Below are positions 1 to 64,000 of a DNA stretch of 64,000 bases, piece after piece (position 1 is the stretch's first letter; the number at the start of each line of letters is the position of its first letter). Origin of the DNA: Phoronis australis (taxonomy: Eukaryota > Animalia > Phoronida); the NCBI GenBank assembly GCA_002633005.1, contig NMRA01000163.1:581614-645613 (forward strand), given 5' to 3'. The translations under genes and the position numbers were made by a program. The notes beneath the pieces are model-generated. The model was not told the DNA's origin, did not search any database, and saw only the letters and a program-made list of their open reading frames with translations.

Positions 1-1758
1 GATGAGGTGGTTAGCATAAACATAGCTGCGTAATGTGTAAAACCTTTATTGATGGTTCAAGTTCATATACATCCTTGAAAATTTTGTTTTAACACCCATG
101 GTCGAGTTAATGGCCATCACCTGATTTTTTGTTTTTTTCAAATTAACCTACAGTGCAGGTCACAAATTGTTACCTCACAGGTTGGCATCAAGTTGCGATC
201 CAACTTGTTGACTGCTCGTCTAGCCATCACTGTCGAGATAAGCAACGGTTTGCAAGCAGTTGTCAGTTCACTCCCCACTGTGGTCGTCACTTAGGTAGGC
301 CCTACCTAAGTGAAATCTGGGACAACCTCATGCTGAGGTGTATTTTCTAACATCTTGCCCATGCATTAAAGCAATGTTTCGTTATTACAGTCAAATTGAT
401 GAAATTCAAGAAAATCCCTGTATGTGGCATGACAACAGGGAATATTGAATAGCCTTCATTCGTGTGCTGAACATGCCTTTTAAAGGAGAATCCTTCATTT
501 AGACCAGTTGTGTCCCCATTCTATCAGTCACAACTTCTGTTGTTAGTCACTGAGGCATATAATTAGCTGACAAGTCATGCAGGAAACAATACTTTGTAAC
601 GAGTAGCTCAAGACTTGGTTTTTTTGTTGGAAAATTGTTATTACTTCACCAATTTTGAAAATTCAAGATTCCACATAGTCAAATTTTTAAGACCTATATT
701 CAGATTTTTTTGGTTTCCATTGGTTTTCATATCCCAAAAATAAAATGGTAAAACAGAACCATGATGCTTTCAAAACTTCTGTTTAGGTGTTATCTGATAA
801 GAAACAGTTGCCCTCACTGTGTGACAGTGAACAGAGCTGCTCTATAGATAACTAGCCTCTATTGAGAATGGAATGTGGATAGAACTGGTTCCGGGGGACC
901 TGTGTGACATTGGAGAAATTCAAAAGATTTCTCCAATTCGATGCTTGTCTCGCTTAAAAGGGACATTTACAGCTTGTCTGAAGTTGGAACTGCAATTGGC
1001 TGTGTGATATGCTTTCATTCTACTAACATTAGGAGAGCGGTCGGCTATTTTTCCTACGGGTCGATGGCTAGTTCTCGACTCGTTTCCAGACCGAAATGCT
1101 TGACCTTTGCTATAGCATTATCCTGGATGAATATATTGTGTAGTTGATGTAATCATTACACTCTATCAACAACAGTTGTGTTACAGAAACTGATTTGCTT
1201 TTATTCCTTCTTGTGTGTGCACGTGTAGTGTCAGAAAGGTGAGCAAGAATTAGTCGCAATCAGCTAGGGATTTGGTGGGACCTTGAATGGAGAATTCATG
1301 GTTAGTGGAAATCATAACATGACCTTCCCTTCGCACCCTGCTTTACTGAAACATTGCACTGGTGTGCATTCACATGCAACCACAGCTACCAAATATTTCT
1401 GTATATGAGCTCTTTCAATCAAATAAATTTCCGGAAAACATGCACACTTTTGGGTAATCTATGCGTGTTGGAAACCCCGAAGCTTTCTAGCAGAGAACTT
1501 TTCTTTTCGAAAATGCCATCAGCTGAGTGTGCCCTGGGTTAATGGAGGTATTCACATAAATCTGTGACTGTGAAATCACTTTCCCCAGCTGGCAACTTAT
1601 GTACATGATATGTGAAGAGAACTAGCAAGTTCATTAAATTAATGGTTGACTGGTTTTAATTCTTGCTCTTCAATGATTGTCACATGCACTCTTGACCCAC
1701 TAAGTGAAATTCAGTTTTTGTTCTTTTTGTTTCTCATTTTGCCTTGTAATTTTTGCAG

Positions 1759-1813
1759 GTTTTTGATGTCCAGTTATCTTGGTGTTTTTGGTGGTGATAA
1801 TCTAAACAACTGG
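1759..1813 (+). CDS. GSS: GSS copy A exon 5 (FLMSSYLGVFGGDNLNNW)
   Basis: ttttgcag|G...TGG|gtatgt; homologous to 31910-31964. Confidence 0.9.
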
Positions 1814-4800
1814 GTATGTCTACTGCTTAACCACACGTTGATAACTGTAGTGGGCAGTTAACACCTATTTACAAATTTCACTACATGCATGATTTTTTAG
1901 TTCAGCCTTCTCAGTGTAATTTAAGAGCAGCAATTGCTTGAAAGAGATTCCCATGCCAGTATGTGCAAGAGCTAGCAATGGGCAAGTTAGATTGAAGCAT
2001 TCTTACGCAGCATTGTTTTGGGACTGTTGAAAATTATTGCCATTTTTGTATGCTAACTGGTGTCATGAAGGGATGTCAGCTCAAAAACACATAGTGACTT
2101 CACAGGAATCATGATTTATGATTGGCTTTGTAGGTGGTGAGATTTAGCATGATCGAATATCGGATACCTCGAGAATCGTTCACGCAAAGGACTTGCTATT
2201 GACTATTCAATGCAGTTACTTGATGCCTTGTGATGCTTGCTTTCAGTCTTTTTTCTGTCATGGTTGCGTCAACGTACTTATTGCAAAAGCGCATGTTTCA
2301 GTGGACCCATGCTTTCAATTTTGATGCACTGAAATGACAATTTGTCCACTCATCCGTCATCATCAACTTATCCTGCTTAATCTTGAAGATGTTTACGAAC
2401 TGACAACCATCCCACAATGCATTTGGAAAATGACTTCAGCACTTTAAACATCGCATTTCTTCTTCCCTAAATGTGTATTCTGAGGTATCGATGAAAGTGA
2501 AAAAAGGAAATTGCCTCTGATGGAATGATATTTAGCTACAATTTCAACTTCCTTGCTGCTTGATTATTACTTTTCTTACTGCTTCATGTTGCACACTATT
2601 TTGAGGTGAGACTGCACTAATTTTTACTGGTTCGTGGTACACACCATTATGATGTGAGACTGCACTTCTAATTTTTACTGCTTCATGGTACAAACCAGTA
2701 TAATGTGGGGCTGCACTAATTTCTACTGATTCATAGTACAGACCATGACACGAGGGTACACTCTGAGTGCTTCATAGTACAGACCATTATGACATGAGGG
2801 TGCACTAAGTCTCTGTGTGCGTACACAGTGTTGCTGAGAGGAATATTACTTGAACGTCTCATATTTGAAATATTGGATTCGTTAATACATATGCCAAAAA
2901 TGGGAGATCAGGAGATTATCAAGATTGCGTGCAGGCAAACTAAAATCTTTCCCTGTGCCTGGCTGACTCTTCAGTCACAAGTCATCGGAATATCGTTGGA
3001 TGATGGTTAACATTGCTCAATTATTGCCTGATGATTGACACATTTTTAAGCAATTTCAAATATTAGTTTCAATATTAAGTTTTTCAGAAATATGAATTTT
3101 GCTTGTTAACTCTCTAAATTTCCCTGGTTTCCCTGCCTATACTTATAACAAAGGTTCTGTAATGTCATGGGCTATTGCCAATACCATATTTCCTGATAGT
3201 CTGCTAACCTCAGTCCCTCGTTATTGATGAGTCATTTGGCAAGCCGGTAATTTTTGAAGCCGCCAGTCTCAATCCCCACCCCATGGTCTTCACATACATG
3301 TAATATGACCATTTCTCATCTGTCAGCATCAAAAGCTAAAATGTGACTGATTGTATAAAAAATTGCCCAGTCATGTTAGGCATTGAAATACTTGTAGAAC
3401 TGCAGATGGGATACTCAAGGGCCAACACTGAATTTAGTGAATAATTTGAAGATAATTATTGCTGTGCATTGTCGCTTCCAATTTTTTATCTGTCTGAACT
3501 AACTTTGTGTGCCAATATTTGAGAATAAAAAAGAGGACATTCAGATATAAAGCGGGACATTTTAGTCAATGCCAAAATGCACTAGGTTGAAATGGGCCGG
3601 AAAACCCTTGGTGGCGTGTTTGTGGTGTCAAACGTGGTAAATATATGGCTATATTGGCATCATGGGAAATCACATTTGATGTATGATGATTAGTAAATTT
3701 TGCTATGTGTCAAAAAGCCAGACAATTTGATGGTGTGCAGGATGCGTGTCTAGCCTGCTGAAGGCTTCAAAAAGTGTGACAGTCTCGCCAAAAGCAACAG
3801 TTGACGTTCCTTGTTACATTGGCAGTACTGTAAAATGTCACCAATTTCGTAAATAAATAATTACCATAAATTTCTCTCATTTTTCAGAAAATTATCGATT
3901 GAGCTACAGTACAGAACTTGAAAATGGCAAAATATTATTTTCGTACTTTGTATCACATAAAAGCTCACCTCTCTGCAGTGTTGTGTCCGAAATTAGTGTG
4001 ATTTCACAGCTGTAGGTCTCTGAGATATTACCTTTTGCTCAGGATTTTATGGGAGATACACACTCATTTTGCAAATGGCACTTAAATGCTTACTATTTCC
4101 CATGAAACAGTTGTTAGAACTTAAGTTCTCTCTAGTGTTTTGATTTTGCTTCCAACTTTAACTGGTACTAGTTCCAGTTGAGACATATCATGGGAGTATA
4201 ATTGCTACAACTGATCCTGTCACAGAAGGCGTGCTTCAGTACTGACTTACTGATCAAATCTGACTGGTTTCAAATGTTTCAATGACACCTCATATCAAGT
4301 AATTGCCGTATTTGATTCTATTGAAATCACTTGATGTTTACAGCTTCCACAGAATGATCCCACTCAAGGCATGGCAAAGGGACTCGTGAAGGCTTGGCAG
4401 GTGTTCAAGAATGAAAGGTACAGTCATGTCTATTCTTAGTTGAACACTAATCACCCCAAATTTGTTTTTCAACCATAAAAATGATACTTTCCCTTTAACC
4501 CTGTTCTGGTGAGCAGGAGGTTCTCAATCTTGCCCTCGACTCAGTTGTACTTGGAATGCTTATTCTACATCATTGATACATTGAGAATTAGAACGTAGTC
4601 CATTACAAACTGTCCTATCATAAAATATCTTCAACTTACCTGCTAAAATATTGTACGGGTATTGACTAATCAGACCAATTCTCATGACTCCACAACCTTT
4701 GCTTTTATCTTTTTTACAGTGCAATTATTTTATTCATTGTTGAGGGAGAAAGTAGAAACATTTTTGATCAACGTCAAATTGAGATAGATATCATTCAGCT

Positions 4801-7800
4801 TGATCGTCGCATCAAAGTTTTTCGCAGAGATTTACGACAAGTGTTCAATGATGCTGCACTAAATACCGAGAAGGAGTTAGTCATGTGAGTACGTTTATCA
4901 TCGAAAACTGTTTGATGTTTCCTTTCAAGCATGTGTCGTTAACAGTTGTGAATCATCTTTTAGTCTGCCTGACTGCTCTTAATGTGATTGTCAAGATTTT
5001 CTTGAGATGAGGCATAGCTTAGTGCTGCATTAACCTTTGTTGCAAAGTTTCAAACAAATGTGATGATAAGCTGGCCTCATTTACTAGGCTAGAAACAGTC
5101 CACTGAACTGGTGTTCTTCTCATTCAGTGGAAAATTCTATCTGATTGGAGGATTGCGGTATGGTTTCTTATATCAGAACAAAAAATTTTTAAAAATAAAT
5201 TTTCGGACAATAGATCATGTTATTTGTAAATTGTATCCTGTTTCTGTATCTCCGAAGTTATTCTTTTCATGGCAGAACAGTCATTATTTTTTAAACATTT
5301 CCAACAAGACAGAGTAAAGAAGACAATTTACTTCTGATTTGAAAACATTATGTATAAGTACTGTCAACAACAAATACTGGGTGACATTTTGAACATTTTT
5401 GGCTATGCAGTGTGCACTTAAAAGTGAAACTTGAATTGACAGCTTTGACCATTATTTTTGTTTGAATTTGAGGAAGGTTTAGGTTCGATTTTGTGAATGA
5501 CATGAATTCTCTAACTGAAAACTTGATATCTGATTCGCTAAACAATTACAGTTGATTAAAAACAGTCAAGTGCTGCATAGGGTTTCTTTTCAACTGCATT
5601 CATTTGATTTTGTGTTTATTTTTTATTTAACTTTCAGAGATGGCAGGACTGTGGCTGTAACATATTTTAGAGCTGGCTATACTCCTGAATTTTATCCATC
5701 TGATAAGGTTAGTTTGTATTCTTATTTATGTGTGAGACCAACTGTGTCATGTGCTGAATGGGAATCCATGTTTTTTACGTATTAAACGTAATACTGCTTG
5801 CCATTTTAGAAGGCAATTATCATGAAAATTATTCAATGCAGGACTCATTGTGACAGACACGTGGAATATCGCATTCAAATGTATGGACAAACCTAATTTT
5901 TCACTGAATTTATTGGTTAAACGCTTATAATATGAAGTTGGCCAGCAAATGTCGGGCAACTTGGTAACATTTGAGCAGTTTCAACAAATGCAGAAAAAAT
6001 TGTATTAGCAGTATGTTCCAACTTGCAGTACAAAGTTTAACTTTTTCGGGGGCAGTTCATGCTTTTGCTCACTGCTTCTTTCTTGTGTTTTGTTTCAAAT
6101 ATCTGAAATAACCGGTCATTCCAACTGGAATAGTGGCAGGGGGGAGTGTCATTCTTGTGTTGTATCAAGTATCCTAAAAATATTCACATTCTAAAGTATG
6201 ACTTCCTGAACATGGTTTTACTGGGAGCTAAAAAATTGATTTTCCTACTTCGGGAATACCATAGTTTGTGCTGCAGTGTGTAGAAATTAGGTAAAAGTGC
6301 GCAACAGTTGACTAAGACTGAGAAGAAAATTGGTGTTTTGGTCCCAAATGATCCTGCAGTACAGCTCCAGCAGATATCAAGGCTTTTTGGGCAAAGCTAA
6401 TACACCAAGGTGGAACACAATTAAAATTAATGTTTCTATATTTTCTGCTGCTGATTGTGTCCGATTTGAACATATGGGACTGTAGTTGAATGAAAAATTC
6501 TCATTTTCTTACCAGCGTGCGAAGGCTTTAGTGTGCTGTGAAGTGTCATTTCTCGTTGATTTGCAATAATTGTGTTAACAATCATGGGACTTTTCCTTAC
6601 TTTTGTGCCTTCCAACGGGAATTTTAGAATTCATAAGATACAAAACACCATTAGTTTGAATAGCTGCAAGCAGTCACAGACAGGCACGCAGATCACATTC
6701 GGGGTGATGAAGTGGGTCCTCAACCTTTCATAATTAATGGAAAAGCCTGGCCAACTCCACGTAGCTCTCCAAAGTTTTTAGTTAATTCTAATTTCTCATT
6801 TTTGCTCAAAGACCTTCTCTTCATGGGTTTTGCAGGCATATTTTTAAATAATGTTAAATCTTTGACATTGCCAGATAAGAAATGATTAAGAAATTAAAGT
6901 GTTTATATTATTAACTTGAAGTGTGAATATTGCCATTAATGATAGCAACACCTACCAATCACTATCATGATGACATCACAGTTGAACGTTCACACCACAT
7001 TGAAGCGATGATGCTCCATTGCTAATTCAACCTGATCTCTGCAAAGTTACCTTGTGCTATTCACTTCGATCCAATGCCAAAGTGAAAGGTTCATATCAAC
7101 CAACACTCTGTAGAACGTGTTGACGTTGGTATGAAAGGCCCTAAAACCAAATTATTCAGTGAAGGGCAGCCAGTAAGGGTATGCTTAGGCTTTTTCCATG
7201 TCTGGGTAATTATAAAGGTAATGGGTCAATGGTTTGGAGACAAAGCCATTCAATTTATCAGTCTTAAGCCGGTTTCCCATTGCTTAAACCAAAATGAAGG
7301 ACCTGCTGAAAATATCTCACGATAATTAAGATAAGCAAACACAGTAACTTGCCAGTCAATGTTCCCATTGGACCGGACTAACGGCCGTCGCGGTAAGTAT
7401 TTAGGGATAAATGGATACATGGGGTGCATGTGTCAGACCATGTGGAATGAGAACAGGATAAAAGTGGTGTGAAATTGGCCAAACGAGACGCCTGAATCTG
7501 TATAGTTGCATTATCCGTGGTGTTTAGGGGTTCCACTTGGTTTTATTTAAATGTAAGTTGACTTCCTCGGATATAAATTGAGCCAACGACGTATGACCTA
7601 CATGTATGTGGCGTTGTACACTTTATTAAGGGACTGGTGTGTTTCTGATTTTTCTATGTAATTCTAATGTGATCTGAAGACTGAAAGCTATCAATTTTTT
7701 ATGCGCCCACATATTTATATGTGGACGCATTGTGCCGTCCTATCAGTTCGTCCGTCCGGCGTCTGTCCGGCGTCCGGCATCTGCTGCTCTATCTCCAAAA

Positions 7801-10800
7801 CCGATTGATGTAATGTTCATGAAATTTTGCACGTGTTCCTTTCATGGATGGTACGGCATGAGTAAACTTTCGGACGGATCCGACTCACGGTGTGCCCCCT
7901 AGTGGCAATAATTATTTTTACGTTTACGTGTACCTTCAAAGGTCCTCAACATATTTTCACAAAATTTGGTATATAGGCATCTGTTAGTGAGACGACAGTA
8001 TCCTTTCGTTTTCGGATGGATTTGACGTAGTTTGCGCCACCTAGTGGCCATTTTTCCTTTTTTTGCGTCTGTTTTTAGCGTCCACCCCTCTATCAACCAA
8101 ACCGCTTGAAGCATAATTGTGAAAATTGGCATGTATGTTAATGACGAGAACGGGTGACGATGATTTTCCGACGACTTTGACTACTGTGGCGCCTCCTAGT
8201 GGCAGTTTTTTTGCGTCTATCACTATATCTCCTAAACCGTTAGCAGGATCTTTACTTTATTTAGTAAGTGCATTTACATAATGATGACAACGAACAACAA
8301 CTTTCTGACAGATTTGACTACTGTTATGCCACCTAGTGTCAATTATATTTTTTTACGTTTTCCTCTGTATCTTCAAAGGTCCTCACTGTATTTTCATAAA
8401 ATTAGGTGTATAGGCTTCTGTTAGTGAGGTGACGCTATCTTTCTGTTTTCAGATGGATTCGAGCTAGGTTGCGCCACCTGGTGGCCATTTTTACTATTTT
8501 TTACTCTGTTTCTTGGCGTCCAGCCCTCTATCAACCAAACCACTTTCAGGACAATTGTGAAAATTGTCATGTATGTTTTTACTATGAAGTGGACATGTGA
8601 CAATGATTTTCTGATGACTTTGACTATTGTGGCGCCTCTTAGTGGCAGTTTCATTTTTTTCGCCCATGCGTGATCTTGACAAAGGACCACGCCGATCCCA
8701 ACGGAACGTTGATTTTAAATATGTTTCATGTACCTGTTTTCATTACTTTATTTTTAATACTACTGTCTACTTGCAATGTTTTCTTTCTTTCTGGTTAGGG
8801 TTGCTATCTTTTTTTTTTAAATGAAGTATCAAAACAACTTAGAAGTCAGTTAATTGTGAACCCGTCCCTGACTTTTCCAGTTACAGCTACACCAAACATG
8901 TCACAGGAAACAAAGCTACACTTTTTATTAGTTCAAGTTCAATCTTTATTAGAACTCAAATCATAAAATATATACAAAAGCGCAAATATGATCCTGGTAC
9001 GGGAATTGGGGATAGTTAGGCCTATAAAAGATCTTTAACCCAGCCGCAGAGCGTCTAAAGCCGCGCACCGTACCAGTGACTGCTGGCAACTCATCGGAGA
9101 CTCAACTTAAACATCCTTCGCCGCAGAGATAACAACTCTTGAGCTGTCTCCTGTGAGTCCATTCTTTGTTGAATGATGTTTAGGTAAAAAATAGCCAATA
9201 TGAGGATTTGAAACCTCTGGACGAATTTTGGTTGCAGTAACTGCATAACTATTCTAGCTTTTCCTCAGTCATAAAAAATGAAATCACAGATCTTGCCCAC
9301 CAACCAACCTCATCCACTGCTTGCACTCTCCCGTTGACTATAAAGCTATCCATCTTGTCACGTGGTGAATATCTTGCTGGTAGGCGGTTGAAACAACACA
9401 ATTTGATTTGGATGTAATAATGAGTATATTGACTAAATGTTTGAATTTCCCTAAATAAATAATCATAAAGATTAACAAAGAAGGCTAATTTAATCAGTCT
9501 GTGATCATGTTTCCCGTTCCTGGCGTCTACCTTGGATCCAGTGTTACACTTGTCCGGTTAGTGTAGGACTCCTCAAGTAAAGTAGTTCGGCATGCCCTGG
9601 ACCATAAGCGATGTTTTAAAAGTTATTGGCATCTAATTTAGCCACTGTGTGTTGTTTATAGATGTTTCAGTGTAGCTTAGTTGTATATTAAAAGAATAAT
9701 CCACGTGATATTATTAACTATGATCAGCATTTGTAAATCCACCGAGTATATCAATCACACAGTCGTTAATTGTACCCAATGTTCGTAGTTTTTAGCTTAA
9801 TAGTTGATCGGTTTTTAAAAATTGAAATCCAAACTTGGTTGTTTTTTCCATCTGAACACCGCTGTGGTATTTGTTTTTTTATGAAAACTGTTGGTTAATG
9901 CGTTTTGAAAAATCGCCAGTAGGCCTATGTACAGGCAGAGATGTTTACTACTGTTTATGGCCAGGTAGTTACACTAAATTGGATCTTGCTCGCACTGGAC
10001 AATGCGGTCCGACTCTGGTGCCACGCTCTCTTTGTTCCTGGTAAAAGCTGCTCAGGAGGATGAGCGATGAAAAGTCACGCATATCTTTAGAAATGCATGA
10101 CTTTCATGTAAGCGTAATATTCATGGCATGCCCCCCCCCCCCTCCAAGCCCAAAATGTAGGTTTTGGGGGACATGTTTGGACCATTCAATTATTGTAACC
10201 TTGTTGAATACAACAAGTAACCATGAGTGAAGGAAAGTAGAAATCGCTTCCGCATTATATGCAGGTTCTCATTCACTCCCTTTCATGCACCCACTACTAA
10301 GACCGAACTTAGAGGAGCAAGGGACACCTAATTTGTGCCATGCTCAATTGTCTGCCAGTAATGCCAGGATTCGAACCTGTGTCTCCCAAATGGGAGCCCG
10401 GAGCTCAAACCACTGAGCCACACTGTCTTCTGTTGTAATATCTTAACAACTGATTTGTGATCCACCGTCTCTGGGCAGGTGGTCGCCCCTTACCATCATC
10501 CAACAATGTTGCCACCTGTTGCACTAGGCTTGTGAACTGTACTGTTACAGTAGTAGCCCATTGCCAATTTCAGTCAAGGAGTGGTAAGTTTGGTTTAGTT
10601 GCTAAGACTGAATATAGTATGTCGGGTGGTAGTGTTTGTTTACTTGGTGGTTGCTTTTCTAATCCAGCTTTTCCTGGCATGATGTTAGATTAAACTAATG
10701 GTCGATTTTACTGTTTGTAACAGGAGTGGGCAGCAAGACTCCTGATTGAAAGGTCCAGCTGTATCAAGTGTCCATCAATCAATGTGCACCTGGCAGGAGC

Positions 10801-12528
10801 TAAGAAAGTGCAGCAGGAACTATGTAAAAGCGGTGTTGTTGAGCGCTATTTGAAGGACGCTGATGCAGCAGCTAGGATCAGAGCCACGTTCATGGGACAG
10901 TATTCACTTGAAACTGTACGTATATGTGTAGGCTTACCTATGCAGCAACACTGGGACCATTCCTGTGACCCACTTTCTTGACCCGCAAAAACAGTTCAGT
11001 GGTGGGGCAAAAATGCCATTATAACCATGATTATAACATGGACACAGGGCCACGTTCATTGGACAGCTTTCACTTGAAGATGTTAATGAATTCAGTTTAC
11101 TATGCATCCCCACATACCTGCTGGAGTGCATTTCATTGACCTAAGAATAATTTTTGTTTTTTTTTCCTGTGGCTCCATAAGTTACACTTGTAAGGTCTCG
11201 AGCAGACTCATGAAACACTCGCCTTTCACTCGCATGATTTTGTTATATGACACACATTTGTGAGTTTATTCTTGTGCCTGTAACTGATAACGCATGAATT
11301 TTTTGAAGGGAGTCTCTGGTGACCAAAGTGTTTCTATGGCATTATCGACACCCGGAAACTTTGTGCTGAAACCACAACGAGAAGGGGGTGGATTTAACCT
11401 CTATGGTGAAGACATGGTGCCCCTACTGAAGAAAATTCAAAATTCCAAAGAAAGGAGTGCTTACATATTAATGGAGTTAATTAAACCAAAGATATTCAGG
11501 AATGTCCTCATCAAGTCTGGATCACCAGTCACTGCCGGCGATGTGGTTGGCGAACTCGGCATATATGGTGTTCTTTTAGCGTAAGTTTGTTACAGTCCTG
11601 TAACCACATTTCATTATATTACTTATTACTCACCTTTCGCTGGCAAAAGAGCTTACATTTATTGTCAGGAGAAACATTAACAATTGACGTAATGTTTTGG
11701 GGATGCCCAAAACTAGTGGAATTTTACACCTGAGTGTCCATTTTTATACAGCCCACATAAATATAGCAGTAGTGAGACGAAACTGTCATCTTTTTGCATA
11801 ACCTTGCCCAAGGTCTATTCCCCTGGACGTGTAAATCCCAGCTGCGTGAGGTCTTACACCTTTAATGCAGATGCCCACTGCGCAGTGAATGATTAGTGTC
11901 GGGACATCAATGGATTCGGAATCAGGACAAAAAGTCACTTTTAGTTACTTGCAAAAGGTGGTCAACTTACTATATTCGATGCGTGTTACTCAAATGGCGT
12001 AATGCAAAAATTTGAGCTTTCCCTCTGACATTTGCTATTTATAGCTGGGACAGTCTTGATATCTCACAAACATTCTGTTTGAAATTTAAGCTGCCATATG
12101 TTTTGGAATTGACAGGGGTACCTAGTCCCCATAGTGGCTTAGGATTATGTAAATCATGGGACGGTATCATTCACGCAATAGGTCTTTTGAAATTGATATA
12201 CAAGGTCAGTGAAAACAGTTGTTTATGGGCCCTGCTCTTAGTCACGCAACTGTCCCAGATGGACCCTGTAACTAAACACAGAAAAGGTAATTCTTTTATT
12301 ACCCCCTGTGGATTCATGAATAGCTGAGCCCAGTATGATTCCTAGACTAGCAAATCCAAATCCTGTGTGGTGGTCCACTCATTTGAAGTTGTCTTTTTCA
12401 GTTGCGGTGATGAAGTTATAGAAAACCAGTTTGTTGGGCACTTGTTGAGAACAAAGTTATCTGGTGTAAAAGAAGGTGGTATTGCAGTCGGTGCGGCTTG
12501 CATTGATTCTCCTTTGCTGGAAGACTAG
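1759..12528 (+). CDS. GSS: Glutathione synthetase copy A, 5'-partial spliced gene: join(1759..1813,4344..4417,4720..4884,5638..5707,10724..10915,11309..11580,12402..12528); exons 1-4 upstream of window
   Basis: Seven GT-AG exons splice in frame into the C-terminal ~two thirds of a eukaryotic GSS. Motifs: RNIFDQR, YFRAGYTP, HLAGAKKVQQEL, VLKPQREGGG, ELGIYG, GHLLRTK..EGGIAVG..DSP, then TAG. Exon sizes 55/74/165/70/192/272/127 equal those of copy B. Confidence 0.95.
2575..2810. repeat. Degenerate intronic minisatellite, ~5 units of ~45-50 bp
   Basis: Recurring ttactgcttcatggtacanaccattatgatgtgagactgcactaat-like unit. Confidence 0.7.
4344..4417 (+). CDS. GSS: GSS copy A exon 6 (LPQNDPTQGMAKGLVKAWQVFKNE)
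   Basis: tttacag|CTT...AG|gtacag; matches the GSS N-P..G.A.G..KAW helix; homologous to 33501-33574. Confidence 0.92.
4720..4884 (+). CDS. GSS: GSS copy A exon 7 (AIILFIVEGESRNIFDQRQIEIDII...KELV)
   Basis: tttttacag|T...AT|gtgagt; RNIFDQR motif. Confidence 0.93.
5638..5707 (+). CDS. GSS: GSS copy A exon 8 (DGRTVAVTYFRAGYTPEFYPSDK, S-loop)
   Basis: ctttcag|A...AAG|gttagt; YFRxGYxP motif. Confidence 0.93.
7695..8690 (+). mobile_element. DINE-1/HINE-like (Helentron-associated) non-autonomous element with internal ~145-bp tandem subrepeats
   Basis: Starts with a T-run and hairpin (atgcgcccacatat-tt-atatgtggacgcat), then a GTCC/GTCT-type microsatellite (cgtccgtccggcgtctgtccggcgtcc), then two similar ~435-bp units (7892-8325 and 8326-8660). 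Confidence 0.65.
10190..10428 (-). mobile_element. tRNA-derived SINE
   Basis: Minus-strand head gacagtgTGGCTCAGTGGtttgagctcc...acaGGTTCGAATCCtggc (Pol III A and B boxes), followed by a non-tRNA body. The 3' boundary is approximate. Confidence 0.65.
10724..10915 (+). CDS. GSS: GSS copy A exon 9 (EWAARLLIERSSCIKCPSINVHLAGAKKVQQEL...YSLET)
   Basis: gtaacag|GAG...ACT|gtacgt; LAGxKKVQQEL motif. Confidence 0.95.
11309..11580 (+). CDS. GSS: GSS copy A exon 10 (GVSGDQ...VLKPQREGGGFNLYG...ELGIYGVLL)
   Basis: ttttgaag|GGA...GC|gtaagt; Gly-rich G-loop and ELG motif. Confidence 0.95.
12402..12528 (+). CDS. GSS: GSS copy A terminal exon 11 (CGDEVIENQFVGHLLRTKLSGVKEGGIAVGAACIDSPLLED*)
   Basis: ctttttcag|T...TAG; GHLLRTK and A-loop. 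Confidence 0.95.
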
Positions 12529-12591
12529 TCACATATTGGTTGTGCCGGTTTGTATGCATTGGCATCTAGTTGGACATTTCTGAACATTGTA

Positions 12592-12597
12592 AATAAA
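12592..12597 (+). terminator. Candidate polyadenylation signal of GSS copy A
   Basis: AATAAA 64 nt after the stop codon; usage is not demonstrable from sequence. Confidence 0.45.
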
Positions 12598-12689
12598 GTT
12601 ACTGGTTTGACTAAATTTACTACAATTACCATAGAAGTGCCCAAGAAAAAGGAGAAGTCAGTGATCATGGTGCAGTCATGTTTATTCTA

Positions 12690-15220
12690 AGGTGAAGGTG
12701 ATGGGGACATAGTAATCGATGGACATCATTTTGTCCAACAGTGCAACTCCTAAATGATTTCCACAAAACTTAAGAAAGTATGCTTATGTAGGGTCATAGT
12801 GCATATCATCTGCATTTTATGATTCGACACTATTTTCCTGAGTTTTGCCCATTTTTGATTTTCACACATCCATGTTCTAGGGAGATGCTCTTCTGTTCTT
12901 TTACATTCCATGGGTGATATTTATCAAACCTTTTAACAAGAGCGCTCGGAGGAGCGACACTGGGCGGAATTAATCGAAAAGACGACGATGGGGAGGACGA
13001 CGACAATCATGACGATCAAGGCGGCAATTATGAATAACACGATAACATTCATGTGACTAGCGAAAAAATCAAATAGAGAGCATACAATCAACTACAATAA
13101 AGAACAATAGATGGCGCAACATGACGGACGAGCCACGCTTTGTTCCCACATTCCAAAATAGGTGGCACTATGTGACAGTGTGCAGAGCAAAGTTATGTTT
13201 ACAATAAGTATTTGGCCTGGAATTCCAGTCTACAGTAGGACAGTGCTGGCTGGGTCAGTCGGGGTCAAATGGGCATAACCAAAACAAAGTGAACTGAAAG
13301 CCAGCCAGCTGCGTGCTTGCATAGGTGACCGAAGGAACAATGGTATCCGAAAATCTCAAATAAGTCGTAGTGCAAAATGGAAAGTATCTTCTGGAAGCCC
13401 GTTCAAAACTCTATCTAAAGTGATAATTTGGCAAAAATCAAAAAAAAATTCGAAAAAATTGAAAATTTGCCGTTTTTTTTGAAATTCAAAGTCCAATAAC
13501 TCAAAAACGGTAAGTCTGAGAAATACGCTCTCGCAGACTTTTTGAAAGGCCATGCTTCAACGAATCCACATGCAAAAATTCACGTCATTTGCTCTTCCCG
13601 TTAAAAATGCGACACCAGAACGATTGAAACCGTGTGAACATGCGCCACAGCCGCCATCTTGAAAGTGACTTCCAGTTCAATAAACTTTTATAAAACCTTA
13701 TTTAACTCAACAAACACGTGACCAGTTTGAAAGTGATTTTTTCGCAAATGCGCCCTCTATAGGAGAAAACATTTTTGGCCATATTTCGGCGTGCGCATGC
13801 GCCACTTCCAATATTTCCGCCATATTTGACCGGAAGTCAACGATTTTCGGTACAGTTGTACCACATGTGCTCTATAATAATCGTACCACATTTCAGCCCT
13901 GTACGTTGAAAAATGCGGCCTCTACGAACACTTGACTGTGAAATCGGATACAAAATGGCCGCCACATCCGCCATTTTGAATTCGATCATGACCAAAAACA
14001 ATAGGCTTCCAGGACATTCTGATCTACACGTTGTGTGCAAAATTTCGTGAGAATCGGACGAAAATTGCGACCTGTAGAGTGCGAACAAAAAAAAAACTTG
14101 ACGACAGCAACATACTTGTCGGAATTTGAAGAATTCCGCCAAGTAAAAAGAATGCTTACGAAGGACCATAGTGTATACAGTGAACCTTTTGCAAATCAAC
14201 CATATTTTCCTGGATTTTGTCCTATTCTTGTTGTTCACATCTCTTTGTAGGGAGGTCCCCTACAACTTAAGTAGGATTTTAACCAAAATTTCAAGAAAGA
14301 GTACTTGCAAAGTGACCTGCATATAGTTGAAATTTCACGATTTGAATAGATTTTCTTAAAATTTACCCATTTTTGATTTTCTCGCATTCATGAATGGCTG
14401 AATATTCATCTGTGTGCCACTACCCCTACTGTTCATTTCTCATGAGACTTTGAAAAAATGTTAAAAGAATTATGCTTACAAAGTGCCGTAATGTATATTG
14501 TCTACATTGTGTAATTTGACCATCATTCCATTATTTTGCCCACACCGGATTTTCATGCGTCCAGGTAGGGAAATGTTCTTCTGTTCATAACTCCTACGTT
14601 TCAGTGGAGGATTTCGACCAAACCTTAAAAGAATACACTATGAATTACCATCACGTATCGCCAGCTTTTTGTTACGTATTTGGCCATTTTCTGGAAAAGC
14701 TTTTCAGTGCCCAACTCCTACATTTTTTAGAGTTCAGAAAAGTATGCTTGGGAGCTGCCATTGCACGTATCATTAGCATTTTGTTATTTGACTTTTGATT
14801 ATCTGGAATGTGAGCCTGTGCTTAGGTTTGCACACTCCCATATAGGAATCCTCCTGTGAGCACAACTCTTTCTGCATTTTATTGTAGATTTTATCCAAAC
14901 TTTCAAAAATTATACTTACACAGAGCATTATTTATTATTCGATATTTTGTGAGTAGACCATATTTTCACGAATTTTGACGACTTGCGTAACATGTCGGCG
15001 TAGAAGGAATGGCTGTCCTGTGTGTAACTCCTTCTTCATTTCAAATGGGATTTTGACCAATCTTTTAAATAAAAAATATGCTTGTGAAATGTTGTATCAC
15101 AAGTTTTCAGCATTTTCTGATTTGACCATATTTTCCTGAATTTTGTTCTGTTCTTGATTTTCATGCATACTTGTGTGGAAACGCTCTACATTTCTTAGGA
15201 GAGTTTACCAAAGTTTTTAA
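12690..15220. repeat. Degenerate satellite-like tandem array (~150-200 bp units), interrupted by an insertion at 12935-14149
   Basis: Recurring blocks (aactcct...ttt.accaaa.tt...tatgctta...gaccatattttc...ttgattttc.cgcat.ca). The unit resumes exactly across the insertion (caaacctttt|aa...aaagaatgcttacg). Confidence 0.6.
12935..14149 (-). mobile_element. Apparently complete HINE/DINE-1-like (Helentron-type) non-autonomous element, ~1.2 kb
   Basis: Minus strand: 5' TTTTTA, then subTIR acttggcggaatt with an adjacent hairpin. At the 3' end: inverted subTIR aattccgcccagt (12/13 match), stem-loop cgctc-ctcc-gagcg, and terminal ctcttgtt. Inserted in a T/A run with no TSD. Confidence 0.7.
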
Positions 15221-16546
15221 ACAAAAATCACCACAGTGGCACCCCATTGGGTCCATGCAAATGCACCAATAAGCTTACCTCTGAAACCACAAGTACACCA
15301 GTCCAGTACCTTCAAAGAAACAATCCCACAGCAGCTGATGTCTCTATTCTTGTGTAATCCCAAAAGTAACTCTTCCCAATTATTTACAGTTAACAGTTTG
15401 TAAACTTTTCTGTTCTATTGCACGGAAAGCAATCCACCACCAGTATTCCACATGAAGAAGTCTGTCCAAAACACAGCATAGACTAATTACCTTTGGTCAA
15501 ACACCAGCTGTTGGAAGTTGAAGTGTGTAAATTTGTATCACTTTTGATTTCTGGATGTGAAGTGTGCTTGGATTTACTCAATTCCAGTTTTAGTAAGTAG
15601 AATCAATCATTAGACAAAGTTGTAGTCATAGCTAAGATGTTAGTTGGGTTAAAATGTGACTGGTGTCTGGTTTTCATTCTAGATTACATTTTGGTGGAAG
15701 GCAGTTCATGCTGGATGTGGACGTTGTGGAAATTCTGGATCCCTTGATCATCCAACCAAGGAACAAGTTTCTTAGTGTAACACAATATCCTATTGAATTC
15801 AGTGGTCCACATGACCTTTGAGGCCATGTCTCTAATTCCTAAAGATACCTCAGTTGCGTCAATTGGTGTTTCATTCAGTAGAGGTTATTGAAACTTTCAT
15901 TTCGTTGCACATATTTAATTGGGGTTTCCCTCACACGTTCACCTTTGGTGTGGTTCTTGTATACCTAGGCCTCAAAATCCCGCTCGCCAGGTGGGCGACT
16001 GAGCCAGAAAATCAAGTCACCCAGCCTAAAATTAAGTTGCCCGTTTTTGCGTTGGTCGCAACAGACAGTCTGGCCGTCTGAAAATTCAAGAATCACCAGA
16101 AAGACGGCATAATTAATCATGTGCGAAAGTCAGAATTAATTTGGTGTCATACAAGGTACACATGTTTCAGTACAACTTTTGTACTCTGTAACATGTCAGT
16201 GGTCAGTTCTTTGTTTGCACTTTCCTTTTTAACTTTTGGTCTTTTTTGTTTTTCATGTGTTTCAGGGTAACATTACATTCAAAGCATTGTCTGCCAATCA
16301 ATTTGGACAAACATGGTTCCTGTTTGACTTTAATTTGTGGCAGAATGTGTTACTGTGCATTTTCCCATATGCCACATAATTGTTGACATCTTAGGTTGTA
16401 GAATGTGGTCAAGTAGGGACAAGTGATAGAGCTACATGTACATGTGTGATTGCAAATCTGAATGAATGTGGGACACCATAAATCGTCTCATACAATTTTA
16501 ATTAGTTGTTCTCTTCTTTTTGCTGAATTGAACCAAAACCCAGTAT

Positions 16547-16813
16547 TTTGCAAGCAGTTTATCCCGTTCAATCTGGCATCTTTTTGGTCACATCACGTGA
16601 CCTAATGAATATAAGTCCGAAAAGGTTTCTGCCCCCGACTGGGACTCGAACCCAGGACCTTCTGCTCACCTGAGTTCGAGTCCCCGTCGGGGGCAAAAAT
16701 CTTTTCGGACTTATATTCGTTAGGTCATGTGTTCAACCAAAGATGGTGGATTGAACGGATAAACTGCTTACAACATATTCCACACCTCGGCTGAATAAGA
16801 TATATATATATAC
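16547..16813. mobile_element. Palindromic (foldback) element built from two inverted tRNA-like 3' halves, with a (TA)n tail and an 11-bp flanking direct repeat
   Basis: Arms ~16547-16656 and ~16668-16775 are reverse complements. Each contains a B-box-like GTTCGAGTCCC. aaacccagtat occurs at 16536-16546 and 16814-16824. Confidence 0.7.
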
Positions 16814-19609
16814 AAACCCAGTATGGCTGTGCAAAATGCTCTGGAAAATTCGTTCCATAGTATGTTATTTTAGTTAGGCAAGTAGTGTTTTCAGGATATT
16901 TAACCAAGAAATAGTCTGGGAATTTGTGTTTTTAAGTGGAAGTCGTCTCTGGTAGGCATACCAGTTGCTGTAGTTTAGTCTCGAATTGGCTGTAGAATGC
17001 CCCAACAATGCCTTTAAATTCGTGTTTATGACTGATGCTGTAATAACAAAACGGGTCTACCTGTCAGTTTCCAAAAATTAGCCCTGATGAGCTAGACTGG
17101 ACTTGCAGTCTCTACAATCAGTTTGGAAACTGACTGAACTCAGCAGCGAGGAAACTGGAGCGTTTCATAGTGTAATGGCTGTGTATGATTGGCATCGCTC
17201 AGGTTCCGCCAGGTCAACCAGCTAAGACATATGATTGTTCATAGCGGTGACATCATGCTTACAAACCAGTCAGATGCTGGTTGACCTGGATGAACCAGTG
17301 AAGTTGTTGAAATGCAGCTAATGTCACACTTCATGTTTTTCTCTACTATAGTCATAACTTTGAAACTCCCATAGTTGTTTAACGAATATACTCTTTTCTG
17401 TGTTCAAGTAATTCTCATGTTAGATGGTACAACTCCGTCTATTGGTAGTTAATGGCAGTGATATTAAGTCAAATACCGAATTATATGTTTATCGAAAGTT
17501 GCTTACCCTAAATTCGAACAGAATTGTGCACTTGACAACAATCTTCTACTGTGTCCACATTGTAAGAATTAGAGGTGTGTTTAATAAATTGGAACTTCTT
17601 CAAAAATGTGTGTACCAGGGAGGGAATTTGAGATTGTTCTTTTAAAGGGGAGTTTGAAATGTTGATTTTATAAAAAATTCTATATTGAACGTTGATGATA
17701 AGAAATTCTATATTGAACGGTCAGAATTCATGACTTGATTCATAACATTTGAATATAAAGTTTTCCCACGCATTAGTGTCATTGTGTATTTCAGATGTTA
17801 CCTGTCATGTTTTGCACAGGTATCATTCCCGTTGGTGCCTTTTTGGTTATGCATTCAGCATCCGTTTTCATTTGTAGCACATCCGGACATTGTGGTAGTG
17901 CAATCATAGTTTAAAATTTGAAGTTTGTTTTTAATAATCTATGTGTAGTAAGCAAGAGAAACAATAACCAGTATCCAATATACATCAATTCTATTCTCTA
18001 TTAACTAGACCACAAGTTATGATACAAAACAAAGTGTGGTTATCCTCATGGACTACCGCCATATCAGAACCAATAGCAAATACGTGGTCTAGTAAGTTGC
18101 AACCATGATGGATACGAAAGAAATTCTAAATGCATCTTTGCCAAGAATTTCCCCTTTTAATACATAAACCATTAAAATATCTTACCCAGGAACCTTTATC
18201 ATTTCAACTGAGCTTTACGAAAAATCGGATCGTGCAGTTTACAAATCTTCATTGGTCTCCCCCAGCCTCTTTTGAGAACACCAGTGCGCAAAGAGTATAG
18301 TATTAAAATGGGAAGACTGTCATTATGTGCTCCAGTGTAGAACCAATGTTGGGGTATGCATCTGGTGTGTGATGTTACGAACATTAAACTAGTTCCGTGA
18401 ACATTTAAAATAGATCGAGCTATGTGTTTTTATTTATGGGTAACGGGTTTACGCTTGCTCATGCTATCTGTGGTGGTATGCGGTGGCCCGGCAGAAAGCA
18501 GGCTTATGGGCATATAATTGTTATTTTTTTAGTATTACCCCATAGTGTGAATCTCCAATTTTATTCTTGCCAATAGATGTCTCCTTGTATGTCTCTTGTA
18601 ACACTGACAACACGGTTGTATTTGTGTATTGAATGGTTAGCCTGTAGATTTACTAGCTGCCATACAGGGATATGCCGAGTTGCTGTATGTAATCTAGGTA
18701 GTGTGGTTAATTTTTGACTAAGCACTTAGCCACGGTAATTCCGTAGTTTTTATTTAGTAGCCTACTTCCTGAGAATTAAGATTACAGGTTCTAGCTTGGA
18801 CGCTCTTGACGGCCAATATCCGTATAATTGACGAGGCTTTAGCTAGGGAGCCCTGGGCCGGAAAGGCGGGAGCTCTGATGAACAGAGGTCGGTCACGTGA
18901 CATAATTTTACGACGTGTTATTCAAGTCACAAGCACGTGCACGTGCATGGTGGTAAAAATATAATTTCATTTCGCATTACATCACTCAAGAGTTCAAGTT
19001 GATCTAGGCTACATGTACTTTGATAAGGACAGTTGTCAGTACGTGGCGGAAATGCCATGGTCCCTCTAAACTTTTAGCCACCGTGACGATTTCGTAGACC
19101 CAAGTCCCAGACCAATAAACACTCGTGAGCACTAGCGGGAAGACTTCTGTTCCGGTGCGCCCGCTCCCAAACTCCAAACGCGCCTAAACTATCCCCTACC
19201 CGGTGACCAAACTCCGTATGCGGGCCATTATGTACGGGGCACTGAACAATTAAATTCTTAAAACTGCAAAGTGTTTTTCTATCGAAGTTAGTGCTTTGTG
19301 ATTGCAAAAGAACAAGTCAGAAAAGTTCACTTCAGTCGAAGGCAAGATCGCCGACGAGAGCATTGCTTCATGTAGGGACTAAAAATTATCGCGAACAGCT
19401 CGTCACTTATTTGTGTCATATAGATCGCACATGTTTCTAAGTAAACAGGGGTTTGTAAGAAAACTATATTGCCGTCGACTTAATGCCTGCGCCCATATTA
19501 TACCGGTATACAATTAATGTCGCTACTGAAACAGGAACAAAACACGTTGACAGCGACAGATCGTCATATCAATATGCGGCTCAATAAATTTTAACATAGC
19601 TTAATTACA

Positions 19610-19967
19610 GGAAGTTGAAGGCAACCGCGTTTCTCCGAGCCTATAGGCCTAGTGATCTGCCTCCCGTTCATTAACGCTAGGACCTCGCTAAAAAGCAAGA
19701 CTTCGCGAGATTACGAGAGATATTGCCGTGTATTTTTAATTAGAACACGTGACTTTGGCTAAATTTTAGCTAGGGCCTAGCTTACGTAGGTCCTAGCGTT
19801 AGTGAACGCACGCCAGTAATGAGTGCTTCGCGCAAGGAGAAGCAGGCCTACTCCGAAGTCCTGTGAGAGCGAACGCGGCAAGTCTTCGGTCTTGCAGCGA
19901 GCGAGCGAACATTATACAGATAAGGTTCGTGTATTGCATTTCAGTCAGTACCGAATCAACCACAATT
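19610..19967 (+). repeat. ~358-bp near-identical direct repeat, copy 1 (contains a ~144-bp MITE-like inverted repeat at 19665-19808)
   Basis: Matches 22263-22623 with only a few differences. Internal IR cgttcattaacgctaggacct / aggtcctagcgttagtgaacg (20/21). Confidence 0.9.
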
Positions 19968-20613
19968 TAAAAGGGAACTGTATTTTATTCTGAATAAATT
20001 CTGGATAGTTTTCTATGAATTGGTGATTAATTTCACAAATAATTCAACACGAAAAATTAAACTTATGTTCTCTAACGAAGCTCAAAAAATTACCGGCTTA
20101 GAGCGCTGCTTAGTCTCGTGACGTATTTGGCGGGGGCAAAGTCACTGTCCTGTGTTAGCGTGCAATCAAGTAGCGTTTTTATATTGTCGGAATAAGAAAT
20201 TTTAGTGTGAAATTTCGGGTCACAAGGGATACCTGTTTGAGCCAAGGCAACACAAAGTGATACCTAGTCATCGTCATCGTCAGACGAAAATTTGCCGGTG
20301 TAACTGGTGTCAGTGACTGTGCCGAGGGCAATGTGGACTCTAGCCATCCAGTCAGCCAGTTGTCAGCCAATACTCCGGCAGCTCTGTAAACCTGAAGGGT
20401 TGGTAAGTTACCGACTGTACCTGTATGAAGACTATCGTACCACTGTTTGTTGAGCTCCGTTAACCCCGAAATTTCAGACAGCCATTGACTACCCGGGTAT
20501 AGTTGACTCAGTTATGCTCGTCACCTCGTCGTAAAACTTAGGCTACATCAACATATAAAGCTAACGGACCGGCGGGGGCGCATGCAAAATCTGATATAGT
20601 CACCCGACACTTC

Positions 20614-20809
20614 NNNNNNNNNNNNNNNNNNNNNNNNNNNNNNNNNNNNNNNNNNNNNNNNNNNNNNNNNNNNNNNNNNNNNNNNNNNNNNNNNNNNNNN
20701 NNNNNNNNNNNNNNNNNNNNNNNNNNNNNNNNNNNNNNNNNNNNNNNNNNNNNNNNNNNNNNNNNNNNNNNNNNNNNNNNNNNNNNNNNNNNNNNNNNNN
20801 NNNNNNNNN
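20614..20809. other. Assembly gap (196 N)
   Basis: Run of N. Confidence 1.
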
Positions 20810-21228
20810 AAAAAGTCCTTAACTCAGTATGTTACCACTAAATTACACAAAGTCTGCCAGACACAACTTTTTGAAAAAGACATACTTTTTATCATCAGGG
20901 GCACCCAAAGGACACTGGTTCAAATGTGGTCAGGAATATCCCTGTTTATGCAATACCAGTCTGAGGGAGGTGCACACAGATTTTACTTGGGACTTAGAAC
21001 AGTTGAAGCTGGCAGCCTAGGCTTGGCAAAATTTAAGTGTCCAACCTTTATGTTTAAAATATGGTTAACTTATTGGTCATCGGGAAATTCTTCCGCCCCT
21101 GTTGTAAATCACAGGCATCCTCAACTTCTGATCATCCTTAATAATATAGGCCTACCACAAGGCATGACACTCGGAACTGGTAATTCCATGAGTGCTTCAC
21201 TTCACACAAAAATCGAGTGTACGACCTT

Positions 21229-21340
21229 TTTGTATTATAGTGTATTTGGAGCGGTCAGACTCAGAGGCTGATGACGCCTGTGGTTTTACTCAGACGTCCT
21301 CAGCTTCTGGTCGTACCCAATACACTATACATATATACAA
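21229..21340. mobile_element. Small hairpin MITE-like element
   Basis: Inverted arms tatagtgtatt..agaggctgatgacgcctg / cagacgtcctcagcttct..aatacactata. Confidence 0.5.
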
Positions 21341-21499
21341 CACAGTATGACACTCAGGACTAAAAAAATCATGTGTGCTTCACTGGGTCACTACAGCTGT
21401 CAATATCAAAGGCGAAACTCAATGAATTTACACAAAACAAGGGTTCCGCAATAGCCGGCAAACCATGATCAATTCAAAGGTGTCCTCATCCTCTGTATA

Positions 21500-21664
21500 T
21501 AAATACTACAAGGTATGACACTCGGGACAAGGAATTCCACGGGTGGTTCACTACCAGGAGAAAGATATATTGCTCGTTGTTTGTTGGACCCCTGTTTTGT
21601 GTACATTTATTGAGTTTTGTATCTGATATGGGCGAATCCCGAGTGTCATATCTTGTAGTATATT
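21500..21664. mobile_element. MITE with ~27-bp TIRs
   Basis: aatactacaaggtatgacactcggga ... tcccgagtgtcatatcttgtagtatatt. Partial copies of the same end lie at ~21155 and ~21340. Confidence 0.6.
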
Positions 21665-22262
21665 GTGTGCCCAATTTGTATTGGCCATTGGCCTGATTGG
21701 CGATCAGAAGCTGAGAACGTCTGTGGTATAAATCATGTTTTGTATACTCTTACAGACACTGGCATGACATGCAAAGTGAAAAAATATGAAACTTACCAGA
21801 AATCTGAAGTTCACTGTGAAAATCCTTCACTATTCTGTTACACACGTTGGTTTCAAACTCTAAACAACTCAAGTGTTCTTCAACGGAAATTTCAAAATGG
21901 CGGTTTTTTTCATGAAGGTCACCTGGTGGAAAGTTTTCTTTAAACAATAAAATTACACTGTAATACAGCTGCTGGTAATTGATTTTTTATGAAAATTGAA
22001 AAGTTTTATTGTCACACATCTGATTTTTTAAAAAAAATCAAAAGTTTTAGCCTTCCTGTGGGCAAGCCTCTAACTGCCCTCTTGTGTTCAAGTCTGTGTT
22101 TACCGGTCCAATACCGGCGAGCCGCTAAGGGAAAGTTCACTGGGTTAGTGTCGTGGGGACGGTACTGGGCCATTCGTGGCCCAGAAACGTAAACCGGTAT
22201 ACGGTACAAGCGTTATCAAGCAACAGAAATACAGTACTGGGCCAATACTGTCATGTTTACTG

Positions 22263-22623
22263 GGAAGTTGAAGGCAACCGCGTTTCTCTGAGCCTATAGG
22301 CCTAGTGATCCGATGCCTCCCGTTCATTAACGCTAGGACCTCGCTAAAAAGCAAGACTTCGCGAGATTACGAGAGATATTGCCGTGTATTTTTAATTAGA
22401 ACACGTGACTTTGGCTAAATTTTAGCTAGGGCCTAGCGTACGTAGGTCCTAGCGTTAGTGAACGCACGCCAGTAATGAGTGCTTCGCGCAAGGAGAAGCA
22501 CGCCTACTCCGAAGTCCTGTGAGAGCGAACGCGGCAAGTCTTCGGTCTTGCAGCGAGCGAGCGAACATTATACAGATAAGGTTCGTGTATTGCATTTCAG
22601 TCAGTACCGAATCAACCACAATT
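22263..22623 (+). repeat. ~360-bp near-identical direct repeat, copy 2
   Basis: Matches 19610-19967. Confidence 0.9.
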
Positions 22624-23088
22624 AAAGTTAACGAAATCAAAGGTTCAGGTCCTTAACGGGTTTAGCGCTGTTGTGAGGAGACGGGGCGGAGCAACCGACA
22701 TCCGCGCATATAGGCCCTAGAATCGTCATGCCGACGTTGTTTTTCTGGTGGCACCTGTTAACGTGAGGCGGGCGCCTGCCCTCAAATCCCAGTAGCCAAT
22801 TAAGCCCCCTTATTATTCAATTTCCTTCATTGCAGTTAAAATGTAAGGCTCCCCACCAAACAGTTATGGTGGCCTCACTTGCGGCGAAATGGGGCACACT
22901 GGCATCAGGTAGAGGAGGGATATAGTCTCGAACTCATTGAGAGTCTGGGTGTGGACAAATCTCGAAAGCGAGACCATTTGGTAAGATGTTTAAAACATAA
23001 GCCTGACAAAGCCTCTCTGATTACATAGAGGGTTCTTCGAATGAACGCTGTCTTTTCACACGAAGCTCCGATCTGATTTATATGTAGG

Positions 23089-23252
23089 CAGTGGCGGATT
23101 TAGAGGGGGGCCAAGGGGGCCATGGCCCCCTCTAAAATTACCCCAGCTTACATTTAGCAGTTCGGGGGTGCAAATGTCTGACTGGCAAACTACTGGCCAA
23201 TACTCTGCCCTGCCGCCCCCCCCTCCAACTCAAAATCCTGGATCCGCCCCCG
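23089..23252 (+). mobile_element. CAGTGGCGGA-type non-autonomous DNA transposon (MITE)
   Basis: Ends cagtggcggattt / ggatccgcccccg, G/C-run subtermini, flanked by gtagg on both sides. Relatives at 47672-47799, 60785-61091 and from 63700. Confidence 0.7.
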
Positions 23253-24251
23253 GTAGGCCTATATATCAACATTTCAAGTTGTCTCTTATATCTCTCATTT
23301 GCTTTAATTTTGCTGAGACAAATACTAATCAATTGCCCGGCGCTGGATAATTTCAATTACTCGCTGTTCCATTCTGAATTAAATTCAATGGATACAACCG
23401 TGACGAAGAAGCTCAATTGTACTGTAAACCAAAACAGGTTTTCTGCTGGAACATTTTAATCAGCGTGATCACATTGAGTCCACGTGTGTCATCTGGATTA
23501 TCACTCAAGTTACACCAGCTTCATGTACTAAAGGTAAACGTTTTTTTACGTTCAAGTGATTTTGAGCAGCATTTCGCACTGATAAGCTGGCTAAAGAGAT
23601 AAAATAGAATTACACGCTCACGTCACAGGCAATGCGCAAATCGAATTTGCACTTGGGTTGCAGGGCCAACACAAATATACTCGGAAGGGCTTTCTTGAGT
23701 CGCTGATGTTTTCAAAATTGATGTTCTTGTTGGCAACGGGCATAGAATCCTGTCACTCTAAGAAGTATTATGAGGCCGATCGTATGAGAGTAAAAGGCCA
23801 AATTCGATTTTTGTGTTTAGACAGCTACGCAGCGCAATATTCACATTTATATAAGCTTTATTTAAGAAGTTAACGTTTTAAACACGGATGTGAGTTGGGT
23901 AAAATCGCCAATCCAAATCCCGACGAAATGACCATGATTAGCAGACGACGTACTTGCCAGAAGTAAAGCGTGCTATATCTGCCTCTCGTCGCTAATGAAT
24001 AATGACGTCACAGCTTATGCGTAAGATCACAGATTTCGCCCATGGACTATGATCAGATGAAAATAAAAACCATGCATTTACAATATTGATTGGCGCAACT
24101 TCATCGAACATAAGGCCAGATTATAAACGCGGGGTGTGATCTACATACCCACCACTCACCATGTCACTTGAGCATTAGAATACAAGGCCTGTTTCTATTT
24201 TTGAATATCCGTCATAAAGATTACAAAAAGGAACAGCGAACAATTTAAATC

Positions 24252-24422
24252 ATGGATCTGCCATTGAACCAATTACAAAAAGCGGAAGCAATAAGCCTAA
24301 AGGATAACTTGAAATTTTGAAGCGCGCTAACATACCAGATGGATCTGCCATCGAACCAATTACAGAAAGCGGGAGCAATAAGCCTACAGGATAATTTGAA
24401 ATTTTGAAATGCGCTTACATAC
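24252..24422 (+). repeat. Tandem duplication of ~88 bp upstream of GSS copy B
   Basis: atggatctgcca(t/c)tgaaccaattaca.aaagcgg.agcaataagccta.aggataa.ttgaaattttgaa..gcgct.acatac, twice. Confidence 0.8.
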
Positions 24423-25463
24423 ATGTAGCAGATGGAAGCTAAGTGTAGTAAAAAGCGATTAGAACAAATAGCCCCGTTTAGAGTTGTTCAACAGGCTTTA
24501 ATGCTAAATTGGAGCAAGATGAGAGACTACTGACTTGGTTCCTCAGAGAGGAATTAACTATTTTTTGCAGGTTTGGCCTGCAGTGTTTCTGGGCCAACAA
24601 TTGAATAACTGGACGACCGACTAATTGTGCAAAGCAACACGCCTGCATTAAAAGGAAGAATACTACTAATAATAAATTACAGGTCAATGGACAGTTGTAC
24701 CAGGGTCGTCGGGGTAGTCAAGTGCGAGGTACATGCCATCGTTTTCTACTGAAACTATTTTTGATAAAGTGGGTGAGATGATTTAAACTCTGATTAACTG
24801 AGCGTTATTTTATGCAAGTGCATGTGTTGTAACAACTGGTCGCTTGATAAATCACTTACGTCTGAGAACACATTTTTACATTCGAGAAGTTGCAAAATCT
24901 ATTTCCAACGCCTGAAAGTAAGATTAAAAATTGATTCACTGAAACTGTGTTACCGCTATTCAAATTTTAACTTATTGGAGCGGGTTAATCAGTTTTCGAA
25001 CACAGAGAATATTTAATTGGCTTACAAAAGCCGGGTGATAGGGGTAAAATCCGCAAATGTTTTGTTCATGATATTAACTGCACCAATCTCTTGTTTCATA
25101 GAAGCACACAAAGTGTTTGCTCGGGGAACTTCTAATCACATGCTGGCGATAAATATTCATGTAGCTTGAATACGCTACACTTTCATTCATCCAGTCACAT
25201 ACAGTTGCTAGTAGGAGGCACACTGAAGGATAGAAATTCAGTCATAACAAGAAAGCAATTTGTCGAAAAGCGTTACTAAACTGGTCACTACTGCTAGTGC
25301 TGTATGTACTGTATTTGTCGCCGCGGTTGCATTTTTGCTCAGAACTTGCGCGGTCGACGTGTTACTCTTGCAGGGCTCGTTTGATTTCCAGTGAGGATAT
25401 CTCACTGTTGACAGGTCGATGTAATTGAAATTCACTCGTTTATTCCAGAGATTGGGCAATGCT

Positions 25464-25551
25464 ATGAGCGCAATGTCGTGGATGGAGAACCTTAGTGAAC
25501 AACAGATTGAGGAGATCGGTTCGTTTGCAAGAGACTGGGCGTTTCTTCATG
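25464..25551 (+). CDS. GSS: GSS-like copy B exon 1 (MSAMSWMENLSEQQIEEIGSFARDWAFLH)
   Basis: A.DWA..HG N-terminal GSS motif; donor G|gttagt. An acceptor-like ttattccag at 25448 suggests an upstream non-coding exon. Confidence 0.88.
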
Positions 25552-28500
25552 GTTAGTCGTTTCATTATTCTCGTAACTACTCTATCTGTATCTGGATATC
25601 ACGTTCAAGGAAATCGTAGGCAACTAGACAAACTTGGAATAGAACAAAACCTATTTTAACTTTTTTCTTTCGTGGATGTAGGAAAAAGTAACATATTGGA
25701 TGGCTGACGTGTGTTTCAAAATATCTCGGGCACTCGCGTTGCTTAACAAAGGATGTGCATACAACATTACGTCTCAAAATGCAATTATTCAGGTTTGCCT
25801 GAAGAACAATGGCTGCACTTGATTGAGAAATCTGATTGGTTCTCGATGTCTAGTTCCGGCTTTTAAACCAATCAGGTGTCTTAGCCGTTTGACCCAGCGT
25901 GACTGGCTACGTCAATCATGTGCAGCCAATGTTGATTTACGTAATTCTTACTGTGTGGAAAATGACTTGTTCATTTGCAGCTATAAGAATCAGAACAAGT
26001 GCTTGCCACATGTGTTGTATTGTGGGTGTATATCTTAGAATCAGAGTGGTGTTGTGCTGTTTCTTCACATGAGGCAACTCGCACGCTAACATTTAGCCTT
26101 TGTTTCCCTTTCGTAATTGCGACCGAAACTTCGCTCGTGTCGTACAACTGTAATCGTTACATTCGATGAAATACTGTTTTGCATAACACGTGAGCTCTGA
26201 AGATGTTGCACAGTTATAAATTCACGCTCCAAGCTTTTGCCGGTAATTTTACGCTCATAATTTTAGCAAGATGTCGTTAGATTTTAGTACCAGTCCCCGA
26301 GACCACCAATAATTCTTATTTGATGTAGTTTTGTGGTGCAAATGGTTTGTTATTCAAATGTCTTGAATAAAAAAATGAATGATTTGCCACCAACATTTAG
26401 AAATTCTACTACAATACCCCGAAAACTGTTTTTTGAAATGTTATATATCATCTACACAGTCACACTGCTAAGAGTATAAGCGAATGAAGCTTGGCCTAAG
26501 TATTGAATAAGCACGGTAATTTCAACAAATAAAATAAAAACATTGTCAGGCAACCTGCTAGATTTATACTTTGGGACCTCAATATGTACAAAAACTAAAT
26601 CCCTGTGATGGCTGGGGTAGCCCGGCCGTAAACATAACGGTCAGTCTTCGATATTTTTCAAGCCTTTACACTTGTACATGTATACTTTGCACTTGAGATT
26701 TCACCTTCTGTGCACTCCATGACATGAGCAAAAATACGAGCATAGAATTACGAGCGAAAAATGCGGTGAGCGTAAAATTACGGGCTCACGTGACCTAAAA
26801 TCCAATTTCTCATTGGATATAACAATTACGAGCGTAATTACGGGCGACACACACGACAGTGACTAACCTTTCCTAAGCGTTAGGCACAGCCGCACTGCTG
26901 AAGAAAACCTATTCGCCAATTTCTTTAATACTGCACCAATTTTAAAAATTCGAAGACGGCTAATATTTCCTCTTCAATTTTAAAAACAGCCATGATGGTC
27001 GTTTGCTGTATTTATTATTCGTTTTTTGGCTTTGAAATATTTATTGTTCGTTTTTTGACTTTGAAACTCGTACGCATAACAGGCACGTTGTTATGACAAC
27101 AATTATCTCATCCAATACACATTCGGCCAAGCCCATGGATACCGACTAGCTCACTTACATGTAAATCTGTGACGGCGCAATCAAGTCTTTCACTTCGGTG
27201 TGAAAGACGCGCTCGTTCTCATCCACCTGCGTGCAAATAGCGTACGAGTTGCCTAATGCAGGTCGGGCCTAATACCTTGTGTACTGTGAGTTACGCCGGC
27301 CGTCCATTTGTTCGCTATCTGGGCTCCCGTGGCCGTCTTCGCTTGCGTGTCCGTGTGCATGTGTCGAGGCAGCAACTATCCATTCATTTTTTATGAGAAG
27401 CTCGAGCGTATCCTTGGATTTGTCATAGGTATTCAGTTCTCTTTTGATATCAACATCTATCATGTCCAACTGGCAGATCTATGATATGGAATTGGTAGTG
27501 GGGCCGCCACAGTTGAAAATGAAGAAATGTCCCCTTAGCCTCTAAATTCGGCAGATCCAGACCCCGAATCAAGCTAGATATGTTTTTACCAACTATTGAG
27601 CCAACTCTTGCGAGAATATCTTCTCTTTTAGTAGCGGCGTCGGGTCACTGGGCACAAAAGATAACCGGAACAATAGAAACTTAGATGGCGGGTATACGAG
27701 ATCTTTCGAAAAGACTGTAAATCTAGTACACTTATATTTTCGCTTAGTTCGGGAATTGGAACTGCATGAAGAACTTTTCCAGAGGTCATGTGCTTCCGCC
27801 TAAATAAGAGGAATTTCTTTACGTATTGGAACTGACACAGAAAATTTAGTAGAAGAGCAGAACAAGGAACGCTTATAGCCACCTAACTAACGTTCATGAT
27901 AATTTCCCTTCATCCTCTGTCATGACAGAAGACTACTCTCTTTACGATGAATTCGGCTTCCCCCCAACCACTATGACGGGGTCCAGAACGTTTTGCCAGA
28001 ATACATTTGGCTTGTGCTGTACTTGTTCCACTTTTGACAACCAGTCTAACACGGATCTATGCAATGGAACGCACCATGTCGCACCATGTGTATTCATAAT
28101 TGTTTACAATTTTCAGTGCAATGTGAAAGTTACTAAGCGTCTGTTACAGGGATCACCGTGCGCACACCTGAGGCTCCTGAAATTTCGAATAAAGCAATGC
28201 ACGTGTCTATGACTATGTTTCCTTCACCTGTCAAAAGACAGTTTTATAATGAAGCCTTGGCACTGCAGAGTGAATTCAACCTCCTCATGTTTCGAGTTGC
28301 CTGTGATCACGATTTTTTGGAACATTGTCTAAAAAGGTAATGCATATAGAGCGTTTGCAATTACGCCATCAGTAACCGGAAGTGTGTCATGTTGGAGGAC
28401 AAGCAATCAGTTGAGTTATCGCGAGTTGTTAGCTGCTTATAATTCCAACAGTTTGCATGGACTTCAACTATATTTTCATACTCCAAGGAACATTTAATTT

Positions 28501-31500
28501 CGACCTCGAGTTCAGAATTCACGCCACGCAAAATGGCCGACCCGATTTAAAGAAGTGACCCAAATTTTGCCACAAAAGTTGCATTAACTTTGTACTGCTT
28601 AACTCTATTTTAATACATTTTTATTTTTTTTATATGGGATGCATTATCTTTCCTATGATATTGGATAATTTCCTTAAAACGAAAAGAATTGGTTCGACTG
28701 CCCTATTGCAAAACTACTCTTCGGTCTTTCCCCCTTGATGCTCAATAATTATTGGAAGACAATATAACGACGTAACATCTCAATCACCCCTGCTCGAGCA
28801 GCCAGATATTGCTCAAAATTTTACCATTAGGCCTACACTGAATAAATTCTATCGAGAATTCAGCTGAGAAATGTGTCTGCCTCACGATACCACAATAGTA
28901 CTGAAATGTTTGCCCTCCAACGTTGGCGGATGACCTAATTGGTGACGTCATGTGAAAACACTATACATGATCTCGTGCTGTAAGTGATTAATAAAACTGG
29001 ACTTATTCTTTGAAATGAATGAGCCAAACGGGATTCATTGGTTTTTTCTGTCAGTTTTGGTTAGTCCTTCCTAACACTTGATGTACCATTGTCTTTTCGA
29101 CTTAATAGTACCAGGTGACATTAATGAAAGCAAAGTCTAACTGCAGTTTCTGAAGATTTATTCACTGGAGAAATGGCAAAAACTTGCATTGAAATTCATG
29201 GTTTTTCGTCAAAATGTAATGTTTTAGGCAAAAAATACGACATTTAGGATCTATTGTACTTTGGTTGGTTCTATAACAATTTCTTTATTTACTTTTTCTT
29301 TTTTTGGTTCTCGTCACGACTTCGACGACTGCGATTTCCTTTTTGAACATTACTGTGGCAGCCTACCTCATCTGTGGTATTTGTGTCATTAATCCTGTTG
29401 TGTTATCCAACATTTCAATCGTCATTGACATAAGATATAGTGCACATAATGCGGGCGCACAGATCTTTCCGTTTTGATAGGACGCGTATGACGTGCCTCA
29501 GTGGCGACTGTTGCTTCGTTTTGATTCTGTGTTTGTCAAAAGAAATAATTTAAGTTCTGAAACGAGACCACATGCACGTGTTGTACACGTCTCTGTAATT
29601 TTGTGGCGCGTTTTATCACGTTTGAAATCGTCTCAAATTTGTTTTATTTCAGTTCAAATTTGCGATCACCCAAAAGAGTTCTGAATACATTTTGACAATA
29701 TTCTGTGGCAGAAATGTTCCTTACATTATGCAGAACACGTTTTCTTTTGCTCAGAAAGTGACATTGCGTGCCACCGATTAGGCGTGCTACAATACGGTAC
29801 GTCAGGCATTTATTACTGGAAAGAGAACGGTGCCATTACGTGGTGGACGATTGTAAATTTGTGTGACACCTCTAGTCACTGTGAATTACGATTTGAAAAG
29901 GATCGCAAAAATATTTATTTTCTTGATTCATTGCAAAAGATGGATTGTTATGTTTGAAAATCTTGGTAAGGCTAAAACTGGATAGAAGCTCCTGGTCTCT
30001 TTCAAACTCATTTTGAGACGAACGCTCACCAACTAAGTTTTTAAAAATTTAAAAAACGCTCCTCCCCCGCATTAATTTCAAGCAGGGCCTCGTGTTTTTG
30101 TGCTTTTATTTTTGAAAAGCTGCAAAAAGGCAGGTAAGCAAGGTTAAGCAAGGTTTGAGAAGCCATGATTTGCAAAGCGATGAGTAAAAGAAAACAAATC
30201 CCGTATCAGGTTTGCTCGTCTCAAGTGTATTTTCCTTTCTGAAAAAGTGAGCAATTAAACAAATACCGTACCACCAACTCGATTTTCGAAAAAGTAACTA
30301 CTTTTTTGGCCTAATAAGCATTTTAGAACATCTTTCACCATTCAATATTCAGTCATAGCTTGCCTTACCGTTCATCAGTCATAGCGTATTTACTATTATT
30401 TGTTTACAGTGTAATTAAAGTTGATAGTTATACAAGAGGACTTTGGGACATTTATCAAAGCGTTCGGAAAGAGGGCGTAACTCAGGTAGTCCATTAATTA
30501 AACTATTAAAATATTCACGTGTCTTGTAAAACAGTTTTATCTGACATCTAATTTGGCATCTGGGTTTTAACGTATATTCGTACTCAAGCATTGATAGCTG
30601 ACTAAAGGTTAAAGAAGATGCTCTAATTGCACGCTCACCTATGCTATTTAGAAATCTAAAATCATATGCTGAAATTTAAACCTGCTATTAATAAATTTCG
30701 ATCTGCATTTTTATCATCGTTTAACTCTAGTTAAAAATATAACTATTAAATTTCTAAAACACACGGGAAATTGTCTACATCATCGACTTTGTCACTAGCA
30801 GACAGTGCCATTTCCAACTGGTAGTTGTTGAGTTTCGCGCTGCGTTCTTAGATTGCGGATCGGATCGGTCGAAATACAATTTGTTCTGAACTCTTTCGCT
30901 CGTATCTGAATTCTTCATTGTCATCCTTGTTATGGTAACCTTGCCACTCATTTTCATCCAAAATGTTCTCACTCACAAAATGTCAAAGGTCCGCCGTTCA
31001 ATATATTCGAACCACGGCGCAAAGCTGGCTGCGGGCCTGATGCTTAATGTGTGAGTTACAATGCAGCTTCACTATTTTGTGTTCTCCTAATTATTTACGT
31101 TCACTGAACTCGACCGTGAACACCAAATAGTAAGAAAGGCTGTGATAATTAACTTTTTAGAATCTGTTGCTCAATAAATATTTATTGTCTTTACTTCCAG
31201 CCCTATGCCCTCTGTTTGTTCAGAAATGACTTCATGGTGCACTGCCCAAATGAAGATGAGATGTGTTTGAAGCAGGTTGAATTTAATGTAATTGCTTCAT
31301 CCTTGGCTTCTCTCGCTCAAGAAGTTTCAGGCTATCACAGGTTTGTGGTAAACGGAATATTAAAAACAGGTGTACTCACAGTGTTCGCCCAGGTTAACTC
31401 CACTTCCAAATTTTCGAAAGATATACTTTAAAATAACCAAACATGTGCTCTGTGCACCAACTGCTTCTAGTGCCTTCAAATCGTCTAGTTCTCCATGGAC

Positions 31501-34500
31501 ACTCGTTTACAAAGACAATTTGCTCCTAATGTACATGTTTCTCTCACAAACGATGCACATCGCCTATGCCTATCTGATGTTTTGCGTGACGCTTACTCCT
31601 GCAGTGGCTGCCATGAATGTTACTATTAACTCGGGTTGATTCCCGCATAATCTGACCTTTTAATTTTTGTTTTCAACACTCGTGCTCGACTCAATAGTCT
31701 CTCTCTGTTTTTTGGTTTCTCAATTTGAACAAGGCTTAATTCTTACTTTTCAGCGAATAGCAGAGTGCTCTAGCTTCATCCAGGGCCTAATTAGATAGCT
31801 GTTCATTATATAAAAAATATTCTGTGTTGAAGGAATAATTTAGTAAACGGAGCTTTGTCAGTTTTTTGTCCATGTAATGCATGTCATGCGTTGTTGTATC
31901 ATTTTACAGATTTTTGATGTCAAGTTATCTTGGCGTATTTGGTGAAGACACGTTAAACAGTCGGGTATGTTTACTTATTAACCACATATTGATTAGCGCA
32001 AATGCGCGCCTATGCAAAGGTGTGCGAAGCATTTGCCGCAAATCCACGCTACGGCCCACAAAAGGATGTGAATGGGGGTTGCTTGGATCACCTGTTGGAG
32101 TAGATGTTAACTTGATTTCAGATTATGTAATTAAAATGCCTTTAAATGAATTATGGTCGCAAAATATTTACTTCGAATGGGATACCTGGCTGCACCTATA
32201 AGTCAGTCTTGGACACTTGGATTTGTGTCAGTTTTCTTCGTAAACTAACACTAGCGAATTATCTTACTTAGATACATGTATGGTCAAATTATCTTCACAT
32301 GTAACCACATACTTCCAGACTAACAAGGCATGACATTGTGGTGTAGTATTGGTTATAAAAACAATGCGAAGTAACTATTTTTGCTTTGATAGCTTCCCCT
32401 TCTGTCCTGTCTCGTAATTTCTCTCTTTGTGGAACTGTTTTTGAGCCGACTCATGAAATGTCGTCCATTCCCATGACATGTTGTTTGGCAGTTCTTGGCA
32501 AGCCGACTCAACTTTTAATTTATGACATAACGTTGGCCTCAAAATAGTTCCTTACTCAGGTCAGAATTGATCTCTGAAGTGACATTGTTAGGCCATGTTC
32601 GACCATAAAATGACCTGCCTGGTCAAGCTGGTTTCTTAAACCTGCCCTCTGACAGCTGTGAACATTCAGTTCTTTTCAAGCCTAGGGTTCAGAAATTTGG
32701 TGTTACACACCTCTCAACTATAATCTGAAAAATTATTAAAATCTCGGTACTATAGCAAAGATACAAAATCTATGAGAAATATACCCATTGCTTTTAGTTA
32801 CTAAGATAATTTGTTTGAATTATTTCTAGGCAGTAATATGCTAATACTTACATGACTAAAACTTTATTTAATAATTGTGAAGTGAGAGCGTATGACAAAT
32901 TTCTGTCTTAAATCTTAACTCAATTTTCATGAAAGAGACCCCAGAAGTCACGTGCAACTCATATAAGGGACTTTTTGTGGCTAACTTTAAAATTAGTTTT
33001 AAGCGGGAGATGGGTTCGCAGCAGTTTAGTTCAACTAATTCTAGCTGTGTGACTGCTTCTTCTGGAACATTTAACTGGTAGAAATAAGAGGATGCTACTT
33101 GAACCTTGTCAAAGCTCTAACGTTTATAGCCATTTATTACGTAGTTTGTTATTTCATCAACGCTTTTGTCCAGGGATATCCCATTGCCATTTCAATTTGT
33201 TTACTTCAGTGGAGTAGTTTTGACGTTGGCGTTTTTTCCTCTGTGAAAGATGTTCGATGAGAATTATTGTGTAATGCATCTTCTAATTTTTACCTAAACT
33301 AGATTTATTTTTATTTCTATGCCATTTTAATTTGACCGAGGACAAATAGTTTCAATTACAACAAGTAATGCAGAAATAATCGAGAGTAAACAGTTTAAAT
33401 GGTTGTTTTAGAACTTGTCAACGTTCAATTCAACCTGTCGTCTCTGGTAGGCCCACCATGTGAAACTTTGAATTCATTGAAACTCATTGATATTTCTTAG
33501 CTTCCACAAAATGATCCGAATGAAGGTATGGCGAAGGGACTCGTGAAGGCTTGGCAGCTCTTCGGACAGGAAAGGTACATTGTTTACGCCGTGCGTTTAA
33601 GGTTTTAACAACTGTCTCGGCTAAACACACACACTGGAATTTTTTTAGAAATTTCACTTTCTAAGATTGTGCGTTTGAGGATTAACATTTTCATAGATTT
33701 TATCCGCGGAACTCACACTTCTTTAAAAGCGCTCGTATTTCCGTGAACATCTGCCAACAGCGAATTCCACCTCCAAAAATGTGAACTATTCCCTTGAGCG
33801 ACACAAAAACATTGCATTTACTCTCAATTTAACCATAACCACTACTCTTCTTTGAAGAAGACATACATGTACATGTAAAAGAAGTTTCTGCTCGCGTACC
33901 TTTTCAGCAGTTCCTTGTGTTTGGTCTAGTGACATTTGCATTTCCTGGACATGTGAATCTTATCCTCATACGTTGACATCGCGATGCGTACTTGTACTCA
34001 CCTTGATGTACGATATCAATAATTACAAAGTAACATCATATGACTACAAGGGACCCTTGATGTCAACTCAGGCGACTTCATGGAGCTTGATTTATTGGAT
34101 CTCAGTTATAAAACATTTCTTTTTTTCAGTGCAGTTATATTACTTGTTTGTTCGCAAGAAATTCGGAACATATTTGATCAACGTCAACTTGAGATTGCTA
34201 TTATTCGACTTGATTCTCGCATCAAAGTCATTCGGAGAAGTTTGCGACAAGTATGCGACAGGGCCTCAATGAATTCCATGAAAGACTTAGTCATGTAAGT
34301 ACTCAAAACTGGTAGATGAAAACAGTAACTTTACAGTTCACATATTAGACATCTAAGACATCTGTGAAAGGGTGATTGTAACCAATCTATGGCTAGCGTG
34401 CGACCAAAATATTGCACTGTCAAATTTATTCACTCATATGTACAGGAGTTTTCAAAAAGCTGATAAATCCTCTTTCTGTTGAAACTGGCGAAATTTCAGA

Positions 34501-37500
34501 GTAAACATTTCAATTGATTTTCAAATGTTATTCGAAAAAATATTGTTCGTCTGATTTCTTCTCCGGTTGTCTCCTTAACTTCGACCATGCTACTTGTAGA
34601 CAAATTTCGACGAAATCCGACAGGGGTCACTTTAGAAAAACGTGGCCTCAAGTCTATGGATCAGTTTAGAGGTACTATGGGTCACGTTAGTATCGTCTGT
34701 CCTTTTTAGATTCTGTTCTTGGGGCTGGCATAATGAGTGTGATTTCGTCTGCTGACCTTAGTACATACATGTAACGTTTCGCACGGATAAGCGTTTGATT
34801 TAAATAGCTAACTGCATTTCAATTAAATTCACAAATCCGCTCTTGGAATAAGTATTTTCACAATGTGTTTTCCCTGTTGTCGGTGACATTGTTGTTTTGA
34901 TCTCTAACGTTAATTTCGGTTCGCTGCCTTGCGTTGTCACTGTGTTAGAAGCTGAATGCAATACGTACATGTATGTGCGCAATATTTCGACACCGTTTTA
35001 ATGTGCCGTTTAGACGGAGAGCAATGACAGTGCAACATTTTTAAGCGACGATGGCTGCGACGCACTTTCCTCATTTTGCTAGCAGATATTGTTTAAATGT
35101 TTTGGTGAGCTCCTATACCCAGCTCATGCAACCACGCTCACTGCACTCCGTAATTTGTGAAGGTTTTATCAGAAATTCATATTCATTTCTATATCCCAAG
35201 GTCTATTGTTGTCGCCTTCCATGCAAGCTAGTGTTTTCAGAATCCTCATGGTGGTAGGTTAAAACACAGAAATCAACTCACCGTACCACATGCGCTTTAC
35301 GTGTGTCCATGAGCCTATAATGAAGATGCGCCTGTATCCAGAATTAGGCGTACACGTACATATTCGTGCGCCTGTTTTGTGAAACACTAATGAGTAAGAG
35401 CCAATTTTCAAAATATTACGTGAGTGAACGTGGCATATCCGTTTTAAAATCGTAAACACTGAAGTGTGTATTCAACTCTGAAGTGTTAAATGAAAACTAG
35501 CCATTAGGCTGGACTTAAAAACCTAATCTTTTTAGACCACTGATCGTTTTGTAAGCAATAGGATTTTAAACTGTGTCCTGAAACATAAGAAACCTGATTT
35601 GGAGAGAAAAGCATGTTTAATTACTACATTAGTTAGAATTAAGGTCGAGATGCCTGAAATGGTCACGCGGAAAAGATAATGAACCCTATTTTAGTGATTT
35701 CTACCAATCGTTGTTTTATTCCCTGTTAATGCATCGTTAGGGCCGCCCTTGAGTGACAAAAAATAAAACAGGCGTGCATTAAAAGGACGTGAAAACCTCG
35801 CAAAGCCACGCTACATTTCGTGAGACATCGCCCTGTATTATAAACGAATTACGTGAACACATTTAGCTTCGTCGTTTTTCATAGGTAGGCCAAAACCGGG
35901 TTTCGTACCTTGTAGATTACTAACAGTGAAGTCATTTATATTCTCTAAATTTGTTCACCTACTTGTTACACTATCGTCTCCACAACATGAGATGATTAGT
36001 AAGTTAGAAAAAAAACTAGTAACAATATGCGTCAGTGGGACCACTTTTATTCCAATCTTTTCTCGCGAAGGTTGTAAAGCGATTCACATCCACTTCTTTA
36101 TCAAATCACTGCTAAGCCTATCTTGTGATGACTCCAATCCAAGAAATTATCTAGCTTTTGAAAGAAGTATTTTGAAATCTTAATGAATTTCCAAGTCCAA
36201 TTTCCTGTCTGGAGGGAGAATATTCCTTTTGAACCACTGTAGTACAACTCTGGTAAAAAAAAACTTTTATACATTTGTACGTGGTGTGAGCATAACTTTG
36301 TATTTATTTAAAATCTTTGGACACATGAAACTTTTTCTGCTACACATGGAATTTCATCTCTCTTAATCGAGCTCTAAAGCTTTTAAGCTTTAGAGCTTAA
36401 AAGGGAAATAGTGTGAACTTAATTATTTAGATATTCACTGAGTTAGTCAACACTACCGCCCATTGTCTTACTTAGTTCCGGTCAAATTAACTCCACGTGT
36501 AACCAGGTGCAGTATTTTCTGACGAAAAAAGCATATCACTGTCTTGTATAACTGGGCATACAGCAATACCAGGTAACCATTTCTACTTTTGAAAACTTGT
36601 TATGCTTCCGTTGTTTGTAAGTTGTTCCTTTGGCGAATTATTTTTAAGCGAACTCACGAAATGTCGTCTTTCCATGACATATATTGGTGACAATTCTAGT
36701 AGGTGAGCCATCTCGTGGACGAGGCAGTCTCGCCATCTGGTGACAACATACCTAGATGAAAGCAAGGGTGATTCCTTTAAAGTTACTTTACCGAAAATTT
36801 CCCAGATTTTTTCTAATATCGACTTAAGCAAAAAGACAAATGTTCCCCGTGACCAATGCACCCCCGTATTCCTTCGCTTAAAGGCCAATATATCATTTTC
36901 CATTGTTCTCTAATGGTTCAACGTTTCCCAGGCAAATGGCCCCCACACGTGAATTCAATTTCTGCGGTTAAATTGTGCCTTTTCGCGCATTAGATTCTTA
37001 AACTCATGTACTGTAAGTCAATAACCCCTCAATTAAGAAGTTCCAAGTGCTCATTGCGGTATCAACTAAAACTGCACGTTGAGTCGTTTTGTTGATTTTC
37101 AGAGATGACAATACTGTGGCTGTTACCTACTTCAGATCTGGCTATACACATCGAGCTTATCCGTCTGAAAAGGTTAGTTTGCTTTATTACCAGAGTAACG
37201 ATGTGCTTTTAAAATGTGTGGTGTCATTCCGCATGTGAGCACATTTATGCCCTTGGGTCTATGATTGAAGGTGCGGTTATATTATCCGGAATTTTCCCAT
37301 GCGCCTGTGTATGAATCATTTGAATAAAATCATGTGAATGAAACTTGACCTTCTGTTACAAAATGAATGGATTTCTCACGTTCTTCCATTCAGTGAGCCT
37401 TTCGGTGTGCCCCCATACTGCACACGTCTACACCTTACAGGTTATTTGCCCTCTTCGCGGACACTGTTATCAAATACACTCCTTGCTGTTATTCTGGGCT

Positions 37501-40500
37501 GTGTGAGATACGCATCTTTGACGTGGAGACGCGCGAGAAAAGCTAATTTGATCATGTGCCTCGCTTGCAATGCATTGCGATATCTCGCGAAGGCTCACGT
37601 GATCTTGAATTTTTGCAAGTTTCCTGAAGCGAGTTTATAAAAAATCGCACGCGAGGTCCCACGCTGGTATGTTTTTAAACCTACGTCATCGGGAATTTCG
37701 TCACTCTAGTGGCTGTCCGATATTCGAATTATCGTTCTCGTTTCTGTACGAAGCAAGTTTGCAACGTGGCATGAGGGCAAACACGTAACTTCCGCGAAAA
37801 CATCTGTGCTGCAATAGTACATTCAGTAAATGTGCATCTTAAGTCCGTTACATGTGTACATGTATGTAGGGTACACATCTACAGCGTTTGTGACGATAAT
37901 TGTGGATTAATATATGTTGTGGGTTATGATATCTCCATTCATGATATGCAAGCCGATTTAAACTCGGGCGATATCACGAATATCGATTTTGTAACCCACA
38001 GTTATCATCACGTGCTCTTTCGGCAACGCTGTATATTCGAAGAGTCAAAAAAATTATGGCGGCCTTAGTCAAACAATTCAAAGTAAAAATATTATTTAGG
38101 CAGTTTGACTGCTTACAACATATGACATAAATGTAAAAGCGAAGTTGCACGTGTCTGAAAAACGACCACGACGTCGTCCACGAGCATAGTAGCCCCACAG
38201 GTTGGAAAACCCAGGTCTATGCCCAGCCACCCAGGACACTTGCCAAGCACCTGCGGCGAAACAAATTTGCTTACGGAACGGAAACAGTGAATTTTATGGC
38301 ATAACTAATCATTCCAACGTCACCGACCAATCACTTCAGTGGGCGCCATTTTTTTAGGGAACGTCAGAAGGCTTCCGAGCATACTCACCTTTCACTCTCG
38401 TGATCTTGCTTTTTCGCAAGATTCATGTGTCTACGGAATGCAACCCAGAACTTGAGTTCTTTGTTTAAACGCAAAATCAAAATACAACAAACAAACAACG
38501 TTTACGCGCGAAAAAGAACACAGGATACAACCTTCCGTAGGCCTATATGGCACATCATGTGAAAATTACAGGTGATTACTGTAGGAGAAGTCAGGCGAGA
38601 CCCACGGCCACTGTGATGTCTAAGGTACTACATGTAGTCGTGCGTTCAGTTTCATAACTAAAATGGATTCTATAAATTACGTCATGTAACAATGTTGTGA
38701 ATGAACAGTAATTTATCTAACAACACTTTGCGATTGGACTTTTGAAAAAGCCCGGGGTAATGTTGCCACATTGATATCGTTGTTTATTCGCTAATAAGCA
38801 GGTTTAGAGTTTCGTAGAGACAAGAAGCTAGCAAAGATAGTGATTATGTAGTTCTCTTGTAATACATGTACAGTACATGGCGATATCTCGCGCTCGTCTT
38901 GCATTTCCGCGAGATTCTCGTACCCCTGAAAATAGCTCGGCACACAAGTTGGTGATCTGAGATGCTTTCCGTAGTGCAAGTTTCTAGCGAGGAAGAGCGA
39001 GATCGGGCAAGACCAAGAGGGAGTTTCGCCAGAAGTCTCGAAACCTCACCGGCGTAGACTAGCAAAGTGGTCGCCACTGAAGTAATTGGGAGGCGAGGCT
39101 GAAAAGTTTAGTTATTGGAGGAAATTTAGGCCTATGATTTCCGTTAAAGAGGTGAAGGCTTCCACTATGGCAAGTGTCACTACAAAACACTTCGTTTCCA
39201 CTTGTACGGGCCGCAAGGTTTACGAAAACGCGCCTAGCTCGGACAGTGCTGCTCCCAAGTACGGACAGCACCAATTTCACTATCTAGATGCGGGACGTAC
39301 ACTGTAGAAGCGCAATTTCGCCACTAGGTGCATACTTAAGCTTAGATTAAACTAATTACCAAATTCACTGTTTGTTTATTGTAGGAGTGGGCAGCGAGAC
39401 TCCTGATTGAAAGGTCCAGTTGCATCAAGTGTCCATCAATTAATGTGCACTTGGCCGGAGCTAAGAAAGTGCAGCAAGAACTGTGTAAAAGCGGTGTTGT
39501 GGAGCGCTACCTGAAGGACGCTGATGCAGCAGCTAGGATCAGAGCCACGTTCATGGGACAGTTTTCACTCGAAACTGTACGTATATGTGTAGGTTTACTT
39601 AAATTCCGACGGCGACACGGGGACCATTCCCATGATCCACTTTCTGGATCCGCAAAAACAGTTCAGTGGTGGGCAAGAAGGCCATTATTGCAATATGGAA
39701 ACTGACATGAATGTAGACGGTAAAAATATTTTTGTAAAGGGAATGACTTTATGACATTTTCGGTTAGTATTTTAATTTACGCACGTTAAATTAAAAAATA
39801 ACGTGCGTAAAACGGTGATAATGGGTGATAGTTCAAAACATATTCTGCCATGCGTTCCGTTGCCTGATTTATAGTGATGGCATTCAGTTGGTGGCGGTAA
39901 AACAAAAAGCAGGTGGTGGAAACGATTTCGTTGCCGAGCTTGTAAATTCCAGCCTTGGTGAGGGAACTGGTCCCTGGAACTCAGGACTGAGTCCCCGGGA
40001 CTTGGTCACGGAGTCGGCTCGTGCGTGTCGAAGAGTTTGTTGGCCCGAAAGGGTGCAATTGTATAGCTGGTTTGGTTTCTACTGCTCGGGCAACTGGTGC
40101 CACCGTAGTTGGAATTGACTGAGGCGCGGACGTGGGATCATTTCCGTTTCATGTAAATGGTACTGTAACGAAGACGTGTTGTATTCAATCAGTATTAAAA
40201 ATCCCATCTCTCAAGTGGTGACCTCTATTGACTTCACGTTACTGTTGTGTCATCCATAGTGGTATCCGCTATGCAGCCTCAATGACTGTCGTCTTGTAGT
40301 GGGCCGCGTTCCGGCCGTAGACCCACTCGCAATGCAATTGAGACGTTTTCACTCATGGAACGGAAACACTGAAGTAATGTTTGCTAGAATCATTTCTTCC
40401 ATAAATTACTTCACTGTTTCTGTTTCAAGCTAATTGACCTATCGCCAGGATTTAGAGTGACTGTTTAACTGACCAATCGGAATGCAGCATTCTTGACGCA

Positions 40501-41559
40501 CCTTCATTTCCAAGCCGCATTATACCCGTCAAACAACACGTGGTCAGGTAAAACGTACTGTCTGTTTGTCGACTTTAGGCAAGTAGGCGGAGCTTGCGAT
40601 AGGTCAATTACGAAAGGAACAGTGTCGTGTGCGAAAATAAAGGCAACTCTAGAGAAGAAATAGTATTGGGTGACATCATGAGAACGTTGCAACAAAAGTT
40701 TGTGGTATTGCGTTACAGTGAGGAGAATATAACAACTAGGAATATTGCATGAGTCACTGTTAATGAGATATTTTAGCTACGCTCTTCCAAAAATAGTTGC
40801 TAAACGTCGGTTTTGTTAAGGAAGAGAATCGTTTGTTTGATCTTACAGTGTACCTTTGTAGGGTCCCGTCGGTGACCAAATGGTTTCTATGGCATTGGCA
40901 ACACCCGACAACTTTGTACTAAAACCACAGCGGGAAGGAGGGGGAAATAACCTGCATGGTCAAGACATGGTGCCCCTGCTGAAAGAAATTCAGCATTCAG
41001 AAGAAAGGAATGCTTATGTATTAATGGAGTTGATTAAACCATGGGTAGTCAGGAATGTTTTCATTATGCCTGGATTGCCGGTAACTTCTGGTGACGTAAC
41101 AGGAGAATTAGGCGTATTTGGTGTTCTACTAGCGTAAGTTTCGAGCTCAGTTTTCTTACATAGCTTGCCACGTACACTGCACTTTACTGTGGATGACCAA
41201 TTATGGAAATCTAATGTCTTTGTATCAGCAAAATCACCGCGGTAATTCCCGTGGTCTTTACGGCGAGGTTACCCTTCTGTAGTGAATGTCTTTCGTTAGC
41301 TGTAATTCTTTTGAACTTTCTGTTTGTAAAGTAACCTTTGTAAAACCTGCTGTAGATGTCGAACCGGCAAATCAAAGCCATGCGTTATTGTCTTTTTATA
41401 ACTCCACAAGGCTCTCGAATCTACCTTTTCAGGTATGAGGACGAAGTAATTGAGAACAGGTTTGTTGGGACTTTGTTGAGAACAAAGTTCTCAGATGTGA
41501 AAGAGAGTCGTGTTTTAATTCGAGCTGCTTGCGTCGATTCTCCTTTGCTGGTAGACTAG
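25464..41559 (+). CDS. GSS: Glutathione synthetase-like copy B, complete spliced gene, 481 aa: join(25464..25551,28150..28336,30410..30485,31201..31340,31910..31964,33501..33574,34130..34294,37103..37172,39385..39576,40862..41133,41433..41559)
   Basis: 11 GT-AG exons total 1446 nt and are open from ATG (MSAMSWMENLSEQQIEE...) to TAG. Motifs: DWAFLHG, FPSP, LFRNDFM, KQVEFN, RNIFDQR, YFRSGY, LAGAKKVQQEL, KPQREGGGNN, ELGVFG, LLRTK, DSP. Substrate loops are divergent. The start could be any of three close in-frame ATGs. Confidence 0.95.
28150..28336 (+). CDS. GSS: GSS-like copy B exon 2 (ITVRTPEAPEISNKAMHVSMTMFPSPVKRQFYNEALALQSEFNLLMFRVACDHDFLEHCLK)
   Basis: ctgttacag|GG...AG|gtaatg; T.FPSP...Q..FN.L...V..D..FL motif. 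Confidence 0.93.
30410..30485 (+). CDS. GSS: GSS-like copy B exon 3 (VIKVDSYTRGLWDIYQSVRKEGVTQ)
   Basis: tgtttacag|T...CAG|gtagtc; aligns with GSS ..K.D.FT..L.DI...V.KEG..Q. Confidence 0.92.
31201..31340 (+). CDS. GSS: GSS-like copy B exon 4 (PYALCLFRNDFMVHCPNEDEMCLKQVEFNVIASSLASLAQEVSGYH)
   Basis: ttacttccag|CCC...AG|gtttgt; R.D.M and KQ.E.N motifs. Confidence 0.93.
31910..31964 (+). CDS. GSS: GSS-like copy B exon 5 (FLMSSYLGVFGEDTLNSR)
   Basis: ttttacag|A...CGG|gtatgt. Confidence 0.9.
33501..33574 (+). CDS. GSS: GSS-like copy B exon 6 (LPQNDPNEGMAKGLVKAWQLFGQE)
   Basis: tttcttag|CTT...AG|gtacat. Confidence 0.92.
34130..34294 (+). CDS. GSS: GSS-like copy B exon 7 (AVILLVCSQEIRNIFDQRQLEIAII...KDLV)
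   Basis: ttttttcag|T...AT|gtaagt. Confidence 0.93.
37103..37172 (+). CDS. GSS: GSS-like copy B exon 8 (DDNTVAVTYFRSGYTHRAYPSEK)
   Basis: gattttcag|A...AAG|gttagt. Confidence 0.93.
39385..39576 (+). CDS. GSS: GSS-like copy B exon 9 (EWAARLLIERSSCIKCP...FSLET)
   Basis: tttattgtag|GAG...ACT|gtacgt. Confidence 0.95.
40862..41133 (+). CDS. GSS: GSS-like copy B exon 10 (GPVGDQ...VLKPQREGGGNNLHG...ELGVFGVLL)
   Basis: cctttgtag|GGT...GC|gtaagt. Confidence 0.95.
41433..41559 (+). CDS. GSS: GSS-like copy B terminal coding exon 11 (YEDEVIENRFVGTLLRTKFSDVKESRVLIRAACVDSPLLVD*)
   Basis: ccttttcag|G...TAG; same length as copy A exon 11. Confidence 0.95.
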
Positions 41560-43279
41560 CCAGGTAAGTTATTTTTGGCATTCGATGCCAAAAAGTGTGT
41601 GTTCATTCCAATTGTAAAAAGCCGAATATTTTCTAAAATATCGGCGTTTCTTTGCCATAGGGCTAATGTGTATTTTCTAAAAGTTTTTATTCAATAACAA
41701 ATAGAAGCTTCCACGAAAATGGAGAATATCATGTTTACGTGAGGTGTCCATACATTTACTCTTGACTATTTCAAGTTATCCCCCCTATTTGACTTCATAC
41801 GTTCAAGAGTTATGTGGTCGATTCTTTCAGCCTTATTATCAGATGTGATCTTTGCACGTGCATGGTTATCATAAAGGCACTTCATGGTGGAAATGACCCG
41901 CTTTTAAAAATGTCACAAGTTAGGAAAGTTTTCAAGAGCAAATTATTTCGTAATCAACGTAAAACTAGTCCACGAATTCACCATTCTTTGCACCTGCAGT
42001 AGTGTCCTGCGTTTAAGACACAATGCATACAACTGCTTACTGAGTCACAATCCAATTAAGCAGCAAATAAATTTTCGGAAAAACGTTTTTCCGTATTTCC
42101 TTCTTCCTGGAATGTTGCTGTTGCCTTTAAAGTTCTACGTGTGACCAGCACCTATCAAATCATGAATGGTATGGCGCAATAGTTCTACAACTTGTCAACC
42201 ATAACTTCTGAAATTCCAGTTAAAGCGAAGGGGTTTATTTCAACAAGATGAGTTACTGGCCTGTGTTTCTATTGCAGGTTGTGTTCTAGTGGTATCCAAC
42301 AAATGCATTTAGGTCACGGCTACCATATAGGCTACCGTTGTGAAGTTCCAAAAGCGCAATGTCAATATGGCGAGAGTCCTTTGCAAATACATGTATAGTT
42401 ACGCCAACAGACTCTCTACTATTTTTTTTTTGGTCATATTTCACTGCACCATGTAAAGCTGCATTATCAAGACGGGGGTCATGAGGAAGCAAACAAATTA
42501 CTGCGCGCAGCAGTATGTCCTTGATACCAAGCCTTTCAACCCATTTATGGATTAAACCAGCCCATCGCACGGGTGGCTGAGCGATTCAAACATTAGTTGG
42601 TTCGCATTTTATCATTATACTGTGTTAGGCGGCAACGAACCAGGTGCGCCGGTAGAAAAGCTACACCAACGCAATTTGACTGCATTTGACAGTTATTTAG
42701 TGTCCCCGTTACCGTATCGATTCATAGTTCCACATTCATATGTTAATTATTAGATACTGCTCAAGAAAATGAAATAAAAATTGTGAAACGTATTGAATAT
42801 TATAACTAATGTACTTTGGTTGACCTACTAAGGCAATGTGTACTTCTATCAGCCGAGCCACAGTCACATTTCAGTCTTCAGTCTTTTGTTCTCTATCGTT
42901 GGTCTGCATTGCAAGTACTTCAAGGCATTTATTCACACCCCAAGATGGTGGGCTATCGTAATGTTTACACGTTCCCGCGACTTGATTGGTTGATCGACAT
43001 GTGGGAACTGCCCAGTTTTCTCACTGGTCCTCGCCGACCGACTGGACCTACATGTATAGCCACACCAGTGTTACCTAGCAGGCTCAGCCGTACATTCTAT
43101 TAGTATAAAGTAGCCAAATACATGTATCTACAAAACTACAGAAATTAACTTTGTAAATGAATATGTTTTCTGATAGCTGAAAACTTTGATTTTTGATTTT
43201 GTACCGAACTGTCATTAGTTGGGTCACGTGACTATGTCTCGTTTGTAAAATTTAGTCAGAAAGAAAGGTACTAGATACA

Positions 43280-44394
43280 TATAACCCCATGGGCGTGTAT
43301 TCGGAAAATGAAAATTTTCAGGCGTTCCAGTAACACCAAATAAACGTCCGGGCGTTTATTCGGAAAAGGGGGCGTGTAAACGGAAAGTCATAGCCTCGAA
43401 TAGTATGGAATGAATATCAGCGATTTTTGCATAAAACTGTGCTTTTTAAATTTAAGTTAATAAATACATAGTTCGCCAACATTTTGTTCGTTTTGATCGT
43501 AATCTATTTTGCCCGGGGTACGCCACGAGCTATGTTGAAGAGTAAAACAAGATGAGGATTGCGAAAAACGTCATTTATTATGACGTACGTAGCAGAACTT
43601 AAGAGGACTCTGTAAGGTGGGCACCAAAAAAACGTCACCGGCGTGTACAATGAATTGCCCTAATGACGGAACCAAAAACAAAAGACTTGGGAGTTGCCTG
43701 AAGGGCCTAAAGAAAATGTAGAAAGAAAAGACTATAAACTAACAAAAAAATTGAAAAAGGCATAACAGGTAATGTATAATGAGAATTTTTTTTGAACAAA
43801 CACCCGGGATGGAAGGTGGGAAAAATGCAGAGTAAAAACTTAGCTCTTGTAGAAAACGAGGTAGGTGCCGGGCTGAATGAGCTAGACCACGTTTAACTGA
43901 ATAAAGGAAATATGAGCGACCATTTATAAATTATAAATGCTCCACAACATAACGCTAAATCGTCGTGAGAGACCGTCCGGAGTTTGTACATTGTATACGA
44001 TGCAACTCCGGGCGGTCTGGGGTCAACAGAAAACCACAGTTCAACTGTGAGTCTACACCAATGTGACAAACGAGAGTAGTTCTACTTGCTATGTCAGCTG
44101 CGGGTATGCTTATCTCCTTTATGACACACAATGTGTGACTGGGCAAAGCGTTTTCAAAATAATGTGGATAAATCAGCGGGGTGTGAGACCCTAAAGTCCC
44201 TGTGAAGTCGTCACGACATTTCTACGTTATGAAAACTGATTTTGTGGCTAAAAGTTGACGTTGAGTGGAATTTTTAAGAGGAAATTTTCCAAATAAACGC
44301 CTCACTATCTGGACACTTGATACCAGAAGTTGTAATACCAAATAAGCGCCCATGGGCGTTTCATCGGGGGGCTTATCATCGGAAAATCTCGGTA
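43280..44394. mobile_element. Non-autonomous Tc1/pogo-like DNA transposon relic
   Basis: Repeated gggcgt.tattcggaaaa / aaataa.cgccc subterminal motifs at both ends; right end ...cggaaaatctcggta. No transposase is visible. Confidence 0.45.
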
Positions 44395-47300
44395 GCTAAA
44401 GAACAATATCAATAGATCAAATTTTATTTGATATAAATGTTCAAGACGAAGTTTAAAAAATGCCGTATTTTGCGGTTTTCTAAAATGACAACCCGTTAAG
44501 TCAGATTGAGTAATGCTTTGACCATAATGAAGAAAAAAAAACTACTATCCCAGTAATCATATATGTAAACTTTCAGCTAGTAAGCCAGCCAGTGCTATCG
44601 AGTTAGAATGTAAGCTTCCTTGAGGATAGGTTCTGTATGTTACCTCGCCGCCACGAAACGTACATGGACATGCTGACCTCTCAACCGTGATGTTTTCACT
44701 TACTGAGCAAAGTTATTTTGTCGAAAACAAACCTGGTCAACAAGAGGTGTAGTCACTGTTGTGAGCCGAAAGTGCACTCTTAATATGCTGATAAGAAAAA
44801 AATTGAAAGAGTTAATCCACTGGATAGGTCTTGTCGTTTGTTGCACAGCCATCTGTATGGTATCATTCATTCACAATAGAACCTCTGGAGTTTGCTTCAA
44901 CATGCAACTGTCCACAATTGATTAATTTTCGCCAGTCATGTTCAAGGAAATTGGAGTGTTTAACAAGGGATTTTCATTGATGCACCCAATGACTCTTCTC
45001 GTGCATTCTCAAATTGGCTATTTGTTACGTTTTTTCTCGTTTCCTCACTTGAAATTTTTCCTTTGTTTCTAACAAATGGAGAGATCTTCAATTGTGCACC
45101 CTTTTCACTGAGTTTATCAGCCATCACACTGCTCCTCTTGTTTCTGGTAAGTCAACAAATCCACTCAGTTTGGTAATGGCGCTACATCTGACATTGAGCC
45201 AGTTTAGGCCTACAGTGACGATACAAATATCAATGCGCTGGGCTTTCATAAAAGTTGTGAATAACATTGTGAGTTTGTCACCAGTGAGCTTGGCTGTAGA
45301 TAAGCCCAGGTCAATTTATTTCTACTTACTGTTGCAACTGAGCAATGGAAATGTACTGACAGCAACCCAATTCTAAGGCGACACCGAAACAAAAAGGTCA
45401 TCAAGGGGACTAATCGACCCGAGGACGGCAAGTGGTTATATACTAGTCATACATGATATCAGGAAAAGATAACCATCCTGGTTACACCAGTTGAAGTACT
45501 GTTTGCGTCATGACTACTTGTTTTGGCTGTGAAACGATGAGAGAGCAGTTTTTTGTGATAAGCAAATCTATAAGACGGTCTTCAGTCCAGCCTGACAACT
45601 CCAGCAGTCTCTGAAGTCACGGTTTTTGAGAAATTTGTGAAACATCCAAGGTTTGTCATTTTTTTCAAATTCCAGGGAATGTTTAAATGTAACGTTTTAC
45701 TTTGGGGAAATTCAAAGTACCATTAGGCAATGATGTGCTTGGAAGCTATTCAAGCATCACGGGCTCTGGTGATACATTGGAGTCGACCAGAGCTAATATC
45801 GAGATTTACTTGCACAGTTGGGCCATTGTACCAACGAATCTTCACCAGCCACTGTCTTATTAGTTCTTTCTCACTATGAAATCGATGAAGTGACTAATAA
45901 TTATACGTTTTTCTTATTTGTTTTTTATGCCGTAAGGGACACATCAGAGTGCCATTGTTTATGTAGAGATTCACTGTCAACAGACAGCTTCCTGTAGACT
46001 AGCTTTGTTCTGGGATATATGAATGTGAGTCGTGCATTAATTTTGAGAAAGGCCTATTGTGACTAAGACCAAAGTATCAGTGGCTGATTTTGACCTTATC
46101 ACTGCCTTGGGTAAATTAATGCACTTGTTTGCACAGCTGTCTCGCACACCTGAAAAAAGAAAGTAAGTACACTCTATGGCGTTCCTCAAAAATGAAGAAA
46201 TTCAAAAAATCCGTGTCTTTTTATTTTGCTACATCCACCGTGAAAATAATTTGAGATGCCAAAAATGACTAAAAGCCGTTGAGATTTTTGCCATTTACCT
46301 AAAATCACAAATTCACGACTGCTCCGGTGCAAGAAAGGAGACCATCACCCGAATGCTCTTTCACTCTAGATTCTATAAATTCAGGTTAAAATAAGTCATA
46401 ACCAACCAGATTTTTTACAATTTCCGCTTGTCTGAACGGAACCTAGATTCGCGCCAAGAATTCAAGACTCAACAAGGTTGTGCTCTCAAAATGACTGCAC
46501 TTCCATATCCTAGTAGACACGAGCAGAGATCAAATTCTGTACTCAATTTACTCAAAACAACTTCAAGAAACTACTGAAGACCATTTGTGGCAATCACTTC
46601 CCAGTTGGTCCACAAAACTGACCGCAAACCCGACCCACCCCATTTTATTTTCTGTTTAAGACTTGAGTATATACAGTGAATGTTTGCGCTCGTATTAAGA
46701 AAACCCGGAACTGCTGATAGTATTTATTGGTGCCGACGTTAACAAATTAACTAGTGGACGTGTGACTGTCGCAAGTAAGGTGTGTGAAACTCCCAGATAT
46801 ATGTACATGTAGGCGTGATTTAACTTGTTCCGGAAGTCCCTGATGGGCGACCACATTGGATAGCAGTTGTACACCTATCTTTTTTAAATTAATATAGTAA
46901 AACGCCGTCCCATCAACTGGAACGTGTTACGACACGTCTGGTTAATAACACCGAGTATGTTATTTTTTATATTACATGGGCGAATCACGAAATAGTGCAA
47001 AGTGGAAATCTACACGCCTTACATTTTATTGTCTACAAAACACTAAATAAACACCAACAACTAGTCTCAGCACCGCAATATTTCCAGTATTTGACCTCCA
47101 CCTCAAACATTCGGCACATCCAAAGCGGCAGCATCATGTTCGTACTTCTAGTCGGAAGGACATGCAAACAACTTCTTAAAGGGACCCATCTTCGGTGGCG
47201 AATTCCATATCCACGTTCATTCAAACGGCGACTAAACCCAACTCAAGAAACCACAGTGCTCACGTGCGGGGAAGTCCTGCTAACTGTGTTATTTATAAAC

Positions 47301-47490
47301 ACTTGTTAAGTTGTAATGTTAAAACTTCAAAGAGTACTGACGTATTAGACTCTAACTTGAACGTACGTTTGTTACGAAATATAAAAGCAATTTACAATTG
47401 TTTTCACAAAAGTTGCGTCATGTGGTTGAAGTTTCACACACGTCGAGTTTTTTGGCAAAAAGATCGTTTTTACGGCTCATGTGAGAAAAA

Positions 47491-47619
47491 AATCCTACAC
47501 AAGTCTCAGATTTATGACATGGGCAAAACCTCTTGAAAATTTAGTCAAAACTCCGTGGCTTTCCGAGGGATTTCCAAGAGGTTTTCCCCATGTCATAAGC
47601 CTGGGACTCGTGTAGGATT
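47491..47619. repeat. ~50-bp-arm inverted repeat (palindromic MITE core); one arm recurs at ~56840-56900
   Basis: aatcctacacaagtctcagatttatgacatgggcaaaacctcttgaaaat versus the reverse complement of atttccaagaggttttccccatgtcataagcctgggactcgtgtaggatt. Confidence 0.7.
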
Positions 47620-47671
47620 CTCTATACCGGTATCCGAATAATACACGAATCATTCAGGGCATTATTTGTAT

Positions 47672-47799
47672 GGGCGGATACAGGATTTTGAGTGGGGGGC
47701 AGGATTTTGCCTGTCAGACATACGCACCCCCGTAATCTGGAAGAATTTTAGGAGGGAGCATGGCTCCTTGCTCCCCCCACCCCTCTAAATCCGCCACTG
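47672..47799 (-). mobile_element. CAGTGGCGGA-type MITE, reverse orientation
   Basis: gggcggatacaggattttgagt ... cccctctaaatccgccactg; same ends as 23089-23252. Confidence 0.65.
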
Positions 47800-49648
47800 T
47801 TTTCATTCAATTTTTAGACAATTTCAAAGCATGTAACCCAATAAAATGGGACTTAATTTTTCAAACATTTAATGCTGTCAAATTTGGACTGGTTTTTACA
47901 AAATGGGTACAGGTAATTTATACTCAACCAACAGAGAGTTGACAACAATGGCTTCACTACAGATTATGTTCCCATAGAACGGGGCATGAGACAGGGGGAT
48001 TCCTTGTCAGGTAGATTATTTTGCCTAGCTGTTGAAGTCATGGCGAATTATGTATAACAGTTTAATAAAAGATATAAATGTTTGAAATCTGAACTTAAAA
48101 TCCTCTAAAATGCAAATGATATTACCTCATTTCAACATGATAAATATTATATTATAAGTTGTCTAAAACTTTAAAAACAGACTGTGTTATTGTCTGGCTA
48201 ATTGCTAAATATCCAAAAGAGTGAAATGTAATACCCAGGTCGAGAGAAGGAATGCCCTGGCCCATTTCACGTCTTCAGGTGGACCGGCAAACCAATCAAG
48301 AGCTTGGAAATACAAGAAAATGATTTCTTAAACTTTAAAAAGTTTCTTCTCAACGTCTGTCGGGAAAAGATGCAATGTTTCTTTGCTACGCAGAATTGAT
48401 GTAGTCAAAACTTTTGTGTATTCTAAGATAATCTAAGAAATGAGTATGTGGATAGGGCTAAGGGAACGAAAGTAAAATACTACAATAATATTTTTGTTTG
48501 GCAAGACAAACCACCCAGAATGAAAAATACAGTGGCTGTAAATTCCAATTTGGTGGTTTATAAATTCCTGATGTAAAGGTTATGTACAAATCACTAGCAT
48601 AGTGAGTTTACCACTGCTTGGATAGTTACAATGAAATTTTAAAAGTCTTTCGAAAGTTGTTGTCTATTGAAACTCTTGATGTTTCTACCATGACATATCC
48701 ACTGCGTGGGAAAATTATTGACTGCTAACATAGGTACATAATAATCGAAAGTCAAACAGCGTGCAACAACAAAAACATTCTGATTGATGGGAGGACTGTA
48801 TTCTTCAACAGTTTTTATGAGGCAGGCATCATTTGCGTAAAAAGTCTTTTGGATTTTGAAAACAAATTTCTGACCATCGACGTCACTGCGGAAAGAAAGA
48901 TGTAAGTTATAGAACTAGTCTGGTAATGCCGCTTTGAGGCGTATAATTAAGGTGAAAGTTGAGCCTTCCAAGAATCAAACTGCATAAACTTTTTCCAGTT
49001 AAATAAAATAACTACTCTGTTTTTTAGAAACACTTTGCTTTCCAAAATACAGCTTGATTGATATTTACCCTAGACAACGTTCTTCCACACAAACTCGCTC
49101 CTTCCTCATGGTAAAACTTTCAAATATCAATACAGACATAGAAAGGTTTATACAAAAAAGTGTTTTGAAAAGATGCCAACGGTTAGTGAGGACAAATGTG
49201 CATCTTGTGGAACTGTTGTAACATTTATCATATTTTTGTGGAATGTGACTTCGTGAGAATTTTGTGGTACTACGGATTCAGAAACTGTTAGTTTTCTTAA
49301 CTGTACAACATGATTTAACCTTAAATGAAAATGTAATTTTGAGGCTACTAATTTCATATTAAGTAGTGGTCAATATTGTATTTATAAATGCTCCAGTGAC
49401 CAGACGATCCTTAGTCATAAACAATTTAAATACTTTCTGTATAATTACTGTATGGTATAACTATACAACCCCTTGAAACTGTTTTATTTTTGGAAACTCT
49501 TAATTACTACGCATCTGCAACTATAAGATAGATGAAATGTGTTTGTGCATGCGCAGATGCGTGTATGTATACGTGATGTTTTGTCTAAGCATATATTTTC
49601 CTTGGTGTACGTGTTATTATTTTGAAAAAAAAACTTATTTAAAAAAAT
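47800..49648 (+). mobile_element. Degenerate 5'-truncated L1/Tx1-clade non-LTR retrotransposon (RT and C-terminal Zn-finger relic)
   Basis: Interrupted translation FLDNFKACNPIKWDLIFQTF...FGLVFTKWVQVIY...NNGFTTDYVPIERGMRQGDSLSGRLFCLAVEVMAN matches the LDxxKAFD..W / RGxRQGDPLS RT motifs. A YADD-like ANDIT, then DKCASCG...HIFVEC, and an A-rich end. Many stops and frameshifts. Confidence 0.85.
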
Positions 49649-49871
49649 CTTACGATCAAATGTTATTTAGTAAATTGATTTTGGAGGGACGCAAATTGAT
49701 GTACTGCATTTTATTGTGCAGTGTGGAACCACACGTCCTAGGCGGTCATTACAGTTCCCACATTTGGCCGGGAGCCAAGCCTGTGCGACATATAGGTCCA
49801 ATTCACGCCGACAGGAGGCGCGTTCCAAAACGAGGCTCGCTACGATAGCTCTGTTGGCTTATTATATCGTC

Positions 49872-50016
49872 ATACCGGGTAGTTGTATTCCGTTTTGCTC
49901 GAACAGCGATAGAAAATATACGGACATTCAATTGTCTTTTTGTGCAATCCCTAAGGACGTTTCGGAAGCGTTTGGTCGTTGCCATACGCCGCGACGAAGG
50001 ATATATTTCCGTGTAA
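49872..50016 (+). pseudogene. THAP zinc-finger domain relic, probably transposon-derived
   Basis: (ATA)IPGSCIPFCSNSDRKYTDIQLSFCAIPKD, then after a frameshift RKRLVVAIRRDEG, matches the THAP pattern MP..C....C.N.......SF..FP.D...R..W..AIRR. Confidence 0.65.
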
Positions 50017-51797
50017 AATTTATAAATGTTTCGAAAAGTTTGATCATATTTTGTCTCATCTCGGGTTCCGAGCATCATAGCAACGACCGGTGAATCTTCG
50101 GCCAACCAGGCTGTGCTTTCATGACTACGGGCTGAAACATGACGCATTTTTCTTTCCAAATGGACAGGGCTCTCAATCCCTCAATTTTGGGAGCTGAATA
50201 TCGGCTCTATTCCCATATCAAAAATATTGAAGAAAAATCTCGCGAAATTCCACCAACGAGGCCTAAAACTTCCCCTAGTGATTGAAAATTTCCCTCCGAA
50301 GTTCAAATTACCTGTAACCACACAGGTGACAATTTGAAGGAGCACAAATTGCTACCTAAGATAGAGCTTGTAAGAGCTTGCAACAGGGCGGGGGGTGCTA
50401 ATGATGGTGATCAGGAGGTAGATTTCTCCCCTCACTCGGCGAAACTTGAAAATTCCGGCCCTAGTCAGGCACAGGCACCTTTCCTCTCGGACGAATGAGG
50501 ACTCTGAAGAAACATTATAACGTTGCTTGCTCAGTCCAGATAACTGAAATTGAGCTCTAAAACGAGGTTACGCTTTGGAAGGGCGAATTAGGTGCTTTAA
50601 TTTTTAAAATTCAACTTTGTCCAGATTGATATTTGAAGCCTAACACATGATATAGATGTAAAAATTATTTAAAACAAGAAAGCAGAATTGATGGTCAAAT
50701 AATTTTTATTTTCAATTATGAACCTGTTTTTTATTTTAATAAAAATATATTTAATAACATCAATTATTCTTGCAGATCAATGACAAATCAACTGTTAGTC
50801 CCGGTAGTCCCAACATCACTACCAGGACCTACATGTATAGGCTATGCATGATGTTAATATTCTTTATCAACAAATAAAACCAGATGTGATTTGCACATGA
50901 CAGCAAAATGTGATGAGCCACCACTGTCGAATATATCTTCAACTCGTCAAACATACGAGCAAATGACCTGTTCGTTTAGAAAGCATTTTTATCAACAATT
51001 TACAAGAAGAAACGGCATAATACCTAATCCGTAACACGATTGCTGCAATTTGGTCATAGTTTCATGTTTCGAACCTAGTTTTACGAAAAAACTTATACCC
51101 TTTCGTCAGACAACTCTTTGGTGCATTGACTTGTTCTCTGATGTATTTTTCAACGTCTCTGTGGTTAATTATTGACACATTTTTAAGATTTTACCAGCCC
51201 ATAGACATCTTAATAGTGATGTATATCGATATGGACCAGCCATTTAACTCACGCAAAGTCAACTTTCGCTTTGTTTATCGCAGTGAGCCTCGCTTTGGAT
51301 TTTAATGTCTGCCGCTTGAATTAGGTCTATGGCTACGCCAGTGGATGTATTGCTATTTTAATCTACCTACCATCACAAGTCAAACTGTATGTTACTGTAT
51401 CATGAAACACCTCGAGAAGCATACCGTTTGCGACGCAATGTCAATTACGTTTTGTTGTTGTTACCCATTGCCATAACATTGGTTATGTAACGTTATCGTA
51501 TCGTACCTAACCCCTTTCAGTTTCATTTTTGAATACGCAACAGGTACGGTTCTCCCACCCAATAAGAATTATGACGAACGGGTAATTCCATAAGCTAAGC
51601 GAGTCGCGGTTTTTAGTCAAATGATTTTCGTCAGTTCTCGCACTGAAAGCGCATGGCTTGAGTTATCGCCGTCCATCCATGTTTTTCCAGTGGACCATCG
51701 TGTCAAACGCACAACCCAATTACCCTCCAGGCTACTGTATGTGCAAGTTACATAACTGGCTATAAACTTATTATAATGTTCTCATGGACTACGCTGA

Positions 51798-51974
51798 ATG
51801 ACCTCATTGATTCTGAGAACCAATGAGTTATATCTGGGAGAACTGACCACACAGTACGCGTGCCTCGTTCTGTTGCTCTACTTGGACGCCTTTACTGCCG
51901 CCACGAGTCAGACACGGGTCGTCACTGTGGAACCGCATTACCCTGAACTGCTCTTGCCACCAATCTCCTTGCAG
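51798..51974 (+). other. Possible isolated exon, unknown product
   Basis: Locally GC-richer ORF with a hydrophobic segment (ACLVLLLYLDAFTAA) ending at a consensus donor CAG|GTAAGC. No family was recognised and no partner exons were found. Confidence 0.2.
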
Positions 51975-52301
51975 GTAAGCGTCAGCTCCGCAGAGGGCGA
52001 GTGTTGTAATGATTTGCGGCAAAAACAATTCGCACATTACCAAAATTGATCAGCAGTTACCAAATCAATTTGTGTGGAGAGTTTTGCCCATTTGCATTTC
52101 AAATGTTTTCTGAAAAACTTTACATCGGTGTAATGAAAATTGCAATGGTAGAACGGTTGGATTTTTGTAAATTTAAAGCTGTAATTCACTCTGCTTAGCT
52201 GGCCATAAACGAAAATGATTTTACTTTTTTGTGCTTCTGTTGGCGAAGGATGTGATTATATCCGAAAATTTCAGTTGATCTATTATTGTTGTTTTATTTC
52301 T

Positions 52302-52680
52302 GAATATCAATCAATCAATCGATTTATTTCAGTAGTAAAGGCCACAGGGCCACTGTACAAGAGAACAACGTGTAACTTTCTCAAGAGTACAGCAAGCTAT
52401 CACGGAGACGAAAAGCATAAAATACATAAAATTTACATAGGCTAACTAATTTAGCATCATCACTTGTTGGCATTAATCTGATGAACTTGAAAAAAGACAG
52501 AAAATTCCAGTAGTACACTTCAATACAATTTTCTCTCAGTTCAGAATATTTATCACAGCTTACTAGAAGGAAGTGATACTCGTCTTCCACCCCATTGGGG
52601 CAGAAGGGACATACTCTGTTTGCCCTATCCAAATTCAAAATACCAGCTCTCGCAATTTCTCAGGGGACCTCCGTTTCTAA
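52302..52680 (-). mobile_element. 3' end of a CR1/L2-group LINE
   Basis: RVCPFCPNGVEDEYHFLLVSCDKYSELRE is the C-terminal CCHC finger typical of these LINE ORF2s, followed by a short UTR and (GATT)n tail at ~52306-52320. Confidence 0.75.
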
Positions 52681-53605
52681 ACACCATAATTTTGGTTTTT
52701 ACATTACTAAATTTACAGATAGATAAGTGTGTAACGTCTTGTGGAGGAATCGACGAAGGCGTCTTTACTAGAATGCTTATATATTCATGACCGACTTGCT
52801 AACTACCCATTATTGTAACAACATGTTTTGTCAACCCAAAGGACCACATGCATATGAATCACATTTCATAGAACTGTCTGGCAAGTGCTACATTATAAAC
52901 CATTCTAACTAATTGTGGCATATAAGGTAGGTGTAGTTCCCATGAAAAACACAATGTTACGTTTTCTCATCGTAATTGAAAAACAAGAAAGAAGCACTAA
53001 CAAATATAAATGAACACCTTTTTCGATAAAAAAATCACCATCCTAACACATGGTTCACTCAACAAGACTATCAACTTGGTGCCAAATTAATCAACAGATT
53101 TTATCACAGTATTATCATCGCCATAGCAGACTTATCGAATTACACATGTAACGGCCTGTAAACCAAGCGTTTTTCTGTACGCTTACTGTTAAGTAGTGCT
53201 ATAATTTTTAACTACGTGGGTTTCTTGATTTCCCTGAGTCCTTGTTACAGAATAATATCTTAATGTGAATCTTCACCAGTGCCACTTGTTGATTAAATAA
53301 CATTACTTACTGTCTGTCACTTTGATTTTACGGTGACCTGAACTGCGCAAATTAGGCTGTACTGAATGAGGAGATTTTGTGGTGGACAGTAACAGTTGTC
53401 GATTACGTCTATACTATCGTGCTTCATCACCTGATTTGAGAATGTACTGTCCTGTCGACACACAGCCTACCGTAGAACAACTCACACTAGTGCAACTTAG
53501 CCCCCTTTTGAGTGGGGCATCCATACATACACGCACACAGACACACGCACACACATACACGCCCGTACACGCATCCGACAACTAGGGTAAGGCGGAACTT
53601 ACCGC

Positions 53606-54790
53606 TTTGGGCTGTCCAGTACTGGCGAACATCTGGATAGTACACTAAGAAGAGTTGGCTTTTAGCAATTACCCTTGTGATCTGTGATCCATGATCTATA
53701 CTATAAACGTTATGCAGATGACACCTTTTTGATTTTTGAACATACTAACAATGCCAAACCTTTTCTTGGTTGGATGAACAGTTTATGTGACAGCACAAAA
53801 TTCACTATGGAATCGGAATAACGTAATTGTATCAGTTTCCTGCTGTATTAGTTCGTCGTCATGAAATCATTGTCCACCTCGGTGCACAGAAAACCAACCT
53901 ATACAGGCTTATATCTTCAGTGGGTTATTTTTTCCTAAAAACATAAAGTAGGATTGGTTAACGCACTTATAAATCGTGCTTTCAAAATACGTAGTAATTC
54001 GGATCTGTTTGATCAGGAGTTACAGTTCCTTGAAAATTCTCTGGTTAGAAATGACTATCCTAAACCAAGTCCAGCGTTGATAGATTCTCACGCAACAGGA
54101 ATGTTGTTAGACCTGTTATTGACAATAATGATCAACAAAAATGTTTTTAAATCTACCATACTTGGGTAACAATAGTACTTTTTGAATAGACAGGTGGGAA
54201 GAATGCTTAATGACATTGCAGCTCTTGTTAAGCTGTTTACTATATTCAAGCCTAATAATAGACTTGGTTCACTATCCAAACGTAAATCACCGTTGTCTAC
54301 TTAGCAAAAAAAATCGTGTAGTATACCAGATTAATTGTGGTTATTGTGAACAATTTTACATTGGTATGACTAACAGAATTTTGTGTGACAGAGTAAAAGA
54401 ACATTCTAGGGATAACAATAGTGCTGTTCTAAATCTTTCATTAGAGACTGGTCATAATATTGCTTATCCTGATATAACATGAGTGGCCACTGTATGAGAT
54501 TACTTATAACGGAGGCTGTTCGCGTAATGAAGAAACATGCTGAGCGTTACCTAAACAGGAACATTGGAGCTTTCAATCTCCAGCTGTGGTAATTGGAGTT
54601 GCTCTGTTCCCAGCATATTTCTCTCACTATGCATTTCGACATGATTCTGAGCAGTGTGTTGTGTTTTGACTTGTTTGACTTGATTCTGTCGTACTACTTC
54701 TCCCTGAAGATGGTTTGTTTGTAATAAACCGAAACTTTGGATATGAATATGCCAATCTTCCGGTGTGCGCTTGTGGTTAGTCTTTTTCTA
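53606..54790 (+). mobile_element. Degenerate Penelope-like retroelement (RT + GIY-YIG endonuclease + 3' pLTR)
   Basis: Interrupted translation: VLANIW, YKRYADDTFLIF, KFTMESE, SVHRKPTYTGLYLQW, LINRAFKI, VVYQINCGYCEQFYIGMTNRILCDRVKEH. Confidence 0.9.
54701..54741 (+). ncRNA. Minimal hammerhead-ribozyme-like core in the Penelope pLTR, degenerate
   Basis: CTGAAGA, then stem II (ggttt..aaacc), then GAAAC, bracketed by tcc/gga. The position is typical of Penelope-like elements. Stem III appears degraded. Confidence 0.5.
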
Positions 54791-54875
54791 ATATTTTGGC
54801 TAAAAGGTAACATTGTTAATACTTCTTTTTTCTCATTTGGTAATTGGACAATTGTGACTTTACATCATCAGAGTT

Positions 54876-55306
54876 TCCGTATTGCGGCGCCCTTGGGCGT
54901 CTGTGCGGAACTATGCTTATATGCGAAACTTGGGCGCATACGCTAATATGCCAACCACTTGCGTAAAAAGGCAGGAACAGGGGTATCATTTCGGTAATAG
55001 GCACGTGGGCCTAAAGGCGCGGCAATACGGTAATGGAAAGCTATTTACCAACTTCCTTGAAAATACGCCAACGGAACTCCAAAGCTACAGAGGGCAAAAA
55101 ACTGCCATTACGAGGTATCCAAAACGGGTGCGCCTATATGCAAACTAATGTGTGGGCCTATGCAGGGGATACTACCTGAGCTTATATGCGAAACTTAGGC
55201 GCATGTGCCGATATACAAACCACTTGGGTAAAAAAAGTTGCAATAAAAGCCGCGTTATTTCGAACATAGAATCCATGATGGGCTTAAAGGCGGGGCAATA
55301 CGGTAT
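54876..55306. mobile_element. pogo/Tc1-like MITE(s) with CCGTATTGC termini
   Basis: ccgtattgcggcgcc ... ggcgcggcaatacggta (55016-55032) and ggcggggcaatacggta (55289-55305); duplicated internal cttatatgcgaaactt.ggcgca. Confidence 0.55.
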
Positions 55307-55369
55307 TTGCTTCAGGTCTTAAGCAGCACACTTGCTAATCATGTCTTAGAGTCTGCAATGCCATTAGGG

Positions 55370-56690
55370 TATAATGCGATGTGAGGTACTTTGAGCCTGT
55401 TCAGATGGCCAGCCATTCAGAATAAGTGCTCTACACACCGAAATTCATTATCTTCGCATGTTGCTATAACAATTTTATCTTTTATTCAATGTGCTAGAAT
55501 ATCAGTCTTGCAAACCATTTTAAAACTCATCATTCACGATACAGTGTACTTATCCTCACCATATTGTGAAGTAATCTGCTCAAACAATCGGCTTAACCAA
55601 GTTTAGTGTCTTTTTGTATTCTAAAATTTGGATTCTAGGTTTCAGCACCATTCTTTGTATTCGCATCGGAGACTTGCCTCGGTATTGGCTTCTTAAACAA
55701 ACTCTCTAAAGGCTTATGGTTGGATTCTGTTGTTATCTCAGGAATACCATAAATAAACTTGTAAATACCCAAAACATTTTGCTAAATGCCTTTCTCTATT
55801 CAAGGATGTCGTTGCTCTGTCGGTGTTAACGTACAAGAAAACATCAACTTAAATGACAACGCCACCTTCATGAATCACTGCTGCACCTAATCCCTTGGTA
55901 CTAGCTAGCATCAACACTTAAAGATGCCGTGTCTCATTAAATCCGTGAATATTTAAATTTGTAGCAAGGGCCACCTAGTGTCTTCCTGTGAAGTGTTTGT
56001 ACAAGTATAATCAGGAAAAGAAACAATTTATAATTAAATTGCGGTTTTACAGAAAACACCATAACTGATAAACTTTTAAGTTTAAAACAAAACAATTGTT
56101 AAGATATAAAAAGCCCTAGTTAAATCGAAATATTACGTAATTGTTATTTGATAGTGAAATGAACAAAAAAATAAAAACTGTGCCTTGTTTCATTAGGGTA
56201 ACGATGACATATTACCATACTCATTTACATAAGAATAATCTCACAAAACCAGACTTTCGCGAGATTGTAATGGTTAGTGGTTCTCGGCACACCGGAAGAC
56301 CCCGCCGAGGTTTTTTGTGAACAAGTACTTCATTTGCATATTCACCATGTAATCTTCAATGTAATTGGTTTGTTGCAATACAATTATTTTCTCAGGTGTG
56401 TTACACAATGCTTTCGTGACATCAGTAAAGGCTTTTGATTCTGTCTCATTCCATTTCGACGAGTTTGCATTTCTAATTTCACGTAACGGAGCACTCAAGT
56501 TATTCACATTTGGAATAAAATTTGGACACAACCTGAATTCTCACAAAGGCTGGTTTATCACTATCAACAGTCAATACATGATCCACGTTACTAATTTGGT
56601 GTTAACTAATCATAGGTTCAATTTTAACCCGTGTTTTCTATCTGCCTCAAATACAGCTTTGAGCCGTTCATCATGCTGTTGGAGTGTTTT
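55370..56690 (-). mobile_element. Degenerate Ty3/Gypsy pol fragment (RT connection and RNase H), interrupted by an insertion at ~55970-56380
   Basis: Minus-strand pieces: QQHDERLKAVF...GLKLN, NFIPNVNNLSAPLRE...KWNETESKAFTDVTKALCNTP, LSVDAS..GLGAAV, LTPTEQR, FIYGIPEITTESNHKPLESLFKKPI, RIQRM, LILNGWP. Confidence 0.85.
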
Positions 56691-57504
56691 ACGCCAGGTC
56701 CGTAGCCGGAAAGTAAAAATTATTGAGGGGCATAAACCAATTCGACGTAGCCAAACACCCAACTCCATCCCCCCCGCCCTCCGACAACCAACTCCGCCCA
56801 TCTCCCGCACAAAATCCCTCGGCAATCCTCGGGATTTCGACGAAATTTCCAAGAGGTTTTGTCCATGTCATACACCTGAGACTAGTGTAGAATTCTCTAT
56901 TTATCACGCCACAACAGATCTACGTGTCTGATGTTAATGGGGTGATTTCAAAGCTTCTCTGTCCGCTTAAGACAACAGTTGCTGGCTGAAAAAATAGAAT
57001 TAGTCCTCATACTGTCGGTATTTTATAGTTATAAAACCTTCGGGTATGTTCTCTTTTTAAAATTCGGTAGCAGCCCTTCATTGACACAAATTTGGTTGAA
57101 GGCAGACTGTACTTTTTAAACAGCTTGACGTAGCCTATATTCGCTCGTAGTCTCTGTACAATCTCATATCTGCCGGCGTGCAGTTGTAAAGCAAATCGCT
57201 CATAGACATAACGAGCAATCAAGTTAAAGTAGTAGCTACTTTCGAGACCACGTGTCTTATCCTCTAACACTTGCCCTTTAAAAGTTAAAGAGTCTCCAAC
57301 AAGCGACCTTTTGATATAAGGTCACTTGCTCCTATAAATTACTTTCAACTAAGGATTGATTTCTGAGTTTGTAATAGTCTGGGAGCCAGGGGGTTGAACC
57401 TGGTTTTGCCGGATAAAGTTTTTTTCTTTGCTGTTTCCTGTAGCCTAGGATTAAGTAACTGTGATTCAGGGGGTGACCGTTCGCAACCCTTGAGGATTTT
57501 TTTA

Positions 57505-58980
57505 AATATGCAAATTAAGGTCGCCATTACGCAAAATTCTATTTTTGCTTATATACACCGGTGACCTAAAGTCGTGAACATAAGCATAATAAGCAGTTGA
57601 TTGTCATACTACCCAATGTCCGTTTGCAACTGCTCATGTGATGTCATGGACATATATCAGCCTTCACAAATATACATTTACGTGTTTTGACAATCTTAAT
57701 CTTTGTTTGTCTCCGTAAGCAGAGTTTTAAAACAGTCGCTGATATCGCCGGCCATTTTGAATGAGGCCCTAAAGTCGTGAACGTTTCGTTTAGTCGGAAA
57801 TTCACGAAGTATGACCACACAAGTCAACTACAGTGCTTACAGTTATTCTAGACTACATAAAAATGCATTGCATTTTTTATTAATTCAGTTTCAATTGAAA
57901 TAAATTGTTATATGTTTTGCACCCAACTTTGATGTGCACAGACGTTTTCAATGAGGTTGTTCACGTAAAACACTTAGAACCCAGCATCAATTATCGCTGT
58001 GTATTTTATTGTTTTGGCCTTACAAAACTTGATCGACCCTGGGACATTTTGATACATTGTTCAAGCTACCCCTGGGGAGTGCGTGTTTGAGTAAATCTGA
58101 ACGATAAATGTTTTCGAAAATTTATCCCAAAAACGCACGAAAAAGTGAATTAGTGAAATATGCTGTTTTTAAGATACATTCGAAAAAAGAAGTCACTCAC
58201 TCACTGTTTTGTTATCATATTGTGAATACAAACACGTCCGGGTATTCGTTTGACGTTCGTAAGCAGACGAACGCTGGAAACTTCAACGCCAGACGTCGCA
58301 GGATGGCACAGAAGAGGAAATAAGATCGTTCACGACTTTAGGGCACTCACGACTTTAGGACCTCTGACGGTAATTTCCTTACCAAGCACTGCAGCCAGAT
58401 AATTGTGACGTTTTTACCCATGATTCATGGTCGATGAATTTAACAGTGCAAGTTTTTTGGTGAATACATTGTCAGTTTGCATAATTTATGCAAATTAAGG
58501 CCGTCATTATGCAAAATTCTATTTTGCATACCTTTCCAAGCACTGCAGGCAGGTTATTTTGATGCTTTCACCTATGTTTCCATGGTCAACAAATTTAATA
58601 GTGGAAGTTTTTTTGGTGAATACATTGTCAATTTGCATAATTTATGCAAATTAAGGCCGCCATTATTCAAAATTCTTCTTGTGCTTATAGCTACTAAACC
58701 AGGCACCACAGATCAACTATCATGATTTTTGCACCTATATTTTTTGGTCAATTAGTTTAATAAAATCGGTTTGCACATTGTTGCATGATAAATTTGCATA
58801 ATTAATGCAAATTAAGGGCACCATTATTCAAAATTCTAATTGTGCTTATAGCTGCGGTACCAAGCATCACAGTTAAATTCTCATGACATTTGAACCTATG
58901 TTCCTATGGTCAATTAGTTTAATGAAATCAGTTTGCAAGTTGCATGAATTATGAAAGTAAAAGCGGCCGTTCTTAGAAAT
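57505..58980. repeat. ~155-160-bp tandem repeat array interrupted by a DNA transposon
   Basis: Unit tttgcataatttatgcaaattaagg.cgccatta..caaaattcta at ~57505 (partial), 58475, 58631, 58792 and ~58940 (degraded). Confidence 0.75.
57552..58372. mobile_element. Non-autonomous DNA transposon with cctaaagtcgtga subterminal repeats (pogo-like)
   Basis: cctaaagtcgtgaac at ~57565 and ~57768; inverted copies gttcacgactttagggcactcacgactttaggacctctgacggta at 58328-58372. Confidence 0.6.
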
Positions 58981-59499
58981 TGTACATTAGGTAGTAACTT
59001 TCTTACAGGGGTCACTACATATAGATTATTTTGGTATTTTCATTGATGAATTTTAGGTTATCTCTCATTACATAAAAGATGATCTGTAACTTATTTCAAA
59101 ACGTTACAAATTCTAGTTTTGTCTGATACCCCGGGTATATGTAGTAGATGACCAAATTGTTTAATATTGCACAAACCCAGGACATAACCTATCTAATGGA
59201 GACCAGTCACAAGACGTTTCAAATGCTAATTCAACACTCGGAAAGTGAGCACAGTACAGAAAATTGACGCTGCAATTGCATCTACTTTAATTTCGTGGAA
59301 TCTGATCTTTGCAGCCAGCCAGCCACACCTAATCATCACTTGTATGCAATAGGAGCGAGTTTATATCAAAAAAATAATTGCAGGCGGTCTTAGTGTTACA
59401 CGTTGTATCAGACGTGCGCAGGCCTCGCATGTGGGCCCATTGCACTGATCACCTGGAAATATTTTTATGCTTTATTGATATATGGTTAAAACCGAGCTG

Positions 59500-59608
59500 A
59501 GGAGCTAGAAACCTGGCTCAAGGGTTTAGCAGTGTGACCTGGTGGGACTTGAACCCACGACCTCTACTAAAGAAAGCGGGCACTTATCAACCAGGCCACA
59601 CTGCCTCC
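59500..59608 (-). mobile_element. tRNA-derived SINE head
   Basis: Minus strand ggcagtgTGGCCTGGTTGataagtgccc...gtcgtgGGTTCAAGTCCcaccagg (A and B boxes), then a non-tRNA continuation. Confidence 0.6.
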
Positions 59609-60784
59609 TCGAGTCATAGGAGCGAGTTGGACACCATGCGGAATTGTAGATCACAGTGCTTAATTGTTTATGGCTCCTTTCTTCCATCCAAAGTCCTCTG
59701 GATCTGGTGCTGGTGACATTCCACCACATGACTGACAGTTTACGCTTACATTCTCTGTGAATGCCTCTGTTGTCGGTGACAGTTTGGGGGCGGAGATATA
59801 TTTCTTGCCATTTCTCTTCCCCATACCAGTAGTTTCAGTTCCTAACATCTTCCTGATTCTCTTCATTCATACCTAACAGGCACACATACAATTAGTTGCT
59901 AGTTTCATGACCTCAGAAAATTGTGCATTAAAAGTGCCGATGGCAAAGAGATCAAGTCCAGCCTTCATATTTTGACGATAGATCCCTTTCCAAATCCTTA
60001 GTAGCATGCCACCGTGTTACACCCCTCAACGCCAGAAATATCTGACATAGGCAGTGCGCATGCGCAGCCAGCCGCTAACTATTCCCCATTTTCACGAATG
60101 AAAGACGTCGCTCTAGTCGGTTTAGCGACTGGTCTTTCACATATGGCACATCACATTTACGAAATACCGCGAAAAACGGGTGATGAGGCTGGATCTCGCG
60201 AGATCATATCGGTTCGTATCCGCGCCAAATAAACCGCAAAAAAAAACGTTTCGTCATTGTTGTAATTTGAATGTGTTTTGTAGCAGTTAGGACTAAGTTC
60301 TTAAAAATGGTAATTATAATCCTTGTAGATGAGAAAATCCGTGTTCGTCGACTCGTTTACCTATCAAAACAAAGACTTATCTCCCTTGTCATGCAAACTC
60401 GGGTATTCCCTGTCAATGGAATCCCCGAGTAGAATCGCGACGAATGCGGACGATATTGGAGTATCTGTAGTATTAACTGAAGCAATTTTAAAACGAAAAA
60501 CATCATTGAAACGGTTTAGTTATCACTAAGTGAACATAAAATGTTCACTGTGCGATTAACTAGCAGAAGAAGCACAGTTGACTGGTCAACTAATTGCGCT
60601 ATTGACGTTTCCTCACTGAACTGCAATTTGCCAAGTTTGCTTCTTAGCCCTGTAGTTCACCAAACTTTAGTACATCTTTGCCGTGCACTAATTACAATAC
60701 CAGAATAGCAACATTTTTGCTAGACATTAGTGATGATGATACTGCCAAGAAACTAGTGGTGACTTCCAGTTTTGTAGTACTGTT

Positions 60785-61091
60785 CCAGTGGCAGATCAGG
60801 GACCAGAAGGGGGGCCCCCCAACATGTTGCCTCCTGGAATTGCGCAGAGCACGGTTGTATGTGTATAGGCGTCCCGAAAGTTGCGGTGGCCTGGAGTATG
60901 AACCTTCTGTTCGGGAAATCTATCGACTAAAAAAAATTAGAAATAAAAAAACGGGAACGAGAGCCAGCCACGATCTGGGGTCTGAGTCCCCCCCCCCCTT
61001 CTCCAGTACCGGTCCTAGTTATGTTTCCTCTCGCGTTGTGCTCTTGCTGTTTCATTTTGCTTGCGGCAGCCCCTGACCCCCTAAATGCGCC
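60785..61091 (+). mobile_element. CAGTGGC-type non-autonomous DNA transposon
   Basis: ccagtggcagatcaggg...ggggggccccc ... ccccctaaatgcgcct. Confidence 0.5.
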
Positions 61092-61189
61092 TATTTGTTT
61101 CAATTAGTGATATAAGTAAAGGAAATTATCAAGTAATGTATGCTAACCCCGAGGCTCTGGCATCAACAAGTGATGGTGTGAAACGCTTG

Positions 61190-61252
61190 CAAAACAAGGA
61201 ATTAGCTTCCAAAACAAGGAATTAGCTTCCAAAACAAGGAATTAGCTTCCAA
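61190..61252. repeat. Perfect 20-bp tandem repeat x3 (caaaacaaggaattagcttc)
   Basis: Three exact adjacent copies, no spacers. Confidence 0.95.
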
Positions 61253-62844
61253 CGTGGCAATTGTGATAACCAACAAAGGACACATTGTGTTAGAATGATG
61301 AGTTTAATGCACATAAAAAATACTTTCAATAACATCTATTCGTATCACAACAGGTTTCACAGCACCAATTTTATGCCTTTTCTAATACCAAGAATTTCCA
61401 AATCTGAGCCTGGAAGTTTTACGGAAATCTTGGAAAGCTGCCAAAAATAATCAAAAACATAAATTTATTCAATGCAGATGCACTAAATAAAAATGCCTCC
61501 CAAGAGATACGACAACCTGGAATTAACAAGGAGCAGTTCTTTTAGGTCACCCTGAAGTACAAAAATTGGGACAGAGTCCGAAATCCACATCATTAAAATA
61601 AGATTTTCATGGGTGATTTTACTGTCAAAATTGCCCTTTAATTTTTGATTTTTGATAGAGTAACACCATCAGTGATAGTGTTATCAAAGCAACAAATGTA
61701 CAGAGATCGTCACGTAGGCATGCATTCTTAACTTAACTATATATAGGAAATCCAAAATCTATAACATTTTAAATGTTTATGTAAAAGTAATCCTGTATTA
61801 TACATTGACGTTAGATGCTAAAGACACAATTGTAACATTTCATGATCTCGTTAAACCATTTATTTTTTCCAAAACATATGTAAACAATAACATTTTATCA
61901 CATGGCACAAGTTCCCTTGGTATGTATCAGTCTAGCCAATTAAAATAAATATTATTCTTTGATCAAAACCCCCATAACCATATGAAGCACTGAGATCATT
62001 CAGTGGCTAACTCAGTATGCAACTGGTTTTGACAACACACAAACATCATTTCTTGTGAGAAAAACACTTGTAGCTTACATATCAGACAGTCCTTAAAGAT
62101 TTTTAAATCGAAAGCATTATGTCATGACTCTTTCACCACACGGGTACTGCCACTATTATCATCTGCTTCAGAGTCACTAACTGAAATGGACTATTGATAT
62201 CTGTTGTCACATATGATTTCTACCTTTTGTCACTGACATTTTTAAAGCTGGTGAAAACTACCACACCATCACTTAAGATCAAAAGCTAAACAATAAATTG
62301 TCATCACTTTTACAACCTTTTTTCTTAAAGCAGATCCTCTCATAAACAAGAACAGTCATCCATCAGTTTTGCAGTTAACTACATAAGAATTTCAAAAATT
62401 AATTACGCAAAAATTCTCTAGTTTGGGACAGTGAATAATTATTTTGTTCAAAGTGGGAGCTTGTCACAATTTTTTGAAATTCACACAATTGTCTGTCAGA
62501 AATTCAAGGGAATGGTAACAATTTATTAAATGTTTGTCATGGGAGTCACTTCTTATGAACTTACAAGAGTAATCTTGCAACCCGTTATGCTACAACATAG
62601 CGTTAGGAATTTGAAAAGTACGAAAATATAAAAATCACTCACGCCTCAAATTTCAAGATGAAACAATTAAATTTCATCAATGATTTCTGTGTTCTGAATT
62701 TAGGAGGATGTCTCAATCTGGAGAATTTTTAATCACCTATCTAATTGCTATCATCAACTTTGTCACCTTTGCTAAAAATATATGTTAAAAACAATTATAA
62801 GGTATAAACGTAATCCATGTCTTGCCATGAAAAATGTTCAAACA

Positions 62845-63378
62845 TACACCATTGCCAGCATGATGACGAATGCACGCAGCAGTCAATAGCCTCCGTAGAG
62901 CACAGAGTTGAGGGTTTTTGGAAAACGTCTACACGTATCCCTGGCTACAATGAATTCATTCTTAGTCATACCAGTATGTAGTGAATGACACATACGGTAA
63001 CAGAAGTGGTAGCCCATGTGGACGATTTTCCACTTCTTTCACAATTTTCCAAAGAAGCGGCTTGTCATCCAGGTTCCTCATGGCCAAGTCTAAGCACACT
63101 TTTTCTGAAGTCTTGCAAAGGTCATCCAAAGATGTACTGATTTTAAACAACAGTTTCCGATCAAGTTGCTTGGTTGAATCTTTAGACATGTTTGACAAGA
63201 AAGGGTTGGATTGTTGATAATTCTCAGATACTGAATGCCCATGGTCAACTTGCTCCTGTTGGCTTCTTAGAAACAGATGGCGAATCAATCCATTAGTAGG
63301 CCTACATGTTTCTGTCGATCTTCAATTAAGACTGAGCAATGAGATTGCTGACATCCAATTTCTTGCTGATTTCTGCAG
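62845..63378 (-). pseudogene. Possible degraded coding segment of unknown family
   Basis: A 108-aa protein-like ORF (62962-63288) continues after a frameshift (GMTKNEFIVARDTCRRFPKTLNSVLYGGY*LLRAFVIMLAMV). It is preceded by an acceptor-like ttttgttcaaaactcacacag. No family was recognised. Confidence 0.3.
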
Positions 63379-63699
63379 CTGTGTGAGTTTTGAACAAAAC
63401 GAAATGCTAGTTAGAGACGGTGGTCACTGTCTAATCCACTGAATAATAGGAAAGTTATTCAGTTGTTACATTCATCAACTTTTTTGATCATGTCCTTGTC
63501 CTGTTATTCGTTTCCCATTTTTCCCTAGTATAAAGTGACCAACAACACGTGTATTCGCCTGGTAGGGTCTAGACATTTGCTGTCACTGGTGTGTTCCATC
63601 TGGCTAACACTAACAGTCTGACTCTGTGAGCTATAACTAGTGAACCTGCACTGAAGTTAATATTGAAACATGTTGATAGCGTCATTCTCAAAACCAGGA

Positions 63700-63900
63700 C
63701 AGTGGCGGATCTACGTTTTCAGCAAGGGGGGGTTTAGGATTCCCGACAAGATCGAATCCTAGGCGCGTGGCGTCGAGCGGGGGGAGGTCGGGAGGGGGGT
63801 TTCCCCTCCCGTGTAAGATATTTTTTGTTTTTGTAGCCAAATTGTGAAATTTCCATGCATCCTGGTAAGTTTCTGGCACTTAACATGTCTCTGGAGTTTT
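63700..63900 (+). mobile_element. Left end of a CAGTGGCGGA-type non-autonomous DNA transposon
   Basis: cagtggcggatctacg...gggggggtttagg...gggagggggtttcccctccc; the right end is not resolved. Confidence 0.55.
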
Positions 63901-64000
63901 TCTTAAGATAATTAAAAACTCTTCTCGATTTCGTCACATGAACTTGGCACATAAGTTTCGTGAAACCATATTGTGCACATCTGGGTATGAGTCACGCCAC

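Follow-up and report, generated by a model that had tools for sequence, protein, structure and literature searches.

Has an animal glutathione synthetase (GSS) paralog that kept its ATP-using core and lost the glycines of its glycine-holding loop become a ligase for a different amine? The question is raised by one of two GSS copies, copy A and copy B, on the + strand of a 64,000-nucleotide stretch of Phoronis australis DNA (contig NMRA01000163.1), which is the window of this study.

Gene structure and the retained catalytic core

Copy B is a GSS paralog with 11 coding exons (25464-41559, + strand; 1446 nt), which form a single open frame of 481 amino acids plus stop. Its introns follow GT-AG in 10 of 10 cases, and the intact frame with perfect splice sites described in a sequence-only reading of the window was thereby confirmed. 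Exon 1 (25464..25551) starts with the ATG at 25464, carries a second Met 9 nt further and lies in a bin with + strand RNA depth. Judged by hydropathy only, the N-terminus has no signal-peptide-like hydrophobic stretch (within the first 35 amino acids, 9-residue Kyte-Doolittle means do not exceed 1.3). All 6 exons scanned, each as a single exon, scored above the curated Pfam cut-off (PF03917 and PF03199). Exon 2 (28150..28336), which matches PF03917, is altered at two conserved sites, P49S and L52M. Beyond exon 11, a probable 3' untranslated region intron (41564..42277, ends approximate) begins 4 nt past the stop codon; it was placed by the loose ends of three reads of RNA run X5, whose sequence is found at 42280, directly after an AG acceptor.

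Human numbering was set via the Xenopus protein P0040, which aligns gaplessly to residues 4-473 of PDB 2hgs. All 12 residues named earlier as kept ATP, Mg and carboxylate ligands were found at the aligned positions of copy B, namely R125, E144 and N146 in exon 4 (31201..31340), R267 in exon 8 (37103..37172), K305 in exon 9 (39385..39576), K364, E368, N373, E399 and E425 in exon 10 (40862..41133), and R450 and K452 in exon 11 (41433..41559, including the stop codon). E458 and the glycine triad G369-371 in exon 10 are retained as well. Exon 5 spans 31910..31964 and exon 6 spans 33501..33574.

Copy A (1759-12528) is represented in the window by exons 5-11 (1759-1813, 4344-4417, 4720-4884, 5638-5707, 10724-10915, 11309-11580 and 12402-12528), its exons 1-4 lying upstream, and the sizes of these exons are identical to those of copy B. 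The exons of the two copies are just 73-82% identical apart from exon 9, which ruled out copy B as a haplotype duplicate of copy A. Exon 9 shows 93% nucleotide identity and similar intron flanks, and is likely a gene-conversion tract between the two copies. Copy A had been expected to stay closer to the canonical enzyme. This holds in the A-loop, where its glycines are retained, but not at residue 372, where a previously unseen N372F is found in 0 of 207 full-length homologues.

Substrate loops and the A-loop

The sequence-only reading had called all substrate loops of copy B rewritten, and the five motifs that it quoted (H-loop, gamma-Glu site, S-loop, G-loop exit and A-loop) are present. The statement was too strong, since most H-loop and S-loop residues were found in other GSS and 4 of 6 gamma-Glu pocket residues are retained. 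The H-loop (31285-31314, exon 4) carries A149, S151, A153, S154, L152 and V147, which occur in 181, 175, 63, 11, 4 and 1 of the 207 full-length homologues, respectively. The S-loop in exon 8 retains R267, G269, Y270 and Y275 and is changed by P272H; His is found at this position in 1 of 207 homologues, and Pro is absent from it in 29. In human GSS, F99 touches P272 (PMC6297838), and F99Y, encoded by exon 3 (30410..30485), may form a compensating pair with P272H. Y375H in exon 10 was shared by 2 of 207 homologues. In the gamma-Glu pocket, R267, Y270, N216 and Q220 are kept (the latter two encoded by exon 7, 34130..34294), while S211 and I214 (codon 34161-34163) leave no acid at either position, with a Glu at 213. 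S211 is common (33/207), whereas I214, replacing Glu, was found in none of the 207 full-length homologues and none of 293 homologue alignments, in 2 of which acids are likewise missing from both 211 and 214.

The A-loop core comprises six codons of exon 11 (41506..41523), which encode G459S, G460R, V461, A462L, A463I and G464R, that is, S-R-V-L-I-R against the canonical GG-x-x-x-G. Among 327 homologue alignments, Gly is present at 459 in 305, at 460 in 320 and at 464 in 324, and position 460 holds nothing bigger than Ala, Ser or Cys. The residues of copy B are correspondingly scarce, with S459 in 8, L462 in 2, I463 in 3 and neither R460 nor R464 in any. In sequence terms, the exceptional part of copy B is its glycine-binding A-loop, unlike that of any homologue examined.

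Selection, transcription and relatives

Copy B showed none of the marks of a pseudogene, namely a broken frame or splice sites, a lack of transcripts, or dN/dS near 1. The sequence-only reading had named the last two as grounds for rejection. The dN/dS between copies A and B was 0.25 overall, or 0.28 when exon 9 was left out (bootstrap 0.19-0.41; dS 0.6-0.7), which shows purifying selection and means that copy B is not a long-dead pseudogene, although a pairwise value averages both lineages and could hide recent relaxation in copy B. In the span that the two copies share, 50 columns are conserved at 95% or more, and the departures specific to copy B were three: G459, G460 and G464. Drifting neutrally for half of dS, copy B would be expected to change about 19 of the 34 columns that lie outside exon 9, against 3 observed (P 2e-8). 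The six A-loop codons differ between the copies by 7 nonsynonymous and 2 synonymous changes with no indel, between identical RTK and AAC residues, and this codon comparison ruled out a frameshift pair as the origin of the loop. The A-loop dN/dS of 2.0 comes from six codons picked after inspection.

In the four active-site loops, differences between copies A and B were 1.67 times denser than elsewhere; among 688 homologue pairs of comparable distance, which are not independent of each other, the median ratio was 0.47 and 2 pairs reached at least 1.67, the top ratios belonging largely to other paralogs. The underlying counts (16/44 vs 58/266) gave a Fisher P of 0.054, and without exon 9 P rose to 0.28 and 23 of 688 pairs reached the ratio, so that loop enrichment is weak as sole evidence. 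An overall acceleration of copy B was rejected: its branch is longer (0.22 vs 0.09), but the polarised changes in the shared span (18 in B, 16 in A and 42 ambiguous) did not mirror it.

Copy B is transcribed and spliced. Its exon 10-11 junction was covered by 6 reads in RNA run X5 and 8 in RNA run X6, all on the coding strand, and no differing letter was listed at the A-loop codons in X5, X6 (depth about 6-12) or DNA run X2, which rules out an assembly error in the loop. At five exon 9 sites, copy B letters were carried by 1-5 of about 150-163 reads in X5 and 6-7 of about 139-172 in X6; copy B is therefore a minor transcript, and most exon 9 reads come from other copies. Reads of copy A were present, and the RNA reads exposed a third GSS paralog outside the window, which appears more highly expressed than copy B. 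Read depth was about 8-fold lower in X7 than in X5 and X6, and it was low over exons 6-7, which might reflect exon skipping.

The identity of copy B to its best animal homologues was about 44-46%. A quick tree of 71 rows hand-picked from 209 placed copies A and B in one clade among lophotrochozoan GSS, with weak support for its position within Lophotrochozoa. Neither protein searches nor a cluster-representative search brought up a close relative of either copy (identities peaked at about 58% across most of exon 10 and at 62-63% on exon 9) or a cross-species ortholog of copy B. One homologue-collecting search was skewed to Haliotis relatives and was used only as a source of homologues; a metagenome scan returned 11 loci, each a distant GSS, rich in GC, whose A-loop is canonical. 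The premise that animals usually have one GSS fails for many invertebrates: Haliotis, Aplysia, Lingula, Mizuhopecten and Babylonia have several copies. Unstudied "glutathione synthetase-like" paralogs of abalone, Aplysia, Elysia and pipefish (e.g., P0130, P0134, P0147, P0169, P0055 and P0056) resemble copy B as extra copies with loop-focused change, for example, G459S with A462R in a Haliotis paralog. Unlike copy B, they stem from independent duplications, and the named ones retain G464 and, except for P0169, G460.

Possible functions and comparison with known systems

In GSS, R125 holds the carboxylate of the dipeptide while Mg-ATP phosphorylates it; closure of the G-loop and A-loop follows, and the acyl-phosphate is attacked by the acceptor, which R450 and the backbone of 461-462 keep in place. 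With the ATP-using core kept and three glycines of the glycine-holding loop lost, copy B would likely join a different amine, and we give a probability of about 0.45 to its being an active ligase that uses ATP on a gamma-Glu-Cys-like dipeptide with an acceptor other than glycine. It would activate the dipeptide as in the GSS family, and the acceptor would attack in a slot reshaped by the loss of G459, G460 and G464 and by Leu-Ile at 462-463. Because Leu462 is the residue of the legume beta-alanine enzyme and two new Arg flank the slot, a longer or anionic amine may be guessed; beta-alanine, taurine, Asp or Glu are speculative candidates. Of the altered ligase proposed earlier, the changed amine acceptor fits the A-loop. 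Support for a changed acyl donor is weak: the pocket retains R267, Y270, N216, Q220, R125 and S151 and has lost just the acid at 214.

Loss or weakening of ligase activity would fit the same sequence. Copy B might fold and bind ATP and gamma-Glu-Cys with an A-loop unable to close, and would then serve as a binding protein, an ATP-dependent non-ligase or a heterodimer partner tuning the active copies. Three near-invariant glycines are gone together, two of them to Arg; G464V is a human GSS deficiency allele (PMC11725857), P272A costs human GSS 94% of its activity, GSS is an obligate, negatively cooperative dimer (both PMC6297838), and other copies supply most exon 9 reads. Such a crippled protein nevertheless seems somewhat unlikely to us, as a non-catalytic copy does not need R450, K452, E458, the glycine triad and all Mg/ATP ligands in full, and the changes gather at known specificity sites.

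We regard as less likely still that copy B is an ordinary glutathione maker, slower or with other kinetics or regulation, such as a tissue- or stage-specific isoform, to which the low depth in X7 and the four retained gamma-Glu residues would be congenial. R450, which holds glycine in GSS, is in place. The side-chain changes may spare it together with the backbone atoms of V461/A462, to which glycine binds in the human enzyme (PMC6297838). A nematode Clade 2 GS retained the canonical glycine preference with the two specificity residues not conserved (PMC5919673). Yet none of the 327 alignments tolerates a residue as large at 460 or an Arg at 464, and the double absence of acids at 211 and 214 occurs in 2 of 293. 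Early decay, in which a long-constrained gene was recently freed from selection and is still unbroken, is improbable. Low expression, P49S and L52M outside the loops and the lack of a found ortholog to show constraint on the present sequence speak for it; against it, all three hits specific to copy B among the conserved columns fall within six codons, the A-loop has several separate substitutions without an indel, frame and splice sites are intact, and the loop is identical in two RNA samples and the DNA run.

As a more tentative extension of the ligase reading, copy B may be a working animal enzyme that makes a new glutathione homologue from gamma-Glu-Cys and taurine, beta-alanine or an acidic amino acid under an arginine-lined lid absent from characterised GSS, as the extreme case of a repeated, undescribed repurposing of GSS in free-living animals. 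Plants are known to have glutathione homologues in which the third residue differs, and in the open-access literature we found no paper on an enzyme devoted to making such a compound in a free-living animal. If active, copy B would offer a new small thiol or peptide together with the clonable enzyme that makes it, and would show that the near-invariant A-loop glycines are dispensable; if inactive, it would be a less interesting finding, an expressed GSS pseudoenzyme. The abalone and pipefish paralogs, together with the third copy here, suggest recurrent GSS repurposing that can be screened as a set.

Compared with eukaryotic GSS (human, PDB 2hgs), copy B shares both Pfam domains (PF03917 and PF03199) and the catalytic, Mg/ATP and G-loop residues, but carries P272H and Leu-Ile at 462-463 and is missing G459, G460, G464 and any acid at 211 or 214. 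Legume homoglutathione synthetase (hGS; soybean, PDB 3kaj/3kak/3kal) is likewise a GSS duplicate with Leu at the human A462 position (human A462/A463 align with soybean L487/P488), and in enzymes of yeast and Medicago the acceptor shifts when the equivalents of 462/463 are altered (PMC3473041). This plant enzyme of independent origin has Pro rather than Ile at 463 and retains all three glycines, and its signature, Leu-Pro inside an intact GG...G loop, differs from the Leu-Ile of copy B, where the glycines are lost. The nematode Gpa-GSS22 also retains G459, G460 and G464 in the alignment, and since both it and legume hGS do so, no known active specificity switch removes these glycines. In animals, cyst-nematode GS-like effectors are a published precedent (PMC5919673) for the new animal ATP-grasp ligase proposed in the sequence-only reading. 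Like copy B, the Clade 3 effectors are GSS paralogs of an animal in which the ATP site and the catalytic Arg are conserved and the substrate pocket is altered. These effectors are secreted, whereas copy B has no signal-like N-terminus, and they are changed at all six gamma-Glu residues (PMC5919673), whereas copy B retains 4 of 6 and is altered mainly at the amine site.

Structure and surroundings of the two copies

Copy B is an intact, spliced and constrained gene whose catalytic core is complete and whose A-loop is unlike that of any homologue examined. Its 11 coding exons (25464-41559, + strand, 1446 nt) form a single open frame of 481 aa, all 10 introns have GT-AG ends, and each of the six exons scanned gave a PF03917 or PF03199 match above cut-off. 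All 12 catalytic residues listed by the sequence-only reading are present at the aligned positions, and by its domains and catalytic residues copy B is a GSS family member. Upstream, in the same orientation, is copy A, of which only exons 5-11 (1759-12528, + strand) fall inside the window. These exons are identical in size between the copies, with 73-82% nucleotide identity, except exon 9 (93%), which also has similar intron flanks, a dS half that of the remaining exons and a protein sequence that differs at 1 of 64 residues; taken together with those flanks (10685-11022 versus 39342-39688), the exon is 86% identical over 348 nt. The higher identity, common flanks and halved dS suggest gene conversion. 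Apart from a short degenerate repeat of the exon 9 3' end (11046-11078), in the copy A intron after exon 9, the window yielded no other GSS exon sequence.

ARAGORN placed a tRNA-Gly(CCC) within a copy A intron (10356-10427, - strand), probably a tRNA-derived repeat. Between the copies, a 364-nt direct repeat of 98% identity (19610-19970 and 22263-22626) flanks a 196-N gap at 20614-20809. Palindromic elements at 16544-16777 and 47491-47619 resemble small inverted-repeat transposons, the latter with related arms at 56812-56900. Broken frames at 53939-54479 and 56277-56928, which are reminiscent of a Penelope-type endonuclease and an LTR-retrotransposon pol, gave no Pfam match at E 0.01; a tandem array of ~155-nt units occupies 58377-58947.

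In a quick tree of 71 rows picked by hand, A and B grouped with support 100 among lophotrochozoan GSS, their exact position being weakly supported. Multiple GSS copies also occur in Haliotis, Aplysia, Lingula, Mizuhopecten and Babylonia. No copy B ortholog was found in protein, cluster-representative and metagenome searches.

Transcription and a third paralog

Eight sequencing runs were listed under one organism label, and three raw RNA runs (X5, X6 and X7) were used, 18-19% of each being sampled. A transcript check on copy B returned coding-strand RNA depth in exon-containing bins in all three, X7 having roughly one-eighth the depth of X5 and X6, and, among the junctions listed, a spliced exon 10-11 junction with GT..AG ends (6 reads in X5, 8 in X6). 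By rough arithmetic, expression amounts to a few reads per kilobase per million, and depth falls to ~1-3 over exons 6-7. No differing letter was listed at the A-loop codons in RNA reads (depth ~6-12); the DNA run X2 agrees, and it may be the source of the window itself. Copy A reads at the exon 11 end numbered 8 of 15 in X6 and 1 of 6 in X5.

Among the junctions listed, some matched neither copy, including one with the S-loop GYSPKCLPTEK (27 and 23 reads) and an exon 9-10 junction (54 and 51 reads). Their letters are absent from the window and point to a third GSS paralog located elsewhere. Its reads, placed at 37145-39383 and 39574-40868, carry the S-loop change Y275L, and it seems to be expressed more highly than copy B.

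Loop changes and selection

Human GSS numbering was transferred through the Xenopus homologue P0040 (gap-free against 2hgs 4-473). Residues were counted in 207 full-length homologues (420-700 aa, out of 241 fetched) and then across the whole set of 387 fetched proteins, which gave 423 domain alignments, near-duplicates included; the A-loop is spanned by 327 of these and the gamma-Glu site by 293. The H-loop consists mostly of common residues (A149 181/207, S151 175/207, A153 63/207, S154 11/207), with L152 (4/207) and V147 (1/207) rare. The S-loop retains R267, G269, Y270 and Y275, with H272 in 1/207; H375 (2/207) replaces Y375, which presumably serves the ATP site and not substrate binding. 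At the gamma-Glu site N216 and Q220 are retained, S211 is common in molluscs (33/207) and I214 occurs in 0/293; Glu at 213 may stand in for the missing acid. In the A-loop, R460 and R464 were each found in 0/327 alignments, S459 in 8, L462 in 2 and I463 in 3, and the six codons differ from those of copy A by 7 nonsynonymous and 2 synonymous changes without indels. These counts reduce the sequence-only claim that all substrate loops were rewritten to one radically rebuilt loop, with just two or three rare single changes elsewhere. Copy A, taken as closer to canonical, does retain its A-loop glycines; its G-loop F372 (exon at 11309-11580) occurs in 0/207 homologues, where Asn (187), His (19) and Tyr (1) fill the site, and to that extent copy A is itself non-canonical.

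Nei-Gojobori counts over 317 common codons gave dS 0.61 and dN 0.15, and the ratio of 0.25 (0.28 without exon 9, bootstrap 0.19-0.41) is below the value near 1 expected of decay. The common span has 50 columns with conservation of 95% or more; copy B is the only one of the two to depart at three of them (G459, G460 and G464), and there is none where only copy A departs. Under neutrality, half of dS being assumed, the B branch is expected to alter ~19 of the 34 conserved columns outside exon 9 (P 2e-8). For a set of four loops fixed beforehand, 16/44 sites differ between the copies versus 58/266 outside (P 0.054; 0.28 without exon 9). Among 688 homologue pairs, which are non-independent and have a median of 0.47, 2 attain this ratio of 1.67 and 23 attain the ratio calculated without exon 9. 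Copy B is thus under constraint as a whole and its changes are focused, a pattern which in this single pair is compatible with positive selection or local release alike. Most top pairs in the loop-ratio comparison were abalone, sea-slug and pipefish paralogs (P0130, P0134, P0147, P0169, P0055, P0056 and others) with altered H- and A-loops, as in the pairing of G459S with A462R in Haliotis; no descriptions of them were found in the literature searched.

Predicted activity and known systems

The GSS mechanism passes through an acyl-phosphate, with R450 holding the acceptor. Copy B would likely still activate a gamma-Glu-Cys-like donor because R125, S151, N216, Q220, R267 and Y270 remain, and its acceptor slot has likely been reshaped to receive a non-glycine amine; the two new arginines hint at a longer or anionic acceptor, and Leu462 echoes hGS. 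We give this combined reading, a putative ligase with donor activation kept and acceptor slot rebuilt, a probability of about 0.45.

Three other readings persist since known specificity switches retain the A-loop glycines and G464V is a pathogenic deficiency allele (PMC11725857). That copy B is crippled or regulatory is less likely than the main reading, that it is a slow ordinary GSS is unlikely, and that it is in early decay is more unlikely still. The rebuilding is limited to a single loop and has precedents; ligase activity is predicted.

The yeast enzyme with Leu-Pro at the 462-463 equivalents accepts Ser, and with two further changes beta-alanine (PMC3473041); the gamma-Glu-Cys contacts are documented, V461/A462 bind glycine, and P272 contacts F99, P272A causing 94% loss of activity (PMC6297838). 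D458 and loop roles are treated in bioRxiv 10.64898/2026.06.09.730884. Nematode Clade 3 GS-like effectors retain the catalytic Arg and an unaltered ATP site with all six gamma-Glu residues changed, and with gamma-Glu-Cys accepted none of the tested amino acids; a Clade 2 enzyme whose specificity residues are altered continues to favour glycine (PMC5919673). Judged by sequence, copy B falls outside canonical GSS, hGS and the nematode effectors alike; it has the same Leu462 as hGS, and in concept would work most like that enzyme.
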